This document shows positions 1 to 64,000 of a DNA stretch of 64,000 nucleotides, in pieces. The stretch comes from Acidobacteriota bacterium. GTDB lineage: Bacteria; Acidobacteriota; Blastocatellia; Pyrinomonadales; Pyrinomonadaceae. The first letter of the stretch is position 1. Every line of letters starts with the position of its first letter. A model generated the notes under the pieces. The model was not told the origin of the DNA and made no database searches. It saw nothing but the letters and a program-made list of their open reading frames with translations. The DNA lies in contig QHXI01000052.1 in the NCBI GenBank assembly GCA_003222895.1, forward strand, positions 118,109-182,108, read 5' to 3'. The position numbers were made by a program, and so were the translations under genes.

Positions 1-1
1 C

Positions 2-1300
2 GTGATCGGCCACGTGGGCGACGACCGCCGTATGCGCGTGACGCACAATGGTGAAGTTGTTTGCGATGTGCCAGTGAAGGCCTTAACAGATGAAGCGCCG
101 GTATATCAGCGGCCGATGAGAGCGGCCGTTGGGGGTCAGGGGTTTGGGGTCAGGGATCACAGAGTGACACCGATCACGCCTGCGAATGTTGTCGCCGCCG
201 ACGCGGATCCGACGTTAAATAGCGAGCCGACGGCGAGTGTTGGCGGCGGCACGGATATCATCAGCCCCGCGCCTCCGACTGCTCCCATTTTTGAAGAAAC
301 GGCAAACTACAACCATGCGCTGATGCGTCTGCTCGCGTCTCCCAATCTTGCTTCGAAAGAATGGGTCTATCGCCAATACGATCACATGGTGCGCACGAAC
401 ACCGCTGTCCTGCCCGGCGCAGACGCTGCGGTCGTGCGAATCAAGGAGACGCGGCGAGCTTTGGCGATCGCGCTCGACGGAAACGGCCGCTACTGCGCGG
501 CGAATCCGCGTGAAGGCGCGAAGCTCGTCGTCGCCGAAGCCGCGCGCAACGTCGTGTGCGTCGGCGCCAAACCAATCGCTATTACGAACTGTTTGAACTT
601 CGCTTCGCCCGAGCGGCCGGAAGTTATGTGGTCATTCTCGGAAGTAATCGACGGCATCGCCGAGGCTTGCAAAGCATTCAACACGCCAGTCGTTTCGGGA
701 AACGTTTCGTTCTACAACGAGACCGAAGGTCATGGCGTGTTACCGACACCAGTCATCGGCATGGTTGGATTGGTCGACGACGTGAAGCGCGTGATCCAAC
801 CCGGCTTCAAAAATCCCGGCGACTTCATCGCACTGTTGGGCGCAACGAAAGATGAGCTCGATCTTGATGCAGAACTCGCAGTGCAAACAGCCTGTTTGCG
901 CGCCGCGGAAAACGGCTTGCTGCGATCAGCTCACGATTGTTCGGATGGTGGTTTGGCGGTGGCGCTGGCTGAATGTTGTTTCTCGTCGAACAATCGACAG
1001 GGCGTAGGCGCCGACATCGACATCACCGGCGAATACGATCTGGCGACGCGACTCTTTAGCGAATCGCCGTCTCGCATCATCATCAGCTTCGACCAGGCTT
1101 TGTTGGGTGACTTCGAAGAGATCGCCGCCGCGGCAGCTTGTCCGATGACTCTGCTCGGCAGCGTCGGTTCAGATCGTCTGCGAATTGAGAGCGATGGCGA
1201 AGAAGTTATCCAGCTCGATGTCGCTGAAATGGAAAACGCCTGGCGGTCTTCACTGAAAGACAAACTTCAGGCCGAAGCTATGGCGGCCGGAGCTGAGTAG
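2..1300 (+). CDS. purL: Phosphoribosylformylglycinamidine synthase subunit PurL, C-terminal ~430 aa (5' end outside window)
   Basis: ORF is open at the window start. Motifs typical of FGAM synthase II: LASPNLASKEWVYRQYDHMVRTNT, AITNCLNFASPERPEVMW, SGNVSFYNET, AHDCSDGGLAVALAECC. Confidence 0.85.
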   Translation: MIGHVGDDRRMRVTHNGEVVCDVPVKALTDEAPVYQRPMRAAVGGQGFGVRDHRVTPITPANVVAADADPTLNSEPTASVGGGTDIISPAPPTAPIFEETANYNHALMRLLASPNLASKEWVYRQYDHMVRTNTAVLPGADAAVVRIKETRRALAIALDGNGRYCAANPREGAKLVVAEAARNVVCVGAKPIAITNCLNFASPERPEVMWSFSEVIDGIAEACKAFNTPVVSGNVSFYNETEGHGVLPTPVIGMVGLVDDVKRVIQPGFKNPGDFIALLGATKDELDLDAELAVQTACLRAAENGLLRSAHDCSDGGLAVALAECCFSSNNRQGVGADIDITGEYDLATRLFSESPSRIIISFDQALLGDFEEIAAAAACPMTLLGSVGSDRLRIESDGEEVIQLDVAEMENAWRSSLKDKLQAEAMAAGAE

Positions 1301-1319
1301 TGTGCGCGTTGCAAAAATC

Positions 1320-2045
1320 TCATCGATTCGCGGCGTTCACGGTGAAGGGAATAATTCGCCAAGCGAAGTCAGTTTGCACATCAGTGCCATAGGTACGTTG
1401 GACAAAAAACGGTTCGTCTCGCATCATCTTCGACCCGTTTAATTCGACGATCCAAAATGAATTCCTATTGTTTGTCACGATCGCGTCGAGGATCTCTCTT
1501 ACCGTTACGTTTTCACGCTCAAATGAGATGTCGCGGATATTGAAACCGTCACCTCTGTCCGGCTGTCCATACCCTCCGTTTAATCCGCTCGCATAATTTT
1601 CTGGATGGAGAGCTCGGTGTATATTGACCCGTAGTTGCCACTCAGCGCCAAATACATTTGCATTTCTAACTCTGTAATCTGCCAGTCTGAATGTCAGAAA
1701 ATTGCGTCGATCACCCGCGAAATTCTCCTTCCTAATGCTGACTACACCCTTGCTAATGTTCTTTGAATATCCAGGCGCTTGGCTTAGGACAAGATTAATC
1801 ATGTCTTCGACTGTCGGCTGAGGTGTGAGCAGAATCGCTCGACTCGGTCGAGTGTCGTAAGCCCACTCAATTCCCATGGCGATCTTGTAATGCGCAGCTA
1901 TCTCGATTAACGCATCTTTTGCCAATCTTGCTTCCGGAACAAAATCCGCCTTCTGTCCAAGTTTCGATCGCAAGTCCTGAGCAATTCCGTTAGGCGCAAG
2001 AGCAAGCGAGAATGCTGCAATGATTAGTATTCTTCGCAACAACAT
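1320..2045 (-). CDS. Hypothetical secreted protein (241 aa)
   Basis: Long ORF with a signal-peptide-like N-terminus (MLLRRILIIAAFSLALAPNGIAQ). It lies 13 nt downstream of the 858-aa secreted-protein gene on the same strand. No family recognised. Confidence 0.5.
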   Translation of the reverse strand: MLLRRILIIAAFSLALAPNGIAQDLRSKLGQKADFVPEARLAKDALIEIAAHYKIAMGIEWAYDTRPSRAILLTPQPTVEDMINLVLSQAPGYSKNISKGVVSIRKENFAGDRRNFLTFRLADYRVRNANVFGAEWQLRVNIHRALHPENYASGLNGGYGQPDRGDGFNIRDISFERENVTVREILDAIVTNNRNSFWIVELNGSKMMRDEPFFVQRTYGTDVQTDFAWRIIPFTVNAANR

Positions 2046-2058
2046 CGATCCTTCCCGT

Positions 2059-4635
2059 CTAATGTCCGGCTACGGTAATGGTTGCACAACTCATTGAGTA
2101 CGCCAAGTCGATCTGAAATCCATTTGCAAAGTATTTCTGCGTCCCACTTAGAGAGCAACTACCACCATTATTACAAGCAGTGCTGCAATTGTTGTAGTGA
2201 TGCGGCCATTTGCCTGTTCCGTCAGTACTGAATCCTGGAGCTGTACCTTCGCCAGCCTCCGGGACAAAACACGAGTTCGGCGTAACATTGGTTAAAGTAT
2301 CATAGGTGGGAATTGCAAAAGGGATACGATTATGGTTCTTATCGGCAAGTTGCCAGGTTATATCTTTGAAGGGTCCTGATCTGCCGGATGCGCAATCGTT
2401 AGCAGCGCCCGAACCATCAATACTTACAAAATCCATAAAAGTCGGCTTCTGAACGGTTAACGGCACCTGCTCCGAGGCCTGCCGACCCTGATACGTGTAC
2501 GTCAAATTTATTGTCACATCCCTAGTGCTTTGGCTTTCTGTTACGCCCGTCACCGTGACAGTTGCGGAATTACTATTTGAAAGAGTGACTTTATTACTTG
2601 ACGTTGACCAAGAATACGTGCCCCCGGACGGAATGCCAATTCCGGTTATGGTTGTTGTATTTACAAAGCTGGGTGATCCTTGCGGCGGCGTTCCGGAAGC
2701 AATTGGTACTGCTGCATCCATGCCGTTAATAGAGTGGGCCGTCTGCCATCGCACTCGCACTACCTGCATCTGCCCGCCACCTTGCAGTAAGACTGTTCCA
2801 AGCCACACACACTCCAGTCCGTCCCAGTCGTATCGGTCGAAGTATCCGACAAATGCACTAAGGTTGGCTTGTCCCTCATCAACGGCTGTGATTGACGTTT
2901 CGCTTGCGGACGACGGATCGAATGACGCAATCGGTTCATCAACCGACCAAGATGCGTCAGTCGGATATGGCCCCATCGTGTATCCATAATTCCACGATGC
3001 GGTTTCCGTAACGGATCCAGTTTCTGATTGTAGAAAGCCGATGAGCCCTGGATACTGCACGTCGCATTCATAAGTAGGCCCACAATCCATTGGACAACTA
3101 TAACTAGAACTCACGTTTTGGGCCCGACTAATCATCTCCGTTCGTCCGATCAAAACGATCTTACCGTTCGATGCGCCTCTAATGGCCCACTTGAACTGGC
3201 CATGAGTAACATTCGCCGGCAGTGCATGGCTTGCTACGTCTTTCATTTGTTCATCGCGAATCTTTTCCAAATCGAAATTGGCGGTTTCGCGTGCCTGCAA
3301 CTTGCGCGGGCCAAGCGTGAATTTACCGCCGTCGTAAGCGAGTTCCGCGACGAACTCTACAGGTTCGTCAGTGATGTTGGTGACATAAGCAATTGATTTG
3401 TAGTCGCCATCGATCTTCCAGGGATACGCGCCCGTCATCGAGCGTATTGGGCCAGAGTCACGAAGTGGAACATCATAATCGCTGCCGGTGCGGTTATCCG
3501 TTGAGTAGAGTGAACCGATTACAGAGCCGGGCGCGGCCCAGTTACTTACTTCCACGCTTACTACGTCAAGATCGCGTCGAGTTTTGGCGGCACGCAATAG
3601 ATCGGAAAGATCGACTTCCTTTGTTTCGTTTGGGTCTAGCGAAACCTGAGACAGCGTTACTATCCCGGCACTTCCCGACATTGGAATAATCTTCGGCAAC
3701 ACCGCGATTGACGACTGAGTAGTGTTTTTCAAAACCATGTGGGGCGTAATCCCCGCGACGCGAAAACCGTTTGCGTAAAGGTTCGGCTGCTTTGCCTTGG
3801 TCGGATCATAGAAGCGAATAACGCTATTAAATGATCCATCCTTCGTCGTGATGATGCCCGTCGGCACGATGCTCCCCGCTGCGCCGGTTACGTCAATCTT
3901 CACAGACTCAGTCCCTTCATTACGATGCTCTTCCCTTACTAGCTCGGTCGCGTGCGGTTGCAATTGAACCGTTCGCGAATGACCATTCCCGAAACTGAGA
4001 GTAGCGCTCGTTGCCGCGTCGCTGATGTTGCCAAGCGCGACAATCGCTTCACTCTTTTCGGGCATCCACCAAGCTGCCTCGTAAACTGCTGAACGAGATT
4101 CATCCTTAACCGTGAAAAACTCATCCACGTTGGCACCACCGTTAACGCCCAGGAATCTGAACTGAGACCACATCTGTCGATTCGCGCCGTAATAGGAAAG
4201 CGCAAAGCCACCCCAATCTCTTTCGTGGCGATAGCGCGCTGGCAACAAGTCTTCAATGTTCACGTAACGAATTTCTGCCGATTGAATCTTCACCGCATCG
4301 CCAATGACCGTCTCGCCATTGCGTTTGTAAAAGACGGGCGTGACATCCATCGCTTCAGGGCTCCGTGAATTGAAAACGATTTCGCCGCCACCTGCTTCCG
4401 GCAGATCGATTAACGGAATGTAAATCAATTGATCTCCCGGCGGCGAACAACGTGTGCATTTGTTGTCGCGCGTTTTGACTTGGTTCTGCCGCAAAGCAGC
4501 AGAGCGGCGTAAAATGCCGGTGGAGGTTGTCGTTGGCGTGCTGGGAATTAGTAGAACGGCAGTGGCAACTAGTGCCGTCAACACAAAGATACTTCGCTGA
4601 ATGAGTTTGCTTGAGTAACGTGCGAACCGACGCAT
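2059..4635 (-). CDS. Large hypothetical secreted/surface protein (858 aa) with an Ig-like Ser/Thr-rich segment and a Cys-rich tail
   Basis: 858-aa ORF with an N-terminal hydrophobic anchor or signal (IFVLTALVATAVLLIPS). Ig-like stretch TYSWSTSSNKVTLSNSNSATVTVTGV. The C-terminal 120 aa contain many Cys. No family recognised. Confidence 0.6.
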   Translation of the reverse strand: MRRFARYSSKLIQRSIFVLTALVATAVLLIPSTPTTTSTGILRRSAALRQNQVKTRDNKCTRCSPPGDQLIYIPLIDLPEAGGGEIVFNSRSPEAMDVTPVFYKRNGETVIGDAVKIQSAEIRYVNIEDLLPARYRHERDWGGFALSYYGANRQMWSQFRFLGVNGGANVDEFFTVKDESRSAVYEAAWWMPEKSEAIVALGNISDAATSATLSFGNGHSRTVQLQPHATELVREEHRNEGTESVKIDVTGAAGSIVPTGIITTKDGSFNSVIRFYDPTKAKQPNLYANGFRVAGITPHMVLKNTTQSSIAVLPKIIPMSGSAGIVTLSQVSLDPNETKEVDLSDLLRAAKTRRDLDVVSVEVSNWAAPGSVIGSLYSTDNRTGSDYDVPLRDSGPIRSMTGAYPWKIDGDYKSIAYVTNITDEPVEFVAELAYDGGKFTLGPRKLQARETANFDLEKIRDEQMKDVASHALPANVTHGQFKWAIRGASNGKIVLIGRTEMISRAQNVSSSYSCPMDCGPTYECDVQYPGLIGFLQSETGSVTETASWNYGYTMGPYPTDASWSVDEPIASFDPSSASETSITAVDEGQANLSAFVGYFDRYDWDGLECVWLGTVLLQGGGQMQVVRVRWQTAHSINGMDAAVPIASGTPPQGSPSFVNTTTITGIGIPSGGTYSWSTSSNKVTLSNSNSATVTVTGVTESQSTRDVTINLTYTYQGRQASEQVPLTVQKPTFMDFVSIDGSGAANDCASGRSGPFKDITWQLADKNHNRIPFAIPTYDTLTNVTPNSCFVPEAGEGTAPGFSTDGTGKWPHHYNNCSTACNNGGSCSLSGTQKYFANGFQIDLAYSMSCATITVAGH

Positions 4636-5123
4636 GGGATACCGCCTTTCGGGATTAAACGGTTGACGCCGAAGCTAACTGGCGAGTTTGCGCGGGGGTC
4701 GCAGGCCCGTGGGCTAGCCGTTGAAAAGTGGCCGCACAATATCACGACGGGCGGGGTTAAAGTCAACAATTTTATTTGACTTGCTGTGACAGTGAAAATA
4801 CTTGCGGGAATAGAATTGCCGAAACCGTCCGAGGCAAACTACGAGCGTAAAAAAAACCGAGTGAGCGGGGGAAGAGCTTCCTTGTTCAAGAACCTTTCAA
4901 GGAAAACTGATTTCATCGGTCGGAATTCGGCATCGGATAAAGCCCTCGCGGGAATGACTCCTGGGCTTGCCGAAATGCGAACAGTTTAGCTCAGCTTGTT
5001 TGCTCTCGCAATCATATTTTCGCCCCTGTCATGATCCAAATCACGCCCGTACAGTGTCAAAAGACGTACGCTCAAGCCGGTCCGTCGGCGGCTGCGTGCT
5101 GCTCTGCCATCGACAGCGGCGCG

Positions 5124-5132
5124 TGCTATAAT
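5124..5132 (+). promoter_or_regulatory. Candidate extended -10 promoter element TGCTATAAT upstream of fbaB
   Basis: Exact TGnTATAAT lies 83 nt upstream of the fbaB ATG. The same TGCTATA[AC]T core recurs upstream of other genes in the window (32023, 32984; GCTATACT at 26300). Confidence 0.35.
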
Positions 5133-5214
5133 CCAGACCTCGCTTTCAATTAAATATTACTTATGAATCACGCGCGTCACAGTTCCCGACGCAGCCATCA
5201 TTTGGAGGAACCTC

Positions 5215-6318
5215 ATGGCTACTGAAATGCAACGATCGACGGCAGCGGTGAGTCGCATCGAAGAACTTTTGGGCGACGAAGCGCGGTCGCTGCTCGATCA
5301 CAAATCGCAAACAATTCCGCAGGAGCAGCTTCATCTGCCTGGGCCCGACTTTATTGATCGAGTTGTTTCCCAGTCAGATCGTTCGCCCTCGGTGCTTCGC
5401 TCCCTGCAAGCACTGCTCGGCCACGGCCGCCTCGCGGGGACTGGTTATGTTTCAATTCTTCCCGTCGATCAGGGTATCGAGCATTCTGCCGGCGCTTCAT
5501 TCGCGCCAAACCCGCAATACTTTGATCCAGGGAACATCGTGAAGCTCGCCATCGAAGGCGGCTGCAACGGCGTCGCGTCGACCTTTGGTGTGCTGGGAAG
5601 CGTGGCGCGCAAGTACGCACACCAGATTCCTTTCATCGTCAAAATTAATCACAACGAATTGCTGACGCTGCCGAACAAATTCGATCAGGTTCTTTTCGGT
5701 ACGGTGAAGGAAGCTCACAACCTGGGCGCGATCGCGGTTGGCGCAACGATCTATTTCGGATCGGACGAATCGACGCGACAGATTACGGAAATCGCCAACG
5801 CTTTCGCGCAGGCGCACGAACTCGGCATGGCGTGCGTTCTCTGGTGCTATCTGCGCAATTCGAAATTCAAGACCCCGGAAGGCGACATGCACGCGTCGGC
5901 TGATCTTACCGGCCAGGCCAATCACCTCGGCGTGACGATCCAAGCCGACATCATCAAACAGAAATTGCCGGAACGGAACGGCGGCTACCTGGCGGTTGAG
6001 AAGGAACTCGGCAAATCGTATGGCAAGACCAGCAAGCTCGTGTACGAGAAGCTAACCACCGACAACCCGATCGACCTCGTGCGCTATCAAGTCGCCAACG
6101 GTTACATGGGCCGTATTGGGTTGATCAATTCCGGCGGCGAGTCGAAGGGCGCGAGCGATCTGGCCGAGGCCGTGCGCACCGCCGTAATCAACAAGCGCGG
6201 CGGCGGCATGGGTTTAATTTCCGGACGTAAGGCTTTTCAGCGGCCAATGAACGAAGGCGTCGAATTGCTGAATGCGATCCAGGACGTTTACTTATCGAAG
6301 GAAATTACTGTCGCCTAA
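5215..6318 (+). CDS. fbaB: Class I fructose-bisphosphate aldolase (FbaB/DhnA type)
   Basis: Collinear by eye with E. coli FbaB along the full length: [105 protein letters not shown] lies upstream. Confidence 0.9.
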
Positions 6319-6405
6319 TTAGATCGAAAAAGAAAACGCGCGTGCATTTGCGGCAATTAGTCGTCGCCAATATAATGCGCGCGCTTTTCAATTCTGCTGA
6401 TTTCA

Positions 6406-7266
6406 ATGCCAACGCCAATTCAATGGAGACACGGCCGCACGCGTCGTCGGCCGCGACAAGAGCCGCGGCCGCTCAGCGTAATTAAGTCAGCGCTCGGTCA
6501 AATGGCCCGCCTCGCCTTGACTGAGCCATTTATGACGGCGGTCGAGCGCCAGGAGATTTACCTGCACCGTCTGCCGAAAGCGTTGCACGGGTTTCGCGTA
6601 GTTCACCTTTCCGATTTTCATTATGGCCCGCTGGTCGATCCGCGGCATCTTGAGCGCGCAATCGAAATCGCCAACGATCTCAAACCAGATCTGATCGCGC
6701 TAACTGGTGATTACATTTCCCAAGAGCGCAGATACGCGGCGCCATGCGCAGAGTTGGTTGGTCGACTCGAAGCGAAGTATGGCGTCTTTGCGGTGCTTGG
6801 AAATCACGATCACTGGACTGATGCAAAGCTCGTCGCCGATTTATTTGGCACCGAGGACATTCGCGTGCTCATCAACGAAGGCCTGCGCGTTGACATCAAC
6901 GGCGAATCATTTTGGTTGGCGGGCGTCGACGACACGATGGTTGGATTGGAAGACCTGTCGCTGGCCCTGGCAGGTTCGCGTGACGGCGAATTCAAATTAT
7001 TATTGGCGCACAATCCGATCATTCTGCGACGCGCGGCGCGCGCCGACGTCGACCTCGTGTTGAGCGGACATACGCACGGAGGCCAAGTGACTTTGCGTCC
7101 TGAGAAGAACCGCTCTGGCAGGCCGCGACGAAGAATGTTGCGCGGTTTGGGACGAAGGGCCAACACACAGATTTACGTCACGCGGGGATTGGGCATGGTG
7201 GTGCTGCCCATACGATACGGGTGTCCGCCGGAAGTCTCGTTGCTCGAGCTGCGCTGCATTCAATAA
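6406..7266 (+). CDS. Calcineurin-like metallophosphoesterase (YaeI-like)
   Basis: Motifs HLSDFH, LTGDY, GNHDHW, LAHNP, SGHTHGGQ. Start uncertain, with an alternative ATG at 6502. Confidence 0.75.
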   Translation: MPTPIQWRHGRTRRRPRQEPRPLSVIKSALGQMARLALTEPFMTAVERQEIYLHRLPKALHGFRVVHLSDFHYGPLVDPRHLERAIEIANDLKPDLIALTGDYISQERRYAAPCAELVGRLEAKYGVFAVLGNHDHWTDAKLVADLFGTEDIRVLINEGLRVDINGESFWLAGVDDTMVGLEDLSLALAGSRDGEFKLLLAHNPIILRRAARADVDLVLSGHTHGGQVTLRPEKNRSGRPRRRMLRGLGRRANTQIYVTRGLGMVVLPIRYGCPPEVSLLELRCIQ

Positions 7267-7333
7267 TCCCGGATCGCGCGGCGTTGTCGGCGAGCGTGGA
7301 TTGTCGTAAATAATTCGCAATCGCAAACCAGAA

Positions 7334-7930
7334 ATGTCCTCTCGGATTATTACTCTGCCAAATGTGCTCACCGTTTTCCGGATGGCACTAATTCCCGTTT
7401 TCGTTTCACTGCTTTTTTATCAGCAATTTCTTCTCGCGTTGGCCGTCTTCGTGGTCGCCGGAATCACTGATGGGCTCGACGGCTTGCTGGCTCGCAGGTT
7501 TCATCAGCAGTCACCACTGGGACGTATTCTCGATCCAATCGCCGACAAGATGATGCTGGTCACCTCATTTGTCGTCTTGTCCATGCGCGGCGTCTATCCG
7601 GTTCCAATGCCCAAGCACTTGCCGATTCCTTTCTGGGTCACCATTACGGTCATCAGCCGCGATGTCTTTATCCTCGTCGGCGCCGCCGCAATAAACATGG
7701 TCACGGGGTTTCGCGCATTTCAGCCGTCGCTCCCCGGAAAGATTAGCACCGTCGTTCAGATTGCCTCCGTAGCCGTGGTTATGCTGGCCGCACAGACCCG
7801 GGTTGGCACCGGCTACTACCTTCCAAGTGTCTACGCCGCAGTGTTTGCGCTAACCCTGGTCTCAGGCATTCACTACATCTTTTTTGTCTCACGCCTGCTC
7901 ACAAAGTCCGGGGCAAATTCCTCTTCCTAA
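7334..7930 (+). CDS. pgsA: CDP-alcohol phosphatidyltransferase (PgsA-like)
   Basis: PNVLTVFRMALIPVFV, then the CDP-OH_P_transferase signature DGLDGLLARR...LDPIADK. Multiple TM helices. Confidence 0.7.
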   Translation: MSSRIITLPNVLTVFRMALIPVFVSLLFYQQFLLALAVFVVAGITDGLDGLLARRFHQQSPLGRILDPIADKMMLVTSFVVLSMRGVYPVPMPKHLPIPFWVTITVISRDVFILVGAAAINMVTGFRAFQPSLPGKISTVVQIASVAVVMLAAQTRVGTGYYLPSVYAAVFALTLVSGIHYIFFVSRLLTKSGANSSS

Positions 7931-7932
7931 GG

Positions 7933-7961
7933 TTGACAACAACGCACTCACATATTATTCT
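7933..7961 (+). promoter_or_regulatory. Candidate sigma70-type promoter of dnaK (TTGACA-17 nt-TATTCT)
   Basis: Perfect -35 TTGACA at 7933-7938, a 17-nt spacer, and TATTCT at 7956-7961. It lies about 65 nt upstream of the dnaK ATG. Confidence 0.35.
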
Positions 7962-8027
7962 AAGACCGCAATCAAGCGGCTTCGCCGCAGATTCTAATTA
8001 ACAATTTAGCGGAGCATTTAACAAATT

Positions 8028-9950
8028 ATGAGCAAAATCATCGGTATTGACTTGGGAACAACCAACTCAGTAGTTGCCGTTATGGAAGGCGGCGAGCCCG
8101 TCGTCATCACCAACGCCGAGGGCGGCCGCACCACTCCTTCTGTTGTCGCGTTCGCGAAGGACGGCAACCGTCTAGTCGGCCAGGTCGCGAAACGTCAGGC
8201 CGTCACTAACCCTGAAAATACGATCTATTCAATCAAACGATTCATGGGCCGGCGCTTTGACGAAGTGACCGAAGAAAAGAAACAAGTGCCTTACCAGGTC
8301 CAGGGCAGCGGCGCGGGCGGCGATGTTCGCATCGTGGCCGGCGGCAAGGAATGGAGCCCACCAGAAATCTCGGCCATGATTCTTCAGAAGATGAAGCAGT
8401 CGGCTGAGGATTATCTGGGTCAGAAAGTCGACAAGGCGGTCATTACGGTTCCGGCTTACTTCAACGACTCACAGCGCCAGGCGACAAAGGACGCGGGAAA
8501 GATCGCCGGTCTCGAAGTCATGCGTATCGTGAACGAGCCGACGGCGGCGGCCTTGGCTTATGGTCTCGACAAAAAGAAAGACGAAACGATCGCAGTGTTC
8601 GACTTCGGCGGAGGCACGTACGACATTTCGATCCTCGAAGTTGGCGAAGGCGTCGTTGAAGTGAAATCGACCAACGGCGACACGCACCTCGGCGGCGACG
8701 ACATCGACGAACGACTGATCGAATGGATCATCGAAGAGTTCAAGAAGGATCAGGGCATCGATCTTTCGAAAGATAAAATGGCCTTGCAACGATTAAAGGA
8801 AGCGGGCGAGAAAGCGAAGATCGAATTGTCTTCGACGATGGAGACTGAGATCAACCTGCCGTTCATCACCGCCGATCAGTCCGGACCAAAGCATCTCGTC
8901 ATGAAGTTAACGCGAGCACGATTCGAGCAGCTCGTCGATCCCATTTTGAAGCGTTTGACCCCACCGCTGGAGCAAGCGTTGAAAGACGCTGCCATCGACT
9001 CCAAGAAAATTGACGAGGTCGTGCTGGTCGGAGGTTCGACTCGCATTCCGAAGGTTCAGGAGATCGTGAAAGCCTTCTTCGGCAAAGAACCAAACAAGAG
9101 CGTGAATCCTGACGAAGTGGTCGCGATCGGCGCGGCGGTGCAAGCAGGCGTGCTGTCGGGCGAGAAGACCGACATTCTGCTTCTCGACGTGACGCCTCTG
9201 AGTCTCGGCATCGAAACGCTGGGCGGCGTGTCCACCAAGTTGATCGAGCGCAACACGACCATTCCGACGCGCAAGTCTGAAATCTTCTCGACCGCTTCGG
9301 ATAATCAAACCTCCGTCGAGGTGCATGTGATTCAGGGTGAGCGGCCGATGGCTGCGGACAATCGCACGCTCGGCAAATTCCATCTGGTGGGAATTCCGCC
9401 GGCGCCGCGCGGCATGCCGCAAATCGAAGTCGCCTTCGACATCGACGCCAACGGCATCGTGAATGTGTCAGCCAAAGACATGGGCACGGGTCGGGAGCAG
9501 AAGATCACGATTACGTCTTCATCGGGTCTCAGCAAGGAAGAGATCGACAAGATGATGCGCGATGCTGAATCTCACTCGGCCGACGACGCAACCAAGCGCG
9601 ACGAGATCGAAGCTCGCAATCGTCTCGATGGTCTGGTCTATCAGATGGAGAAGACGCTGAACGAGAATCGTGAAAAGGTCGGCGCCGTTGCTGGTGAAGT
9701 CGAAACCGCGATTGCCGATGCCAAGAAAGCGGTTGAAGAAGGCGGAGTCGAGCGCATGAATAATGCGTTCAATGCGCTGCAAAGCGTCTCGCACAAGATG
9801 GCCGAGGCGTTGTATCAGCAGACTGGTTCGACGCCGGGCGGTGAAACGACTGACCAGTCGGCAGCCGCGGGTGCTTCGTCCGGCCAGACCGGCGGCGAAG
9901 ATAATGTCATCGACGCTGAGTACGTCGATGTAGACGACGATAAGAAGTAA
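8028..9950 (+). CDS. dnaK: Molecular chaperone DnaK (Hsp70)
   Basis: Full-length Hsp70: [18 protein letters not shown]-like [26 protein letters not shown], and an acidic C-terminus. Confidence 0.97.
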
Positions 9951-9955
9951 GTACA

Positions 9956-10069
9956 TTTCCGATTGCCGATTTTTGATTGCCGATTGGTCGCTAACCTCGC
10001 TCGCCTGGTAATCCGTGGCGGGATTCGGGTCGGAGATCAATCGGCATTCGGCAATAGGAAATCGGCAAT
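9956..10069. repeat. Imperfect long inverted repeat of GATTGCCGAT-type units in the dnaK-dnaJ spacer
   Basis: Left arm tttccgattgccgatttttgattgccgattgg. Right arm atcaatcggcattcggcaataggaaatcggcaat is its approximate reverse complement. Confidence 0.6.
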
Positions 10070-10075
10070 GTGAGT

Positions 10076-11151
10076 ATGGCCAAAGAAGACTTTTACAAAA
10101 TTCTCGGCGTGAAGAAGGACGCCAAGCCGGAAGAGATCAAGAAAGCTTACCGGCGGCTGGCGCGCAAGTATCACCCTGACGTAAATCCGGGCGACAAAAC
10201 GGCCGAGGATCGCTTCAAGCAGATGAGTGAAGCGTTCGATGTGCTCTCGGATCCAAAGAAGCGCAAAGTCTACGATCAATTCGGTCAATACTCTGACAAT
10301 CTGGCGAACGCGGCCGCGAGCGGCGCCGGCTCGACCTACACGCGCGGCGCGCCGTTCGACTTTTCAGGTTTCGATTGGGGTGCGGCAACCAGTGGCGCTA
10401 CCCCTGGCGGCGGCAGTTTCCGCGATATCTTCGCCGATCTATTCAGTGGTGGACGAGCTGAACGTGAGCCGCCACGGCCTCAACCGCAACGCGGCGCCGA
10501 CATCGAGATGCCTTTGTCGCTCACTTTCGAAGAAGCGATCACCGGCTTAACGACCAACATCACTATGAATCGATCAGAGCAATGCTCGCGCTGTCATGGC
10601 GCGGGCGATACGGGCGGTTCGGTCGTGACTTGCTCAACGTGTAAAGGCTCGGGCCAGGTGCAACGCACGGGCGGCCGTCTGAGATTCAGTCAGGAGTGTC
10701 CCGACTGTGGCGGCACTGGCAAACGTCGTCCGCCATGCTCGCTTTGCAAAGGCAAAGGCGTGGCGAAGGCGGACGCTTGGGCGCGCCGCCGGGCGACCTT
10801 TACATCATCACGAACGTCGGCCGGCACCAGCACTTCACGCGCAAGGGCGACAACGTCTACGTGACCGTGCCGATCACCGTGCCCGAGGCCGCGCTCGGCG
10901 CGAAGATCGAAGTGCCGACCGTGACCGGCAAAGCGCAGTTGCGCGTTCCGCCGGGCACGCAGTCAGGACAAAAGTTTCGCTTGCGCGGCCGCGGCGCGCC
11001 GAGCCTGCGCGATGCAAGCACACATGGCGATCAGTTCATAGAAGTGCAAGTGTCCCTGCCGAAGGTAATTTCGGAAGAGACGAAAGAGTTGTTGCGCAAG
11101 TACGCGCAGATGAACTCAGAGAACCCGAGAGTAGTGATGGGATTGGAATAG
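10076..11151 (+). pseudogene. dnaJ: dnaJ disrupted by a frameshifting internal deletion, or an assembly error
   Basis: The J domain (HPD), the G/F region and four CxxCxGxG zinc-finger motifs are in one frame and end at ...CSLCKGKGV (about 10761). The rest of DnaJ ([15 protein letters not shown]...FRLRGRGAP...) continues from 10762 in another frame. About 20-25 codons that normally lie between them (the ...L.V.IPAGV..G..IR. segment) are missing. Confidence 0.8.
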
Positions 11152-11236
11152 TTTTGAGTTTTGAGTTTTCGGTGGGCCAAAGTCAAACCCGGTGTTTCGT
11201 GAACAGGTCCCAACTCAAAACTGAAAACTAAAAACT
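11151..11236. repeat. Low-complexity inverted repeat (TTTTGAGTT / AACTCAAAA) in the dnaJ-hspR spacer
   Basis: gttttgagttttgagttttc at 11151-11170, and caactcaaaactgaaaactaaaaac at 11210-11234, partly complementary. Confidence 0.55.
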
Positions 11237-11237
11237 G

Positions 11238-11651
11238 ATGAAAAGGCGAGCCAAAACATTTACGATCAGCGCGGTTGCGGAGCAATTCGATGTGCACCCG
11301 CAGACGCTGCGGCTCTATGAACGTGAAGGTTTGCTGAAGCCTTCGCGCTCGGAAGGTAACACGCGTCTTTATACCGACAACGATCTCGAGCGGCTCGAGT
11401 TGATTCTGTCTTTGACGCGCGATCTCGGCGTGAATCTTGCCGGCGTCGAAATCATTCTCAACATGCGCGAAAAGATGGATGCGATGCAGCGCGAGTTCGA
11501 ACGTTTCTTCGATTATCTGCAGGCTCACGCCGAAGAATTGTCTCGCTTCACCGAAGCTCCCCCGCCCGAAGCCGGTGCGCTGATTCCCATCAGCCGCGTT
11601 AATCGCCCGGTGCCCGTGAAGCGGCGCACAGTTGGCAGCAAGTCTCGATAA
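11238..11651 (+). CDS. hspR: MerR-family heat-shock regulator, HspR-like
   Basis: MerR HTH FTISAVAEQFDVHPQTLRLYEREGLLKPSRSEGNTRLYTDNDLERL. Its position directly downstream of dnaK-dnaJ matches known hspR operons. Confidence 0.7.
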   Translation: MKRRAKTFTISAVAEQFDVHPQTLRLYEREGLLKPSRSEGNTRLYTDNDLERLELILSLTRDLGVNLAGVEIILNMREKMDAMQREFERFFDYLQAHAEELSRFTEAPPPEAGALIPISRVNRPVPVKRRTVGSKSR

Positions 11652-11803
11652 ACCATTTCAACTCAATTGTCCTTTAGCTCGGCTAAAAACTTTGCTTCAA
11701 GCAAATCTTTTCGCGGTGTTAAAGTGTGCGCCCTAAGCGAGAAGTTTCAAGTCTCAGGTTTCAAGTTTCTAGTCAAATACGCGTTGGTGTGACGAGATCC
11801 CCG

Positions 11804-14800
11804 ATGCGGCGACCCCGGAAATTGATTCGCGTAATTCTCATCCTATTGGTGCTCGTGTGCTGTGCTGCTATCAGAGCCGGCGCACAGGATCTCGATAACG
11901 TCACGATTGCCGGAAAGGTAACAGATCAGAATGGCGCGGTGATCCCCAGCTCTGCGATCACGGCGACGCTGGCTGCGAAGAAAGTTGAACGCACGGTCGT
12001 TGCGGACGGCGATGGGAATTACAAACTGATTCAGTTGGCGCCGGGCGTTTACAACATCAAAGCCTCGTTCGCTGGATTTGCTTCGGAAGAAAGAACAAAC
12101 CTCACCACGATCGCCGCGCAGAATGTTCAACTCGATTTCATTCTCAAGCCAGCTGGCGTCACTGCTGAAGCTGTCGTCGTAAGCGCTGCCGAACCAACTC
12201 AAGTCGACACGACGCGAACCGTTGTCGGCGGGACAGTGACCACGCGCGAGATTGAAGCGTTGCCGGTTGCATCTCGCTCACCGCTCGATCTGATTTTCAC
12301 TTTGGGCGGCGTCAGTGAAGAGCCGCTTTCGACCCGCGATCTCGCCGATGATCCGACAAAACGCGGAACGCCTGAAGAAGCCGGCGACTTCTCGTTGTCC
12401 GGCGGCACGGCCTACTCGAACAACATCACGATCGATGGTCTCGACAACAACGACGATCGTTCGGCGCGCGAACGCTTCACGCCGTCGCTCGAAGCCGTCG
12501 AGGAAGTTCAAATCATTCGCAATCAATTCGCAGCCGAATACGGGCGTGCGTCCGGTGGTCGCATCAATTTGCGGACGCGTGCGGGTTCGAATAAGTTTCG
12601 CGGCCGTGCGTTTTATTTCTTTCGCGATGAATCGCTGGATGCGAATTCGTGGAAGAACAACACGCTGGGAATCAAGCGTCTGCCCCTTCAGGAACACGAT
12701 CCGGGATTTACTTTGAGTGGCCCGCTGGTGCTTCCGAAGATCTATAACGGCCGCAATCAAACTTTCTTTTTCACCGCGTACGAGTACGACACGTTTCTTG
12801 ATTCGACGCTTATCGATGCGCTGGTTCCAGTCGATCAAAACCCACTGTTTCCGCTTGCGGCGCCGACGAATATTTCGCAGAAGCGCGATGAGAATCCTTC
12901 CGGGCCGGCACTGAAGGCCGCGAACGGAATCGCTCCATTCGTTGAGCCGGTCAGTACTCCGCAGCGCAATCACATCTTCACCGCGCGTGTCGATCACAAG
13001 TTCACGGATCTTCACAATGGATCGTTTCTGTTTCAACTGGGACGACTCACCAATCTGCGGCAAATTGGCAGAGGCTCGGTAGATGATTTGATTGAAGCAT
13101 TGATTGGCAAAACGCGAAACACGGACGCAATTTCATACTCCGATAGTTACGTGATTTCCGCCCAGGCTGTCGCCCAGACGCGTTTTCAATTTTCGCGTCT
13201 AACTTCTGCGGTGGAAGCGACAGGCGACGCGACGAAACCTGTCGTTTTGATCAGCATCGCTGACTCTGCAGCGTTGAATTCGGGAACTTTGGTCGCCGGA
13301 ACATCGACTAGCGGCGCAACGGATCGGCGTGAGCAGCGCTTTCAATTTCAGGAGATTTTTGCTTACGAGAAAGGTCCGCATTCGCTAAAGTTCGGCGGCG
13401 ATATCCAACGAATCAAATCGACGTTCATCGATCTCTCGGACGCGACGGGCACCTGGAGTTTCGACAGCGCGGGGGACTTTCTTGCCAACATATCCAGCCG
13501 TTATCGCCAAAACTTCCTGACGAGCTCAAGGCAGCGCAATACATACTTCGGGATCTTTGCGCAAGACGAATGGCGCTTGAAGCCGAACTTCATGCTTAGC
13601 TACGGCGTGCGTTTCGAAGACGAGACGATCGTCAGTGACCTGAACAACTTCGGGCCCCGCGTGGCGTTTGCTTACGATCCGTTTAAGTCGGGCAAGACAG
13701 TCATTCGCGGCGGCGCGGGCATTTTCTACAACCGCGCGCTGCTACGCACAATCGACGATTTCACCACGGGCGCGCAGCAACTATTCTTCGACACCGATAC
13801 CCTCACCGATCCGGCGACCGGTAAGATCATGACCGATGCACAACGTCGAGCGTTCATTGCCGCCAATCTCAAGTTTCCGCAAACACTCACTGCCGACTCG
13901 CCGCTGGTCAAACAATTTGCAGTTGGCAACACCGGCACCTCTTTGGGCGGCGGCCTGTTGCGCCGGCTCGATCCAACCCTGCGCATTCCGGAAAGCTATC
14001 AAGCGAACATCGGTATCGAACGAGAGTTTCGCAAGAGTTTAGTCTTCGAATTCAATTACACCTGGAATCGCGGGCTGCACCTATGGCGCGAATTCAATAT
14101 CAATGCGCCGTTGCGGCCGAAAGGTTACAAAAGTTTCACCGAGTATCTGGCATCGCATGATTTCGCCAACTTTCTCGCAAAGCCCGGTGGCGTGCGGCCA
14201 ATTCTGAACACCTCGACCGCGGGCGATCTGGTTCGTTTTGTTGTAACGCCGCCCGATCCGGCGAATCCGAATTCGGTCATTCGCATCGTCGAATTCGGCG
14301 TGCCCGTCTCGCTGGTCAACCTCAATTCGTTTACTTCGACGACATCGGTGACAACGGCATTGGCGGCGTTGAACCCTTTGCGTCCCGATCCGACGAAAGG
14401 CGAAGTCGAAGAATTGATCCCCGTCGGCAACAGTTTCTATCACTGCCTGACCTTCGAATTGCGCAATCGTTTTCGACAGAAGAAGAACGGCTTGGCCTTT
14501 TCATTTCGTGCCGTTTATACGCTGTCGTTTTTGAAAGATGACGGTATCGTCAATACGTCAGACGCGGTGATCGCCGGAAATTTTCAGGGCGAATTGTCGC
14601 GCAGCCTCCAGGATCGTCGTCATCGCTTCGTTTTTTCCGGAACGCTCGATACGCCGAAATATCTTGGCAAGCTGCGCATCTCGCCGATCATGCGCATCGC
14701 TTCCGGAGCGCCTTTCAATATCGGACTCGGCGCTGATCGAAATCTCGATGACATCAGGAACGATCGGCCCGGCTTTAACGGCGACCCGAGCGTGCTGAAA

Positions 14801-15160
14801 TGGCGCGCGCCCGGGCAGCCGCTCGACCCATCAATACTGAATCAGTTCACGCTGCCGACGATTGGTCAGAGCGGAAACCTGCCGCGCAACGCTGCGCTTG
14901 GACCAGCTCAATTTCTTTTTGATTTTAACGTAACGCGAGAATTCAAGCTGACGGAGCGCGTCCGCCTGCGTCCAGTTGTTGAGTTCGACAACATCCTGAA
15001 CGCCACGGTGTTCAGCTTTGGCAGCGAGTTCATCGACTTCAACGCGTTTGGGCCAACGTCTTCAGACGCGACGCGGCAAGCCTTCATCAATTCGTTCCTG
15101 GTGCCGACACGCACGATGCGCCCGCGACAGATCAGGCTGGGAATGCGTTTGGATTTCTGA
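11804..15160 (+). CDS. TonB-dependent-receptor-like outer-membrane protein with an N-terminal CarboxypepD_reg domain (1118 aa)
   Basis: Signal peptide ILILLVLVCCAAIRAGAQD. CarboxypepD_reg fold (VTIAGKVTDQNGAVIPSSAI...DGDGNYKLIQLAPGVYNIKASFAGF). Long beta-rich barrel ending in an aromatic residue (RLGMRLDF). The start was moved to ATG 11804 because the ORF-track N-terminus is translated repeat DNA. Confidence 0.75.
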   Translation: MRRPRKLIRVILILLVLVCCAAIRAGAQDLDNVTIAGKVTDQNGAVIPSSAITATLAAKKVERTVVADGDGNYKLIQLAPGVYNIKASFAGFASEERTNLTTIAAQNVQLDFILKPAGVTAEAVVVSAAEPTQVDTTRTVVGGTVTTREIEALPVASRSPLDLIFTLGGVSEEPLSTRDLADDPTKRGTPEEAGDFSLSGGTAYSNNITIDGLDNNDDRSARERFTPSLEAVEEVQIIRNQFAAEYGRASGGRINLRTRAGSNKFRGRAFYFFRDESLDANSWKNNTLGIKRLPLQEHDPGFTLSGPLVLPKIYNGRNQTFFFTAYEYDTFLDSTLIDALVPVDQNPLFPLAAPTNISQKRDENPSGPALKAANGIAPFVEPVSTPQRNHIFTARVDHKFTDLHNGSFLFQLGRLTNLRQIGRGSVDDLIEALIGKTRNTDAISYSDSYVISAQAVAQTRFQFSRLTSAVEATGDATKPVVLISIADSAALNSGTLVAGTSTSGATDRREQRFQFQEIFAYEKGPHSLKFGGDIQRIKSTFIDLSDATGTWSFDSAGDFLANISSRYRQNFLTSSRQRNTYFGIFAQDEWRLKPNFMLSYGVRFEDETIVSDLNNFGPRVAFAYDPFKSGKTVIRGGAGIFYNRALLRTIDDFTTGAQQLFFDTDTLTDPATGKIMTDAQRRAFIAANLKFPQTLTADSPLVKQFAVGNTGTSLGGGLLRRLDPTLRIPESYQANIGIEREFRKSLVFEFNYTWNRGLHLWREFNINAPLRPKGYKSFTEYLASHDFANFLAKPGGVRPILNTSTAGDLVRFVVTPPDPANPNSVIRIVEFGVPVSLVNLNSFTSTTSVTTALAALNPLRPDPTKGEVEELIPVGNSFYHCLTFELRNRFRQKKNGLAFSFRAVYTLSFLKDDGIVNTSDAVIAGNFQGELSRSLQDRRHRFVFSGTLDTPKYLGKLRISPIMRIASGAPFNIGLGADRNLDDIRNDRPGFNGDPSVLKWRAPGQPLDPSILNQFTLPTIGQSGNLPRNAALGPAQFLFDFNVTREFKLTERVRLRPVVEFDNILNATVFSFGSEFIDFNAFGPTSSDATRQAFINSFLVPTRTMRPRQIRLGMRLDF

Positions 15161-15255
15161 TTTGGAGTGCGCCGGCAGAGCGCAGCGGCGACGGCGCTTG
15201 GCTACGTTCCGAAATCCAAAGCGGTGTCGCACTGCGCTTGCCACCGCAGTCCAAA
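15161..15255. repeat. About 95-nt palindromic REP-like element (GGAGTGCGCCGGCAGAGCGCAGCGGCGACGGCGCTTGG / reverse complement)
   Basis: Left arm 15161-15201 and right arm 15216-15255 are imperfect reverse complements. It starts right after the stop codon of the receptor gene. Confidence 0.65.
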
Positions 15256-15263
15256 TACAAAAA

Positions 15264-15287
15264 AGCCTCTGCCGCCCGGCAGAGGCT
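15264..15287 (-). terminator. Rho-independent terminator hairpin (bidirectional context)
   Basis: 10-bp stem agcctctgcc/ggcagaggct with loop gccc. An A-run on the plus strand gives a T-run after the hairpin on the minus strand. It lies 27 nt downstream of the minus-strand gene 15314-15658. Confidence 0.7.
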
Positions 15288-15313
15288 TCTTAATAAATAA
15301 GACTCAGTCTGAT

Positions 15314-15658
15314 CTAGTTGAACTCGAGCACGAGTCCTTTCTCACAGAAGTCAAACTTCACTGCATCAGACCACTCACCGTCGGCAAACTGGACCTTGAA
15401 GTACTGCTCGCAGTTTTCACTGTCGGTTGATTTGTCCCAGACCAGTTCATCGGTGGCCCCGGCAGCAATGCCACCGCCAATATCGAAATCGCCCCACTTC
15501 TTGCCATCTTGCGAGACCTGAAGTTTTTTTATGGCCTGTTTGGTGTTGTTGTGGACCTTGAATTTGTACTCACTGGTCTTCGCCAGGCTGAGCGTGCTCA
15601 TTAAAGCGAAAGCGAGTGCGAGCATCGAAATTTTTGCAAAGTTACGGTAAACGCGCAT
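15314..15658 (-). CDS. Small hypothetical secreted protein (114 aa)
   Basis: Signal peptide MRVYRNFAKISMLALAFALMSTLSLAKT. Followed by the terminator. No family recognised. Confidence 0.55.
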   Translation of the reverse strand: MRVYRNFAKISMLALAFALMSTLSLAKTSEYKFKVHNNTKQAIKKLQVSQDGKKWGDFDIGGGIAAGATDELVWDKSTDSENCEQYFKVQFADGEWSDAVKFDFCEKGLVLEFN

Positions 15659-15879
15659 TTATTTTTCTCCAAGTGATTTTTATTCTCGTGACGAGGGAAC
15701 GCCAGCGATTGTCGCAATTCGACGCTAGATGATAAGCGCGGGCGCGGGTTTTAGCAATGCCAGCGCCGCTCGAGCCAAGATCACGCTTCCTAACGTTCTT
15801 TTGCCAGATTGGCTTAGTCGCTTCCTGGTAGTTTACCTGCGCCGACGTTGCGGTTTACGATTCATGAAAAGGAGCACTC

Positions 15880-16953
15880 ATGAAATACCGGCTATTGGGA
15901 AACACTGGTGTGAAAGTGTCTGAGCTGTGCCTCGGCACGATGACGTTTGGCGCAGAATTTTTCAATATCGCGGAAGTCGATCAGAAAGGCGCCAATGCGA
16001 TGGTCGCGCGCTCGATCGAGTCCGGCATCAATTTCTTTGATACTGCCGACGTTTATTCATACGGCCAGTCGGAAACGATCCTGGGCCAGGCCTTAAAACA
16101 TTCCGGCATCGCGCGCGACAAAGTGATCGTCGCGACGAAAGTTCGCGGCGCGATGAGCGAAGGGTCGACGAACGGTACAAGCGACCTCAATAACGTCGGG
16201 CTCTCGCGCCAGCACATCCTTGCTTCGATTGATCAAAGTCTGCGGCGGCTCGACGTGGATTATGTCGATCTATATCAGGTGCACGGGTGGGATTTGCTGA
16301 CGCCGATTGAAGAGACGCTGCGCGCGCTCGAAGATCTGGTGCGACAGGGAAAGGCGCGCTACATCGGCTGTTCGAATTGGGCCGCGCGCCAGTTGATGAA
16401 GGCACTCGTGCTTTCACGAGAGCGAGGGTGGGCCAGCTTCGTTTCTCTGCAAGCCTACTATTCCCTCGTTGGTCGCGATCTCGAACACGAGTTGTTGCCG
16501 CTTTGTCGCGAAGAAAAAATCGGCGTGTTGCCCTGGTCGCCTTTGTCGGGCGGGTTTCTAACAGGCAAATATCGGCGCGACAATCCGAGTCCTGAAGGCG
16601 CGCGCCGCACCGGGTTTGGCTTTCCGCCGATCGATGAAGCGCGCGGATTCGACGCCATCGACGTGCTCGACCAAATTGCGAGAGCGAAAGGCGCGACCAT
16701 CGCGCAAGTCGCATTGGCCTGGTTACTCGCACAAGACGGCGTCACTTCGATCATCATCGGCGCTAACAAGATGTCGCAGCTGGACGACAATTTGAAAGCT
16801 GCGGATTTGGAGTTGACCGCCGAAGAGATCGATCGGCTGTCGCAGACAACCGCTCCGCCATCGATCTATCCAAAGTGGATGATCGAACGGCAGAATGCAG
16901 GTCGCGTTGAGCCGGTTGAGACTGAACAGAAATCAGCAGCTGTGCTGAGATAA
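15880..16953 (+). CDS. Aldo/keto reductase family oxidoreductase
   Basis: MKYRLLGNTGVKVSELCLGTMTFG, FFDTADVYSYGQSE, YVDLYQVHGWD, ARYIGCSNW. Confidence 0.85.
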   Translation: MKYRLLGNTGVKVSELCLGTMTFGAEFFNIAEVDQKGANAMVARSIESGINFFDTADVYSYGQSETILGQALKHSGIARDKVIVATKVRGAMSEGSTNGTSDLNNVGLSRQHILASIDQSLRRLDVDYVDLYQVHGWDLLTPIEETLRALEDLVRQGKARYIGCSNWAARQLMKALVLSRERGWASFVSLQAYYSLVGRDLEHELLPLCREEKIGVLPWSPLSGGFLTGKYRRDNPSPEGARRTGFGFPPIDEARGFDAIDVLDQIARAKGATIAQVALAWLLAQDGVTSIIIGANKMSQLDDNLKAADLELTAEEIDRLSQTTAPPSIYPKWMIERQNAGRVEPVETEQKSAAVLR

Positions 16954-16959
16954 ACAGGC

Positions 16960-18327
16960 GTGCCTTCGCAATCGACAATTATTATTGGCGCCGGCGCCGC
17001 CGGTCTCGCCGCCGCGCGCGACCTCGCCCGCGTGGGCCGAGAGGTGATCGTGCTCGAAGCGCGTGATCGCATCGGCGGCCGCGTCTTTACTCACAAACCT
17101 CCCGGAACTCCCGTTCCAATCGAACTAGGGGCGGAATTCGTGCACGGAAAACCGCCGGAGATTTTTCAGATTGCTCAGGCGGCAAATCTCGAGTTGTACG
17201 AAGTCAGCGAACGTCACTGGTATTTTGACGATGGCAAGGTCAGTAAGTCGCACGACTTCTGGAAGGCAATCGAGAGTCTTATGGACGAGATGAAATCGTC
17301 CGATAAGGATCGCTCCCTGAAAGAGTTTCTCGAATCGATTCCCAATAATAAAGACACGCGTCGCGCGAAAGCGATGGTGACGAGATACGTCGAAGGCTTT
17401 CACGCGGCCAGCATCGGCCGCGTCAGCGTGCGCGGATTGATCGAAGCGAACAAAGCGGCGGATTCCATCGACGGCGACATCGCGTTTCGCTTTGTGAGTG
17501 GCTACGAGACGCTGATGAACGCGTTGCGAGCCGAAGCCGAAAGCTACGGCGCCGAGTTTCATTTGAGTACTGCCGTCAAACAGGTTGATTGGCGCGGCGC
17601 GGAGATCGAAATTACGTGCGAGGGTGACTCAACTGGCTCAGAAACTTTCCGGGCATCGTCAGCAATCATTACCTTGCCGCTTAGTATCCTGAAGAAGAGT
17701 ATCGATAAACAAGTGCTGCAATTCATTCCGGAATTGCCTGGCACAAAGGTCGCGGCGATCAAGATGCTCGCCGTGGGCAACGTGATAAAAATCAATTTGC
17801 TTTTTCGCGAACGTTTTTGGGAAGGAGTGAGGCTTTGGGACGAACACGGCGAGCCGGTCAGTTTCCATGATGGCGGCTTTTTTCACTTTCCCGACGCGCC
17901 GATTCCAACCTGGTGGACGCAGTTGCCAATTCGCGCGCCCTTGCTAGTCGGTTGGGCCGGCGGGCCAAAGGCAGATCGTTTCAGAACCGCGGGCGAACGG
18001 CTCTCGAAAGCAGGGGGCGGCGAGCAATCGGCGGTTCTGGACCAAGCCATTGCTTCGCTCGCGAATATTTTCAACCTGCCGGTGGCGGAGATTCGAGATA
18101 TGCTAGAGCGCTTCTACATTCACGATTGGCTCGACGATCCGTTCAGTCGCGGCGCTTACAGTTACGTCCCTGTCAATGGTTTGGCAGCGCAACAAGCATT
18201 GGCTGAGCCGATTGGAGGAAAATTGTTTTTCGCGGGAGAGGCGACCAGCGTCGGTCACATCGGAACGGTGCACGGCGCAATTCAAACAGGTCAGCGTGCG
18301 GCAACCGAAATCCTGAATGAAGATTAG
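16960..18327 (+). CDS. Flavin-containing amine oxidase family oxidoreductase
   Basis: Dinucleotide fold IIIGAGAAGLAAARDLARVGREVIVLEARDRIGGR. C-terminal FFAGEATS...GTVHGAIQTG typical of amine oxidases. Confidence 0.8.
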   Translation: MPSQSTIIIGAGAAGLAAARDLARVGREVIVLEARDRIGGRVFTHKPPGTPVPIELGAEFVHGKPPEIFQIAQAANLELYEVSERHWYFDDGKVSKSHDFWKAIESLMDEMKSSDKDRSLKEFLESIPNNKDTRRAKAMVTRYVEGFHAASIGRVSVRGLIEANKAADSIDGDIAFRFVSGYETLMNALRAEAESYGAEFHLSTAVKQVDWRGAEIEITCEGDSTGSETFRASSAIITLPLSILKKSIDKQVLQFIPELPGTKVAAIKMLAVGNVIKINLLFRERFWEGVRLWDEHGEPVSFHDGGFFHFPDAPIPTWWTQLPIRAPLLVGWAGGPKADRFRTAGERLSKAGGGEQSAVLDQAIASLANIFNLPVAEIRDMLERFYIHDWLDDPFSRGAYSYVPVNGLAAQQALAEPIGGKLFFAGEATSVGHIGTVHGAIQTGQRAATEILNED

Positions 18328-19019
18328 CCAGTCACCGCAATCTCATTTCGCCAAATCAGCAAATATCGCCACAGCAAAAGCCTGCGAATTTCAGACCCGG
18401 GAAGAATTTCGGCAGCGAGGCTACTCAATTCGTTCATCGTTAGGTAAGTATCAGTCTTGCCGTGTTCTTCCCATGCAGCGCGAACGGCACGAGACGGTTT
18501 CAAGCGGCCGTTGTGAAGAGCCCTGAGACTGCCGCAGACCGCCATGGCCGCGACGTTCAAGGTCGCGTCCAGAATTCCGTTCGCAGTCAGCAGCCTTCGC
18601 TCAGGTTCGAATAAATCAATGATTATAAGTACACCGCCCGGGCGCAGATGTGTCTTCAGTTTTTTGAATGCTGCGTGCGCCGGCAGATGATGCAACGTGG
18701 CGATCGTGGCAATGCAATCGAATGACTCAGTGGTTTGCCACGACATAAAGTCGGCAACATGAAACTGCAAATTCCCTAACGCAGCAGAATGCGATCGAGC
18801 GACCCGAATCATTTCAGACGACAAATCCAGCGCGATGACTTCTTGAGCACGTTGAGTTAGCCGTCGTGAGAACGAGCCAGTGCCACAGCCAACTTCGAGG
18901 ACCCGCTCGCAAGGCGTCGGAACATAGCGAAGCAGCAGATTGTGGTAGTGATTGTTCTGAGTCCAGCCGCCGGTATCGAGCAGTGCAAGCCGATCGAAAT
19001 CTTTTTCAATGGCAGACAT
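18324..19019 (-). CDS. Class I SAM-dependent methyltransferase
   Basis: Motif I VLEVGCGTGSFSRRL and motif post-I VIALDLS. Confidence 0.75.
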   Translation of the reverse strand: MSAIEKDFDRLALLDTGGWTQNNHYHNLLLRYVPTPCERVLEVGCGTGSFSRRLTQRAQEVIALDLSSEMIRVARSHSAALGNLQFHVADFMSWQTTESFDCIATIATLHHLPAHAAFKKLKTHLRPGGVLIIIDLFEPERRLLTANGILDATLNVAAMAVCGSLRALHNGRLKPSRAVRAAWEEHGKTDTYLTMNELSSLAAEILPGSEIRRLLLWRYLLIWRNEIAVTG

Positions 19020-19034
19020 TTCGCATTCCGCCGT

Positions 19035-19796
19035 TCAATCAATCAGGACGCGACTTTCTAAAGCTTCGGCGCGTTCAATCGCAGTCAGCAAACGCAGAAA
19101 CTGGGCAAAGCTGCGGCTGCGCGAATGCAATCGCTCGCGCTCTAATTCGCTGATCTCGTTTTGAAGAATCAAATCGAGAAAATCGTAATAGTCGCCGGTA
19201 GCTGCCAGCGGAAACTCGCGCGTGTAACCGGTGCGTTCGGAATCTTCAGAACGAAATCCGGCGAGCATGTCAAAGACATTGTCGGTCGTGAGATGCGACG
19301 CGGCTCGCGACAGACGAATCGGCAGACGCATTTCGAAAAAGCGCAGGCCGTCGTCAGTCGTCACGCGCCGCAGCTCTTTTGTGGCCTCGCCGTCGAACGG
19401 CGATTCGGGGTCGATCAGGATTTGCAGCAGGCGCGGATGATCCTCGCGATCGACTGTATCCAACATTAGCTGCACTCGATCAGCTAAGAACTTTTCAAAG
19501 TGCGCATCGATCGGGTAATTGATGCGGCCGAGACATCCGACGGCTTCGCCTTCTCCGGCAGTTTCAATCGGCAAGCAAGCTGGACAGTTTGCGCAGATCG
19601 CGGTTTCGCTCTGTAGCACATCGATTTCGGCGCTCGACTTTTCGATCCACTCGATCTTGTCCGCCGTAGGTACGCTCTGATCGACCGTTGTCAGGATGGT
19701 GTGCAGATTGCTCAGCCGACCCCAATCGCGCAAGTGCCTTTCGTCATAACGCGCGCGCAAGCGGCAGGGAAAATCGACGGCGAATTCGAGCGACAT
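19035..19796 (-). CDS. Hypothetical protein (253 aa)
   Basis: Long ORF with normal-looking composition. Cys cluster CANCPACLP...GC. No family recognised. Confidence 0.45.
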   Translation of the reverse strand: MSLEFAVDFPCRLRARYDERHLRDWGRLSNLHTILTTVDQSVPTADKIEWIEKSSAEIDVLQSETAICANCPACLPIETAGEGEAVGCLGRINYPIDAHFEKFLADRVQLMLDTVDREDHPRLLQILIDPESPFDGEATKELRRVTTDDGLRFFEMRLPIRLSRAASHLTTDNVFDMLAGFRSEDSERTGYTREFPLAATGDYYDFLDLILQNEISELERERLHSRSRSFAQFLRLLTAIERAEALESRVLID

Positions 19797-19867
19797 GTCA
19801 GTAAGCAGTCAGCCGTGAGCAGCAGATCCTCTGTGCGAACTTACAGAAACGACATCAACGTCCCTCG

Positions 19868-20092
19868 TCATAATGGGGGATTGTGATTAATAATTTCGAC
19901 AATCGAAGTAAACGGAATCTTAACGACTTCCCCATCAGCGCGTTCGACCTTCACGCTCGGCGTCGTCAATGCCTGCGTAGTCTTCATGCTGCGCACAATG
20001 CCGCGCACACGATGACCGTCGTTGGTGACAATTTCGATGTTTCCCCGGCCGTAAAGCAGCCGCAAGGCGGCCAGAGCTTTGGTAACTTCCAT
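19868..20092 (-). CDS. Small hypothetical protein (74 aa)
   Basis: ORF upstream of, and on the same strand as, 19035-19796. The beta-rich segment NIEIVTNDGHRVRGIVRSM is vaguely Sm-like. Weak evidence. Confidence 0.35.
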   Translation of the reverse strand: MEVTKALAALRLLYGRGNIEIVTNDGHRVRGIVRSMKTTQALTTPSVKVERADGEVVKIPFTSIVEIINHNPPL

Positions 20093-20317
20093 TAACTTCC
20101 TTTGGGAATGAATTCGGGGAAAGGTTGACTATACTTGGTCAACTTGCATTCGTAAACTCGCCTTTGTCAGAAGCCCGATCGTAAGGCAGGGACGCTTTCG
20201 CAACTCGGCTTCCGTGATGCCAGGTATCCTGATACAAAAAACTCGCAACCAACTCACCACGGCTGGCGTATAATTTTTGCCAGTTCAAATCGCTGCTGGA
20301 TCAACAAGAAATTCGAT

Positions 20318-21271
20318 ATGCAGCCTCAACAAAATTTTAGTGCCGGTGAACAATCTTGCGCGCAGTGCGGCTCGCCCATGCCCAAAGAGATGCGGTTCTG
20401 CCGCTCGTGCGGAAATCGTTTGGGCGAAGGACCGGCGGAATATACGGAAACGGTTCGCCTTCCTGGCGCCACTGCGTCGGGTGCGCCGGGGACGACGCCG
20501 TTTTACCCGAGTGTTAACGCGCCCCTGATGCAGCAGCCGGCGTGCAAGCGGCGTCGCCGCCTGGGGTTTACGGGTAGCGCCTGGATTTGGATCGTGCTCG
20601 TAGCTTTCTTCGCCGTCGGCGGATTGATGAGCGCGATCAAGAAAAACATAGGCCGACCACCCTTCGCCGGCATAACCCTAAACAGATCGTATTTCGGCGT
20701 CGATGACTTCGACACGACAGACAGCGGCGCCACCTTCAAGAATGTCGAACCGCCCGGCGGGCCTGCGGACAAAGCCGGACTGGTCGGCGGCGACATCGTT
20801 ACGAGTTTCGATGGCCATCCGATCAAAGAAGCAAACGAGATCATGGATCTGCTCGCGCATACGCCGGTCGGTAAGACAGTCGAAGTGATCTACACGCGCG
20901 ACGGTAATTTCCACAACACGCAACTGACGACGATGTCGCGCGATGAATACAACCGCCTCGATCGTGAATATAGCCGGAGACCAGAAGGTAAAGGATATTT
21001 CGGATTCGAAAGTAACCGGATGACTCGTCTGAATGATCCATCAACCAAAACTTTCGGCGTCCAAATTGACTATATAGAGAGAAATGGCCCGGCCGATCTG
21101 TTTGGAATCAGGAAAGGCGACATCATCACAGACTTTGACGACATCCCGATTCGCACGCCCGATGAATTTCTTGCTCGCGTGCGTCGCGCACTCCCCTATT
21201 CGACCGTGAACATTACATTATTGCGCGAAGGCCAGAAGATGATCATCCCAGTCAAAATCGGCAAAGCGTAG
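20318..21271 (+). CDS. Zinc-ribbon / TM / double-PDZ domain protein
   Basis: CAQCGSPMPKEMRFCRSCGNRL zinc ribbon, one TM (WIWIVLVAFFAVGGLMSAI), and two PDZ-like segments (GGPADKAGLVGGDIVTSFDG; NGPADLFGIRKGDIITDFDD). TATAAT at 20269-20274 lies upstream. Confidence 0.7.
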   Translation: MQPQQNFSAGEQSCAQCGSPMPKEMRFCRSCGNRLGEGPAEYTETVRLPGATASGAPGTTPFYPSVNAPLMQQPACKRRRRLGFTGSAWIWIVLVAFFAVGGLMSAIKKNIGRPPFAGITLNRSYFGVDDFDTTDSGATFKNVEPPGGPADKAGLVGGDIVTSFDGHPIKEANEIMDLLAHTPVGKTVEVIYTRDGNFHNTQLTTMSRDEYNRLDREYSRRPEGKGYFGFESNRMTRLNDPSTKTFGVQIDYIERNGPADLFGIRKGDIITDFDDIPIRTPDEFLARVRRALPYSTVNITLLREGQKMIIPVKIGKA

Positions 21272-21272
21272 A

Positions 21273-21602
21273 TTAGCGGTTGGCGTGCTCGCGCATCTTG
21301 TTTTCCATTTCGCGCCGCGCGTCTTCTCGATCTTCTTCTGATTCGTCAGCTTCGAATGCTTCGAACAGGGCGTAAGGCTGTTCAGCGAGCAGTCGCAGTT
21401 CCCATGCTTCGCGCTTTTCGTGAGAAGGTCGCGCGAACCAAAGCCCATCGAAATCCGATTCAATCATGGTGGCTTCGTCGAATGTTTGGGCTAGTAATTC
21501 GATACGCGTTTCAGGTCGTAACAACAAACGTCGCAGCTTCCATCCGTGCCGCTCGTAATTCGAAACGATTTCAGCAGCCAACTCGCGCGCACTCATGCGC
21601 AC
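21273..21602 (-). CDS. Hypothetical protein (109 aa)
   Basis: ORF with an acidic C-terminus. No family recognised. Confidence 0.4.
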   Translation of the reverse strand: MRMSARELAAEIVSNYERHGWKLRRLLLRPETRIELLAQTFDEATMIESDFDGLWFARPSHEKREAWELRLLAEQPYALFEAFEADESEEDREDARREMENKMREHANR

Positions 21603-21681
21603 AGTATAGCGGACGCGCCGCGAGTGTGTGGCTTTGATTGTTGGCGCGCGAGCGAATTATAGTTGACGTTCAAATTAACAT

Positions 21682-22479
21682 TTGATGTCGACCGTCAATC
21701 TTTCATCTCCGTTTTATCAATCCCTGCAGCGCGCGCTGTCACAACGCAATACGACGCTCTCTGCAATTTGTCCTAATGATGACTCGGTCGCGCGACGAGT
21801 TCTGCACGATTACGGCGCGATGTTCGTTGGTTCAGAAAACATCTTGCCGCCACCGCGTTGCGTATTTTCATCAGAAGAACAGGTCATAGAATTTCAAGCC
21901 GAGGCCGGTGTCGCACCGGCAAAAATCGGCGCCGCCGCGATCGAACTGCAGCCGGCGGCAATCGACGCGTTGCTGAAAGCTCGCGCGCAAGCAAAGACGG
22001 AAGGCCTGGACATCACACCGCGCGATGGTGCTGAAGCCGCGCGGCGCAGTTACGCTGATACCGTACGCCTGTGGAACTCGCGTTTCTTGCCTGCGCTCGA
22101 TCACTGGACGCACGCGGGCCGTTTGACCGAAGACGAAGCGAATCGTCTGCGTGCGCTGCCCATTCATGAACAAGTGCCTGAGGTGCTCGAATTAGAAAAG
22201 GAAGGGATTTTCTTCAGCAAGGATTTATCAAAGTCGGTGCTTTATTCGATCGCCGCGCCGGGAACGTCGCAGCACATCGCGATGCTGGCATTCGACGCCA
22301 ACGAATTTCTTGACGCGCGCGTCCGCGAAATCATGTCTGAGCATGGTTGGTTTCAGACAGTGCTGAGCGATTTACCGCACTTCACTTTTCTCGGTCTCAC
22401 GGAGGACGAACTGCCGAGCCGCGGCCTAAAACCAGTCGAGGCCAACTCACAAAAATTCTGGATTCCCGATTTCGGGTGA
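21682..22479 (+). CDS. Putative peptidase M15 (VanY / D-Ala-D-Ala carboxypeptidase-like) family protein
   Basis: SQHIAMLAFD resembles the SxHxxGxAxD zinc motif. The downstream EHGWFQ...DLPHFTF resembles the terminal His motif. Assignment is tentative. Confidence 0.45.
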   Translation: MMSTVNLSSPFYQSLQRALSQRNTTLSAICPNDDSVARRVLHDYGAMFVGSENILPPPRCVFSSEEQVIEFQAEAGVAPAKIGAAAIELQPAAIDALLKARAQAKTEGLDITPRDGAEAARRSYADTVRLWNSRFLPALDHWTHAGRLTEDEANRLRALPIHEQVPEVLELEKEGIFFSKDLSKSVLYSIAAPGTSQHIAMLAFDANEFLDARVREIMSEHGWFQTVLSDLPHFTFLGLTEDELPSRGLKPVEANSQKFWIPDFG

Positions 22480-22645
22480 GAGTTAACAGACCCCATCCCT
22501 CCTGCAAAGGTACTGACCTTTTGGTTCATGGCATCCGCAAGTCCCGCCCTTACATCTGAATTCTTGTTTGTAGATTTTGCCGCGTCGCGGCCATCAGTTA
22601 ACATAGCTCATTCGATTCCTGCTTCTATTTTTCGCAATCTGCCAA

Positions 22646-24478
22646 ATGTTTAGAAAAGCTTTACCACTGATTTTTCTGGCTGTCTTTGCAAGTCTTACGA
22701 CGGCACAAACGACAGCGCCCAAAACGAATTCGCCCGCCCCGACGGCGGCGCAAGCTCGACCGGCCACGCCTTTCGAGCTTTCAGAGTACGGTGTCGCCTT
22801 ACAACCCGACGCGCGTTTGATCATCGTAATGGCCGCGCTTGAGGCGGCAGGTTTCGATCCGACGCCGCCCGGAAAAGAACCGTCGCCGTTTCGCATGCTG
22901 GTGCGAAAAGATCAGATGAATCTCGATTCCGCTCTGCGCGAACGGCTCAAAAACTTCTATGAGCGTTACAAGTTGCCCGCGCCGGCGACCGCTGCAGATC
23001 AGGCTACGCGTTATGTTTCGCTCGCGTATGCGCTGGGACCGCAGCCTGCGTTTGAAGCGCCCGATCGCTCGGAAGATTTGCCGGGCGGTGTGCTCGACGT
23101 GCTCGACTTTGCGCCACTCCTGCGCGAGTTCTATCGCAAATCAGGAATCGACGAACGTTTAGTTTCGTACCTGCGCGCTTATCAGGCTGAAGGCGATCGC
23201 TTGCGACCGGCCGCAGCGGAAATGGTTCGGTCCATTCTGTCGTACCTGCACACCCGCCCGATTATCGTCAGCACCGAGCGGGTCCGAGTAAAGAGCCCCG
23301 ACAAAAAGAAGAATTCGTCGACTATTGTTTACTCGACGCGCGAGCACGAGCGAAAGTTTTATATCGTCCCCGATTTGTTGGCGGCGCCGGGCGCAATCAA
23401 TTTTCGCGTGATTGCCGACGATTACTACGCGGTCGTGCCGGAAGGAACTGAGCCGGCTTTGTCGGAGTTGCGCCGCGGCTTCCTGCAATTCGTGATCGAT
23501 CCGCTGGTGCTGAAATTCAACAAAGAGATTGCGCAACAACGCGAGCCGATCAAGCAACTGATCGACGCGCGCACCAAAGCCGGCGCGACTGTTTCGCCGG
23601 ACGCATTCGTCATCGTGGGACGCTCGCTGGTCGCTGCCGCTGATGCGCGTTACGAAGAGGCAAACCGTCTGGCCTGGGTAATGGAAATCCAGCGCGCCCG
23701 TTTGCAAAAAGCAAACACCGACGGGGAAAGAAAATCGATCGCCGCCGAAGCGGAAAGCGCGCGCGCTGCGATCTCGGACGAAGCCGTTGCGCGGCTCGCG
23801 GAGGAATATGAAAACGGTGCGGTGTTGGATTTCTTTTACGCCGATCAGTTGCGCGATTTTCAAAGCTCGGGTTTCGATATCGCAAACTTTTTCGCCGAGC
23901 TCCACACCGGCGTCGATCCGGCCAGGGAAAGCAAACGCCTCACAGACGTCAACGCCTCTCGCGATCGCGCGCTGTCCGCTCGCAAAGCTCACCCGCGCTA
24001 TTATTCGTGGTTGATTGATCCGAGCGGGGAAACTCGCGAGGCGGCCACGGATCCGCGCAACGCGGCGTTCGTGAAAAATCTCGCCGAAGTCGAGACGCTT
24101 TTGCAGACCCGCAACTATGAAGCGGCCGAGTCGCGTCTGAAATCTTTGCTGCAGGAATATCCCGGCGACGCGCGTCTGCTGTTCACGCTCGGTCAAACGG
24201 CGAGTCTTTGGGCACGCGATACCACCGATGACGATCAGCAAGCGCAACGTTTGCATCGGGCCCTGGCGAATTATCGCTTAGCTGTCGCAGCCGCCTCACC
24301 TGAAAACGATCAAGCGTTGCTTTCACACGCGCACGAATCGATGGCGCGCATTCTGGCGTTTCTCGATCAGAAGGATGAGGCGGTGAAAGAGTTCGACGCG
24401 GCGATCAAGATCGGTCGAGTAACCGGCGGCGCTTATGATGATGCGCTGGCGGGGAAACGGAAGTTGTCGCAGCCTTAG
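22646..24478 (+). CDS. Secreted protein with C-terminal TPR-like repeats (610 aa)
   Basis: Signal peptide MFRKALPLIFLAVFASLTTAQT. The C-terminal 130 aa are TPR-like (NYEAAESRLKSLLQEYPGDARLLFTLGQ...). Confidence 0.6.
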   Translation: MFRKALPLIFLAVFASLTTAQTTAPKTNSPAPTAAQARPATPFELSEYGVALQPDARLIIVMAALEAAGFDPTPPGKEPSPFRMLVRKDQMNLDSALRERLKNFYERYKLPAPATAADQATRYVSLAYALGPQPAFEAPDRSEDLPGGVLDVLDFAPLLREFYRKSGIDERLVSYLRAYQAEGDRLRPAAAEMVRSILSYLHTRPIIVSTERVRVKSPDKKKNSSTIVYSTREHERKFYIVPDLLAAPGAINFRVIADDYYAVVPEGTEPALSELRRGFLQFVIDPLVLKFNKEIAQQREPIKQLIDARTKAGATVSPDAFVIVGRSLVAAADARYEEANRLAWVMEIQRARLQKANTDGERKSIAAEAESARAAISDEAVARLAEEYENGAVLDFFYADQLRDFQSSGFDIANFFAELHTGVDPARESKRLTDVNASRDRALSARKAHPRYYSWLIDPSGETREAATDPRNAAFVKNLAEVETLLQTRNYEAAESRLKSLLQEYPGDARLLFTLGQTASLWARDTTDDDQQAQRLHRALANYRLAVAAASPENDQALLSHAHESMARILAFLDQKDEAVKEFDAAIKIGRVTGGAYDDALAGKRKLSQP

Positions 24479-25101
24479 TCGTACGGATTCAGCTTCTCGA
24501 GCTGCTTATCAATCAGCGGAAACAATCGCTGCCGAAATTTCGCTACCAATAAATCGGCTTGCCGCACGTCTTCTTCAAGTCGTATTCGGCTTTGAGCCGT
24601 TATTGACAAGAGGCTCTCCAGTCCTTTTCGCTCACTATCCAACGAACGCCGCCGGGTGTCGCGCATCTCGGCGGTGCGCGTGCCGCCGATTCCGGCCATC
24701 GAGCGTTCGATGTTTTCCGGGCGCATGTCTTCGTCCATCTGCGTCATCCGCGTCCGGTATGCGGTCTCTTTTTCGATCAACTCGATGAGTTGCTTACGCA
24801 AAACCTCCGCGCGCTCTTCGGTGTGAGTCAGCAAGTCCAGATTCGTCGCGATCTGCTTTACCTTCTCGTTATCGCTCTGCTTTGAATCCGGCGACAGCAG
24901 TTCCTCGGTAATCGCCTGCAGCCTGCTGTTCAGTGTCTGCAGTGACTTTCGCAACAGCGCGAGTTCACTGGCGACAAGATCTGTTGAAGCCGACGATGGC
25001 GGAACTGCTTGAGAACTTGTTTGAGCTGAAACGCGATCGGCCGTTACGGTTACGGCCACCAACGCGATCAAGAGAAGCGCAAGTGTTGCGGGAATTTTCA
25101 T
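24475..25101 (-). CDS. Secreted coiled-coil protein (208 aa)
   Basis: Signal peptide MKIPATLALLLIALVAVTVTADRVSAQ, then heptad-rich sequence. Its stop overlaps the convergent gene by 4 nt. Confidence 0.5.
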   Translation of the reverse strand: MKIPATLALLLIALVAVTVTADRVSAQTSSQAVPPSSASTDLVASELALLRKSLQTLNSRLQAITEELLSPDSKQSDNEKVKQIATNLDLLTHTEERAEVLRKQLIELIEKETAYRTRMTQMDEDMRPENIERSMAGIGGTRTAEMRDTRRRSLDSERKGLESLLSITAQSRIRLEEDVRQADLLVAKFRQRLFPLIDKQLEKLNPYD

Positions 25102-25203
25102 TACGGGACTCCTTGATTGAAGTGGTGACGCATTAACTCACGCGCGACCCGGCTTGAAAGTTCCTTTTATCACGCGCGGCCATCAGATCCAATAACGTCC
25201 GCA

Positions 25204-26169
25204 CTAGACCGCTAGCTTCAATTCCTGCGGGCGGTCAAAGAAATTTTTCCAGGGATGGTTTTTTTTGATTAGCTGCGGAACGTTTTCAATCGTGAAGTCA
25301 GAAATCTTCACGCCTTTCTCAATCTGTTTCCAACTGAGCGGCATGGATACCGTCGCGCCGGGCTTGGCGCGGGCGCTAAAAATTGCCGCGATCGTTTTGC
25401 CGCGCGCGTTCTGCATCGCGTCAACATAAACCTGTTGTTTCTGGCGCTTCGCAAGCGACCGCTGGATCGTCGCGATCTTTGGCGCGCGCCGGGCAACTTC
25501 CGCCGCGAGCGCCTCGGCCACGGCCGCAACCTTTCGATAATCGTTCTTCGGCTTCAGCGGCAAATAGACGTGAATGCCTGACGAGCCGGATGTCTTTGGA
25601 AATGCCGGCAAGCCAACTTCGTCAAAAACCTCTTTGCAGACTAGTGCCACGTCCAGAACATTTTTCCACGGCGCTTGCTTCGGATCTAGATCAAGCATCA
25701 AGTAGTCCGCCTGGTCGAGATGCTTCAAGGTCGAATGCCACGGATGTTGTTCGATGGTGCCGAGGTTTACGAAATGCAACAGCGATGCGACAGTCGTATA
25801 GACGGAATAATTCAGTTCGCGTCCTTCCTGATTTACAAGCTTCACCGTTTTGATGTAGGGAGGCGCGCTCTCGGTGTCCTGCTGAAAGAACATCGGGGCT
25901 TTGATGCCGCGCGGATAACGCTGCAGAATCGCCGGCCGATCTTTTAGAAACGGCATCAGGTGCGGACTGATTTTCAGATAGTAAGAGAGCAGATCAAACT
26001 TCGTCAGTTTCTCATCAGGCCAATAAATTCGATCGAGACTTGTGAGTGAAACGCGCTGGCCTTCGACTTCGATAATGACATCGCCTTTGGGCTTTTTCAG
26101 CGCGAGGAATTCATCCGCCGAAATTGCCTGACCTTCTTTCTGACGCGTGAGCTTGACCTTTGGCGACAT
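25204..26169 (-). CDS. Stand-alone LigD-type primase-polymerase domain protein (NHEJ polymerase)
   Basis: SLTSLDRIYWPDEKLTKFDLLSYY, DRPAILQRYPRGI...FFQQD, LMLDLDP, KTSGSSGIHVYLPL are LigD Pol-domain signatures. Confidence 0.8.
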   Translation of the reverse strand: MSPKVKLTRQKEGQAISADEFLALKKPKGDVIIEVEGQRVSLTSLDRIYWPDEKLTKFDLLSYYLKISPHLMPFLKDRPAILQRYPRGIKAPMFFQQDTESAPPYIKTVKLVNQEGRELNYSVYTTVASLLHFVNLGTIEQHPWHSTLKHLDQADYLMLDLDPKQAPWKNVLDVALVCKEVFDEVGLPAFPKTSGSSGIHVYLPLKPKNDYRKVAAVAEALAAEVARRAPKIATIQRSLAKRQKQQVYVDAMQNARGKTIAAIFSARAKPGATVSMPLSWKQIEKGVKISDFTIENVPQLIKKNHPWKNFFDRPQELKLAV

Positions 26170-26278
26170 TGCGCGCTTCCTCTCGTGGCGCCCATTCTAA
26201 CATTCACGACTCTTAAGGCGTCGAACCACCACGTCACCAATTGTGTGATTCCGATCACGTTGAGGAAAGCATTTATTC

Positions 26279-26307
26279 TTGACCACCCAGACGCGCGTCG
26301 CTATACT
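26279..26307 (+). promoter_or_regulatory. Candidate promoter TTGACC-17 nt-TATACT of the TonB-dependent receptor gene
   Basis: -35 at 26279-26284, exactly 17 nt of spacer, and -10 at 26302-26307. The first ATG (26315) is only 7 nt past the -10. Confidence 0.45.
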
Positions 26308-26310
26308 TCC

Positions 26311-26340
26311 GATTATGAAAATGATTGTCAGAATCATATC
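26311..26340. promoter_or_regulatory. Fur-box-like hexamer array
   Basis: gattatgaaaatgattgtc matches the 19-mer Fur consensus GATAATGATAATCATTATC at 15 of 19 positions. It continues as cagaat catatc. It overlaps the promoter and start of a siderophore-type receptor gene. Confidence 0.5.
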
Positions 26341-28687
26341 ACCGGAGATCGGGCAGGACTTGCGCCTTTTCCTGCAATTTATGGCATTCGTGGCTGTCCT
26401 GGCTGCCTTTGCAGTAACCGGTCAGGCGCAGTCGAGCCAAGGTCCGCTCCGCCGCGGAACTGTTCTCGATCCAAACCGTGCGGCCATAGTCGGCGCTCGC
26501 ATTACGGCTAACGGCAAGACAAGCGCTTCGGCGGTGACCGATGGCAAAGGCGAATTCTCTATCGCCCTGCCGTTCGGTGAATACGTCATGAAGATCGAGG
26601 CTGACGGCTTCGCTTCGGTGACACGTTCGATCGCAATCGGCTCGAACGATGCTGAACCGGTTGAGATTGTCCTGACGCCGGCGTCAGCAACGGCGACGGT
26701 TACGATCATGGGAACCGACGCGTTCGGTTATCGAATCGATGCGATGAGCAGCGCGACGCGAACCCTCACCAACCTTCGCGACGTGCCGCAGTCGATCGCA
26801 GTCGTTAGCAAACAGCAGATCGCCGACCAGTCCATGAAGAGTATTGCCGACGTGGTGAACTATGTTCCCGGCATTACTTCACACCAGGGAGAAAACAATC
26901 GGGACCAACTCGTGATTCGCGGCGTAAGCAGCAGCGCGGATTTCTTTCTTAACGGTATGCGCGACGACGTTCAGTATTATCGAGATCTCTACAATCTCGA
27001 ACGCGTCGAAATCCTGAAAGGACCGAATGCGATGATCTTTGGGCGCGGTGGAGGCGGCGGCGTTGTCAATCGCGTGACCAAGGAAGCGGGGTTTTCAAAG
27101 GTGCGCGAACTTACCTTCGATGGTGGTTCATTTCACACGAAGCGCGTCGCCGGCGACTTCAATCAGCAGCTTAGTCAAAGACTCGCGCTTCGCGTCAATG
27201 GGACGTACGAAAATTCAGGCAGCTTTCGCCGTTTCGTAAATCTCGAACGCTACGGACTCAATCCCACGTTGAGTTTTACGCCGAACGCTGAAACGCGACT
27301 TACAATCGGTTACGAACATTTCCACGACGCGCGTGTCGCCGATCGAGGTCTCCCTTCGTTTCAAGGCAGACCTGCCGACGTGCCAATCGAAACCTTCTTC
27401 GGAAATCCTGGCGACAGTCACGTTCGCGCGCGCGTCGATCGGCTGGCGGGAACATTTCAACGTCAGATCGGGCGTCTGATGATTACGAACCGGACGATGT
27501 TCGGTGCTTACGAACGCAGTTATCAAAACTATGTGCCCGGCGCTGTCAATGCTGCCAAAACGCTGGTGACGCTCACCGCTTACAATAACGCGACGCAGCG
27601 GCGCAATGTCTTCAATCAGACGGATTTCAACTATTCAGTCTCAACTGGGAAGATTAAGCACACGTTGTTATTCGGAAGTGAACTTGGCCGGCAAGCAACG
27701 GACAATTTTCGCAACACGGGCTTTTTCAACAACGTCAGCACGTCGATCCAAATCCCTTTCAGCGATCCGGTGATCTCCACGCCGGTGACGTTTCGTCAGA
27801 ACGCGACCGATGCCAACAATCACGTCACGGCGAACGTTGCCGCCGCACTAGTCCAGGACCAGATCGAACTGTCACGTCGCGTGCAGGTCCTCGCAGGTTT
27901 ACGCTTCGATTATTTCGATCTGCAATTTCACAACAACCGCACTGGTGAAAACCTGCGCCGGATTGATCGATTGATTTCGCCTCGCACGGGAATTGTAGTG
28001 AAGCCGTTCATGCCTCTGTCGGTATACGCGAGCTATGGCGTGTCTTACTTGCCCAGTTCAGGAGATCAATTCTCTTCGCTGACCACGATCACACAACAAG
28101 TTAAGCCTGAGCAATTCACCAACTATGAAATTGGGGCGAAGTGGGATGCGCGCCGCAACCTGACGTTCACGGTGGCGGCGTATCGGCAGGATCGCACGAA
28201 CACCCGCGCGACTGATCCAAACGAGCCGACGCGCATTCTGCAAACGGGCAGTCAACGCACGAATGGCTTTGAAGCTGAAGTGAACGGCAACATCACGCGC
28301 TTGTGGATGATCGCCGGCGGCTATGCGCATCAGGATGCGTTTATCTCGAGCACGACTGCGGCCGCTCGCGCCGGCGCGCGAGTTGCGCTGGTGCCGCACG
28401 ATACTTTTTCGATCTGGAACAAATATCAGATCGTCAACAAACTTTCGTTGGGCGTTGGAGTCATTCATCGCTCAGACATGTTCGCAGCGATCGATGACAC
28501 GGTCACCTTGCCTGGCTACACAAGAATCGACGCGGCGGTTTATGTTCCGTTTAGTGAGAAGTGGAAACTGCAAGCGAACATCGAGAATCTCTTGAACAGG
28601 AAGTACTTCTTGAACGCCGATGGCAACAATAATATCTCTCCGGGTTCCCGGCGCGCGGTGCAAGTTAGTTTGATTACGAGGTTCTGA
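26315..28687 (+). CDS. TonB-dependent siderophore-type receptor with an N-terminal CarboxypepD_reg domain
   Basis: Signal peptide, then CarboxypepD_reg (GTVLDPNRAAIVGARITANG...GEYVMKIEADGF). Plug motifs DVPQSIAVVSKQQIADQ and ERVEILKGPNAMIFGRGGGGGVVN. Barrel ends SLITRF. Start uncertain (26315, 26321, or the later Met of MAFVAVLAAF). Confidence 0.85.
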   Translation: MKMIVRIISPEIGQDLRLFLQFMAFVAVLAAFAVTGQAQSSQGPLRRGTVLDPNRAAIVGARITANGKTSASAVTDGKGEFSIALPFGEYVMKIEADGFASVTRSIAIGSNDAEPVEIVLTPASATATVTIMGTDAFGYRIDAMSSATRTLTNLRDVPQSIAVVSKQQIADQSMKSIADVVNYVPGITSHQGENNRDQLVIRGVSSSADFFLNGMRDDVQYYRDLYNLERVEILKGPNAMIFGRGGGGGVVNRVTKEAGFSKVRELTFDGGSFHTKRVAGDFNQQLSQRLALRVNGTYENSGSFRRFVNLERYGLNPTLSFTPNAETRLTIGYEHFHDARVADRGLPSFQGRPADVPIETFFGNPGDSHVRARVDRLAGTFQRQIGRLMITNRTMFGAYERSYQNYVPGAVNAAKTLVTLTAYNNATQRRNVFNQTDFNYSVSTGKIKHTLLFGSELGRQATDNFRNTGFFNNVSTSIQIPFSDPVISTPVTFRQNATDANNHVTANVAAALVQDQIELSRRVQVLAGLRFDYFDLQFHNNRTGENLRRIDRLISPRTGIVVKPFMPLSVYASYGVSYLPSSGDQFSSLTTITQQVKPEQFTNYEIGAKWDARRNLTFTVAAYRQDRTNTRATDPNEPTRILQTGSQRTNGFEAEVNGNITRLWMIAGGYAHQDAFISSTTAAARAGARVALVPHDTFSIWNKYQIVNKLSLGVGVIHRSDMFAAIDDTVTLPGYTRIDAAVYVPFSEKWKLQANIENLLNRKYFLNADGNNNISPGSRRAVQVSLITRF

Positions 28688-28723
28688 TCTTTTCGGCAGA
28701 ATCTGGCGATACTGACTTGTGAT

Positions 28724-30268
28724 TCAGACTTCTTCAGGAGGCAAGTTGCTATTTGCCGGGCCGTTTATCACCGTACCTACGGCATCGTAGCGCGAGCCGT
28801 GACAAGGACAGTCCCAGGTTTTCTCAGCCGCGTTCCACGTAACAATGCAACCGAGGTGCACGCACACCGCTGACATGCTGTGAACGACTCCGTCTTTGTC
28901 GCGATACACGGCGAGCTTGGATAATCCCTTTCGCAGAACAGCGCCGTCCTCTTTCGCAATCTGGGAGACTGCGTCAACTTCACCGGGCGTCAACACGTCG
29001 GTGTATTGCGCGGCCACATTTGCGTTCTCTTCGATAAAGTCTTTGGCGGCTACCAGCGTTTTCCGCGCTGGATCATAGAGATCCCTCCAGGGATTAGTTC
29101 GGTCCATGATGAGATCGGTAAGCAGTATTCCGGCAATTGTTCCGTGCGTCATGCCCATTCCCGAATCACCGGTCGCGATGAAAATATTGTCATGGTCAAG
29201 AGGATTGCGGCCGATGAAGGCGAGAGAATCTACGGGCTCCATCACCTGACCCGACCATCGGAATTCGATCTCTTCAACCATCGGAAAACGATTGCCCGTC
29301 CATTGTTCCAGCTTGCCCCAGCGTTGCGCCCCGTCGTGTTGCTGTCCAGTCTTGTGATCTTCGCCACCCACGATCAGAACATCGTGATCGTCCGCGCGCT
29401 CGATCCGGATGTAGTGATAAGGCTCCGAAAGATTGGCGGGCGCGTCCCAGAGCAATATTGTCGGAACCGAGTCCTTCGGAACGCGCGCTCCGATCACATA
29501 TGTAGTGTAAGGCGCTTGCTTAGTATGAATCGCCACCCGATCGTTTACGGGCGAATTCGTCGCGACGACGATGGTGTCCGCGGTGATCGTGTAGCCGCTA
29601 GTGGTAATTACAAGAGCATCCGAACCACCTTGGATTTTGTCAGCGTGCGTGCTGGTAAAGATCTGACCGCCATCGCGTCCGATGGCTCGCGCCAAGCCGG
29701 TTAGATATTTCAGCGGATGAAACTGGGCCTGTTGCGGAAAGTGCAAACATGGGCCGGTATCGAAGCTCTCCAAAGGCGCTCGATCCAGGCGTCGAACCTC
29801 AGTCAAGCCGGCACGGTGCGCGGCCGGCATTTCGTCTTCCAGCACTTGCAAGGTTCCATTCGCAGCAAGAAATAAGTAACCGTCAACTCGCTCGAAGTCG
29901 CAATCGATTTTCTCTTCCCGCACAATCGCTTCAACCCGGTCAATCGCAGCGGTGTGACTTTCGCCTGCCAGCCGCGATCCTTCTTCACCGAACAAGCGCT
30001 CAAGTTCATAAAATCGATCGTCGAGCGCGTTCGTTAGATGCGCCGTAGTGCGCGCCGTCATGCCGCCGCCGATTGGCCCATCGTCGAGCACAATTACTGA
30101 CTTGCCTTCGCGCGCCAGCAGGTAAGCCGTTGTCAATCCGGCGATGCCCGCGCCAATAACGCAGACGTGCGCGCTTGTATCCTTGCTTAGAGATTTCTCT
30201 GCTGGCGTGTCCGCCGTTGCCATCCAAACCGACGTGGTTGTTCCTGAAGTTGGTCGCATGCTCTTCAA
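28724..30268 (-). CDS. FAD-dependent oxidoreductase fused to a C-terminal Rieske [2Fe-2S] domain
   Basis: N-terminal VCVIGAGIAGLTTAYLLAREGKSVIVLD. C-terminal Rieske motifs CVHLGC...CPCHGS. Confidence 0.8.
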   Translation of the reverse strand: MKSMRPTSGTTTSVWMATADTPAEKSLSKDTSAHVCVIGAGIAGLTTAYLLAREGKSVIVLDDGPIGGGMTARTTAHLTNALDDRFYELERLFGEEGSRLAGESHTAAIDRVEAIVREEKIDCDFERVDGYLFLAANGTLQVLEDEMPAAHRAGLTEVRRLDRAPLESFDTGPCLHFPQQAQFHPLKYLTGLARAIGRDGGQIFTSTHADKIQGGSDALVITTSGYTITADTIVVATNSPVNDRVAIHTKQAPYTTYVIGARVPKDSVPTILLWDAPANLSEPYHYIRIERADDHDVLIVGGEDHKTGQQHDGAQRWGKLEQWTGNRFPMVEEIEFRWSGQVMEPVDSLAFIGRNPLDHDNIFIATGDSGMGMTHGTIAGILLTDLIMDRTNPWRDLYDPARKTLVAAKDFIEENANVAAQYTDVLTPGEVDAVSQIAKEDGAVLRKGLSKLAVYRDKDGVVHSMSAVCVHLGCIVTWNAAEKTWDCPCHGSRYDAVGTVINGPANSNLPPEEV

Positions 30269-30527
30269 CTAAGCGAGTGACATGCCAACCAAGCGCTGGT
30301 CTTTTCGCAGGTTTCGCACTCGTTCGCGCTCGCCGAAATTCTGACACTGTCTGAAATTGCAACAAGGTTCCGACCGCAGGAAGAACTCGATACAGCGTCA
30401 AGTTGAAATAAACAGGCCCGATGATCATCTGCACTTCGCCGACAAGGTGAGGCTCGAATTCGAAAATCGTGGGACTGGCCTTAAGGTTGATACTTCGTAA
30501 CCCTTACGCGCTGCGATAGAATCAGCG

Positions 30528-31829
30528 TTGTCTATGGATCAGTTAACCAGCCAGCAAGAGAAACTACTTTCCGATCTTCAATCCGACGCATTCAACTACT
30601 TCATTCACGAAGTGAATTCAGAGAATGGGCTGGTTGTCGATTGCACCAAAGAAGGATGGCCTTCAAGCATCGCGGCGATTGGCATGGCACTATCGGCTTA
30701 TCCCGTCGGAATCGAACGTAACCTAATCTCGCGTGATGAAGCAATAGATCGAACCTTGCGGAAGCTGCGCTTTTTCGCTGGCAGCGAGCAGAGCACCAGC
30801 GCAGACGCGACTGGCTACAAAGGCTTCTATTACCATTTCCTCGACATGCAAACCGGCCGGCGCGCGTGGCATTGCGAGCTATCGACCATGGATTCGACTT
30901 TTCTGTTTGCGGGAATGCTGGTCGCCGCGACTTATTTCGATCGCGAGACCGCACTTGAGAATGAGATTCGCCGGTTGGCGGACGAACTTTATTGCCGCGC
31001 TGATTGGCAATGGGCAACGGCTGGCGGCAGTACCCTGGCTCACGGTTGGCGACCTGAGAGTGGCTTCTTAAAGGATCGATGGGACGGTTACGACGAAGGC
31101 GTGTTGGCTGACGTGCTTGCTCTTGCTTCGCCGACTTTTCCACTGCCGCCGGAGAGTTATGACGCCGACGTGGCGGCCTATGTGTGGAAGAAAGTTTACG
31201 ATTACGAATATCTCTTTGCGGGCCCCTTATTCGTTCATCAGTTTTCGCATCTCTGGATCGATTTTCGGGGCATCCAGGATCAGTTCATGCGCGATCACAG
31301 TTCAGACTATTTCGAAAACAGCCGCCGGGCCACTTACGCCCAGCGAGAGTATGCGAAGCGAAATCCGAACGGCTTCAAAGGTTACAGCGACGTGTGCTGG
31401 GGTTTGACCGCGTGCGAAGGTCCCGGACCGAAGGAACTAACGATCGGTGGAGTCGAGCGCAGTTTCTTTGATTATGTTGCGCGCGGAGTGCCCGATGGGC
31501 CGGACGATGGCACACTGGCGCCGTGGGCTGTCGTGGCGTCACTGCCGTTCGCTCCAGAGATCGTTTTGCCGACGCTGGAACACTTCAACCAGATCGAAAT
31601 CGGCGTCGAACATCCGTACGGGCTCGAAGCGACGTTTAATCCGACGTTTCCCGACGAAAAATGTCGCGAGTGCGGATGGGTTTCGCCCTGGCATTTTGGC
31701 ATCAACCAGGGGCCAATCGTGCTCATGATCGAAAATCATCGCAGCGATTTTCTTTGGCGCCTGATGCGCTCTTGCCCATACATCATCAATGGGCTGCGCC
31801 GCGCCGGCTTCAAGGGCGGATGGCTATGA
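30528..31829 (+). CDS. Glucoamylase-like / six-hairpin glycosidase family protein (possibly beta-1,2-glucanase-like)
   Basis: Cytoplasmic 433-aa protein. Motifs recalled from the putative glucoamylase family: GFYYHFLDMQTGRR, STMDSTFLFAGML, WGLTACEGPG, INQGPIVLMIEN. Confidence 0.5.
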   Translation: MSMDQLTSQQEKLLSDLQSDAFNYFIHEVNSENGLVVDCTKEGWPSSIAAIGMALSAYPVGIERNLISRDEAIDRTLRKLRFFAGSEQSTSADATGYKGFYYHFLDMQTGRRAWHCELSTMDSTFLFAGMLVAATYFDRETALENEIRRLADELYCRADWQWATAGGSTLAHGWRPESGFLKDRWDGYDEGVLADVLALASPTFPLPPESYDADVAAYVWKKVYDYEYLFAGPLFVHQFSHLWIDFRGIQDQFMRDHSSDYFENSRRATYAQREYAKRNPNGFKGYSDVCWGLTACEGPGPKELTIGGVERSFFDYVARGVPDGPDDGTLAPWAVVASLPFAPEIVLPTLEHFNQIEIGVEHPYGLEATFNPTFPDEKCRECGWVSPWHFGINQGPIVLMIENHRSDFLWRLMRSCPYIINGLRRAGFKGGWL

Positions 31830-32022
31830 CCAGACCGGTCTCAAAGAAATCAATTTGTGACGCTGGCAGGCGCGCCCTGAGGGCTCCCACGGTTTCAGGT
31901 TGTGAATAGATCGGGCGGACGGGTGCAAGGAGAGTCGAAAAGGCAAATGGTCAGTCCAGGTTTTCTGAAAACAGAGAGATAAACTGCGAGATTGCACCTC
32001 TCGTTTTTCTCGCGTGCTGTTG

Positions 32023-32045
32023 TGCTATACTCCCGCGCGCCTCGC
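32023..32045 (+). promoter_or_regulatory. Extended -10 promoter-like motif TGCTATACTCCCGCGCGCCTCGC upstream of the SLATT gene
   Basis: TGnTATACT lies 85 nt upstream of ATG 32116. 19 of 23 positions are identical to the motif at 32984-33006. Confidence 0.4.
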
Positions 32046-32115
32046 AGTACCTAAGCAACTTTCCGCACTTATTTCATCAGGCCGGCGAGCCTGGACACTC
32101 ATTGAGAGGTACGAC

Positions 32116-32577
32116 ATGGCAGAGCCTGACGTCACGTTGGATCGCTTGGAAGATCAGATCGACTGGTACGATCGAAAAAGCAAATACAACCAGCAGATGT
32201 TCAAGCTGATGAAGACTGCAACGATCGTTATCTCGGTGTCGATACCTTTGTTTGCCGCGTTTGCGGCTTACAGATCCATCGAGGGCAAAATGGTGGCGCT
32301 GATTACCGGCTCGGTCGGTGCAACCATCGCCTTGCTCGAGGCGTTCCAGCAACTCAATCAGTATCAGCAACAATGGATTACATACCGGTCCACTGCGGAA
32401 GGTTTGAAGCACGAGAAATTCTTGTTCCTGGCATCGGCTGGGCCATACGCCGCCGCGGAATATCCCAAGAAGCTGCTGGCTGAACGAGTCGAATCGCTGG
32501 TTTCACAGGAACATGCAAAGTGGGCTTCGACGCAGGAGCAAACAGGCAAGAGTCCCACTAAGCCAGAGCAAAAATAG
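32116..32577 (+). CDS. DUF4231 / SLATT-domain two-TM protein (153 aa)
   Basis: LEDQIDWYDRKSKYNQQMFKL, then two hydrophobic helices (TATIVISVSIPLFAAFAAY; VALITGSVGATIALLEAF). Then WITYRSTAEGLKHEKFLFLASAGPY and ERVESLVSQEHAKW, the recalled DUF4231 signature. RBS GAGAGG lies 6 nt before ATG 32116, and the ORF-track start 32014 lies upstream of the promoter motif. Confidence 0.8.
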   Translation: MAEPDVTLDRLEDQIDWYDRKSKYNQQMFKLMKTATIVISVSIPLFAAFAAYRSIEGKMVALITGSVGATIALLEAFQQLNQYQQQWITYRSTAEGLKHEKFLFLASAGPYAAAEYPKKLLAERVESLVSQEHAKWASTQEQTGKSPTKPEQK

Positions 32578-32693
32578 AGTTCGTAAGCGATTAAGGCGAT
32601 CGCAGATTATTTAGGCAAGGCAAACAAATAGTTTGCGTTGCTTCCTCAACCCGCATTTCAAGAATGGTGCGACTCTTTCCGGGAGCAAGACGC

Positions 32694-32933
32694 ATGACCT
32701 CCACCGCGAATTTCTAGAATCAACTCTTCATTAGTTATGCGCACATCGACCATCGCTACTTCACCGGCGGCGGGTAGCGTTTCGACGAACACCGGCGGGT
32801 TTGCCGGATTTGCTTGCTTATGAATTTTACGAACGGAACGAAGCTCTGGCGGAACCTGTCAAATTCGTATCTTATCGACGGCCGTGATTTTCTGGAAAGA
32901 GTGAAAAGCATCTACGCAATTTATGTGGGCTAA
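32694..32933 (+). pseudogene. Decayed, truncated TIR-domain ORF (80 codons, two in-frame TAG stops)
   Basis: A single frame reads MTSTANF*NQLFISYAHIDHRYFTGGG*RFDEHRRVCRICLLMNFTNGTKLWRNLSNSYLIDGRDFLERVKSIYAIYVG*. FISYAHID plus (G)W..F....L and LWRx...L.G.DF resemble the N-terminal half of bacterial TIR_2-type domains. The second TAG sits where Trp (TGG) is expected. Confidence 0.45.
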
Positions 32934-32983
32934 CGAATCTAAAACGCAAACCTACTAATAATCTAGTCAGCAAGAATTCTTAC

Positions 32984-33006
32984 TGCTATACTCCCGCCGC
33001 GCTCGC
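32984..33006 (+). promoter_or_regulatory. Extended -10 promoter-like motif TGCTATACTCCCGCCGCGCTCGC upstream of the TM-TIR gene
   Basis: TGnTATACT lies 60 nt upstream of ATG 33052. It is a near-copy of the motif at 32023-32045. Confidence 0.4.
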
Positions 33007-33051
33007 GCTTAGATCTCCGCTACCTGAACCAGCACAGGGGTCGAAGTCGCC

Positions 33052-36024
33052 ATGTCAACGGTTACCTCCAACCAAATCCGCAAGTCGGCGCGTACTCCAT
33101 CACGGCCCGGCGAAAAGGATTCTAGAAAACCGCTTCTCATAGGCGTATGTCTCCTTGGTTTGTCGGTGACGCTCCTGGTTTACGCAATCACCTATCGACC
33201 GAAAGCAAAACAATTCATCTTTGCAGGGCGAATTGAGCGGATTCCTCCGACCGGCGTGGTCGAAATCAAACAATCCCCTCAAACACCAACGAAAGACACC
33301 TCTCCATCGGTCCGGGCACCCAACCGAACTCAATACCGGCATCATGCAATAAAGAGCCGATCGGCCAATCCTGAAGCAATTGAACCGCGAACGCTGAATC
33401 GAGCCGAACCATGTCTTGCCATACGCGAACTGGCGAAGAGTGTTGACACTCGTGACATGCGTCCAGTCGGCGATCCGTCACCGCTGCGCAGCGCCGCGCC
33501 CCAAACCTCGCCCACTGCGCAGAAGAAGAACGTGATTCGCAGGTTCTTTGCCTGGCTGGCCGGACTCTTTTCCCGGAAAAAGTTGGGCGAAAACGATCCA
33601 CCAAATCATCAGCCGCCTAAGATTTCGCTCGGTCTGTCACGCAGACAAATTTTCGCGCGGGAGCAGTGCCCCGACAAGATGCAACCCGATCCGTCTTGTG
33701 TGGCGGAAACGCGATTGGAAGTCTTTGCACGGGCAACCGATTCGGATGGTGAGTTATCGATAAAACCAGCCGCTCAAATCGGAAAGATCATAACGCTGAG
33801 TAAGGAACATTTTACCTGGGATCTAACCGGTGTTGCTCCGGGAGTTTATTCATTTACCGTCACTGCGTCTGATGGCAAGTCTGAGCTGGCGACAAAGTCT
33901 GTGAGAGTGACGGTGTCAGCTTGCGAATGCATTGCGGCGCCTCAGCCCACACCTCAGCCGACGCCTGCCGCGATTTGCCCCGAAATCAGTTTATCTGGAC
34001 CGGACACCGTAAAGCCCGGCGAAAGCTTTGCAGTTTCAGCCGCTGTCATGCGTGGGTCGTCAGAGACTCGCCATACGTACGACTGGATAGTCTCCGAAGG
34101 CGAAATTGTGTCCGGGCAAGGGACGTCCAGGGTTGTCATTAGAACACCTCCGCGCGCGACGACTGTTAGAGTGAGGGTCACATTACGTGAACAGCCGGCT
34201 TGTCCTGCTGACGCATTTTGGAGGATTGGGGCTACCGCGGGTCCAACGACTTCAGTTTCGGGAACTATCCAGGACGCTGCTGGTGCTGTGATTTCTGGCG
34301 CTACCATCATTCTGACGAGTGCTGAGGGCCGGTCTTACCGAACCGTCAGCGGAGCCAATGGTGATTATGAGATTTCAGGATTGTCTCCGGGCCGTTATGA
34401 CGTGCGGATTGAGGTCGCGAATTTTAAGACGCAGACTACGACCATAGAAGCGCGCATGATCCAGCAGTCGCCTTTCAACTTTGCTCTTGAAATCGGTGGC
34501 ATCGGTGAGCCGGTGACGATAACAGCGGAATCCTCTCCTTCTCCTTCTCCTACACCTTCGGCCACCGCTTCGCCTACTCCACTGAAGATCCTGAAGGAAC
34601 AGGATCAAATCAAGGTCGATTATCCCGAACGATTCCTCCAAAAGTCGGAAGGCGAGATCACATTCGAGATGGAACGAGTTCTCAGGGAGGTGATCGCTTC
34701 AGAAACTAACATTAACGGCAAAGTCGAAATCGTGGACAAACCTCGGCCGATACCTGGCGCGACCCCAGACACAACTCTCAATGTCGCGTTCGGCGAGCAA
34801 TACGAGGCTTACGCGAACGTGACACTAATTCCAAACGGGCTAACCGTGGTGTCGACGCCCGCGAGCGTAGAACATTCGCTGAAAGAGAAACTGGTTAGGT
34901 GGGCTTGGCGCTTGAGACCAACTGACGCTAGCGCGACCGAAGCGTCATTCAAATTCCAGTTGGACATCGTTTGGAAGGCCAAGGTTGTCGGATCGCTGCC
35001 GGATGTCGTTCGCCGCGACGTGTGGCCCAATCAACCGATAATCGTGCCGATCGGGCCGCCGCCCTCAGTCAAAGTCGCAACCTATAGCTCGCCGGTGCTG
35101 GCCGCTGGTGGCTTGCTCACGCTTGGGTTCGGCGCCAGACGTCGCCGACGCCTCGTCCAAGGTGCCGCGGAAGATGCGCCAGCCGAAATCGAGGAGGAGA
35201 GCGTAACTGCAAGCGTGTTTGCCCCGAGCCAGGTCGCAACTGGTAATAGCTTTCTCGTGCAGGTTTTTGCTCACCTGGGGGAACAGGCAGAATCGCTTGA
35301 GAGGCTGGCGCGGGAAGCTGACGATGATGCGCGCAGACGAGCAAGTGCAGAACTACAAAGGCCCGTCAAACGCGGAGTTGTTCTGACTTTCAACTTAACG
35401 ATGAAGGGACTGGACATTGATGAGCCGTCGCAATCGTGCACCTGGCGCGGCGCGCCGGCGATCGTTCAATTCGGAGTCACCGTGCCCCCTGACTTCACCG
35501 CACAAGATCTCTTGGGATTGGTAACTGTCTGTGAGGAAACGGTGCCGATTGGGCATCTGCGATTCAAACTCAAAATTGTCGATGGCGCTGCAACTACCGC
35601 GAACACTCCACAATACATTGGCACTGCCAGGCGATATAGTCAGGCTTTCATATCATACGCCTCACAAGATCGCGCAGAAGTGCTAAAGCGAGTCCAGATG
35701 TTGAACTCTTTGAAGTTGAAGTTCTTTCAGGATTTGTTGACGCTCGAGCCGGGTGACGAGTGGGAAAAGTTGATTTACCAATACCTTGATGCAAGCGATG
35801 TAGTTTTTTTGTTTTGGTCAAAGGCAGCCAGTGAGTCTTCGTGGGTGCGAAAAGAGATTCAATACGCCATGCAGCGAAAACATAACCTGGAAGAAGAGGC
35901 ACCCGAAATTGTGCCCGTGATTATCGAGGGACCACCGCCGGCGCCAGCCCCTGCGGAACTCGCGTTTCTTCATTTCAACGATCGGTTTATGTACTTCATC
36001 AGCGCCACCGATGCCGGTGACTAA
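33052..36024 (+). CDS. Membrane-spanning receptor-like protein with a C-terminal TIR domain (990 aa)
   Basis: TM1 at aa 27-47 and a low-complexity stalk. Two Ig-like modules at about aa 215-385 (TWDLTGVAPGVYSFTVTASDG; YDWIVSEGEIVSGQGTSRVVI). CarboxypepD_reg at aa 401-466 (VSGTIQDAAGAVISGATIILTSAEGRSYRTVSGANGDYEISGLSPGRYDV). P/S linker and an unknown domain at aa 511-670. TM2 at aa 676-696, followed by RRRRR. Beta-rich domain at aa 716-845. TIR at aa 863-965 (QAFISYASQD...DVVFLFWS...SSWVRKEIQYA). Confidence 0.8.
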   Translation: MSTVTSNQIRKSARTPSRPGEKDSRKPLLIGVCLLGLSVTLLVYAITYRPKAKQFIFAGRIERIPPTGVVEIKQSPQTPTKDTSPSVRAPNRTQYRHHAIKSRSANPEAIEPRTLNRAEPCLAIRELAKSVDTRDMRPVGDPSPLRSAAPQTSPTAQKKNVIRRFFAWLAGLFSRKKLGENDPPNHQPPKISLGLSRRQIFAREQCPDKMQPDPSCVAETRLEVFARATDSDGELSIKPAAQIGKIITLSKEHFTWDLTGVAPGVYSFTVTASDGKSELATKSVRVTVSACECIAAPQPTPQPTPAAICPEISLSGPDTVKPGESFAVSAAVMRGSSETRHTYDWIVSEGEIVSGQGTSRVVIRTPPRATTVRVRVTLREQPACPADAFWRIGATAGPTTSVSGTIQDAAGAVISGATIILTSAEGRSYRTVSGANGDYEISGLSPGRYDVRIEVANFKTQTTTIEARMIQQSPFNFALEIGGIGEPVTITAESSPSPSPTPSATASPTPLKILKEQDQIKVDYPERFLQKSEGEITFEMERVLREVIASETNINGKVEIVDKPRPIPGATPDTTLNVAFGEQYEAYANVTLIPNGLTVVSTPASVEHSLKEKLVRWAWRLRPTDASATEASFKFQLDIVWKAKVVGSLPDVVRRDVWPNQPIIVPIGPPPSVKVATYSSPVLAAGGLLTLGFGARRRRRLVQGAAEDAPAEIEEESVTASVFAPSQVATGNSFLVQVFAHLGEQAESLERLAREADDDARRRASAELQRPVKRGVVLTFNLTMKGLDIDEPSQSCTWRGAPAIVQFGVTVPPDFTAQDLLGLVTVCEETVPIGHLRFKLKIVDGAATTANTPQYIGTARRYSQAFISYASQDRAEVLKRVQMLNSLKLKFFQDLLTLEPGDEWEKLIYQYLDASDVVFLFWSKAASESSWVRKEIQYAMQRKHNLEEEAPEIVPVIIEGPPPAPAPAELAFLHFNDRFMYFISATDAGD

Positions 36025-36068
36025 GTTACTTATGAGCATTCCCTGAAGGTTCTTTCCGTCGTTGCGGT

Positions 36069-36995
36069 TCAGTTGTCCCGATTGACAACGAATTCGACCA
36101 TGGCGGCCAGCAGTTCCGTTGAGCGGTTGATCTTTTTCAGCGCCTCACAAGAATATCGATAGGCGGATTTGATTCGCTCGTTCGTGCTCGCGATTCCAAA
36201 GAGTGCTGGAAAAGTGGCCTTGCTTGCCCGCGCATCTTTGCCCGGGGTCTTTCCTAGATCTTCCGCAGTCGCCGTGACATCCAAAAGATCGTCCGTGATT
36301 TGAAACAACAAACCGAGGTTGGTGGCGTATTCCGTGATCGCCGCGAGTTCATCTTCGTTTGCGCCGGCGAACAGCGCGCCGCAACGGGCAGCGGCGCGAA
36401 TCAAAGCGCCGGTCTTCAGGCGATGAATGCGCTCGAGCTCGTCGCCGTTCACTTCGCGTGATTCAGCATTGAGATCAAGCTCTTGGCCCGCCACCATTCC
36501 TTCCGGCGTTCCCGACGCGCGCGAAACTTCGGAAATCAATTGAACGCGCAAGGCAGCATCCAGCTTTTCATCTTCCGCAATCGTCTGAAACGCGAGAGCT
36601 TGCAACGCATCCCCGGCGAGGATCGCCGTTGCTTCGTCAAACTTCACATGGCAAGTCGCTCGGCCGCGTCGCAGATCGTCATCATCCATCGACGGCAGAT
36701 CGTCGTGAATCAGCGAATAGGTGTGAATCATTTCCAGCGCGCAGGCCGTGCGCAATAGATCATCTGCGCGCGCGTCGAACGTCTCGCCCACGGCCAGCAG
36801 CAACGCGGGGCGAAATCGTTTTCCGCCCGCGAAGACACTCCAGCGAATCGCTTCATGCACGCGTTGCGGTTGTTCGGATGCTTGCGGGATCAGGCGATCG
36901 AGTTCCGAATCAATCAGAGTGCGGCAGGATGCGAGAAATTCCCGCGCGTAATTTGCGTCGGAATTTATTACCACAGAGGACACAGAGGAAATCAA
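36069..36995 (-). CDS. ispA: Polyprenyl (farnesyl/geranylgeranyl) diphosphate synthase
   Basis: GGKRFRPALL, first Asp-rich motif LIHDDLPSMDDDDLRRG, second FQITDDLLD. It lies downstream of xseB as in the classical xseB-ispA arrangement. Start uncertain (TTG 36995, or GTG 36983 or 36974). Confidence 0.85.
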   Translation of the reverse strand: MISSVSSVVINSDANYAREFLASCRTLIDSELDRLIPQASEQPQRVHEAIRWSVFAGGKRFRPALLLAVGETFDARADDLLRTACALEMIHTYSLIHDDLPSMDDDDLRRGRATCHVKFDEATAILAGDALQALAFQTIAEDEKLDAALRVQLISEVSRASGTPEGMVAGQELDLNAESREVNGDELERIHRLKTGALIRAAARCGALFAGANEDELAAITEYATNLGLLFQITDDLLDVTATAEDLGKTPGKDARASKATFPALFGIASTNERIKSAYRYSCEALKKINRSTELLAAMVEFVVNRDN

Positions 36996-36997
36996 AC

Positions 36998-37270
36998 CTA
37001 GGAAAAATCTTCCTCAGCACTAGCAGCGTTCAGATCGGTTTCAGCTTCAAAAGGTTTCACAGTTGGCCGGCCTTGATTATCGCGCATCAGAACTTCAATC
37101 CGGCGTTCGGCTTGATTCAGACGCTCCTGGCATTCGCGCGAAAGCTTCACACCCTGCTCAAACAACTCGAGACTTTTTTCGAGAGGCAGCTCGCCCTGCT
37201 CGAGTTCGCGTACGATGCGCTCAAGCTCTTCCAATGACGACTCAAAAGTTTTTGGTTTGGGGGTGCTCAT
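36998..37270 (-). CDS. xseB: Exodeoxyribonuclease VII small subunit
   Basis: [43 protein letters not shown] is the XseB signature. Confidence 0.85.
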
Positions 37271-37282
37271 TTATTAGCAACG

Positions 37283-37984
37283 CTACCACTTCAATCCTTC
37301 GATTTGCTTGCGAATAGAATCCTGAACCTGCGAGCCATTCGACGGCATGCTCCGAACGACCGCGTCTGCAACCATCTTTGCCAGCTTCTCGTCCTGCACG
37401 GCAGTGATGCGCCAGCGCTCTGATTCGGCCTGCATTGTAAGCTTAATCTGCTCGTCTTTCACATGCACCGTGACCTGCGCGGTATTGTTTTCCTGTTTGA
37501 TATCGGCGAAATACGGAATGCCGAGCGCGACGACGATGAAGGGCTTTCCCTGCGCGATGCTGCTCAAATCCTGCAACTCTTTTATTAGCTGTTCGTGCAC
37601 GGTGTCTTTTAACTTTGCCGAGAGCGAATCCCTTACAGGATCAACTTGGGACGGCAAGAGCGACGCCGCGGACGAAGAGGCTGGAAGTCTGTGACGGATC
37701 TGCGACACAAAATCGGCAGTGATCTTGTCAGTGTCGAGAATCCCATCAACTGTCGCGCTGTCGTTTCGCTGCGCAGCGTCGGCAAGCAGAGCGATCGAGT
37801 ATGCCGGTCCGCTTCGATAATGCCGCCACCAAAAATACCCACCCGCAGCAACTCCGCCAACCACAACTAGCAAGATTATCGCGACGAACAAGAGCACGCG
37901 ACCGAAGCCGCCACGCGATCGACTTCCACGCGCGGCAGCCGGTTGGTTCTTATCGAGGTTGATGACGATGCGATTGCGTTTCAT
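37283..37984 (-). CDS. Membrane-anchored hypothetical protein (DUF2939-like?)
   Basis: Basic N-terminus and one TM (VLLFVAIILLVVVGGVAAGGYFWW). Start set to ATG 37984, 1 nt after the xseA stop. Confidence 0.5.
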   Translation of the reverse strand: MKRNRIVINLDKNQPAAARGSRSRGGFGRVLLFVAIILLVVVGGVAAGGYFWWRHYRSGPAYSIALLADAAQRNDSATVDGILDTDKITADFVSQIRHRLPASSSAASLLPSQVDPVRDSLSAKLKDTVHEQLIKELQDLSSIAQGKPFIVVALGIPYFADIKQENNTAQVTVHVKDEQIKLTMQAESERWRITAVQDEKLAKMVADAVVRSMPSNGSQVQDSIRKQIEGLKW

Positions 37985-37985
37985 T

Positions 37986-39389
37986 CTATTCAGTTTCAGT
38001 TTGTTCCACGCGACAATCGAGTGTTCCTTTCCAAAGCCGAAGTCGCAGCTCATCGCCAACGCTCATCGTACTGGCTTCACGAATGATTTGTCCTTGAGCA
38101 TCCTGGGCGATTGCATATCCGCGCTCTAAGACTTTCAAGGGAGACATCGCATCCAGCGCCGCCGCGGCCTTCGCAAAATCCTGTTTCGCCGCTTCGACGC
38201 GCGTGGCGATCGCATTGTCGCGTAGACGTTTCAATGAATCGAACCGGGCCCGTCCGGCCGCAACCACGGATCGGAGTTGCACCGGCGAGAGACTGTGAGC
38301 TGCGGCATTCACGCGGCGGTGAATATCCTGCAAGGATGTTTTGATTGCCGACCGAAGACGATAATCAGCGGCGTCAACGCTCGCAACCGCATCGTGCAAT
38401 CGTGCAGCTACTGCATCGAATGCCGTCGATTGGGCAAGCTCATGAACCTGGTTGCGCGCGTCGGCTATGCGGTACTGAATCGATCGCGCGAGCGTTGCCG
38501 ACAACCCCGCCAGTCGCGAACATAATTCGGATTCATGCGTCGCGACAATCTCAGCCGCGGCGGAAGGCGTGGCCGCGCGTAGATCCGCAACGAAATCAGC
38601 AATCGTGAAATCTGTTTCGTGACCAACTGCTGAGATTACCGGAATCGTCGAGCTGCGAATCGCTCGCGCGACTGCTTCTTCGTTGAAGGCCCAGAGATCT
38701 TCGATCGATCCGCCGCCGCGTCCGACAATCATCACATCAACAGTCGCGTCCAAATCTCCATCGCGTAAGGCGCGTTGATGATGATCGTTGAGAAACCGAA
38801 TCGCTCGAACGATTTCATGCGACGCGCTTTCGCCCTGAACCCGAGCCGCCGCCAACAAAATGTGCACCGTGCGCGTGCGCCGTGCGATCACGTTCAGAAT
38901 GTCGCGGATCGCGGCGCCGCTGGCTGAGGTGACGACGCCCACGCGTCGTGGAAAGATCGGGATTGCGCGCTTCAGCTCCGGCGCAAACAATCCTTCCGCT
39001 TGCAGACGTCTTTTGGTTTGTTCGAATGCCAGTTGCAACGCGCCCGCGCCGACCGGCTCGAGCGATTCGACGACGAGCTGATACTCGCCTTTCTGCTCGT
39101 ACACGTTCAGACGCCCGCGCGCGCGAACTTGCATTCCATCTTCCAGACGAAAACGAATTCGCTGATTGTTGCTGCGATAACACGCGGCGCGCAGTTGCGC
39201 GAACTCATCCTTCAGAATGAAGTACCAGTGGCCGGAACCATGCGCGCGATAGTTGGAAATCTCGCCCTCGACCCAAATGGTAAAGAAACGCTTTTCGAGC
39301 TCACCGCGAATTTGTGCCGTCAGTTCAGACACGCTCAGCGGCTGACGTTCAGTTTGATCGAAGAGTGATGCGAGTAATGGTTGGGACAC
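37986..39389 (-). CDS. xseA: Exodeoxyribonuclease VII large subunit
   Basis: N-terminal OB fold (LSVSELTAQIRGELEKRF..VWVEGEISNYR...SGHWYFILKD). Catalytic region VGVVTSASGAAIRDI and GRGGGSIEDLWAFN. Confidence 0.9.
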   Translation of the reverse strand: MSQPLLASLFDQTERQPLSVSELTAQIRGELEKRFFTIWVEGEISNYRAHGSGHWYFILKDEFAQLRAACYRSNNQRIRFRLEDGMQVRARGRLNVYEQKGEYQLVVESLEPVGAGALQLAFEQTKRRLQAEGLFAPELKRAIPIFPRRVGVVTSASGAAIRDILNVIARRTRTVHILLAAARVQGESASHEIVRAIRFLNDHHQRALRDGDLDATVDVMIVGRGGGSIEDLWAFNEEAVARAIRSSTIPVISAVGHETDFTIADFVADLRAATPSAAAEIVATHESELCSRLAGLSATLARSIQYRIADARNQVHELAQSTAFDAVAARLHDAVASVDAADYRLRSAIKTSLQDIHRRVNAAAHSLSPVQLRSVVAAGRARFDSLKRLRDNAIATRVEAAKQDFAKAAAALDAMSPLKVLERGYAIAQDAQGQIIREASTMSVGDELRLRLWKGTLDCRVEQTETE

Positions 39390-39421
39390 TTGATTCGTCG
39401 TTCAATGCGATGCTAACACGA

Positions 39422-42400
39422 TCACTGAAATCCCGGCGCCAGCAGATTCGTCATCTTCGCGGGATTCTTGATCATTTGTTTTGTCATCCACATGTCGGTC
39501 TTAGCCAGCAATTCACGTCCGCGATCGCCGCCAACCAACTCGCCCAAACGCCGGCGCGCAACGGTCGCGTACAGCTGCATGTGGGAGGTTTCAAAATCCT
39601 TCACGGCCTTTTCCAAAAGGTTTATTGCGCTCGCCTCGTCACCGCGTCTATGAGCGACTGCAGCGCGAACAAGCGTGGCCATTGGATTCGCATAGGCCGT
39701 GTTCTCACGCTCGATCTTACCAGCTAGTTTTTCCGCGAGTCGCAGCCGCGGTTGAGTTATTTTTCCGGTCGCCGTAGCGAGAGCTAACCGCGCGCGCAGT
39801 TGCGTCGCGTCGATGCGCAGTCCCTGAATGCGGCGCAAGAGAGACTTCTCGAGCGGCCTGAGTTGAGTTTCGACGTGTCGCCAGGCGACTTCGTAATCAC
39901 CCGTATAAAGCTCGATCTGGGCCAACGCCACCAGCGACGTGTAGTGCTGCAAATGAAATCCGCGCCGCGGCCAGGTGGTCATCGCGGCAATCACTTCATC
40001 GCGCGCGCGATTTGGATCATCCGCGGCGAGCCAAATCGTATTCAAGCGCGTGCGCAAATCCGTTGCGGCAAACAGATTTCCCTGGTCCAGCGCGGCAGAA
40101 AGAAGTTGCGGTACGCGTCGCGATACTTCAACCATGTCGCCGAGGTAAAGCAGCGATGTCAGCATAAAACGATTTGCGATCGTCAACTCCCAGGTGACGC
40201 CCGTACATTCATCGCGCAGAATTTCCGCGGCCCGTTCACAGAGCTCGGCGGCCTGCTTCCAATTTCCAAGCAGATACGCACTCAGTCCGCGCGCCCAAAT
40301 CGCTAGACCAAGTGCGTGCGGATTGCCCGCCCGGCGGGCCAGCGCATCGGTCTTCTCCATGAGCCGGGCAACGTGTTCTTGTTCGGCGCCGCCCCGCGCG
40401 GCGGCCTGACTTGCTTCGAACGCCATCGCGCGCGCGACGCGCGAAATTTCTCCGGCGCGCAACGCCAACAGTAAATGCAAACTCTGAAAGTCAGCGCCGC
40501 GAATAAGATCGACAACGCCCAAACCTGCGGCGACGGCCCAGCACGTATCGATACGCAGCAGCTCGGCTTCAGGAATTGATGCCGCGTCACGTTCGGTAAA
40601 ACTCAGGCCGCGCACGCGAATCCAAAGTCGCCGCAGAATCAACGATAAAAGCGCCCGCTTCGGACCTCGAGCCAACTTCAATCCCACGCTTTCCAAAACG
40701 ACGCGAAAGACTTCTAGTCCTTCATCGATGTGGCCGCCCATCAGCAATTGGGCGCCGGCGCGCTGTCGCAATTCCAAGGCCCGACGCGAGGAAGTCGTTT
40801 TCGCGGCGTCGAGAAATTCGTGCGCAGCTTGAGCGGGGCGGCCCGCGTTCGCCAACGCATCGCCCAATCCAATCTTCAACTCAACCAGGTTGGGCGCATC
40901 GGGTTTCAATTCGATGGCGCGACGAAAGTAAAGCGCGGCCCGATCGAATGCCAGCGCGGTCGCAGCTTTCTTCGCTGCTGCTTCGGCATGCAAAACCGCG
41001 CGCTCATTCTCGCCCGCGCCGAGATAGTCCTGATACAAGCTTTCCGGATCGTCGAGGCCGCGGGCTTCAATCGCTTGCGCCAACCGCCGATGAATCTGTT
41101 TTCGTTCGCTTTCGTCCAGCAGCGCCGCCAAAGTTTCGCCGATGCGATCGTGGTACATCTCAACGCCATATTCGGCGCCGCTGCTACGCACAAACTGCGC
41201 CACGCGCAGGGTTGTCAACAATGAAAGCGAATCGCCGGAAACGCCGGCTGCCCCAAACGCAACCGCTTCGTTAACCGGACGTCGCGCGACTGCGAGTACG
41301 TTCAGGAATTGTCGGGCGCCGGCCGATAACTGTGTGATTCGTTCCTCGAGCATGGTTGCCAACGAGATCCCCGCCGTCGCAGCGCCCTCGTTCATCATTC
41401 CATAGTGCGTCAGCTGCTCGATCAGGAAAGGACTGCCACCGGCTTCGTTGACGATCGATTCGATGAATAGTTCGCCGGATAATTTCGCCGCCGCGAACAG
41501 CGATCGCGTCAGCTCGCGCGCTTCACCGCCCGGCAATGGACCAATGAAGATCTCACGACACGTATCAGTTCCGGCCTGCACCAGCAGTTGTTTCAGGAAG
41601 GGCTTTTCTTCGATATCTTCGCTGCGAAAACTGGCAATCAGTAAAAGCGGCGGCGCGTCAGGCGGCCGCAGCAAATCTTCGAGCAGAAAGATGCTGTCCG
41701 CATCGGCCCATTGCAGATCGTCGATATAGATTACCAGCGGCTGTCGCTTCGCAATGCGCGTCAACAATTCACGCAACGCGCCGAATGCTTTGCGTCGCAG
41801 CGTAAATAAATCGATCGACTCCGGATGACGAGCGCGCGCTTCAAAGATCGCGTCGACCTGGAGCATCACCGGAAACACCCGCGATAGAGCAGCTCGATTG
41901 CGCGGCATGAAAGCTTCAGCCTTCGCGCGACGCAAAGTTGCGAGATGCTTGCTCAGGCTATCGACGACTCCATCCAGAGCCTTGTACAGAACCGATTCGC
42001 GTTCGTAGCAACGGCCTTGTAACACCACCGCGTTGCGCGTCTTCTCTTTCAGTCCATCCAGAAACGTTCGCGCCAAAGTCGTCTTGCCCATACCCGAAAC
42101 GCCATGCAGCAAAACGGTCACGCACTGGCCTTCGCGCGTCGCGCGAAACGCGTCGTGTAATTCAGCCAGTTGCCGCTCACGCCCAATGAACGAAACTTCC
42201 GACGCGAATTGCAGTGCCGATGCAGCTGATCGATGGGCACCAAGTGCGCGCAGCACTTCGCGTCCGGTGGGTCGAACTTCCGGATCGCGACGCAGTAGCC
42301 GGATGCAAAGATCATTCAGATCGCGTGGCACTTGCGGATTGATTTCCCGCGGCTGGATCGGATCGCGCGTTTGTTTGCGCAACATCACTTCGAAGAATCT

Positions 42401-43195
42401 GCCCCGAAACGGCAGGCGTCCAGTCAATGCCTGATAAAGAATCACGCCTACGCTGTACCAATCACTCGCTTTCGAAATCGGAGATTGCGCGCCTTGCTCG
42501 GGCGACATGTAATCGGGAGTTCCCGCCAGCAGCGTCTCGGGCGAATCGGGATTGATGTCTTCAACCAAACCAAAGTCGAGCAGCACCACGCGGCCTTCAT
42601 CGGTCACGAGCACGTTCGAAGGTTTGATGTCGCGATGAAGCTTACCCAACTCGTGCAGGCGATGAACGCCTTCGGCAAGCTGACGCAGAGCCGCTCGCAG
42701 GCGCGGCTCGTCCAATTGATAACTTGCAGCCTGTGCGGCTTCGTCATCATTGATCGTCGCGTCTGTTGAATCGAACGAAAAACTCAAACTGTCGAAGATT
42801 TCGGTTTCAGCTTCTGAGTCGGTAGCCCTATCCGACCGCGCGCGCTGCAACGTATCGTCGAGATCAATTGACGGCACATCGATTGTGTCGGGCCGAACGT
42901 ACTGAATGAAAGTTACGCCCTTCACCAGTTCCATCGTGAAGAACCAGCTTTGCCCTTCGGACATCAATTCATAGAGCGTGACGAGATTTGGATGCGACAC
43001 ATCGACCAGCGTGCGAAACTCTCTCTTGAACCGATAGATGTGCGCGGCTTCTGAAAGTGTCAGAGTCTTCAGCGCCACGACTTTGTCCATCTTGCGATCG
43101 TGCGCTTCATACACGACACCCGTGCCGCCTGTGCCCAGGCGACGCAGCAAGGTGAAGCGTTCAGTGCCGGCAAATTCTCTGGCGGGCTTTACCAC
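39422..43195 (-). CDS. Ser/Thr protein kinase fused to an AAA (STAND-like) ATPase and a long TPR-like helical region (1257 aa)
   Basis: Kinase motifs GTGGTGVVYEA, VALK, HRDIKPSNVL, DFG, GTPDYMSPE. Walker A LLHGVSGMGKTTL and Walker B LVIYIDDLQWAD. About 650 aa of helical repeats follow. Confidence 0.85.
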   Translation of the reverse strand: MVKPAREFAGTERFTLLRRLGTGGTGVVYEAHDRKMDKVVALKTLTLSEAAHIYRFKREFRTLVDVSHPNLVTLYELMSEGQSWFFTMELVKGVTFIQYVRPDTIDVPSIDLDDTLQRARSDRATDSEAETEIFDSLSFSFDSTDATINDDEAAQAASYQLDEPRLRAALRQLAEGVHRLHELGKLHRDIKPSNVLVTDEGRVVLLDFGLVEDINPDSPETLLAGTPDYMSPEQGAQSPISKASDWYSVGVILYQALTGRLPFRGRFFEVMLRKQTRDPIQPREINPQVPRDLNDLCIRLLRRDPEVRPTGREVLRALGAHRSAASALQFASEVSFIGRERQLAELHDAFRATREGQCVTVLLHGVSGMGKTTLARTFLDGLKEKTRNAVVLQGRCYERESVLYKALDGVVDSLSKHLATLRRAKAEAFMPRNRAALSRVFPVMLQVDAIFEARARHPESIDLFTLRRKAFGALRELLTRIAKRQPLVIYIDDLQWADADSIFLLEDLLRPPDAPPLLLIASFRSEDIEEKPFLKQLLVQAGTDTCREIFIGPLPGGEARELTRSLFAAAKLSGELFIESIVNEAGGSPFLIEQLTHYGMMNEGAATAGISLATMLEERITQLSAGARQFLNVLAVARRPVNEAVAFGAAGVSGDSLSLLTTLRVAQFVRSSGAEYGVEMYHDRIGETLAALLDESERKQIHRRLAQAIEARGLDDPESLYQDYLGAGENERAVLHAEAAAKKAATALAFDRAALYFRRAIELKPDAPNLVELKIGLGDALANAGRPAQAAHEFLDAAKTTSSRRALELRQRAGAQLLMGGHIDEGLEVFRVVLESVGLKLARGPKRALLSLILRRLWIRVRGLSFTERDAASIPEAELLRIDTCWAVAAGLGVVDLIRGADFQSLHLLLALRAGEISRVARAMAFEASQAAARGGAEQEHVARLMEKTDALARRAGNPHALGLAIWARGLSAYLLGNWKQAAELCERAAEILRDECTGVTWELTIANRFMLTSLLYLGDMVEVSRRVPQLLSAALDQGNLFAATDLRTRLNTIWLAADDPNRARDEVIAAMTTWPRRGFHLQHYTSLVALAQIELYTGDYEVAWRHVETQLRPLEKSLLRRIQGLRIDATQLRARLALATATGKITQPRLRLAEKLAGKIERENTAYANPMATLVRAAVAHRRGDEASAINLLEKAVKDFETSHMQLYATVARRRLGELVGGDRGRELLAKTDMWMTKQMIKNPAKMTNLLAPGFQ

Positions 43196-43313
43196 GGGGA
43201 AACCTCTTGGTGTAACGCAACTCGCTAACTTGAGCTGAGCTTACGCGAATCTGTTGACAGATGAGCAATTGTGCCTTACATGATTTGCGCGATCAAATAT
43301 TGACCAATGAGGA

Positions 43314-43505
43314 ATGATTATGGATTGGCGGGTGCTGCTGACAACTTTCGGAGTAATTTTTTTGGCTGAGATGGGCGATAAGACCCAAATCGCCGCAATG
43401 ACGATGGCCGCTGAAAAAAAGCGGCCCTGGGAAGTGTTCATTGCAGCCTCCCTGGCGCTGACTGCGGTTTCCGCGATTGGCGTTATTGTCGGCATTGATC
43501 GGTAA
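43314..43505 (+). CDS. UPF0016 (GDT1/TMEM165) family cation transporter half-domain, possibly 3'-truncated (63 aa)
   Basis: Signature FLAEMGDKTQIAAM (E-x-G-D-K-T) in the first TM. Only two TM helices precede the stop, which abuts REP-like hairpins. Confidence 0.55.
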   Translation: MIMDWRVLLTTFGVIFLAEMGDKTQIAAMTMAAEKKRPWEVFIAASLALTAVSAIGVIVGIDR

Positions 43506-43530
43506 GTTCTGAAAACTTTACGTTTTGATC

Positions 43531-43622
43531 TCCCCTCTCCCATTGGGAGAGGGGACGGGGGAGAGGGCGCGAAGCGTTGCCCGCGTAAGCCCTCACCCTA
43601 ACCCTCTCCCAACGGGAGAGGG
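43531..43622. repeat. Pair of CCCTCTCCC-loop-GGGAGAGGG REP-like hairpins
   Basis: tcccctctcccattgggagagggga (43531-43555) and ccctctcccaacgggagaggg (43602-43622). The ORF-track N-terminus of the next gene (PLPLGEGTGERA...PLPTGEG) is just their translation. Confidence 0.7.
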
Positions 43623-43641
43623 AAGTTATGAAGAACAACCC

Positions 43642-44352
43642 ATGCCACAAACTCGACACACTGAAAAACATTTCACCGCCGGCGAAACCGTTCGCGACAT
43701 CGTCATCGGAATGTCTGACGGATTGACGGTGCCTTTTGCTTTGGCCGCCGGGTTGACGGGTGCAATCAACAGCGCCGGGATCATCGTCACCGCTGGCCTC
43801 GCCGAAATTGCCGCGGGTTCGATCGCGATGGGCCTTGGCGGTTATCTCGCTGCAAAGAGCGACGCCGAACACTACGCTAAAGAACGCGAGCGAGAACACC
43901 GCGAGGTGAAAGAGATACCCGAAGAAGAGATGAAAGAAGTCGAGCAGGTCTTTCGCTCTTACGGACTAAGCCGCGAAGAAAGCGCTCCGATCGTCGAAGC
44001 TTTGACACAGCATCCGAAGAAATGGGTCGACTTTATGATGCGTTTTGAGTTGGGTTTGGAAAAGCCGGATCCGAAACGAGCCTTCATCAGCGCTTTCACG
44101 ATTGCAGCTTCTTACATCGCCGGTGGATTGATTCCGCTTGCGCCTTACATCGTTTCGGTTTACGCAAAAAATGTAGACATCACCACGGCCTTGTTTTTTT
44201 CCGTGGGATTGACTCTGCTGGCGTTGTTCGTGTTCGGCTTCATCAAAGGACGCTTCACGGGCACGCGTCCGTTGCGCAGCGCTTTGCAGACGGCACTGAT
44301 CGGAAGCGTGGCGGCAGGCGCCGCATTTTTGATTGCGCGGGCGATATCGTGA
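43642..44352 (+). CDS. VIT1/CCC1 family iron/manganese transporter
   Basis: RDIVIGMSDGLTVPFALAAGLTGA, GSIAMGLGGYLAAKSD, a central acidic helix, and three C-terminal TMs. Start set at ATG 43642, downstream of the repeats. Confidence 0.75.
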   Translation: MPQTRHTEKHFTAGETVRDIVIGMSDGLTVPFALAAGLTGAINSAGIIVTAGLAEIAAGSIAMGLGGYLAAKSDAEHYAKEREREHREVKEIPEEEMKEVEQVFRSYGLSREESAPIVEALTQHPKKWVDFMMRFELGLEKPDPKRAFISAFTIAASYIAGGLIPLAPYIVSVYAKNVDITTALFFSVGLTLLALFVFGFIKGRFTGTRPLRSALQTALIGSVAAGAAFLIARAIS

Positions 44353-44401
44353 GGGTTGAGTTTCGCGGCTTGCTCCTTCACAATGCTCTTATGAGGTGCT
44401 G

Positions 44402-44635
44402 ATGAGTCAAACAATTGAAGCGGTTATCGATCAGGATGGAAAGGTGCAGCTTTTGGAATCCGTCCAGCTAACGGAAGCTAGACGTGCGCTTGTTACGATT
44501 CTTGATGACCCGCCAACCGATGAATCCAACTTGGAATTGGGATATCTCCAAATGGCTCAAGACGAGGAACGAGAGTCTGAAGCGCTCGAATGGGCGGAAG
44601 CCGCTCTTGGAGACGTAGCTGATGAACCGAGGTGA
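44402..44635 (+). CDS. Putative antitoxin of the MazEF-type pair
   Basis: Small acidic ORF overlapping the mazF start by 14 nt. No confident family assignment. Confidence 0.5.
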
Positions 44636-44942
44636 GGTTTGGTGGATTCGCTTCGATCCTTCCGTTGGCGGCGAAATTAAGAAGACAAGACCAGCCGTAA
44701 TCCTGAGTAATGACCGTTCTAACAGATACCTAAACCGCGTCCAAGTAGTCCCGCTAACAAGTAAAGTTGATCGATTATATCCCAGCGAAGTCTTTGTGAC
44801 GGTTGAAGGGAAGAAAGCAAAGGCTCTGGCCGATCAGTTGACTACAGTAAGCAAACTGCGCCTCACGAACCAAATCGGTAAATTGTCGGAATCAGATCTT
44901 CGAGCGGTCGAATCCATCGTAAAGAGACAACTCGATCTATGA
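44622..44942 (+). CDS. mazF: Type II toxin, PemK/MazF family endoribonuclease
   Basis: [29 protein letters not shown]...VQVVPLTSK...[14 protein letters not shown] is the MazF/PemK signature. Confidence 0.85.
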
Positions 44943-44951
44943 TGCGCTGAA

Positions 44952-45656
44952 ATGAATCTTCACGTCGGCACCAGTGGCTACAGCTACAAAGAGTGGAAGG
45001 GCACCTTCTATCCGGAAGATTTGCCGGCGAAGGAGATGCTCTCGTATTACTCGCGTCGCTTGCCCGCGGTCGAAATCAATAACACCTTCTATCGCCTGCC
45101 GCAGCCAAACATGATCGAGAATTGGAAGCAACAGGTTCCCGAGAACTTTCGCTTTTCCATCAAAGCAACTCAACGCATCACGCATATCAAGCGGCTGCAG
45201 AACTGCTCAGAGGAAACCAGGTACCTGCTCGATACTGCATCGTTGTTGGGCGATCGGCTGGGCGTAGTTTTGTTTCAGCTTCCGCCGAATTCGAAAAAGG
45301 ATGCCGAGCGGCTGCGCGATTTTCTCAGCTTGCTGCCGGACGATAAGCGCGCGGCGTTCGAGTTTCGTCACGAGAGTTGGTGCGACGATGAAGTGCTCGA
45401 GTTGTTGCGGACGAAGAATTGTGCGTGGGTTGTATCAGACATGGACGAGAAGCCGTTGACAGAAATAATCAGGACGGCCAATTGGGGTTACCTGCGCCTG
45501 CGGAAGACCAATTACGAATCGAACGATCTGGTTGAATGGATGGGGCGCGTGCAGAAGCAAAAATGGGAAGACGCCTTCATCTTCTTCAAACATGAAGACG
45601 AAGGCGTCGGTCCCAAACTGGCCCAGAAGTTTTTGGAACTAGCGAAGGAAAGATAG
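44952..45656 (+). CDS. DUF72 (UPF0759) family protein
   Basis: GTSGYSYKEWKGTFYPEDL, NTFYRLP, FRFSIKA, FEFRHESW are typical DUF72 motifs. Confidence 0.8.
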   Translation: MNLHVGTSGYSYKEWKGTFYPEDLPAKEMLSYYSRRLPAVEINNTFYRLPQPNMIENWKQQVPENFRFSIKATQRITHIKRLQNCSEETRYLLDTASLLGDRLGVVLFQLPPNSKKDAERLRDFLSLLPDDKRAAFEFRHESWCDDEVLELLRTKNCAWVVSDMDEKPLTEIIRTANWGYLRLRKTNYESNDLVEWMGRVQKQKWEDAFIFFKHEDEGVGPKLAQKFLELAKER

Positions 45657-45735
45657 CCAGAAAAAGGCACAGAATGCACAAAAGGAACCTCAAGTCCTCT
45701 CAACCATTTTGTGCTTTTTGTGCCTTCTTGTGGCC
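45657..45735. repeat. Palindromic GGCACA(A/G)AA-type element in a convergent gene gap
   Basis: Left arm ccagaaaaaggcacagaatgcacaaaagg. Right arm ccattttgtgctttttgtgccttcttgtggcc is its approximate reverse complement. Confidence 0.65.
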
Positions 45736-45741
45736 TGATTC

Positions 45742-46365
45742 TTACTTAATCTTCACGCCCGCGCCGATGCGGATGTTGTCCTGGCGCCCGCTATTAAACC
45801 AAGTCGGCATATAGTCGACCTGGATTACGCGCACGTCGAGATGCTCGCCCGCATGCACGTCGAGACCGCCGCCGAGGGCCATCGCAAATGCCGTATCAGC
45901 CTTCTTCCGCGGCGATAGCGTGTCGTCGAAATTCGCGCGCAGATGCGTCACGCCGGCCATGCCGTGCACGAACGGCGTTATGCCTGACAGTCGCCAGTTG
46001 TATCGCGGGCCGATCATCAAGTCGTATCGCTGTACACGCGCATCAAACTGTCGGCCGGTTTTCGTGTCGACGAATCCGTTGTTGTTGAACGTACCGGTGA
46101 AGCTGGTCACGATGCCGACGTGGCGCGTGATGTTCTGATTGAACTCAGCATTGAATCCGTTGAAGTTCTGTTTCTCGCTGCCGAATAGAACCGTCGCGCC
46201 GTTGAAGGTCGCGCGGCCGTTCTTGTCGAACGTGGCGGCATTGTTGTCGGCACGCTCGTAGGCATAACCAACGTAGAATTCATAATGTGAGTAGTCGTTG
46301 TTCTGGGCGAATGCCGCCGGGGCGCAAATCAATGCCACCAGAAGCAAGAGAAAAAATCGCGTCAT
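45742..46365 (-). CDS. Outer-membrane beta-barrel protein (OmpA-like barrel / porin family)
   Basis: Signal peptide MTRFFLLLLVALICAPAAFAQ. Alternating beta-strand pattern, ending GAGVKIK. Confidence 0.65.
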   Translation of the reverse strand: MTRFFLLLLVALICAPAAFAQNNDYSHYEFYVGYAYERADNNAATFDKNGRATFNGATVLFGSEKQNFNGFNAEFNQNITRHVGIVTSFTGTFNNNGFVDTKTGRQFDARVQRYDLMIGPRYNWRLSGITPFVHGMAGVTHLRANFDDTLSPRKKADTAFAMALGGGLDVHAGEHLDVRVIQVDYMPTWFNSGRQDNIRIGAGVKIK

Positions 46366-46546
46366 CGAGGAAAGGCCTCCTTGTCAGTCACTGTTCGAAG
46401 AAATACGGTTTACGGCTACATTAATACTACCAATAACGAAAAATTCCCAGATTTCTTTAGCGATTGCTTGTTTGTTAACCTATGGCGGAAAAGGCGTCGA
46501 TGCGCTATCGCGCAGAGGCTCGTCATTTCGTCCAGAAATTGGTGAT

Positions 46547-47308
46547 ATGAGCCACTTAGCCCGATTCTCAATGGCCAGTTTTCTGCTAGTGGCGGGCAGT
46601 GTGTCTGCCACTTCGCAAACTTCCGGCGATTCGGTGAAAGAAGCTCAACGGCTCACCCGCGTGGCACAAACTGCTCAACATCAAGGCCGTTATGAAGACG
46701 CGATCAAAGCTTACGAAACGATCGCGGTCATCGCGAAAACGTCGCCGCAGATTGCCGCATCGGCGCTCTTGAATGCCGGCAATATTTACATGGCGAGTGG
46801 CCGTTTCGCGCAGGCAGCAAACGCGTACAGGGCGTCGCTCATCTTCGATCCAAATTCAGCCGAAACGCAAAATAATCTGGGTGAAGCTCTCGGCGAATTG
46901 AAACAATATAAGCCGGCGTTGGGGGCGTTTCAGCAGGCAGTGTCGTTGGATGGCGCGTTCGTCAAAGCGCGTTACAACATGGGAGTGACGTACGACAAGC
47001 TGGGCCAACTGAAGTACGCCGAGTTCGTCTATCGAATCCTGATTCGCGATCATCCGGATTTTCCGCTCGCCTACGACAGCTTGGGCGTAGCGCTTTCGAA
47101 ATCAGGCCGCGCGCGCGAATCGATTCCGTTTCATCAAAAGGCGATCAGCCTCAACCCGAAAGATCCTTCCTTCTATTTCAACTCGGCGATTAGTTATTTG
47201 ATGTTGGGAGATCTAAAAAACGCGCGCGAGCAGCAGCAGCAACTTCAAAAACTGGATCCATTAGCCGCCCAACGCCTGGCCACCATCATCGGCAAGCATC
47301 AGAAATAA
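46547..47308 (+). CDS. Secreted TPR-repeat protein
   Basis: Signal-like MSHLARFSMASFLLVAGSVSATSQ, then about 6 TPR units (e.g. AETQNNLGEALGELKQYKPALGAFQQAVSLD). Start moved to ATG 46547. Confidence 0.65.
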   Translation: MSHLARFSMASFLLVAGSVSATSQTSGDSVKEAQRLTRVAQTAQHQGRYEDAIKAYETIAVIAKTSPQIAASALLNAGNIYMASGRFAQAANAYRASLIFDPNSAETQNNLGEALGELKQYKPALGAFQQAVSLDGAFVKARYNMGVTYDKLGQLKYAEFVYRILIRDHPDFPLAYDSLGVALSKSGRARESIPFHQKAISLNPKDPSFYFNSAISYLMLGDLKNAREQQQQLQKLDPLAAQRLATIIGKHQK

Positions 47309-47318
47309 TCAATCTCCA

Positions 47319-47448
47319 GCCACAAAAAGGCACAAGAAGCACAAAGGCTGTTTAGAGTTCACAAACTTCAAATCTCTGTTTGCGAAGCGCAAGCGAGAGC
47401 TTGAACTCTTAGCCAACTCTCTTTGTGTTTCTTGTGCCTTTTCGTGGC
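47319..47448. repeat. About 130-nt nested palindromic element (GCCACAAAAAGGCACAAGAAGCACAAAGG arms)
   Basis: Outer arms 47319-47347 and 47421-47448 are reverse complements. Inner arms agagttca / tgaactct. Confidence 0.7.
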
Positions 47449-47458
47449 TATTCTTTTC

Positions 47459-47608
47459 TCAGAAATTTCCCTGACACTCTTCGTGACTGCAATCGCAATC
47501 CAATTCGATTGTGTCACCGGTGCCTTCACACGAAGCACTGCAGTACTTTCCGCCTTCTTGTGGCGGGCAAGTGCACGGTGGATTCTTGCATTTCTTTTCG
47601 TCAGCCAT
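47459..47608 (-). CDS. Cys-rich metallothionein-like small protein (49 aa)
   Basis: MADEKKCKNPPCTCPPQEGGKYCSASCEGTGDTIELDCDCSHEECQGNF has 8 Cys and 1 His in 49 aa. Strong RBS GGAGGA lies 4 nt upstream of ATG 47608. The longer ORF-track form has no such signal. Confidence 0.55.
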   Translation of the reverse strand: MADEKKCKNPPCTCPPQEGGKYCSASCEGTGDTIELDCDCSHEECQGNF

Positions 47609-47915
47609 AGTTCCTCCTGAATTTATTCTGGAATGATTAAGCGGCTCGCGAAGCTTAGCACAGCCAACTCGCCGATTGGTATCGCGGTTTGCCGAAAGCA
47701 GGATCTGCCCGATAAGATTTTTTGGCTTCATACCTTCGATTACGCTGGACGGCGATTCGGTCGGAACGATTTGCACAAAAAGAGGCGCAGCATTTCTGAC
47801 TCGACCGAAAGAATCAGGCATCTGCGCGCAGGTCACGGCGTCCTCCTAATATAACGAACCTCCCAATTCTATTCGTGGCATTTCCATTGCTGGAAGGGCC
47901 GGCGGAGGACTGTTC

Positions 47916-48374
47916 ATGAACAAATCAATCCGAACCCGATTAAGCTTGCAGACGCGAGTTATGAACTTACTGTTAGTTTCGCTGCTGGCCTCGAGCACAA
48001 TTCTTCTCTTGAGCACAAAGGTTGCGGCGCAGAGCGTCGCCGCGCAGAGGGAGAGACCAACCCGGATGGTTTCGTTTCGTCGCGTCTTTGTGCGTTCGAA
48101 ATCGCTGTTGGTCCGCGGCGCGGTGGTAGAAGACAAACTGCTGAAGCGCCCCGAATTCAAGGAGCTTGGTTTTGTGATCACACGCGACGAGTCTGACGCG
48201 GATATCATTCTTGAATTGCGTCACGATCTCTTGACGAAATATGTGTTTAGCGTGGTCGATGTGAAGACGCAGACAGTGATTGCAGGCGGAAAACTCAGTT
48301 CACTTGGCGGCACTGTGGCGGGAAAAGTCGCCAAGCGTTTTGTGAAGGAAATGGCGCGAACCAATCTTGACTGA
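47916..48374 (+). CDS. Hypothetical secreted protein (152 aa)
   Basis: Hydrophobic N-terminal segment MNLLLVSLLASSTILLLSTKVAAQ. No family recognised. Confidence 0.45.
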   Translation: MNKSIRTRLSLQTRVMNLLLVSLLASSTILLLSTKVAAQSVAAQRERPTRMVSFRRVFVRSKSLLVRGAVVEDKLLKRPEFKELGFVITRDESDADIILELRHDLLTKYVFSVVDVKTQTVIAGGKLSSLGGTVAGKVAKRFVKEMARTNLD

Positions 48375-48464
48375 TTTGTCCTTTTGATCGATCGAGTGGC
48401 GCAAACCCAAATCTGCTTACCACAAAGAGAAATTAGATAAACTCTCTGCTCTCGCGTTTTTTGG

Positions 48465-49703
48465 TCACTCCTGGCGCGCGCTGTCCGATAACGATTGTGA
48501 CGCGGCAGCCAATGCGTCATCGATCGCGCTGACTTTCTTGCCGCCGCCCTGAGCCATGTCAGGTTTCCCGCCACCGCGGCCGTCGATCAACTCGCAAGCT
48601 TTACGCATTAACGCGTTCATGTCGCCCGCAGCATCAGCCGATCGAGCAAAGACCAGACGCGCGGTATCGCCGTCACGCGATCCTAACAAAGCGACGACAT
48701 TTGGATGAGCGATCAAGGCGAGCGCGAGATGTTTGAGTGAGTCGGCGTCGCGGTTATCAAAGATTCGCGACACAGCTATCGGATCAGGCGGGCGGTAGCC
48801 CGCGTCTAACCGAGATGCTTTCAGCAGATCTTCCGCTTCGACGCGACACGCAATCTCGTCCAGCTCGCGCACCCGACGCGAGAGGTGCTTGTTCTCGTCG
48901 ATCAATTTGGCGACGAGTGCCGGCGAGTCTTCGCGTCCCGCGCTGAATAGCGTCGCCACGTCGCTCGCGGTTCTGTTTGCTCTGCGATAATCGCGGAGAA
49001 CGCGAATGCCCGCCATGAACTGAATTCGGGTGAGGCCTTTCGCACGTTCCCAACTGCGCACCGCTATCACGCCAACCTCACCGGTTGATTTCGCGTGCGT
49101 GCCTCCGCAGGGCGTCAGATCAAAATCGGCAATCTCGATCACGCGCAGCTCCCCTTCGCGTGCCGGTTCCTTGCGCAACGGAAATGTCGCAGCTTCCGCG
49201 GATGTAACCTGCCGAATCCCAATCGGCCGACTCTCCCAAATGATTTGATTGGCAAGGTCGACTGCTCGTTCGATTCGCTCATCAGTTGGATCGTCGAGCG
49301 CGACATCGATCTCACATTCATGCTCGAGCATCCGAAAGCTCTTCGTCGGCGCGTCGAACAGCTTCACAAACGCCGCCGACAAAATGTGCTGACCCGTGTG
49401 CTGCTGCATGTGATCGAGCCGGCGCAGCCAATCAATTTTTCCGTGAATCGTGTCGCCAATCTCAGGAGTTGGCCCGTTAATGACATGCAGCACGCCGTCG
49501 TCTTCAGCGTCAATGCAATCCACCACCCGCGCGTCGCCGAGCGTCCCGGTATCGTTTGGCTGTCCGCCGCCGGTCGGATAGAACGCCGTGCGATCCAACA
49601 TCACGGCGATTGCGCCGTCGTCCCGCTCGGTCAAGTCGATCACGCGCGCGTCGAACTCCAGCAGACGCGAATCGGTGTAATAAAGCCTTTCAGTTGCGCT
49701 CAT
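48465..49703 (-). CDS. alaX: Alanyl-tRNA editing protein AlaX-L (AlaRS-related, with DHHA1 domain)
   Basis: HTGQHILSAAF and PCGGTHAKSTGE zinc and editing motifs. C-terminal GGGKPDMAQGGG of DHHA1. Confidence 0.8.
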   Translation of the reverse strand: MSATERLYYTDSRLLEFDARVIDLTERDDGAIAVMLDRTAFYPTGGGQPNDTGTLGDARVVDCIDAEDDGVLHVINGPTPEIGDTIHGKIDWLRRLDHMQQHTGQHILSAAFVKLFDAPTKSFRMLEHECEIDVALDDPTDERIERAVDLANQIIWESRPIGIRQVTSAEAATFPLRKEPAREGELRVIEIADFDLTPCGGTHAKSTGEVGVIAVRSWERAKGLTRIQFMAGIRVLRDYRRANRTASDVATLFSAGREDSPALVAKLIDENKHLSRRVRELDEIACRVEAEDLLKASRLDAGYRPPDPIAVSRIFDNRDADSLKHLALALIAHPNVVALLGSRDGDTARLVFARSADAAGDMNALMRKACELIDGRGGGKPDMAQGGGKKVSAIDDALAAASQSLSDSARQE

Positions 49704-49750
49704 CGAAGGTCGATGTTATCAAATGCCGAAGGAATTTTCAGACGGCGTCT

Positions 49751-51652
49751 ATGAATACAACCAAACGGTTCTTTGCTCGATTGGCATTGGCGGCTGCGAT
49801 CGTCTTTACGTTCACAGCATTTGCCGCCGCACAGGAGCAGCCGCTCAAGATCAAATACTGGCTCGGGATGTCGCAGCCGAGCTCGCATCTGTTTGAAGTG
49901 ACGATCGAAGTTGTTTTGCCCAATGATGAGAAAACAACTTCGCTGGATTTTCAGATGCCGAAGTGGTCGCCTGGTCGTTATGCAGTTTTCGACTTTGCGA
50001 AGAACGTGCAGGAAGTGAAGGCGCGTGAAGCGTGCCCCGCGGCTTTAGATTGCACTATGCCCGACTCTCAGATGACTCGCGTCGACGATCAGACATGGCG
50101 TGTCGATGTTCAGCGGAACAGGCCGGCCGGGATGTCTCTGATGTTCAGCTACAAAGTCTTCGGTAACGATCTCTCCGGCACATTCTCACAGCTCGATTCG
50201 CGTCACGCGAACTTCAACGGCGGCTGCGTGTTTATGTACGTCGTCAATCATAAGCAGGATCCGGTCGGCCTCTCGATCAAACCGCCGAATAGCTGGCGCG
50301 TCGTCAATGGCCGCACAGAGAAGAAAGATCAGACAGATTTTCAGTTCGCGAATTGGGACATTATGATCGACACCCCAACTGAAGTTTCGCCCGATTGGAC
50401 TGACGACACTTTCAACGTCGACGGCAAAACTTATCACGTCGTCGTTCATTCGATGGGCAGCGACGGCGGCAAACGTCCGGCGCTCGTCCACGACATCGAA
50501 AAGATCGTGCGCGCCGAAACCGCGATGTGGGGCGCGCCGGAATTCGATTCGTATACATTCCTGCTTCACTTTGCTAACGATGGTCACTCAAGCGACGGCA
50601 TGGAACATCTGACCTCGACGCAAATCATTCAACCCGGTGCGCTGGGTGACGCGGACACTTACGGGGAAACTCTCGATGCGGTCGCGCATGAGTTCTTTCA
50701 CGTTTGGAACGTGAAGCGTCTTCGTCCGATCGGACTTGGTCCATGGGATTTCACGCGGCCGGCAAACACGCGCGGACTTTGGGTCGCCGAAGGGATCACG
50801 AATTATTACGGTCACCTAATGCAGCGACGCGCAGGTTTGTGGGACGACGCTAAATTATTCAGCGCGCTCAGCGATCAAATTAGCGAAATTGAGAATGCCC
50901 CCGGGAGTAAATTGATGAGCGCCGAGGAATCTTCGCTCGTCGCGCCGTTCATCGATGACGCCCCCCACGCCCAGCAGACCAATCTGGGGAACACTACGAT
51001 TAGTTACTACCCGAAAGGCGAATCGATCGGCATCGTGCTCGATCTTTTGATTCGGGGAAAGACGCGCGGCAAAGCTTCGCTCGACGACGTGATGCGGCGG
51101 ATGTACGAAGAGTTTTATTTGCAGGGTCCGAACGCGACTTACTATCTGCGCGGCCGTGGCTATGCGCCCGAGGATTTTGCCCACGTAGCATCTGAAGTTG
51201 CCGGCCAAGACTTGAGCGATTTCTTCAAACGATATGTGCACGGCGTCGAAACTCTTCCTTACGAAGAAGCGTTCGCTCAAGTCGGTTTGCGTTTCGTTTC
51301 TGAACCTCGTCTGCCGGTAGCCGTGGGCATCAGTGCCGATGAGAATGAAATTGCCGTTTTCAAAATCTCGCGCGTCCGGCCGGACTCGCCGGCGTCGCAA
51401 GCCGGTCTTGATGTTGGCGATGTTATTACTTCGTTTGGCGGAACCAAACTGTCGCCCGCGAATTTTGTAAAGACGCTCGGACGTTACAAACCGGGCGATC
51501 GGGTTGCGCTCAAGGTGCAGCGCGGGCAGCGCACGATTCCGATAACGATCACTCTCGCCGCGCCGCAGATTCTGAATTATCGAATTGAAGAAAATCCGAA
51601 CGCCTCGGTGGAAATGAAGACCTTGAGAGCCGCATGGCTGAGCGGGAAATGA
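49751..51652 (+). CDS. M61 glycyl aminopeptidase family protein with a C-terminal PDZ domain
   Basis: Signal peptide, HEFFHVWNVKRLRP zincin motif, and PDZ segment PDSPASQAGLDVGDVITSFGG. Start moved to ATG 49751, because the upstream Arg-rich extension overlaps alaX. Confidence 0.8.
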   Translation: MNTTKRFFARLALAAAIVFTFTAFAAAQEQPLKIKYWLGMSQPSSHLFEVTIEVVLPNDEKTTSLDFQMPKWSPGRYAVFDFAKNVQEVKAREACPAALDCTMPDSQMTRVDDQTWRVDVQRNRPAGMSLMFSYKVFGNDLSGTFSQLDSRHANFNGGCVFMYVVNHKQDPVGLSIKPPNSWRVVNGRTEKKDQTDFQFANWDIMIDTPTEVSPDWTDDTFNVDGKTYHVVVHSMGSDGGKRPALVHDIEKIVRAETAMWGAPEFDSYTFLLHFANDGHSSDGMEHLTSTQIIQPGALGDADTYGETLDAVAHEFFHVWNVKRLRPIGLGPWDFTRPANTRGLWVAEGITNYYGHLMQRRAGLWDDAKLFSALSDQISEIENAPGSKLMSAEESSLVAPFIDDAPHAQQTNLGNTTISYYPKGESIGIVLDLLIRGKTRGKASLDDVMRRMYEEFYLQGPNATYYLRGRGYAPEDFAHVASEVAGQDLSDFFKRYVHGVETLPYEEAFAQVGLRFVSEPRLPVAVGISADENEIAVFKISRVRPDSPASQAGLDVGDVITSFGGTKLSPANFVKTLGRYKPGDRVALKVQRGQRTIPITITLAAPQILNYRIEENPNASVEMKTLRAAWLSGK

Positions 51653-51655
51653 ACT

Positions 51656-51831
51656 ATCCACAGATTACGCAGATTACACAGATAAAACATTTAGCCGCGA
51701 AAAGGCACCAAAAGCACAAAATGAGATTGGCAGCTCCATGAACCCTCTGCCTATCCGACATCTCCTTTTTTGAGCCTTTTGTGCCTTCTTGTGGCTGTTT
51801 CTAATCTGTGTAATCTGCGTAATCTGTGGAT
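51656..51831. repeat. 176-nt nested palindromic (MITE/REP-like) element with perfect 28-nt terminal inverted repeats
   Basis: atccacagattacgcagattacacagat (51656-51683) is the exact reverse complement of 51804-51831. Inner GGCACAAAAG-type arms lie at about 51694-51720 and 51774-51796. It fills the gap between two convergent stop codons to within 3 nt. Confidence 0.85.
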
Positions 51832-51834
51832 TCT

Positions 51835-52746
51835 TTACTTCGCTAATCGTGACGCAATCACTTTCGCCGCAGTCGCGCCTGCTCCAACCGCACCCGCGAT
51901 CGTCGGCGCCAGCGGATTCGCGCCATCGCCGATTGCGAAAACGTTCGCGACGCTCGTCTCTTGTTGTGAACCGACAATCACATAGCCAGCCTCATCCAAC
52001 GCCAACTGGCCGCGAATGAAAGCTGTGTTGGGTTCCCAGCCGATTCTGACCAGGACGCCTTGCACCGCCATCTGAAACGGCTTGATAGCTTGCTTGCGTT
52101 CAACCTCGACAGCTTCGACGCTATCGTTTCCGATAATGCGAATCACGCGCGATTCAGGAAACACCGTGATGCAGTGATGCGTGTGAAGTTGTTGAGTGAA
52201 TTCGGCGCGCGCGCTCATTTTCTTGCCGCGATGGACCAGCGTTACGGTTGGACAAACTTCAGCGAGCAGCAAAGCGTTCTCTGCGGCCGCATCGCCGCCG
52301 CCGATGACGCAAACGTCTTTGCCGGCAAACTGTTCGCGATCGCGAGTTGCCGATTCAATGATGCCACGCCCTGCGAATTCTTTTTCACCGGGGATACCGA
52401 GCCTTCGTCGACATAAACCGGTGGCGATGATCATCGCGATCGATTGCAGATCTTCTCCACTTTTCAGCACAACGCGTTTCGCTTTCAAGTCGACGCTTTC
52501 GATCTCAACGTTGGTCCAGAGATCGAAATCGCAATCTTTGGTGTGTTCAATGAAGCGTTCGCGCAGCTCTTCACCATTGTTTGCATGAAGACCGAGATAG
52601 TTGTCGATCGGGTTGTGTACGAGAGAGAGTTGACCACCGACTGCACCGCTTTGTTCGAGCACGAGCGTGTCGAGACCAAGCTCGTCACACCACCGCGCTG
52701 CGGAAAGACCGGCGGGACCGGCGCCTATGATTACGACATCGTTCAT
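51835..52746 (-). CDS. Thioredoxin-reductase-like FAD/NAD(P) oxidoreductase lacking the CxxC redox centre
   Basis: VVIIGAGPAGLSAA and VCVIGGGDAAAENA dinucleotide motifs. The position of the TrxB CATC motif reads ESATRD. Confidence 0.7.
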   Translation of the reverse strand: MNDVVIIGAGPAGLSAARWCDELGLDTLVLEQSGAVGGQLSLVHNPIDNYLGLHANNGEELRERFIEHTKDCDFDLWTNVEIESVDLKAKRVVLKSGEDLQSIAMIIATGLCRRRLGIPGEKEFAGRGIIESATRDREQFAGKDVCVIGGGDAAAENALLLAEVCPTVTLVHRGKKMSARAEFTQQLHTHHCITVFPESRVIRIIGNDSVEAVEVERKQAIKPFQMAVQGVLVRIGWEPNTAFIRGQLALDEAGYVIVGSQQETSVANVFAIGDGANPLAPTIAGAVGAGATAAKVIASRLAK

Positions 52747-52867
52747 GCTTCTGATTTACTTTTGCAAGCGGTGTTAGAGTACCGGCTTTAGCCGGATTTT
52801 TCGATTAGAGTAAGAGCCCAACTGAAGTTGGTACTCTGACGCCTGTAATCCGGGGACCGCGCTATGC

Positions 52868-53848
52868 CTAATTCGGATCGGGCGGTTGATAAAGATTCGG
52901 AATCGCGGCTATTGCCGCATCCGAAAGTGGCTTCAATTTCAACTGTTCGATCAGGAAATGAATCCGATCGCGGCGCGCTTCGGCGTTGAGCGCGTGCTCA
53001 GCATCGTAGATTTTCAGTTGCTTAGGCTCGCTTACGATCGCCGCATACTGATGCGCGCGATCCGCATTGAGAAATTTTTCGCGCGATCCGTACTGAAGCA
53101 AAATCACCGCTGGTGCAGCGTGCGAAACGAACTTGCCTTGATCGAGGTAACTATATTTCGCGATGAAAGCATCGACTTTCTCAGGCCCCATCTTTTGACG
53201 GAACTCCTGAAAGTCCTTCGTATTTTGCGAAATCTCGTCGGATGTTGTTCCGGCCATCAGCACGAAGGCTTCAAAGCGACGATCAAGACCGCTCAACAGA
53301 GCGCCCACCGCGGCGTTGCAGCTGTGCCCGACGAAAGCTATTCGCTTAGGGTCGACATCCCTTCGGGCAACTAACAGATCGACTCCGCGCCGCATGTCGA
53401 CTACTTGCTGAAGGAACTCGGTGGCATTCCGCTCGTCCAGCGGATCTTTGATTTGCACGTATCCCGGCCGCGACATGGGGTGGTCCGTCAAGAGCGAGAC
53501 CACTCCGGTCTCCGCTAGCGCTACGGCTTCATCAAAAAACTCTCTCCGGTTGCGCATCGAAGAGTTCTGCCAGCACCAATGTCCCCAGATCACCGCGGCG
53601 AACGGCCCTCGGCCTTTCGGCACGACGAGATAGGCCGGCACGACCCCGCCCTTCGGACTGTCGTAAGTGATGTCATAGACTGTCGCAGTTGCGCGTCGCT
53701 GAATGCCGATCTGTTTGATGTTGAGTGGGGCTTCTTGATCGTAGTCGAAGTGGCGGACGAGATCGGGTTCCTGCGCAGATCCGACCGCAAACGCAGCAAA
53801 CAATAGGGAGCAGATTGCCAGCAGATGAAGCGATCGCCAAATTCTCAT
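52868..53848 (-). CDS. Secreted alpha/beta hydrolase (dienelactone hydrolase / esterase-like)
   Basis: Signal peptide MRIWRSLHLLAICSLLFAAFAVGSAQ and nucleophile elbow FVGHSCNA. Confidence 0.6.
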   Translation of the reverse strand: MRIWRSLHLLAICSLLFAAFAVGSAQEPDLVRHFDYDQEAPLNIKQIGIQRRATATVYDITYDSPKGGVVPAYLVVPKGRGPFAAVIWGHWCWQNSSMRNRREFFDEAVALAETGVVSLLTDHPMSRPGYVQIKDPLDERNATEFLQQVVDMRRGVDLLVARRDVDPKRIAFVGHSCNAAVGALLSGLDRRFEAFVLMAGTTSDEISQNTKDFQEFRQKMGPEKVDAFIAKYSYLDQGKFVSHAAPAVILLQYGSREKFLNADRAHQYAAIVSEPKQLKIYDAEHALNAEARRDRIHFLIEQLKLKPLSDAAIAAIPNLYQPPDPN

Positions 53849-53944
53849 TGATGCTACCTCGCTCGTGAATTGTCGTTGACAATATCATATCGCGATGCGA
53901 CGCTGAATCGCTTCGCAATCCAAACTGCGAAAGGAGGAATCGCG

Positions 53945-54976
53945 ATGCGTCTAACTGAGATGGTTTCGTGCTCTGGTTGAGCGGCCAAGCTCGCGCCTGG
54001 CGTCCTCGCTCAAGTGTTGAGCGGGCTTGAAAGACAACCTTACGATCCGAATCTGCTGGTCGGCTTCGACAAAGCGGACGACGCCGGAGTGTATCGACTG
54101 CGCGACGATCTCGCGCTGGTGCAGACGCTCGATTTTTTCACGCCGATTGTCGACGATCCTTTTATCTATGGTCAGATCGCGGCGCTTAATTCAATCAATG
54201 ACGTTTGGGCGATGGGCGGGACGCCGGTAACGGCGATGGCGATCACCTGCTTTCCCAAGAAGGGCGTCGACTTTTCGATTCTGCAGGAGATCATGCGCGG
54301 CGGTCTGTCGGTTTTGACTGAGAATAGAGTCGTGTTGGTCGGCGGTCATAGTGTGGATAACGAACAGATCATGTTCGGCTATTCAGTCACGGGCACGATC
54401 GATCCGAATCACGTGGCGACGAATGCGGGCGCGCGACCCGGCGATGCGATCATTCTGACGAAACCGATCGGCACGGGCGTTATCTCAACCGGAATAAAGC
54501 GCGCAAAAGCCTCGCCCGAAGTTGTCGCCGAATCGATTGCGACGATGTTGACGCCGGGCAAGTATGCGGCGGAAGCGATTGCAAAATTCGATGTGAAAGG
54601 CGCGACCGATGTCACCGGGTTCGCCTTGCTGGGCCATGCGTGGGAGATGGCCTGTGCGAGTAATGTGACGATCGAGATCGATTCCGCGCGCGTGCCTTTG
54701 ATCAATGGCGCGCTGGACTTAGCGCGGATCGGAATGCTGACCGGAGCGGATAAGACGAATCGCGAATACGTCGGCGAAGATGTGTCGCTTGACGAAGGCA
54801 TCGATCCGAATTTGATGAAGCTCTTTTATGATCCGCAGACGGCGGGCGGGTTGTTGTTGGCGATTCCGGAAGAGAAGGCGAATGATTTGTTGAGCGATTT
54901 GCGACGGAATTATGAGCGAGCAGAGGTCATTGGAAGAGTGATACGGCACGCCGGCAGAACAATTGTGTTCAAGTGA
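53945..54976 (+). CDS. selD: Selenide, water dikinase SelD, selenocysteine-containing (in-frame TGA at 53978-53980)
   Basis: RBS AAGGAGG lies 7 nt upstream of ATG 53945. Translation reads [28 protein letters not shown]... and is in frame with the ORF-track ORF 54014-54976. It matches the SelD N-terminal loop (GxGC/U.xK..P..L..VL). The remainder is AIR-synthase-like SelD ([20 protein letters not shown]). Confidence 0.85.
53981..54032 (+). promoter_or_regulatory. Candidate bacterial SECIS stem-loop downstream of the selD UGA
   Basis: caagctcgc (53986-53994) can pair with gcgggcttg (54021-54029), giving 9 bp including one G-U. An alternative apical hairpin is gctcaa-gtg-ttgagc (54008-54022). 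Folded by eye only. Confidence 0.3.
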
Positions 54977-54980
54977 GCAA

Positions 54981-55214
54981 ATGGATTTTGAAATACTCAG
55001 CGACATTACGGAAATCACAAAGATCGCCGTAGGTTCCAGCATTCGCGACGTAGCCAAGCTGCGAAGAAACTATGGAAGAGGACGCTGGCGAAAACTGAAA
55101 GGCGTCGCGACGATTCGGCTTCGGAATGGACGCATTCGGGTTGCCGAATTACACTGGTACGAAGCTCACGGCATCGGACGTAAGGACACGAAACGAAAGC
55201 GATACTTGGACTAA
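54981..55214 (+). CDS. Small conserved hypothetical protein (77 aa; WYEAHGIG motif family)
   Basis: IAVGSSIRDVAKLRRNYGRGRWRKLKGVATIRL..GRIRVAELHWYEAHGIGRKDTKRKRYL. I recall this pattern as a widespread small-protein family, but cannot name it. Confidence 0.55.
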   Translation: MDFEILSDITEITKIAVGSSIRDVAKLRRNYGRGRWRKLKGVATIRLRNGRIRVAELHWYEAHGIGRKDTKRKRYLD

Positions 55215-55218
55215 AATT

Positions 55219-55455
55219 ATGAAGCAAGACAAGAACCCTGCGTTGAAGTTTGTAGTTTGCGTCAATAACGAGAACTACGCGGCGTCTCTGGAACTTCACA
55301 AGATCTATCGCGTGTTGCCGGATGCGGACGCCGCCGCGGATGGCGATCTGCGAGTGATTGACGAGAGCGGCGAAGACTATTTGTACTCTGCAGATAGATT
55401 TGTTCCGATTGCTGTCCCGGAAGCTGTGCAGAAGTCGTTGTTGAAGGCGGCATGA
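55219..55455 (+). CDS. Small conserved hypothetical protein (78 aa), partner of the preceding ORF
   Basis: KFVVCVNNENYAASLELHKIYRVLPD...LRVIDESGEDYLYSADRFVPI. It starts 4 nt after the previous stop. Confidence 0.55.
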   Translation: MKQDKNPALKFVVCVNNENYAASLELHKIYRVLPDADAAADGDLRVIDESGEDYLYSADRFVPIAVPEAVQKSLLKAA

Positions 55456-55555
55456 GTTAACCAAAATAAAAGTCTATCTTTACGATCAAGGTTGGTTCAT
55501 TCCGATCAAACTTCCGACGGCAGCTAAAGAAGCAATGCTGGCAGCGGCCGCATAA

Positions 55556-56461
55556 ATGGACGAGAACACCTCACTAATAAACATCGGCGAACTCTCGCGG
55601 CCAGCCGCCGTTCTCGTTGAGAAGATATCCGACGCCGTTGGCGGCATATTTAAACCTTATCAAATCGTTCGCGTAGCGAAAGCTGAAGCTCAGGCCGATC
55701 GTGTGAGGGCCGACGGCCAGATTGAGATTTCTAATCTTCAGCGCCGAGCGTTTCATCGCTTTCTCGAAGAGGAAGGCAAGAAACAAAAGAACATAGAGGA
55801 TATAACTCAGAAGGCTTTGCCGTTACTCAATGAAAATTCAAAACCCAACGAAGTTGAAGATGACTGGATAACGCACTACTTTGACAGGTGCCGACTGATT
55901 TCCGACGACGAAATGCAGAGTCTTTGGTCTAGAGTATTAGCCGGCGAAGCTAATAAGCCTGGAACATATTCAAAGCGAACTGTTAATTTCCTCTCTGGTC
56001 TCGATAAGAGTGATGCAGAATTGTTCACGAAACTCTGCGACTTTGTGTGGCAGATCGAAAAGGAACCTAACCTCGTAATTTTTGACCTGAGAAATAAGAT
56101 TTATACTGATCACGGTATTAATTTCGACGTACTTACTCACCTGGAAGCGATCGGTCTCATACAATTATTCACTTCGGACAACGTTGCCCGAGAGGATCTG
56201 CCATCCACGATCGCCGCAAGTTATTTCGAGACGACTATTGAATTGAAGATTACGAACGGAAAATTGATTATTGGAAAAGTCATTCTTACCAAAGTCGGAC
56301 GAGAGCTAACACCAATCTGCGGAAGTAACCCCGTAAGCGGCTTGCTTGAATATGTTTGTGACGTCTGGACAAAGCAAAGACTTGCGGATGAAGACGAAGC
56401 GGCTAGGTCCAGTTCCAAACCCGCAAAGTCTGAAGCAATACTGACCGCCAACAAAGAATAG
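55556..56461 (+). CDS. DUF2806-like protein (301 aa)
   Basis: [60 protein letters not shown] resembles the DUF2806 core as I recall it. The gene is visibly AT-richer than its neighbours. Confidence 0.45.
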
Positions 56462-56463
56462 GC

Positions 56464-57831
56464 ATGAAAGACGCTGCGGGGTACCAACTCGTTGACAACA
56501 GAGACGACATACTCGAGTTGTATCAATCCATCCGCCCGCGGACGCTTGAAATCGTCGCGCCGCTCGAAATCGAAGACTACGTAATTCAAACCGCAGAGTT
56601 CATGTCGCCGCCGCGCTGGCACATCGGCCACACGTCCTGGTTCTTCGAAACAGTGCTTCAGAAATACCAAGCCGGCTACAAGACTTACTCAGAGGATTTT
56701 CTTTTCTTTTTCAATTCGTACTACGAAGGTTTTGGCCCACGGATTGAGCGGCCGAAGCGCGGCACACGCTCGCGGCCGACCGTAGCAGAAACCAAACAAT
56801 ATCGGGCGCACATCGACGAGCAGATGTCGCGTTTCATCGAAGATGTTTCGTCGCGCGCCGATGCGGACGAAATTTTGAAGATAGTCCGGCTCGGGCTTGA
56901 ACACGAGATGCAGCATCAGGAGTTGCTGGTTTATGACATCAAGCATTTGCTCTGCGATCAGTTTCAAGCGCCGATGAGAGCCGCGCCGCGATTGATTGAG
57001 AACATTAGCGGCATGGTTGAGATTGAAGGTGGACTATTCAACCTCGGATACGACAACACCGGCAAGGATGCCGGTGAACCGCCCGCAGGGATGCGGGCGC
57101 TCCAATTCGCATGGGACAACGAGAAGCCTGCGCACAAAGTTTGGCTCGAAGACTTCTCAATCGATCGCGCGCCGGTAAGCAATGGCGAATATCTCGAATT
57201 CATCAACGACGGTGGCTACCAGGATTTTCGTTGGTGGCATTCAGCCGGTTGGGAAAAGGTAAACACGGAACATTGGCAAGCGCCGCTCTACTGGGAGCAA
57301 CACGACACTGAGTGGATGATTCGGGACTTCGCGGGATTGCATCGTGCCTCCGACAAAGCGAACGAGCCGGTTTCGCACGTCAGCTTTCTCGAAGCATCGG
57401 CCTACGCGAAGTGGGCCGGCAAGCGTCTGCCGACTGAAGCAGAATGGGAAAAGGCCGCGACACTTTCTTCGTCACCGAATTCAAAGCAGAAGTTTCCCTG
57501 GGGCGAAGCGACGCCCGATGAATCACACGCGAACCTTTTTGAAAATGGTTTATGGTCAGTAGCGTCCATCGGCGCCTATCCTCAAGGCAAGACGGCGCAG
57601 GGTTTACATCAAATGATCGGCGACGTTTGGGAGTGGACGACTTCAGATTACGTTCCTTATCCGGGATTCAAATCAGAATTCGATGAGTATAACGACAAGT
57701 GGTTCGTCAGCCAGAAAGTTTTGCGCGGCGGATCGTTTGCGACACCGCAAATTCATATTCGTTCGACTTATCGGAATTTTTTCTATCCGCACGAGCGTTG
57801 GATGATCGCGGGGTTCCGCTGCGCTAAATAA
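56464..57831 (+). CDS. egtB: EgtB-like non-heme-iron sulfoxide synthase (DinB_2 + FGE-sulfatase domains)
   Basis: [29 protein letters not shown] (iron ligands), [49 protein letters not shown]. No C-terminal methyltransferase, so it is not OvoA. Confidence 0.8.
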
Positions 57832-57838
57832 CCTCATA

Positions 57839-57911
57839 GGACTGCGATGAAAGTACTGAGGACTGAGACAATCGCGTTTTTTTTCAGTACTCAGTAATTA
57901 GTCCTCAGTCC
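57839..57911. repeat. Imperfect palindromic element (GTACTGAGGACTGAG type) with a central T8 in a convergent gap
   Basis: ggactgcgatgaaagtactgaggactgag ... ttttttttcagtactcagtaattagtcctcagtcc. Confidence 0.6.
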
Positions 57912-57918
57912 ACTTAAT

Positions 57919-58578
57919 TTATTCGAACTGCTTTTTGAATTCTTCGAATTGACTTGTGAGATTGGCAACCTGTTCAGTCAGCGCCTGCACCTGCTCTTCG
58001 AGGTTCGCCACACGCTCTGAATCAGTCGTTCTCCGAGTCGATCGCTCGGCAACGGATGATTCGGCCATCTGCTCGATTTCCGGCTGGCCCGCAAGTAACT
58101 GAGCAAACCGCGCTTCCTTCTGACCGGGCTGACGCGGCAGCTTCATCACCAGCGGCTCACCATCATGCACGCTCAACGAATCAAGGGTCAGGTCGACTTC
58201 TTCCAAGCTTGAAAATTCATATAGACGCGATCCGCGCGTGCGAATTTCGCCGACGGTTTGCGGCCCGCTCAGCATCAATACGCAGAGCGCGGCAACTTCC
58301 GGCGGCGTCAGATGCATGACTTCGGGCACGACGTGTTTGTATTTCGGCACGCGGCTGGTGCTGCCGTGAAAGACGTAAGCCAGGTTCTTGTCGCGCAAAC
58401 TGAACAGCGCGCCATCGATCTCGCTTTCAGTGTAAGCGCTGACTGGATTGCGATTGTTTTTCTGATTGCACGCTGCGGTCAATGCATTCAGCGTGAGCGG
58501 ATAATACTCCGGCGTCGTGATCTGCTTTTCGATCAGCGCACCGAGGACGCGGACTTCGGTTGGGGTTAGTTGCGGCAT
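57919..58578 (-). CDS. DUF480 (YceH/UPF0502) family protein
   Basis: LTPTEVRVLGALIEKQITTPEYYPLTLNALTAACNQKNNRNPV is the YceH signature. Coiled-coil C-terminus. Confidence 0.8.
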   Translation of the reverse strand: MPQLTPTEVRVLGALIEKQITTPEYYPLTLNALTAACNQKNNRNPVSAYTESEIDGALFSLRDKNLAYVFHGSTSRVPKYKHVVPEVMHLTPPEVAALCVLMLSGPQTVGEIRTRGSRLYEFSSLEEVDLTLDSLSVHDGEPLVMKLPRQPGQKEARFAQLLAGQPEIEQMAESSVAERSTRRTTDSERVANLEEQVQALTEQVANLTSQFEEFKKQFE

Positions 58579-58606
58579 ACGAGAAGCATACCATTCGATT
58601 CATATC

Positions 58607-58774
58607 GCACTAGGAGTGCTTGCGCTTTTCGCTCCAGAGGAGCGCAATGTTTATAGCCCATCCGCGACCCCGAAATCCCAAAGCTCCTTGAGGAGCAACA
58701 TAATATTTCGCTCCTAAAGGAGCGAGAGACAAGAACAGACTCGCGGGCCACAAATATTTCGTGCCTAACGGCAC
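58607..58774. repeat. Cluster of five short GC hairpins (GCTCC-N3/4-GGAGC type) with AT-rich flanks
   Basis: gcactaggagtgc (58607), cgctccagaggagcg (58630), gctccttgaggagc (58683), cgctcctaaaggagcg (58709) and gtgcctaacggcac (58761). Several are preceded by atatttc. Confidence 0.7.
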
Positions 58775-58853
58775 TAGGAAACCGCGACCAGTAAATCAAC
58801 TTTCGCTACACAATTTCCTGCATAACCGTTAAGCTTACGACCTGGTTCGACCT

Positions 58854-59789
58854 ATGCGTAGAGTCGAGACACGTCTTCCCAGAATCTTGTTGCTAAGTGC
58901 GAGCCTGTTGATGATCGTTTCGGTATTGGCAGAATCGGCCGCAGGCGCTCCAGCGCCGTCAGGCGATCCGTGTGTCGCGACAACATTTCTTCACTGCGTG
59001 AGTTATGGCAGCGGCGATCCGATCATTGCCCTGCACGGGCTGGGTGGGACGCTTTATTCCTGGCGTAATCTCGTAAACAAATTCCCTAATCACCAATTGA
59101 TTTTATTTGATCTGAAAGGCGCCGGTGATTCGCCCAAACCTCACGACAAACATTATTCGATCGAGGATCAAGCGAATCTCATCCTGCAGTTCATTCGGCA
59201 AAACGATCTGAAGAACCTTACGCTGATGGGCAATTCCTATGGCGGCGCGGTCTCGCTCTTTCTGGCTATTGAATTGAGTAAAGAGCTTCCGAGCCGCCTG
59301 GCATCGCTGATCTTGATCGACAGCGGGGGCTACGACGAGGACTTGCCTACTCATCTTAAGCTACTGCGAACGCCGCTTATTGGTTGGTTAGGACTTCACC
59401 TCCTGCTGCGTTTCTCGATCAAAAGAGTCTTGCACGATTCCTACTACGACAAGAACAAGATTACGGACGAGCAGGTCGACGCCTATGTTAATCCACTCAA
59501 GGCGCCGGGCGCGCGTTATGCGCTGCTGCAAACGGCAAAGCAGGCAATTCCTAAAAACATCGACCAGATAACGGCACAGTACAAAAACCTTTCAGTCCCG
59601 ACGCTGATTATTTGGGGTCTGGACGATCGCATCATCCCGCTGAAGATTGGCGGACGCTTGCACTTGGATCTTTCGCATTCGACGCTCGAACTCATCGACC
59701 GCTGCGGTCACGTGCCGCAGGAAGAAATGCCCGCAGAGACCATGATTCACATCACGCAATTTTTTCGGGGCCTGGGATGGATCCCATAA
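58854..59789 (+). CDS. Secreted alpha/beta hydrolase
   Basis: Signal peptide, HGLGGT oxyanion motif, nucleophile elbow MGNSYGG, and C-terminal CGHVPQEE. Confidence 0.75.
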   Translation: MRRVETRLPRILLLSASLLMIVSVLAESAAGAPAPSGDPCVATTFLHCVSYGSGDPIIALHGLGGTLYSWRNLVNKFPNHQLILFDLKGAGDSPKPHDKHYSIEDQANLILQFIRQNDLKNLTLMGNSYGGAVSLFLAIELSKELPSRLASLILIDSGGYDEDLPTHLKLLRTPLIGWLGLHLLLRFSIKRVLHDSYYDKNKITDEQVDAYVNPLKAPGARYALLQTAKQAIPKNIDQITAQYKNLSVPTLIIWGLDDRIIPLKIGGRLHLDLSHSTLELIDRCGHVPQEEMPAETMIHITQFFRGLGWIP

Positions 59790-59966
59790 CTACATGTCTT
59801 ACTGGCGAGTAGTGACGCGTAACATGACCGGACGTTTCCTGGTTTTTTGCACTTCTTCAACAGTGCTTCTAGTCTTTCGCCACGTCGATAATCAAGCCGC
59901 ATGACGTGAAGTTTAGCGGCGCGAACGTCACGAAGTGGCGAACGATGTGCTCGATATAGACTGGAA

Positions 59967-60347
59967 ATGAAACGAGATGCACGCACGATCGGGCTGGTCC
60001 TTTGGCGCTCTTTGAAGCTGCAATGTCCGGTGTGCGGAAAGGCGTCAATCGTTAAGCGTGCGTTCAGTCTCAAGCACGATTGCGATGCCTGCGGCGTAAT
60101 CTTCAAACGCGAAGAGGGATTTTTTGTCGGCGCGATCATGGCGAACGTCATCCTGACGGAATTCTTCATCCTCGACATTTATTTTGTTTGCTTGCTAATC
60201 AACAATCTCAGCGATCGCGTGATGCTCACAATACTGTTCGTCGTAGCAGTAACTTTTCCGCTGGCCTTTTATCACCACGCGTGGGCGCTTTGGCTGGCCA
60301 TGGATCATTTGATCGAGGGATTGTCGCGCGAGGCGGGGAAATTGTGA
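59967..60347 (+). CDS. DUF983 domain membrane protein
   Basis: Zinc-ribbon CPVCGK...CDACG followed by two TM helices, the DUF983 pattern. Confidence 0.65.
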   Translation: MKRDARTIGLVLWRSLKLQCPVCGKASIVKRAFSLKHDCDACGVIFKREEGFFVGAIMANVILTEFFILDIYFVCLLINNLSDRVMLTILFVVAVTFPLAFYHHAWALWLAMDHLIEGLSREAGKL

Positions 60348-60357
60348 GCTAGGATTT

Positions 60358-60494
60358 GGGTGTAGGGTTTTGGGTGTAGGGTGCGGGAATCGCGGGTCAT
60401 AGGGAGCAGCATCTGGGCATCTGGGCATCTGCTATCCGGCGTTGGAGCCATTATCAAAGAATTGTCGTCGCTCTCACCCAACACCCTATACCCC
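60358..60494. repeat. Inverted repeat GGGTGTAGGGTTTTGGGTGTAGGGTG / CACCCAACACCCTATACCCC enclosing a 3 x 8-nt tandem (GCATCTGG)
   Basis: Arms at 60358-60383 and 60475-60494. Tandem at 60409-60432. The right arm overlaps the stop of the thioesterase gene. Confidence 0.6.
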
Positions 60495-60941
60495 GTTCCC
60501 TTCCGCAAACGGTTCAAGCGCACGTCGCAATTCTTCCGGCAACGGAATCGGCTTTAGATCGATTCGATTAGTCGATACGAGCACGAAGTGCGCGGTCGCC
60601 ATCAGATCCTTTTCAATCGTCCCGTCCTCAGTCTTGCGGCGCACTTCGAAGTTCAAACGCAGAGAAGTTCGGCCAATCTTTCCGACATAGACGCTTACTT
60701 CCAGCAAGTCATCCAAACGCGGAGCGCGATGAAAATCGCACTCGAGATGCACGCGCGGCAGCCAGATGTCGAGTTCATCAAAGATTTTTCCGTAAGGCAT
60801 GCCGACGGATCGAAACAGTTCTGTCTCGGCGATTTCAAAGAAGCGAATGTACGAGCCGTAGAAGATTATGTTCGCGGCATCAACGTCGCCCCAGCGGACG
60901 CGTTCTTCGATGGTGAACTTTGTTGAGTGAGTCATTAACAA
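60486..60941 (-). CDS. Acyl-CoA thioesterase, 4HBT/YbgC family
   Basis: Hot-dog fold pattern VRWGDVDAANIIFYGSYIRFFEIAETELFRSVG. Confidence 0.75.
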   Translation of the reverse strand: MLMTHSTKFTIEERVRWGDVDAANIIFYGSYIRFFEIAETELFRSVGMPYGKIFDELDIWLPRVHLECDFHRAPRLDDLLEVSVYVGKIGRTSLRLNFEVRRKTEDGTIEKDLMATAHFVLVSTNRIDLKPIPLPEELRRALEPFAEGNGV

Positions 60942-60975
60942 GTGTCAGAAGCCCGACCGTCAGGGAGGGCATCTC

Positions 60976-62907
60976 TCAAGCTGCATTGGCGCCTTCCGCC
61001 AACGCGCGCTGCTTCGCAAAGTGATCGGCAATTTCTGTTGCAGTTTTTCTGCCAACGAACGGCGCGAGTTCTTCGACGCTCGCCTCAGAAACTTTGTGAA
61101 TCGATCCGAAATGGCGCAGGAGCCGGGTCTTTCTTTTCTCGCCCACCCCGGGAATCGCGGAAAGTTCAGAAGTGAAATCGCGCAGCTCGCGCCGCTTGCG
61201 ATGATAAGTAACCGCATAGCGATGCGTCTCGTCGCGAATCATCTGAATCAGACGCAGCACTTGCGAATACGAATCAAGATAGATGGGCTCGTCTTCGCGT
61301 CCCTTCACGAGAAGGTAAGCGACCTGGTTGTGATGCAGCGGCGGTTTGACCACACCAATCATCGGCACGGCTTCGAGATCGAGCATGCGCATCGCTTCCG
61401 CCGCCGCGTTCAATTGCGCTTTGCCGCCGTCGATCATGATGAGATCCGGCAAAGCTTTTTCTTCGTCGCGCAGGCGGCGATAACGGCGCAGCACGGCTTC
61501 ATGCATCGAGGCGAAATCGTTGGCGCCTTCGGTCCAGCGAATCTTGAACTTGCGATACTCGTTGCGATTCATTTTGCCGTTTTCGCAGACGACCATGCCG
61601 GCGACATTCTCGGAGCCCTGAATGTGCGAAATGTCGAACGATTCGATCCGCGCCGGAAAGTGCGGCAACTCGAGTGTCTCCTGCATTTCTTCCAGCACGC
61701 GCTTCATGTCTGGCTTGAGCACGCGAAAGCGCTGCTCGAAAGCGAGCTTCGCATTCTTCTCGACCAGATCGATCATGTCGCGCTTCTCGCCGCGCTGCGG
61801 AGCAAGGATGTGCACTCGGCGGCCGCGGCGTTCGCGCAAAACTTTTTCAAGCAGTTCGCGATCTTCGAAATCGACAGGCGCGTGAATTTCGCGGGGCAGA
61901 AACGACGTGCGCACATCGTGCGTTTGCAGATCGGCTGCGGGCACAGTTGGCGCGTCGGAACTACTGTAATACTGCATCAGCACTTCGCCGATGAAACTCG
62001 CCGGATTGAAATCGTCTTCCGGCAAGTCTTCCCAGAAAAATTCGCGCCGGCCCACGATGTCGCCTTCGCGCATGGTGAAAAGCTGCAGCGCGAGCCGCTT
62101 GCCCTCGCGATAGTAGCCAAAAATATCGATGTCGCTTTCGCTCGTCGTGGCCATCTTCTGCTGCTCGGAAAGTTTGATTACGGTCTTGCGAAGATCGCGA
62201 TACTTGGCGGCGATTTCGTAACGCATCGCTTCCGACGCCTGCAGCATGCGCGCTCCCAGTTTGTCCGCGAGTTCTGTGTTGCGGCCCTCGAGCAACAGGC
62301 GCACATCGCGCACGGCTTCCTGATATTCTTCCGCCGCGCACAACCCTTTCACGCATGGGCCAAGACAACGCTTGATGTGATATTCGAGACATGGCCGCGG
62401 CGCTTTGCCGTCGATTTCAATGTCGCAAGTGCGCAGTTGAAATGTGCGATTGATCAGATCGATTGTCCGGCGGGCCATCGACGCCGGCAGAAACGGACCG
62501 AAGTAAAGCGCGCCATCGTTTTGAATGCGCCGCGTGATCACGCATTTGGGAAACGCTTCATTAACGGTCAGTTTCAGGTGCGGATAAGACTTGTCGTCTT
62601 TTAGTTTGTAATTGAAATAGGGTTGATGTTTCTTTACGAGCGAAGCTTCCAGGATGAAAGCTTCGGCTTCGTTGTCGGTGACGATGAACTCCACGTCGGC
62701 AATCTGATTTACTAGTTCTTCAGTCTTAATGCCGTAACTGAAATCGCCTCGGCGGCCCGATTGAAAGTACGAGCGCACACGATTGCGCAGGTTCTTTGCC
62801 TTGCCGATATAGATAATCTTTCCGCCCGCGTCTTTGTGCAGATAAACGCCCGGCGTGCGCGGAATTTCCTTGAGTTTTTCTTCGAGAGTCACCAGCGAAT
62901 TAGCCAT
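60976..62907 (-). CDS. uvrC: Excinuclease ABC subunit C
   Basis: GIY-YIG (PGVYLHKDAGGKIIYIGKAKNLRNRVRSYF), UVR domain, endonuclease domain, and C-terminal HhH (IPGVGEKRKTRLLRHFGS). Start moved to ATG 62907. Confidence 0.93.
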   Translation of the reverse strand: MANSLVTLEEKLKEIPRTPGVYLHKDAGGKIIYIGKAKNLRNRVRSYFQSGRRGDFSYGIKTEELVNQIADVEFIVTDNEAEAFILEASLVKKHQPYFNYKLKDDKSYPHLKLTVNEAFPKCVITRRIQNDGALYFGPFLPASMARRTIDLINRTFQLRTCDIEIDGKAPRPCLEYHIKRCLGPCVKGLCAAEEYQEAVRDVRLLLEGRNTELADKLGARMLQASEAMRYEIAAKYRDLRKTVIKLSEQQKMATTSESDIDIFGYYREGKRLALQLFTMREGDIVGRREFFWEDLPEDDFNPASFIGEVLMQYYSSSDAPTVPAADLQTHDVRTSFLPREIHAPVDFEDRELLEKVLRERRGRRVHILAPQRGEKRDMIDLVEKNAKLAFEQRFRVLKPDMKRVLEEMQETLELPHFPARIESFDISHIQGSENVAGMVVCENGKMNRNEYRKFKIRWTEGANDFASMHEAVLRRYRRLRDEEKALPDLIMIDGGKAQLNAAAEAMRMLDLEAVPMIGVVKPPLHHNQVAYLLVKGREDEPIYLDSYSQVLRLIQMIRDETHRYAVTYHRKRRELRDFTSELSAIPGVGEKRKTRLLRHFGSIHKVSEASVEELAPFVGRKTATEIADHFAKQRALAEGANAA

Positions 62908-62929
62908 TGTTATCAGAGCGTGAAATCGG

Positions 62930-63022
62930 CCACAGATGAACACAAATTTACACTGATCTTTGAATTTCTATCTGTGTCGATCTGTGTTTATCTGTGGCGA
63001 TTCTCCTCTGTGCCTCTGTGGC
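62930..63022. repeat. CCACAGAT-type imperfect palindrome plus a CCACAGAGGCACAGAGG half-site
   Basis: Arms 62930-62957 and 62970-62997, related to the 28-nt arms at 51656/51804. 63001-63022 is the reverse complement of a motif seen at 36971-36990. Confidence 0.6.
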
Positions 63023-63062
63023 AAACTCCTTTTCGATTATGATAGCTGATGGATGAACTAGC

Positions 63063-64000
63063 GTGCGAATCCATTTTTCATTACCGGACAAAAGAGAATT
63101 CGATGCAGCCGGCTTTGGGCTGAACGCCGTCGATCACTTGATCGTCGTTCCGGAATATCCCGCCTTCGACACCAAAACGCCGTTCACGCAATACCAGAAA
63201 TCCGCCGGCGGCCAGATGGCGTCAGCGATGGTTGCTCTGCAACGGCTCGGGATGACGACGGCCTACGCGGGAAGATTTGGATCTGACGAAGCTGGAACGT
63301 TCGGCCGCCAAACATTAGAAGAAGAAGGCATAAACCTTGGGTTTGCCGAAACAATCGAAGGCGCAACGAATCAGATCGCTTTCATAGTCATCGAGGCGCG
63401 TTCGGGCGAACGCACGATTGTCTGGGATCGAGACGAGCGGCTTTCTTATCAGCCTGACGAAGCCCCAATCGCACTCGCGTCGCGTAGCCGGATCCTGCAC
63501 ATCGACGCGCACGATCCGCCGGCGTGTGCAGTCATGGCGCGCGCGGCACGAGCCGCCGGCACAATTGTCACCGCGGATATCGACAACATCTATGAAGGAC
63601 TGCCGGATCTGCTTCCACTGATCGACGTGCTGATCACATCCTCCGAATTTCCGCAGCATCTTACCGGCATCAACGATCTTCGAGGTGCTCTGATTGAAAT
63701 CAAGGCGCTCTACGGCTGTACGATTGCCGGCGCAACGTTGGGCGGGCGCGGCGCGATCATTTACTGCGAAGATCAATTTATCGTGTCGCCGGCGTTCGAA
63801 GTGCCCGGCGGCTGTCGAGACACGACCGGCGCGGGCGACGCTTTTCACGCCGGTTTCATTTACGGAATGCTGCGCGATGAAGACCTGGAAGATTGCTTGA
63901 AACTCGGTAATGCGGTTGCCGCGCTGAAGTGTCGTGCGCTCGGCGGCCGCACGGCGCTACCAGCGGAAAATGACCTGCATAAGTTCCTGACCTCAAACGC
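63063..64000 (+). CDS. PfkB-family carbohydrate kinase (3' end outside window); absent from the supplied ORF track
   Basis: Own translation from GTG 63063: RIHFSLPDKREFDAAGFGLNAVDHLIVVPEYP...GGQMASAMVALQRLG...DTTGAGDAFHAGFIYGML. The frame is open to the window end. Confidence 0.8.
   Translation, partial: MRIHFSLPDKREFDAAGFGLNAVDHLIVVPEYPAFDTKTPFTQYQKSAGGQMASAMVALQRLGMTTAYAGRFGSDEAGTFGRQTLEEEGINLGFAETIEGATNQIAFIVIEARSGERTIVWDRDERLSYQPDEAPIALASRSRILHIDAHDPPACAVMARAARAAGTIVTADIDNIYEGLPDLLPLIDVLITSSEFPQHLTGINDLRGALIEIKALYGCTIAGATLGGRGAIIYCEDQFIVSPAFEVPGGCRDTTGAGDAFHAGFIYGMLRDEDLEDCLKLGNAVAALKCRALGGRTALPAENDLHKFLTSN

Follow-up and report, generated by a model that had tools for sequence, protein, structure and literature searches.

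A SLATT gene and a receptor-like TIR gene in an acidobacterial islet probably did not evolve as a two-gene system

In a 64-kb stretch of DNA from a soil acidobacterium (the window), a small SLATT gene is followed, on the same strand and 474 bp further on, by a gene for a 990-aa TIR protein. Do these two genes form one conflict system, as the first-pass annotation had proposed, or are they separate modules? As that annotation had it, the pair lies between a glycosidase gene and ispA-xseB-xseA. The upstream flank is a glycoamylase-family gene (30528..31829, + strand; Pfam PF10091, 1.5e-77) in a variable segment, with CreD at the equivalent position in the related loci L004, L009 and L173. Downstream are ispA (polyprenyl synthetase; 36069..36995, − strand), xseB (36998-37270) and xseA (37986-39389), in the order ispA-xseB-(258 aa)-xseA; these three genes show 84% nucleotide identity to L004 genes annotated polyprenyl_synt, Exonuc_VII_S and Exonuc_VII_L.

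The small gene (32116..32577, + strand) encodes a 153-aa protein with two hydrophobic helices (residues ~31-55 and 59-78). We found that it is a 2-TM SLATT_1/DUF4231 protein, the identity it had been given at first reading. Judged against the curated cut-offs of Pfam and NCBIfam, every score was above threshold (Pfam DUF4231, 5e-25; Pfam SLATT_1, 1.5e-15; NCBIfam SLATT_1, 1.8e-35), and the ATG start agrees with the N-termini of homologues. More than 3,300 homologues were found, many at 60-90% identity, and dN/dS against L004 was 0.095. The protein is predicted to be a nucleotide-gated membrane-disrupting effector.

The SLATT family had also been described as linked to TIR genes, and this was borne out. 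A TIR ORF lay within 1.5 kb of SLATT in 51/80 genomes, and the density of TIR ORFs was 14.5-fold higher within this distance than at 1.5-6 kb (51/80 loci, p=7e-22). On prophage and viral contigs a small TIR ORF immediately adjoined SLATT in 23 of 24, and the SLATT-TIR pair was found at the ends of prophage-like contigs. Homologues at least 50% identical to the window protein have a small TIR gene at a distance of 5-24 bp in L016, L034, L051, L061 and L063; the L016 partner, the only one of the five checked, is ThsB_TIR by Pfam. SLATT partners come from at least 5 unrelated TIR clades, and many are TIR-TM-extracytoplasmic proteins with TonB_C, FGE-sulfatase or PD40 domains. Judged from gene neighbourhoods, a functional tie between this SLATT family and TIR genes is supported.

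The large gene (33052..36024, + strand), which is intact in L093 too, encodes a receptor-like protein that runs from an inside N-terminus through TM1, an ectodomain of ~625 aa, TM2 and a cytoplasmic "X" beta-sandwich to a TIR domain. TM1, or signal anchor (residues 28-48; 33133..33195), has a Kyte-Doolittle peak of 2.57. TM2 (residues 675-695; 35074..35136) is followed by RRRRR and is moderately hydrophobic, with a hand-summed mean Kyte-Doolittle value of ~1.3, under the scan threshold of 1.5. This hydrophobic segment and its poly-Arg/Lys run are kept in relatives that start with a lipoprotein signal peptide. Since AF2 confidence is low in this region, we infer TM2 and its topology. The membrane-spanning, receptor-like plan first proposed for the protein is supported with that qualification.

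Three domains were recognised in the ectodomain, all on the + strand. The distal one (residues 301-395; 33952..34236) has weak PKD/Ig Pfam matches and is hypervariable: its amino acid identity to P0002 is 37-50%, whereas 30-codon windows across residues 511-960 give 83-100%, and its dN/dS is 0.79 versus 0.10-0.14 for residues 515-990. Apart from this domain, the SLATT and 990-aa genes are alike under purifying selection, with a dN/dS of about 0.1. The distal domain is followed by a CarboxypepD_reg (transthyretin-like) domain (residues 401-480; 34252..34491; Pfam PF13620, 2.3e-19) and by a membrane-proximal beta-sandwich (residues 515-672; 34594..35067). Alignments place the latter in lipoprotein-type relatives of ~520-545 aa as well; its core has an AF2 pLDDT >90, and a PDB fold search with it gave no significant match.

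On the cytoplasmic side, the X domain (35200..35586, + strand; pLDDT about 96) is covered by no Pfam model, and its PDB matches are to generic sandwiches only. The C-terminal TIR called at first reading is a TIR_2 domain (residues 866-976; 35647..35979, + strand; Pfam 6.5e-18). Its catalytic-type glutamate, E935 (codon 35854-35856, within 'SSWVRKEI'), is invariant in 80/80 relatives. The closest solved TIRs are all enzymatic: SPARTA TIR-APAZ (8qlp; 26% identity, rmsd 2.5 Å), AbTir (7uxu; 25%, rmsd 2.0 Å) and a TIR-STAND-like protein (9m0n). We infer that the 990-aa protein is a NADase.

With SPARTA, AbTir and TIR-STAND/TIR-NLR proteins the window protein shares the TIR fold, the catalytic-Glu motif and the joining of a variable sensor to a TIR output in a single polypeptide. 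Unlike theirs, its sensor is extracytoplasmic (Ig/PKD, CarboxypepD_reg and a novel beta-sandwich) and is linked to the TIR via a TM helix and the undescribed X beta-sandwich. Animal Toll-like receptors resemble it in topology alone (ectodomain, TM, cytoplasmic TIR). The window protein has no LRR ectodomain and has an extra N-terminal TM; homology is detectable in the TIR fold only, and the bacterial TIR retains the enzymatic Glu.

We found that the 990-aa protein belongs to a family in which a conserved "X-TIR" cassette is joined to many different N-termini (REC-HTH, FHA, kinase, cNMP-binding, CHAT, TPR and ectodomains). A phmmer search with the X domain matched 905 representatives of 50%-identity clusters (E<=1e-10), and the matches mostly stop ~130-150 aa short of the C-terminus. 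A SLATT neighbour was sought at 79 independent X-TIR loci (652 kb in total) and was found at none, nor did any close full-length relative of the 990-aa protein have one; the recurrent co-localisation that the first-pass annotation had proposed to look for was not seen at these loci. The most frequent neighbouring family reached at most 6/130, and most X-TIR proteins have no STAND neighbours. In addition, the TIR domain clusters apart from every SLATT-linked TIR (best normalised score 0.18). By these genomic comparisons the X-TIR family appears to be autonomous.

The spacer between the two genes (32578-33051) contains broken coding sequence, which proved to be two different scars. The first (32695..32795, + strand) reads 'LFISYAHIDHRY..' and is a 5' remnant, ~30 codons long and with in-frame stops, of an ancestral partner gene, TIR_2-DUF4062. 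Its 'LFISYAHID' matches the N-terminus of the L001 TIR-DUF4062 protein exactly (tblastn, 61% over 18 aa; blastn, 85% over 27 nt), and it stands where L004 has an intact TIR_2-DUF4062 gene, normally followed by an nSTAND1 NTPase gene. The second (32852..32933, + strand) preserves the final ~30 codons of a non-TIR gene of a 336-aa family, with two 1-nt deletions; blastn aligned this region to L001 2985-3190 (75% over 209 nt). It is the counterpart of the direct-repeat unit that bounds a cassette slot in relatives (L001, 2984-3061/6303-6380; L174, 5654-5781/6932-7060), and in a relative the 336-aa family gene precedes the giant TIR gene. The broken TIR-like ORF noted earlier in the spacer therefore stands for the first scar and fails for the second. 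A TIR-looking 'KFVSYRRP' in 32852-32933 was rejected as a frameshift artefact of 'KLHYLVDRR'.

In L004 the gene order is SLATT, TIR_2-DUF4062, nSTAND1, ispA-xseB-xseA, and this arrangement appears to be the ancestral content of the window locus. Roughly 11-13 of 80 further genomes also have the trio of SLATT, TIR_2-DUF4062 and nSTAND1. Such trios (nSTAND1 with WD40 or GH25) are conflict systems of the type that Aravind and coworkers have catalogued (PMC7159879, PMC8195603); our literature search found no experimental characterisation of them. The ancestral window content, as seen in L004 and L174, is of this kind, but the window has lost both TIR-DUF4062, apart from its scar, and nSTAND1. Elsewhere the TIR cargo seems to have decayed or to be absent independently: L176 has mere TIR and WD40 fragments ahead of ispA, SLATT directly adjoins ispA in L173, and L009 has no TIR.

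The order in L001 is TilS, 336, TM-TIR, repeat, TIR-DUF4062, nSTAND1, and in L174 it is TilS, 345, SLATT, repeat, TIR-DUF4062, nSTAND1. Because these orders correspond, the same slot between direct repeats is filled by TM-TIR in the one locus and by SLATT in the other. Window homology to L001 begins at the repeat boundary, and the SLATT-990-aa adjacency, bordered by pseudogene scars, was seen only in a population at least 98% identical. The scars and this synteny show that SLATT and the giant TIR gene came to adjoin each other recently, through reshuffling.

The shared slot could also mean that either gene can serve as the membrane effector in a larger system under STAND control (336-aa protein, slot gene, TIR-DUF4062, nSTAND1). 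With the controlling pair lost, SLATT and the TM-TIR would be orphaned relics, pseudogenising without current function. The loss of that pair from the window, the same decay in L176 and a 10-bp deletion that shifts the frame of the 990-aa gene in the sibling strain L010 fit this account, although the L010 assembly has N gaps and the deletion may be an artefact. However, neither ORF is broken in the window or in L093, most X-TIR loci lack STAND neighbours, and the four-gene unit is not general, with the 336-aa family missing from 79/80 SLATT loci. We consider this account quite improbable.

Persistence of SLATT-ispA synteny in relatives without any TIR, together with a SLATT conservation unusual for a toxin, might instead suggest a role outside defence. 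SLATT would then be a conserved housekeeping membrane protein that is only sometimes near TIR genes, and the 990-aa protein a physiological envelope or cell-cell (kin/surface) sensor with a TIR signalling output, in keeping with the signalling domains to which X-TIR is fused. Against this stand the prophage-like contig ends that carry SLATT-TIR pairs, the variable, scar-rich segments, the STAND NTPases, CHAT and other conflict-type genes among the neighbours, and the hypervariable distal ectodomain. Such a role seems very unlikely to us.

Both genes had been credited with a near-identical promoter motif, and this proved exact. The 14-mer TGCTATACTCCCGC has 2 copies in 64 kb, at 32023 and 32984, one per gene (chance expectation 0.24 with <=2 mismatches; 2/100 shuffles reached 2 matches), and both are kept in orthologous loci. 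The copy 5' of SLATT (32023..32036, + strand) consists of a promoter-like extended -10 motif (TGCTATACT) and a GC-rich stretch and is kept in L004-L012, L009 and L173. The promoter-like site of the 990-aa gene (32964..32992, + strand; TAGTCA, 17 nt, TG-TATACT) is the sole sigma-70-type match within 31700-36300 and also stands after the 336-family stop codon in L001 and L019. A related TGCTATAAT..CTCGC stands before a DeoC aldolase gene at 5124, and so TGCTATACTCCCGC appears to be an extended -10 promoter of a generic kind.

Could the pair nevertheless work as a Thoeris-like system with its TIR partner swapped, in which an envelope cue, sensed by the ectodomain, leads the TIR to make a signalling nucleotide that opens the SLATT pore? 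Type VII Thoeris, a ThsB-type TIR with the SLATT effector ThsH and canonical cADPR as signal, was validated in a 2025 preprint (bioRxiv 10.64898/2025.12.03.692087), so the earlier label 'uncharacterised' no longer fits TIR+SLATT as a whole. The window is like it in having a SLATT 2-TM gene beside a TIR gene, a likeness drawn at the level of domains, and in the small TIR genes that adjoin its SLATT homologues. The family's TIR linkage, its varied and often membrane-anchored partners, the intact, same-strand genes with similar promoters, and the lack of any other TIR in the window all favour such a system. However, the window TIR is a double-pass membrane protein of a different TIR family, one with no SLATT link at the 79 independent loci, and the adjacency is near-clonal. 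Its gene has its own promoter, with a terminator-like hairpin and the scarred gap separating it from SLATT. Moreover, the effectors of type VII systems are triggered by one particular isomer of cADPR (bioRxiv 10.64898/2025.12.03.692087), which an arbitrary TIR need not supply. A working two-gene system is therefore unlikely, and the pair is probably not an evolved one, contrary to the first proposal.

The suggested relationship to Rst_2TM_1TM_TIR, a DefenseFinder/PADLOC entry that reportedly goes back to Rousset et al. in 2022, was not supported either. The general plan, a small 2-TM protein with a membrane-anchored TIR protein, is alike, but the window TIR protein has two TM segments, the large ectodomain and a C-terminal TIR. 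PADLOC models gave no match to the SLATT protein at E<=1, and for the 990-aa protein gave generic TIR matches only, with a TIR-NLR model at the top and none named for Rst_2TM_1TM_TIR.

We favour, at about even odds (roughly 0.5), the view that the two genes are conflict modules independent of each other: SLATT as an orphaned effector, and the 990-aa protein as a TIR NADase that senses the envelope and is complete in itself. Against independence, the SLATT family pairs with many TIR clades, so that a new TIR neighbour could be co-opted; the 990-aa protein is the sole TIR near a still intact SLATT; one promoter-type motif is common to both genes; and the shared slot could mean functional equivalence inside a four-gene system. 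If the modules are independent, the locus would be a small, recombination-scrambled conflict (defence-type) islet of a Pyrinomonadaceae-like acidobacterium in which they evolved separately. The SLATT_1 protein would be of the 2-TM kind that a TIR-made nucleotide opens in type VII Thoeris-like systems, left behind when its partners TIR_2-DUF4062 and nSTAND1 were deleted to a ~30-codon scar. The 990-aa gene would have arrived, or been joined through deletion, bringing along ~80 nt from the end of its upstream neighbour, the 336-aa gene, together with that neighbour's promoter. The ectodomain of the 990-aa protein, with its hypervariable distal domain, may sense a cue from the envelope or surface. 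This cue would cluster the X-TIR cassettes in the cytoplasm, and the TIRs so assembled would cleave NAD+, leading to depletion, a cADPR-type product, or both.

The first-pass annotation had proposed that the SLATT gene (32116-32577, +) and the adjacent 990-aa TIR gene (33052-36024, +) form a coupled two-gene defence module. Its SLATT/DUF4231 call for the 153-aa ORF held up, as the protein scored over the curated cut-offs of Pfam DUF4231 (88.3 bits, 5e-25; cut-off 24.7), Pfam SLATT_1 (57.7 bits, 1.5e-15; cut-off 26.3) and NCBIfam SLATT_1 (121.8 bits, 1.8e-35; cut-off 41). On these profiles the protein belongs clearly to SLATT_1. The listed ORF begins at a GTG at 32014; the ATG at 32116 agrees with the N-termini of 20 aligned homologues. 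Hydropathy peaks over residues 31-55 and 59-78 mark two hydrophobic helices, and the cytoplasmic helical region C-terminal to them is conserved; alignment with homologues revealed the invariant motifs W..YR.T.E.LKHEK and LAE..ES.VSQE..KW. More than 3,300 homologues were found, many of them standalone proteins of about 150 aa with 60-90% identity. The gene is under strong purifying selection, with a dN/dS of 0.095 against its counterpart in L004, a related 524-kb ENA contig. A SLATT profile search of the PDB gave no match.

The window derives from an Acidobacteria MAG; its 990-aa protein has the same sequence as NCBI DMF72_06025, and the nearest relatives come from Pyrinomonadaceae/Blastocatellia. 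The 990-aa protein has a strong N-terminal hydrophobic segment (TM1, residues 28-48; Kyte-Doolittle 2.57), weak Pfam hits of Ig/PKD type over residues 221-376, a CarboxypepD_reg domain (residues 401-480; Pfam 2e-19) with an S/P-rich linker C-terminal to it, a membrane-proximal domain of about 160 aa (residues 515-672), and a moderately hydrophobic TM2, VATYSSPVLAAGGLLTLGFGA, followed by RRRRR. Two hydrophobic segments and an ectodomain of about 625 aa are thereby laid out ahead of a domain of about 130 aa, here called X, which left residues 706-860 without a Pfam hit. The TIR domain that had been reported at the C-terminus was recovered as TIR_2 (residues 866-976; Pfam 6.5e-18).

In the AlphaFold2 model X forms a beta-sandwich into which a single helix is inserted (pLDDT about 96), and a TIR fold follows. 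Using Foldseek, we found that the best PDB folds for the TIR were the SPARTA TIR-APAZ chain 8qlp_E (8qlp; 26% identity, rmsd 2.5 A, 111 columns) and then AbTir, 7uxu_A (7uxu; 25% identity, rmsd 2.0 A, 96 columns), while X matched generic sandwiches only. By sequence the nearest solved chain was 9m0n, a TIR located at the N-terminus of a TPR protein of 824 aa. Residue E935, in 'SSWVRKEI', occupies the W-x-x-x-E position of enzymatic TIRs and is invariant in 41/41 and in 80/80 aligned relatives. Sequence and predicted fold both agree with an enzymatic (NADase-type) TIR, and the domain is a predicted enzyme.

The distal ectodomain of the protein is hypervariable. Against L001, a contig encoding a 991-aa homologue, dN/dS was 0.10-0.14 across residues 515-990 but 0.79 (dN 0.55) in residues 301-395. 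Likewise, in 30-codon windows, identity to the full-length homologue P0002 was 37-50% at the amino acid level in residues 301-395 and 83-100% across residues 511-960. The membrane-proximal ectodomain gave a confident model (pLDDT 85), with no PDB match below E=0.02. We infer an N-in/ecto/C-in topology mainly because a subgroup of relatives of about 520-545 aa, which start with a lipoprotein-type signal, share with the 990-aa protein the membrane-proximal domain (515-672), the hydrophobic segment and the poly-Arg/Lys stretch. We also considered TM2 as a PEP-CTERM-like sorting signal ('GPPP..hydrophobic..RRRRR') and set this aside, since the segment is internal, a conserved cytoplasmic cassette follows it, and the shorter relatives start with a lipoprotein signal. 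A search of one literature library on bacterial ectodomain-TM-TIR receptors returned nothing relevant, and to our knowledge transmembrane immune sensing has not been reported for the characterised TIR defence systems.

Among 5.8 billion proteins only two full-length homologues of the 990-aa protein were found, P0002 (79%) and P0003 (41%). When the C-terminal 311 residues were used as query, 313 proteins were recovered, which share 46-69% identity with it across about 270-311 aa. Their length is mostly 450-550 aa, and X and TIR are constant while the N-terminus varies, carrying REC+HTH, FHA, cNMP-binding, zinc ribbon, second TIR, CHAT, bPH_2, kinase, TPR or CarboxypepD_reg domains. A phmmer search with X alone matched 905 representatives of 50%-identity clusters (E<=1e-10), and in most of the matches listed X ends about 130-150 residues before the C-terminus. 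By this shared architecture, the 990-aa protein is a member of an undescribed family, defined here as the X-TIR cassette family. A phage origin of the gene was rejected, as only 1 viral contig with an X-TIR gene was found. We also observed a 'split' version in locus L003, where a 574-aa ectodomain-type protein with 29% identity to the 990-aa protein (8001-9725; PKD, CarboxypepD_reg) and a 394-aa TIR_2 protein with a C-terminal TIR (9776-10960) are the products of two genes, the second directly following the first.

The first-pass annotation had proposed to test whether homologues of the 990-aa protein co-localise recurrently with SLATT. We found SLATT in only one of 80 metagenomic X-TIR loci (652 kb), L093, which is the window's own population; the independent loci gave 0/79, and neither the P0002 nor the P0003 locus has a SLATT neighbour. 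Among the genes flanking X-TIR genes (n=130) no family occurred more than 6 times, and the TIRs of this family cluster apart from all SLATT-linked TIRs. Thus the family of the giant TIR protein differs from the SLATT-linked TIRs and is autonomous.

SLATT itself has a clear association with TIR genes. One genome per species was scanned, giving 472 SLATT relatives, and the best 80 of these 472 loci were analysed; they come from Acidobacteriota, Actinomycetota, Nitrospirota, Armatimonadota, Planctomycetia and Alphaproteobacteria. TIR_2 was present in 17/77 immediate downstream neighbours, the runner-up family in 3. With an HMM made from SLATT-linked partner TIRs, 58/80 loci showed a TIR ORF no more than 6 kb from SLATT on either side, and 51/80 had one no more than 1.5 kb away; the density at <=1.5 kb is 14.5-fold that at 1.5-6 kb (binomial p=7e-22). 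These partner TIRs form at least five sequence clusters. Five loci have small TIR genes 5-24 bp from SLATT (L016, L034, L051, L061, L063), of which L016, the one compared with Pfam, is ThsB_TIR. On viral contigs (IMG/VR, L178-L201) a TIR ORF of about 140 aa lies directly beside a SLATT_1 relative in 23/24 cases; the spacing runs from overlap to about 300 bp, often near the contig end, like prophage-borne defence cargo.

In many Acidobacteriota the neighbour of SLATT_1 is a protein with an N-terminal TIR, a single TM helix and a C-terminal domain of extracytoplasmic type. The architectures adjoining SLATT_1 were TIR-TM-FGE-sulfatase (L020, L021, L026, L056), TIR-TM-TonB_C (L030, L037, L071, L079 and, by homology only, L082), TIR-TM-PD40 (L032) and TIR-ankyrin (L040); TIR-TM-WD40 and TIR_2-DUF4062 with nSTAND1 were further partners. 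The pairs of SLATT_1 with TIR-TM-extracytoplasmic proteins may be an envelope-linked TIR+SLATT variant. Separately, a protein of about 290 aa with Tll0287-like and HAMP domains lies no more than two genes away from SLATT/TIR-TonB_C pairs in 12 loci (including L030, L036, L038, L041, L062, L068, L069 and L071), and its gene is usually on the other strand.

SLATT is predicted to be a nucleotide-responsive pore-former, in a passage of PMC7159879 that cites Burroughs 2015. A December 2025 preprint validates TIR+SLATT operons as type VII Thoeris, in which infection leads the TIR to make canonical cADPR and the effector is the SLATT protein ThsH (10.64898/2025.12.03.692087). The DRT10 effector is likewise a SLATT. 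Since type VII Thoeris is already known (10.64898/2025.12.03.692087), the headline claim of an uncharacterised TIR+SLATT combination is not new. The SLATT/990-aa TIR pair resembles type VII Thoeris in that the window has a SLATT-domain effector gene, a match at the level of the SLATT domain only; it differs in that its X-TIR family was beside SLATT in none of the 79 independent loci. A likeness to Rst_2TM_1TM_TIR had also been suggested. The SLATT protein is indeed 2-TM, but the TIR protein has two hydrophobic segments and the large ectodomain instead of a single-pass TIR. In PADLOC-DB 2.0.0, a library that may lack models for that system, SLATT had no match at E<=1 and the 990-aa protein matched generic TIR models only (TIR-NLR best; SAVED_TIR, ThsB), so the likeness found no backing there.

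A coupled SLATT + 990-aa TIR module has several points in its favour: the SLATT family accepts a range of TIR partners, it often pairs with membrane-anchored TIRs bearing extracytoplasmic domains, and the 990-aa protein is the only TIR in the 64-kb window. Set beside 0/79 independent loci, we consider this model unlikely.

The region between the two genes carries two scars. With regard to a possible shared operon, the genes are adjacent on the same strand, but in addition to the scars the 474-bp spacer (32578-33051) contains a hairpin resembling a terminator and another promoter-like site. The broken TIR-like ORF described there was correct in one part, a TIR scar at 32695-32795 (also given as 32712-32765), where frame 3 reads '..TSTANF*NQLFISYAHIDHRYFTGGG*RFDEH..'. 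Its 'LFISYAHID' is identical to the N-terminus of the 502-aa TIR_2-DUF4062 protein of L001 (tblastn 61% over 18 aa; blastn 85% over 27 nt). The SLATT stop lies 118 bp from this scar, and in L004 85 bp separate SLATT from the start of an intact TIR_2-DUF4062 gene. The other part, 'KFVSYRRP' (32860-32887) as a decayed TIR start, was rejected; it is a frameshifted reading of 'KLHYLVDRR', the gene tail of the 336-aa family, whose genes precede the SLATT or TM-TIR gene in relatives. Window 32852-33060 has 75% DNA identity to L001 2985-3199, which spans the last ~80 nt of the 336-aa gene, the promoter-like region behind it and the beginning of the gene for the 991-aa homologue, and two 1-nt deletions break the frame of this second scar. 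An Rfam search of 31700-36300 for structured RNA in the spacer and leaders gave no match at E<=1.

The near-identical promoter motif noted at both genes is present as an exact 14-mer, TGCTATACTCCCGC, of which the 64 kb contain just two copies, one 93 nt ahead of the SLATT start and one 68 nt ahead of the 990-aa start. In close relatives TGCTATACT is always upstream of SLATT or TIR genes, and 860 kb of other SLATT loci gave only 3 hits to the motif. We rejected a TIR/SLATT-specific regulatory motif because TGCTATAAT..CTCGC also occurs at 5124-5132, about 90 nt ahead of the gene for a DeoC/LacD aldolase (5215-6318); the shape is that of an extended -10 promoter. The unrelated housekeeping flanks were likewise found: a gene of the glycoamylase family precedes the locus, and ispA-xseB-(258 aa)-xseA follow it. 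With both genes, the motif pair and the flanks present, the observation underlying the first-pass annotation is confirmed.

Comparison with relatives suggested how this arrangement arose. L004, whose flanks have 84% nucleotide identity to window 22313-28656 and 36193-38958, has the order CreD(-), SLATT (90% aa), TIR_2-DUF4062 (506 aa), nSTAND1-AAA_16-GH25 (966 aa), ispA-xseB-..-xseA. Other relatives cover every stage of TIR-cargo loss: SLATT lies directly against ispA in L173, no TIR is present within 8 kb in L009, and in L176 the interval from SLATT to ispA contains no more than fragments of a TIR (95 aa) and a WD40 (79 aa) protein. About 510 nt between SLATT and the TIR-DUF4062 position are 79% identical across two species (L013 6656-7165, L176 6669-7179); the sole called gene there in L176 is a 61-aa ORF, and the stretch could hide a small gene or RNA. 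Upstream of SLATT, window 28724-31829 carries a DAO-Rieske oxidoreductase (-) and the glycoamylase (+), where L004, L009 and L173 have CreD. As this segment also varies among relatives, SLATT sits between two variable segments. Beyond xseA, 3.4 kb downstream of the SLATT/TIR locus, a STAND-type gene (39422-43195, -) encodes a 1257-aa protein with Ser/Thr kinase, AAA_16/NACHT-like NTPase and TPR domains.

In L174 and L175 the order is Bactofilin, TilS, 345 aa, SLATT, TIR-DUF4062 (498 aa), nSTAND1-WD40, and in L001 it is Bactofilin, TilS, 336 aa, TM-TIR (991 aa; 79% identical to the 990-aa protein), TIR-DUF4062 (502 aa), nSTAND1-WD40. Identity is 83% between the 336- and 345-aa proteins and 81% between the TIR-DUF4062 proteins of the same loci. 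These orders and identities indicate that SLATT and the giant TIR gene are alternative occupants of one slot. The 336-aa protein had no match in Pfam, NCBIfam or PADLOC, and for SLATT, the 336-aa and 193-aa proteins and TIR-DUF4062/nSTAND1, PADLOC and NCBIfam gave no names beyond generic domains.

Behind the slot gene of L001 and L174, the last ~80-160 nt of the 336-family gene recur in degenerate form, so that direct repeats stand on either side of TM-TIR (L001 2984-3061 and 6303-6380) and of SLATT (L174 5654-5781 and 6932-7060); the corresponding stretch of the window is 32852-32933. This suggests cassette insertion or exchange at the site. Homology between the window and L001 begins at L001 2985, the start of the repeat unit, and ends 75 nt past the stop codon. 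From the relatives' orders, the repeats and this boundary, the present order of SLATT, two scars, TM-TIR and ispA is secondary. Indeed, every contig in which SLATT was found next to TM-TIR (L010, L011, L012, L093) is >=98% identical to the window, and the adjacency is recent and scar-bounded. L010 and L093 have in common a 6-bp in-frame deletion (34534-34539). L010, which comes from a sibling strain (98% identical), also has a 10-bp deletion (33728-33737) that would frameshift the 990-aa gene, a tentative finding and possibly an assembly artefact because the scaffold has N gaps. Taken at face value, the shared slot would fit SLATT and TM-TIR having been alternative membrane effectors of a 336/TIR-DUF4062/nSTAND1 system, now relics. 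Both genes are intact, each with a promoter-like site, and we regard this explanation as quite unlikely.

Taken as a whole, the data are best read with the 990-aa protein as a self-contained sensor-effector, to which we give a probability of about one half. The fast-evolving distal ectodomain would detect an envelope or surface cue, the signal would pass TM2 through clustering, and the X-TIR cassettes would then assemble and cleave NAD+. SLATT, parted from TIR-DUF4062 and nSTAND1, would be orphaned or served in trans. That the protein instead signals in some process other than defence appears improbable. A broader proposal would make the 990-aa protein a TIR immune receptor whose fast-evolving extracellular Ig/PKD-like domain recognises an event at the cell surface, for example adsorption of a phage, damage to the envelope or contact with non-kin; this event would activate the cytoplasmic enzymatic TIR across the membrane, and its product would kill via NAD+ loss or gate the adjacent SLATT pore. 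In parallel, the SLATT_1 pairs with TIR-TM-TonB_C, FGE-sulfatase and PD40 proteins would be an envelope-sensing Thoeris-like class in Acidobacteriota. We hold this joint proposal to be speculative, with the odds well against it.

The general TIR-to-SLATT logic is already known. What is new here is the X-TIR cassette family with its predicted Toll-like-receptor-type topology and hypervariable ectodomain, together with a repeat-bounded slot that SLATT and TM-TIR occupy alternately. The locus documents the evolution of a defence-type islet, with direct repeats at the slot, alternation of SLATT and the giant TIR, and independent decay of partners in sister lineages. The SLATT_1 partners with TonB_C, FGE-sulfatase and PD40 domains point to envelope-linked Thoeris-like variants in soil Acidobacteriota. 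X-TIR is a large unnamed TIR family with a conserved beta-sandwich and TIR cassette, and some members, the 990-aa protein included, have a predicted TLR-like ectodomain-TM-TIR topology and a distal ectodomain that is hypervariable. Should the ectodomain indeed govern the TIR, such proteins would give bacteria a means of transmembrane immune sensing.

Follow-up and report, generated by a model that had tools for sequence, protein, structure and literature searches.

Can a bacterial TIR protein be wired to a sensor lying outside the cytoplasm, in the manner of the animal IL-1R/TLR receptors? This question is raised by a 64,000-nt stretch of DNA from an Acidobacteriota bacterium (GCA_003222895.1 QHXI01000052.1:118109-182108; referred to here as the window, within which all feature coordinates are counted), in which an earlier sequence-only reading had proposed a gene for a protein that joins an extracytoplasmic Ig/CarboxypepD_reg part to a cytoplasmic TIR domain. 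The ORF, which starts with ATG and encodes 990 aa, is present in the window and is real; the NCBI MAG protein DMF72_06025, annotated as 'hypothetical protein [Acidobacteria bacterium]', has the identical sequence. The host is a soil Acidobacterium.

Pfam searches and a full-length AlphaFold2 model bore out the proposed domain map in almost every detail (Table 1). A basic tail of 24 aa precedes TM1, and the stalk that follows, disordered over aa 52-160 in the full-length model, holds a conserved amphipathic helix (RRFFAWLAGLF, aa 162-172), which is kept in the homologues P0002, P0003, P0004 and L008, while in L004 the whole stalk region is replaced by a ~170-aa stalk of (PTPxPTS)n repeats. The two postulated Ig-like modules were modelled as confident β domains (aa 190-295 and 311-394), although the Pfam matches in this region were restricted to sub-threshold Ig/PKD hits (aa 221-290 and 310-376); in total, six ectodomain Cys residues are conserved (206, 216, 291, 293, 309 and 384). 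The CarboxypepD_reg assignment was well above the cut-off (PF13620, aa 401-480, E 2.3e-19, 70 bits versus a cut-off of 32.3), and this domain is followed by a disordered P/S/T linker (aa 483-510). The region formerly listed as an unknown domain (aa 511-670) adopts a conserved all-β fold in the AlphaFold2 model (aa 517-667) and is designated here the membrane-proximal domain (MPD); it matched no Pfam or PDB sequence family, a profile search of the PDB likewise giving none, and has 67 homologous representatives at E<=1e-3. Beyond TM2, the β-rich domain anticipated at aa 716-845 was modelled as a β-sandwich (aa 718-843, pLDDT ~95) with one inserted helix, for which Foldseek returned generic Ig-like, CARDB and ZU5/UPA folds. 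The C-terminal domain belongs to TIR_2 (PF13676, aa 866-976, E 6.5e-18, 65.8 bits versus a cut-off of 28).

Table 1. Features of the receptor-like TIR locus, with positions counted within the window
Feature	Position	Strand	Evidence
SLATT_1/DUF4231 2-TM gene	32116..32577	+	DUF4231 8.9e-25 (87.6 bits); SLATT_1 3.9e-15 (56.4 bits)
Relic, 5' end of former resident TIR gene	32721..32753	+	Six-frame reading; tblastn versus L025/L027 TIR N-termini
3.3-kb cassette common with L001, 82% nucleotide identity	32852..36099	+	blastn
3' stub of the 336-aa gene upstream of the L001 orthologue	32868..32933	+	tblastn, 71% identity, last 21 residues
Sigma-70-like promoter match inside cassette, TAGTCA-17-TATACT with TG	32964..32992	+	Consensus scan
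Receptor-like TIR gene, 990 aa	33052..36024	+	ORF; NCBI identity; homologues
TM1 signal anchor, aa 25-47	33124..33192	+	Kyte-Doolittle 2.57; AlphaFold2 helix aa 25-47; conserved in orthologues
Disordered basic Pro/Ser-rich stalk, aa 48-189	33193..33618	+	AlphaFold2 pLDDT <50
Two Ig/PKD-like β domains, aa 190-295 and 311-394	33619..34233	+	AlphaFold2 pLDDT 82-95; weak He_PIG/Big_9/PKD matches
CarboxypepD_reg, aa 400-480	34249..34491	+	PF13620; pLDDT 90-96
Membrane-proximal all-β domain (MPD), aa 517-667	34600..35052	+	AlphaFold2 pLDDT 90-98
TM2 (aa 671-694) and RRRRR stop-transfer cluster (aa 696-700)	35062..35151	+	AlphaFold2 helix aa 671-694; conserved across orthologues
Cytoplasmic β-sandwich, aa 718-843	35203..35580	+	AlphaFold2 pLDDT 95-98
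TIR domain, aa 864-976	35641..35979	+	TIR_2 match; TIR fold matches

Both membrane segments of the sequence-only reading were recovered as conserved helices, and the RRRRR cluster behind the second is conserved as well. With a Kyte-Doolittle value of 1.3 over 19 residues, TM2 is hydrophobic only to a marginal degree, and its pLDDT is low (64-78). K/R residues number one before and five after TM2; around TM1 (seven before, five after) their distribution is not decisive. The topology was therefore settled from homologues. In two shorter homologues the MPD lies directly behind an export signal, this being a lipoprotein signal in P0022 (MRLILIAIAAFSLAALTGC) and a signal peptide in P0015. A hydrophobic segment was found ~10-20 residues after the MPD in most of the ~60 matching proteins mapped, including those without a TIR domain, and this segment, together with the poly-Arg cluster, was kept in all orthologues checked. 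The FFAWLAGLF patch within the stalk, nine hydrophobic residues between RR and RKK, had been named as a potential TM that would shift the Ig/CarboxypepD_reg part into the cytoplasm; it was modelled as a helix of only 11 residues and is therefore too short to span the membrane. Since the window also encodes a TonB-dependent outer-membrane receptor, the cell is diderm and the ~630-aa region between the TM segments faces the periplasm. It is thus strongly supported that the protein forms a 2-TM hairpin with both termini in the cytoplasm and a ~630-aa periplasmic region, and equally that this region is joined through TM2 to a β-sandwich-TIR cassette in the cytoplasm carrying an NADase-type Glu. 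The extracytoplasmic middle part and cytoplasmic TIR first proposed were upheld by the homologue signal peptides and the MPD-TM arrangement, whereas the positive-inside argument was not decisive at TM1 and the placement at the cell surface had to be corrected to the periplasm. Four paralogues (L011, L013, L017 and L019) are literal type I proteins, in which a signal peptide is followed by PKD/CarboxypepD_reg modules, a single strong TM segment (Kyte-Doolittle 2.1-3.1), the β-sandwich and the TIR domain.

The TIR domain was modelled with a pLDDT of ~90 as a flavodoxin-like α/β fold, superposable on TIR domains of solved structure, Foldseek matches including SPARTA TIR-APAZ (8qlp_E), MAL (5uzb_A) and AbTir (7uxu_A; rmsd 1.4 Å, 25% identity), in agreement with the fold first proposed. 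As that reading had also observed, the glutamate of the TIR motif is kept: E935 (codon at 35854-35856) lies in the motif SESSWVRKE, which aligns with ALESEWVKKE of 9m0n_A, and is invariant in 92 aligned homologues (column E266 of an alignment fragment starting at aa 670). We take E935 to be the counterpart of SARM1 E642 and AbTir E208. Alignments of both sequence and structure group the TIR part with enzymatic TIRs of bacteria, and the invariance of the glutamate and its surrounding motif argues for enzymatic constraint; the conservation of E935 is read here as catalytic potential, not as proof of NADase activity. The best matches of the domain in sequence and structure come from soluble bacterial TIR NADases and sensors (AbTir, ThsB, SPARTA TIR-APAZ, TIR-STING, TIR-SAVED and the TIR-NLR 9m0n), and the TIR fold is common to them and the window protein, as is the conserved glutamate motif W-x-x-x-E. 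The window protein differs from these in its membrane location, since all of them reside in the cytoplasm, where they react to cues from within the cell (nucleic acids, cyclic nucleotides or phage proteins, for example).

Full-length homologues were found at 79%, 51%, 46% and 41% identity and below, which is evidence for a real fusion. The MPD-TM-β-sandwich-TIR architecture is represented by at least 27 clusters at 50% identity, mostly from Acidobacteriota (Pyrinomonadaceae/Blastocatellia), 13 of which also carry Ig and/or CarboxypepD_reg modules; among 13 genome loci of the family, 12 are from Acidobacteriota. These proteins are accordingly no rare curiosities, and the source labels of named homologues (nearly all of them shorter and module-only) read just 'TIR domain-containing' or 'hypothetical'. 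A literature search for a bacterial ectodomain-TM-TIR receptor yielded no published description, and the receptor-like TIR proteins represent a real, small family without prior study. The family is modular. The β-sandwich-TIR module has 384 homologues at E<=1e-3 (45-71% identity among the 120 listed), the cytoplasmic β-sandwich always accompanying a TIR of this type, and is fused to FHA, cNMP-binding, cyclase, TPR, bPH, CHAT and protein kinase domains; the MPD-TM unit, in turn, occurs in fusions with CHAT and with DUF3892 as well. The β-sandwich-TIR module is a widespread output cassette.

TIR enzymes, among them SARM1, AbTir, SPARTA and ThsB, need self-association to form their active site. 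The reading that we prefer, to which we assign a probability of about one half, is that the protein is a self-contained inner-membrane receptor in which periplasmic sensing leads to TIR clustering and NAD+ cleavage. The periplasmic modules would bind or detect a cue on the envelope side, for instance a component of a phage or attacker, or a change in cell wall or glycans, upon which the protein would cluster in the plane of the membrane, bringing the cytoplasmic β-sandwich-TIR units together; the assembled TIRs would then cleave NAD+, resulting either in NAD+ depletion and growth arrest or in a signal for unlinked receivers. No conserved partner gene was found across 20 other β-sandwich-TIR loci, and the family is therefore taken to be a self-contained sensor-effector. 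A setting of conflict is indicated by the variable slot that the cassette occupies, described below, and by the nSTAND1-WD40 neighbours present in L001, L004 and L006. Several observations count against this reading: Ig/PKD/CarboxypepD_reg modules serve as generic spacers as well as binders, TM2 has the weak hydrophobicity and low pLDDT given above, the PADLOC matches were all weak and TIR-only, and most genes surrounding the locus are housekeeping genes.

A rival reading starts from the locus itself, as the gene lies downstream of a SLATT_1/DUF4231 gene that the sequence-only reading had overlooked, together with the history of the site. The mechanical ORF of this neighbour begins at 32014, but homologues favour the ATG at 32116; more than 560 relatives in metagenomes match residues 1-153 counted from that ATG. 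In Thoeris type VII, a ThsB TIR protein and a ThsH SLATT effector have been experimentally validated as a pair that uses a cADPR signal (preprint 10.64898/2025.12.03.692087), and the window shows the same adjacency of TIR and SLATT_1/DUF4231 genes. By analogy, the window TIR, once activated, could produce a nucleotide of the cADPR type, in response to which the SLATT protein next to it would open as a membrane pore and cause abortive infection, an envelope-sensing pair that we regard as possible but rather unlikely. Of 80 loci of SLATT relatives, at least 42 have a TIR ORF directly adjoining the SLATT gene, and the same-backbone slot holds other TIR genes (L025 and L027). Furthermore, nine distinct SLATT-adjacent TIRs are themselves TIR-TM-periplasmic-domain proteins, indicating that membrane-spanning sensors do pair with the SLATT family.

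The SLATT gene is constant, whereas the TIR slot beside it varies in content: sister strains have TIR-DUF4062 together with nSTAND1-GH25 there, or else TIR-TM-WD40, or an empty slot. The relic of the former TIR gene reads QLFISYAHIDH, with in-frame stops on both sides (compare L028, DLFISYAHIDNKP), and the stub of the 336-aa gene entered together with the cassette. L023 and L024 share the backbone but lack a wider segment (32569-36154; blastn), and in them the SLATT gene stands alone. It speaks against a pair that SLATT can stand alone in this way, that the cassette replaced the resident TIR gene, truncating it, and that the pairing is not conserved in the family of the cassette's TIR protein. 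The 474-nt gap between the two same-strand genes contains the gene relics, terminator-like hairpins and a promoter-like site of the receptor-like gene's own, the latter being a consensus match only, in a number not above chance expectation. Moreover, a β-sandwich/MPD-type TIR protein occurs in none of the 80 SLATT loci, and a SLATT gene in none of the 20 other β-sandwich-TIR loci. While the described ThsB has not been reported to span the membrane, the window TIR is part of a 990-aa receptor-like protein and is of another subtype, sufficiently distant from SLATT-associated TIRs for phmmer to miss L025 and L027, so that the signal chemistry may differ. Since the cassette took the place of the TIR partner of the SLATT gene, a relay of the Thoeris type VII kind is possible at this locus, but is not the default.

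An adaptor role, in which the β-sandwich-TIR unit would act mainly as a homotypic dock recruiting soluble TIR-DUF4062 proteins and their nSTAND1 NTPase partners to the membrane, in the way that adaptor TIRs are recruited by TLR TIRs, is improbable. A TIR_2/DUF4062 gene with nSTAND1-WD40 adjoins both the L001 orthologue and the 713-aa family member of L004, and a TIR-DUF4062/nSTAND1 pair fills the SLATT slot in L025. Yet the association is seen in just two of ~21 loci and such a pair is absent from the window, while the catalytic glutamate and motif, invariant across the 92 sequences, again speak for an enzyme. We consider it quite improbable, too, that the protein is a non-immune receptor, responding to envelope stress, cell-cell or kin recognition or polysaccharides and producing NAD+-derived second messengers in normal physiology. 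The fusion of the cassette to input domains of ordinary signalling (FHA, cNMP-binding, cyclase and kinase) would suit such a role, as would the many housekeeping neighbours and the frequent glycan binding of CarboxypepD_reg and PKD domains. Against it stand the patchy, cassette-like distribution with presence/absence between close strains, the co-occurrence with STAND/WD40, CHAT, toxin-antitoxin and SLATT genes, and the fact that the characterised bacterial TIR enzymes known to us are all conflict-related. Finally, an artefact, whereby misassembly or read-through joined a C-terminally sorted surface protein (PEP-CTERM/MYXO-CTERM-like) to a separate TIR gene, could be suspected from the resemblance of TM2 and RRRRR to sorting tags (TIGR03901 MYXO-CTERM, weak match at aa 681-700, E 0.18) and from two relatives, L003 and L008, that appear split into two ORFs, but is in effect refuted, given how many independent homologues are full-length, the architecture being uninterrupted in independent assemblies from 79% down to ~30% identity, and the split points of L003 and L008 being different, with both frame changes within continuous homology and a long-read-style contig name for L008. 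A C-terminal sorting signal was likewise rejected, as TIGR03901 scored 12.2 bits versus a cut-off of 20 and the segment is followed by 290 further residues.

Like the animal IL-1R/TLR receptors, the window protein combines a β-sandwich (Ig-like) sensor outside the cytoplasm, a membrane helix and a C-terminal cytoplasmic TIR, and the proximity-induced TIR assembly of the animal proteins is presumed to apply here too. The order ectodomain-TM-cytoplasmic TIR first proposed stands; the type I topology of the animal receptors, single-pass with a cleaved signal peptide, is seen in the four paralogues but not in the hairpin. No LRR or Ig-family Pfam match was obtained for the ectodomain, which yielded only weak PKD/He_PIG/Big_9 matches and CarboxypepD_reg; its Ig-like modules belong to the PKD/CarboxypepD_reg kind found in bacteria and face the periplasm. 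An extra β-sandwich separates membrane and TIR, and the TIR, a bacterial TIR_2 with the NADase Glu, probably acts as an enzyme and not as a dock for adaptors. The likeness is one of convergent domain shuffling, not of orthology.

Bacterial two-TM sensors (histidine kinases, chemoreceptors, membrane GGDEF proteins and Ser/Thr kinases) share the order TM1-periplasmic part-TM2-cytoplasmic output, as well as an output cassette that can be swapped among inputs. The window protein differs from them in its output, where a TIR takes the position of the kinase, cyclase or MCP domain, in having no HAMP, PAS or other linker, and in its periplasmic chain of β-sandwiches in place of a PDC/Cache or 4-helix-bundle domain. 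Kiwa KwaA, Zorya ZorAB and SNIPE are inner-membrane proteins with a periplasmic part, for which phage detection at the envelope and transmission to a cytoplasmic effector have been proposed (reviewed in PMC13434031). The window protein, whose defence role is putative, shares this placement but is unrelated in sequence and fold, and a TIR output occurs in none of those systems.

The characterised bacterial TIR proteins known to us sense infection from inside the cell. We tentatively suggest, at somewhat less than even odds, that soil bacteria hold an unrecognised class of outside-in TIR receptors, in which a periplasmic event would lead to cytoplasmic TIR assembly and, through NAD+-derived products, to killing or arrest of the cell, either directly or via SLATT pores. 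With similar reserve, this class may comprise three topologies, namely the hairpin of the window, type I (L011 and L017) and the type II SLATT-adjacent TIR-TM-WD40, TIR-TM-PD40 and TIR-TM-FGE-sulfatase proteins. If so, prokaryotic TIR signalling could be driven from outside the cytoplasm. Thoeris-like immunity would then have a branch that senses the envelope, and Kiwa, Zorya and SNIPE, the envelope-sensing defences recognised in recent work, would be joined by a system with a TIR output; transmembrane TIR signalling in the style of TLR/IL-1R would have its first counterpart in prokaryotes. The central unanswered step of TLR/IL-1R biology is how TIR assembly follows from an event in the ectodomain, and these proteins would offer a tractable bacterial model for this step across one membrane helix. 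Natural chimeras for testing TIR assembly would be provided by the β-sandwich-TIR unit placed behind FHA, cNMP-binding, kinase or periplasmic inputs and, as a second set, by the MPD and TM segment placed before TIR, CHAT or DUF3892.

The ORF at 33052-36024 (+) was found to be genuine and to encode a 990 aa receptor-like protein identical to the NCBI MAG protein DMF72_06025 [Acidobacteria bacterium], which is labelled only as 'hypothetical protein'. A full-length AlphaFold2 model, based on an alignment containing 51 homologues, matched the domain map proposed by the sequence-only reading nearly residue by residue (see table). When aa 670-990 were modelled separately (92 sequences), pLDDT values of ~97 and ~90 were obtained for the β-sandwich and the TIR, respectively, and Foldseek matched this model to the solved TIR domains of SPARTA TIR-APAZ, the MAL filament and AbTir (rmsd 1.4 Å), confirming the proposed identity of the C-terminal domain. 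The glutamate highlighted in that domain, Glu935, likewise held up, being unchanged across all 92 of the 92 aligned sequences.

Features of the receptor-like protein, its locus and SLATT-adjacent TIR-TM proteins
Feature	Position	Strand	Source or remark
TM1 helix	aa 25-47		AlphaFold2
Disorder	aa 52-160		AlphaFold2
Short helix	aa 162-172		AlphaFold2
Two β domains	aa 190-295, aa 311-394		AlphaFold2
Ig/PKD-like regions	aa 221-290, aa 310-376		Pfam, sub-threshold
CarboxypepD_reg	aa 400-480		AlphaFold2
CarboxypepD_reg	aa 401-480		Pfam, 70 bits, above threshold
Disordered linker	aa 483-510		AlphaFold2
All-β membrane-proximal domain (MPD)	aa 517-667		AlphaFold2, pLDDT 90-98
24-residue helix (TM2)	aa 671-694		AlphaFold2
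β-sandwich	aa 718-843		AlphaFold2
TIR	aa 864-976		AlphaFold2
TIR_2	aa 866-976		Pfam, 65.8 bits, above threshold
TIR relic QLFISYAHIDH (first TIR β-strand)	32721-32753	+	In-frame stops on both sides
3' end (~21 codons) of the L001 gene preceding the orthologue	32868-32933	+	
SLATT-adjacent TIR-TM proteins	L027:5562-6749, L029:6028-8976, L081:5415-7004, L096:5423-6733, L098:988-2376, L061:981-2372, L095, L097, L068		

The remaining domains were less readily assigned. The MPD had no Pfam match at E≤1, and a 24-sequence profile of this domain had no match among PDB sequences. A Foldseek search with the whole model returned generic β-sandwich chains only, with matches reported without query ranges, and the sole lead on MPD identity is a partial likeness to tandem PKD-like repeats in P0152. 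For the cytoplasmic β-sandwich, only generic Ig-like, CARDB and ZU5/UPA folds were retrieved (target-normalised TM-score ≤~0.6).

TM1 is strongly hydrophobic (Kyte-Doolittle 2.57) and is flanked by basic residues on both sides, while TM2 is marginal (Kyte-Doolittle 1.3). Hydropathy by itself is insufficient to assign the topology, which was settled on the evidence of relatives. Searched exhaustively with phmmer, aa 505-715 yielded 67 cluster representatives; the same query against a word-indexed database produced a single new fragment, making the exhaustive search of representatives necessary. P0022 carries a textbook lipoprotein signal (MRLILIAIAAFSLAALTGC) ahead of the MPD, and P0015 a signal peptide, indicating that this domain is exported. 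Most of the ~60 matched proteins that could be mapped, with or without a TIR, carry a hydrophobic segment within ~10-20 residues past the MPD, and many possess an N-terminal signal or anchor ahead of it. Furthermore, the TM2 hydrophobic segment and its Arg/Lys cluster are retained in all orthologues examined, and the ectodomain contains six conserved Cys residues. In place of the Ig and CarboxypepD_reg modules, the L004 protein has a (PTPxPTS)n stalk of ~170 aa, of a type typical of exported proteins. Based on these relatives (MPD export, TM2 with its Arg/Lys cluster, Cys residues and the L004 stalk), the comparison is taken to show a topology with the N-terminus inside, followed by TM1, ~630 aa outside, TM2 and ~290 aa inside.

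A third TM formed by the FFAWLAGLF patch, which would flip this topology, was rejected: its nine hydrophobic residues (preceded by RR and followed by RKK) and its modelled helix of 11 residues are too short to span a bilayer, the patch is missing from L004 and the MPD is exported in short homologues. A gene elsewhere in the window (26279-28687, +) specifies an outer-membrane receptor of the TonB-dependent type that begins with a CarboxypepD_reg domain. This shows the host to be diderm, and 'outside' therefore denotes the periplasm. Accordingly, the earlier placement of the Ig/CarboxypepD_reg part beyond the cytoplasm was upheld by the relatives, while its placement at the cell surface was not.

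The ectodomain-TM-TIR fusion is genuine. Full-length relatives include P0002 (JGI, 79% identity), P0003 (Logan, 41%) and ~12 further representatives at roughly 30-50% identity, and one such relative (L010) is located on a 1.5-Mb Acidobacteriota contig. In view of these many independent full-length homologues, and of a MYXO-CTERM match that was under the cut-off, an artefactual gene fusion and a reading of TM2 as a sorting signal were both rejected. Two relatives (L003:8001-10960 and L008:3293-6512) are each split into two ORFs, with homology running on through the frame change; their break points differ in position, the L008 contig bears a long-read-style name and both are read as sequencing errors or pseudogenes. 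At L004:4257-6398, the true ORF encodes 713 aa, the start assigned to the corresponding protein P0013 lying 248 codons downstream of the real one, and the PT-repeat region had been given a spurious antisense ORF.

Among representatives, the MPD-TM-β-sandwich-TIR arrangement was observed in at least 27 clusters at 50% identity, 13 of which also contain Ig and/or CarboxypepD_reg modules. A one-genome-per-species scan identified 13 loci; a Planctomycetaceae bacterium accounts for one, and the other 12 belong to Acidobacteriota, chiefly to Pyrinomonadaceae and Blastocatellia. Some of these loci encode additional receptor-like proteins that lack the MPD and are literal type I proteins: those of L011, L013 and L019 consist of a signal peptide, CarboxypepD_reg, a strong TM and β-sandwich-TIR, and that of L017 of a signal peptide, two PKD domains, a TM (Kyte-Doolittle 3.1) and β-sandwich-TIR. 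The cytoplasmic β-sandwich-TIR unit is far more widespread, with 384 matches; the 120 listed show 45-71% identity, nearly all over >80% of 291 aa, and derive, by source name, from Acidobacteria, Cyanobacteria, Bacteroidota and Planctomycetota. This unit was also found behind FHA, cNMP-binding, adenylate/guanylate cyclase, TPR, bPH, CHAT and protein kinase domains, and it also occurs by itself, closely preceded by an FHA gene. Conversely, MPD-TM precedes a CHAT caspase-like protease in P0189, which has RHS repeats outside the membrane, and DUF3892 in P0153 and P0156. Such a pattern marks the input and output modules as interchangeable.

At the nucleotide level, the window resembles the orthologue locus L001 only over 32852-36099, a 3.3-kb cassette. 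In L023 and L024, which share the same backbone (glucoamylase, SLATT and polyprenyl synthase), ~115 nt replace window positions 32569-36154, and the receptor gene is an insertion. The same SLATT-polyprenyl synthase slot holds a TIR-TM-WD40 protein in L027, and a TIR_2/DUF4062 gene and an nSTAND1-GH25 gene in L025; the latter (L025:7064-9964), adjoining the TIR_2/DUF4062 gene, joins an nSTAND1 NTPase to a C-terminal GH25 muramidase, which is unusual as a sensor or effector combination. This interval is thus described as a strain-variable slot, empty in L023 and L024 and filled in L025, L027 and the window. Two relics remain between the SLATT and receptor genes (see table), indicating that a resident TIR gene was replaced by the cassette. 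The first can be compared with the SLATT-adjacent TIR of L028 (DLFISYAHIDNKP); the second is a stub of a 336-aa gene (L001:2058-3068) that was carried in with the cassette. No convincing target-site duplications or terminal inverted repeats were found flanking the cassette.

The gene upstream of the receptor gene (32116-32577, +) encodes a two-TM SLATT_1/DUF4231 protein belonging to a very common soil-metagenome family (>560 relatives). A directly adjacent TIR ORF was present at no fewer than 42 of the 80 sampled loci of SLATT relatives (L023-L102), many of the remainder having flanks too short to judge. Nine distinct partners (see table) comprise an N-terminal TIR, a strong TM and, at the C-terminus, WD40, PD40 or FGE-sulfatase. 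The TIR side of the TM is enriched in K/R in most of these, which makes them type II membrane-spanning proteins; alongside the receptor-like family they form a second group of TIR sensors that cross the membrane, the sensor part being presumed periplasmic. TIR plus SLATT constitutes type VII Thoeris, with canonical cADPR as the signal (December 2025 preprint, 10.64898/2025.12.03.692087), and this preprint makes no mention of membrane-spanning TIR sensors.

Architecture, fold, conserved Glu, modularity, cassette mobility and SLATT-TIR association are established; the architecture of the window protein is solid, and it is the function that we infer throughout. An all-against-all comparison of neighbours across 21 loci revealed no conserved operon partner of β-sandwich-TIR genes, and because the receptor family lacks such a partner, a self-contained sensor-effector is the favoured reading, with a probability of about one half. 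The periplasmic chain would register an envelope-side cue, which would shift the clustering state of the protein and bring the cytoplasmic β-sandwich-TIR units together. Self-association is required by TIR enzymes, as established for SARM1, AbTir, SPARTA and ThsB, and the assembled TIRs would then cleave NAD+.

The main rival in the window genome, tentative at best, is a Thoeris-like relay from the TIR to the SLATT protein. The receptor gene occupies exactly the TIR slot; however, its β-sandwich TIR type was otherwise never seen with SLATT, and it arrived by destroying the native TIR partner of the SLATT gene. PADLOC returned weak matches only for the receptor-like protein, to the TIR part alone, and no match for the SLATT protein. 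Clearly less likely is an adaptor role towards TIR-DUF4062/nSTAND1: TIR_2/DUF4062 and nSTAND1-WD40 genes adjoin the β-sandwich-TIR gene in L001 (L001:6653-11805) and L004 (L004:1-4061), and L006 has a caspase-nSTAND1-WD40 gene in the vicinity of its own (L006:7475-11533), none of these being a partner conserved across the 21 loci. A non-immune signalling role is slightly more doubtful again, and an artefact is essentially excluded. Elsewhere in the window, a gene 3.4 kb from the TIR gene (39422-43195, -) encodes a 1257 aa protein with a Ser/Thr kinase, an AAA_16 STAND-like ATPase and TPR repeats, the kinase part matching the PADLOC models mad6 and PD-T4-6, and a LigD primase-polymerase gene is located at 25204-26169 (-).

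The likeness to TLR/IL-1R proposed by the sequence-only reading stands as a layout, and not as family membership: the window protein lacks LRRs and animal-type Ig domains, has two TM segments, a periplasmic sensor and an additional juxtamembrane β-sandwich, and its TIR would be of the enzymatic bacterial type. Compared with bacterial receptors, it exhibits the classic TM1-sensor-TM2-output order, the output being a TIR. A 2026 review of envelope-sensing defences (PMC13434031) covers Kiwa, Zorya and SNIPE, none with a TIR, and receptor-like TIR proteins of this kind are likewise not described in two extensive comparative-genomic surveys of conflict systems in bacteria. The literature searched (full text, with incomplete coverage) contained no description of bacterial ectodomain-TM-TIR receptors, in agreement with the earlier claim of novelty, which needs amending in that databases already contain dozens of them under generic names. 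The architecture of the window protein would surprise many in the field.
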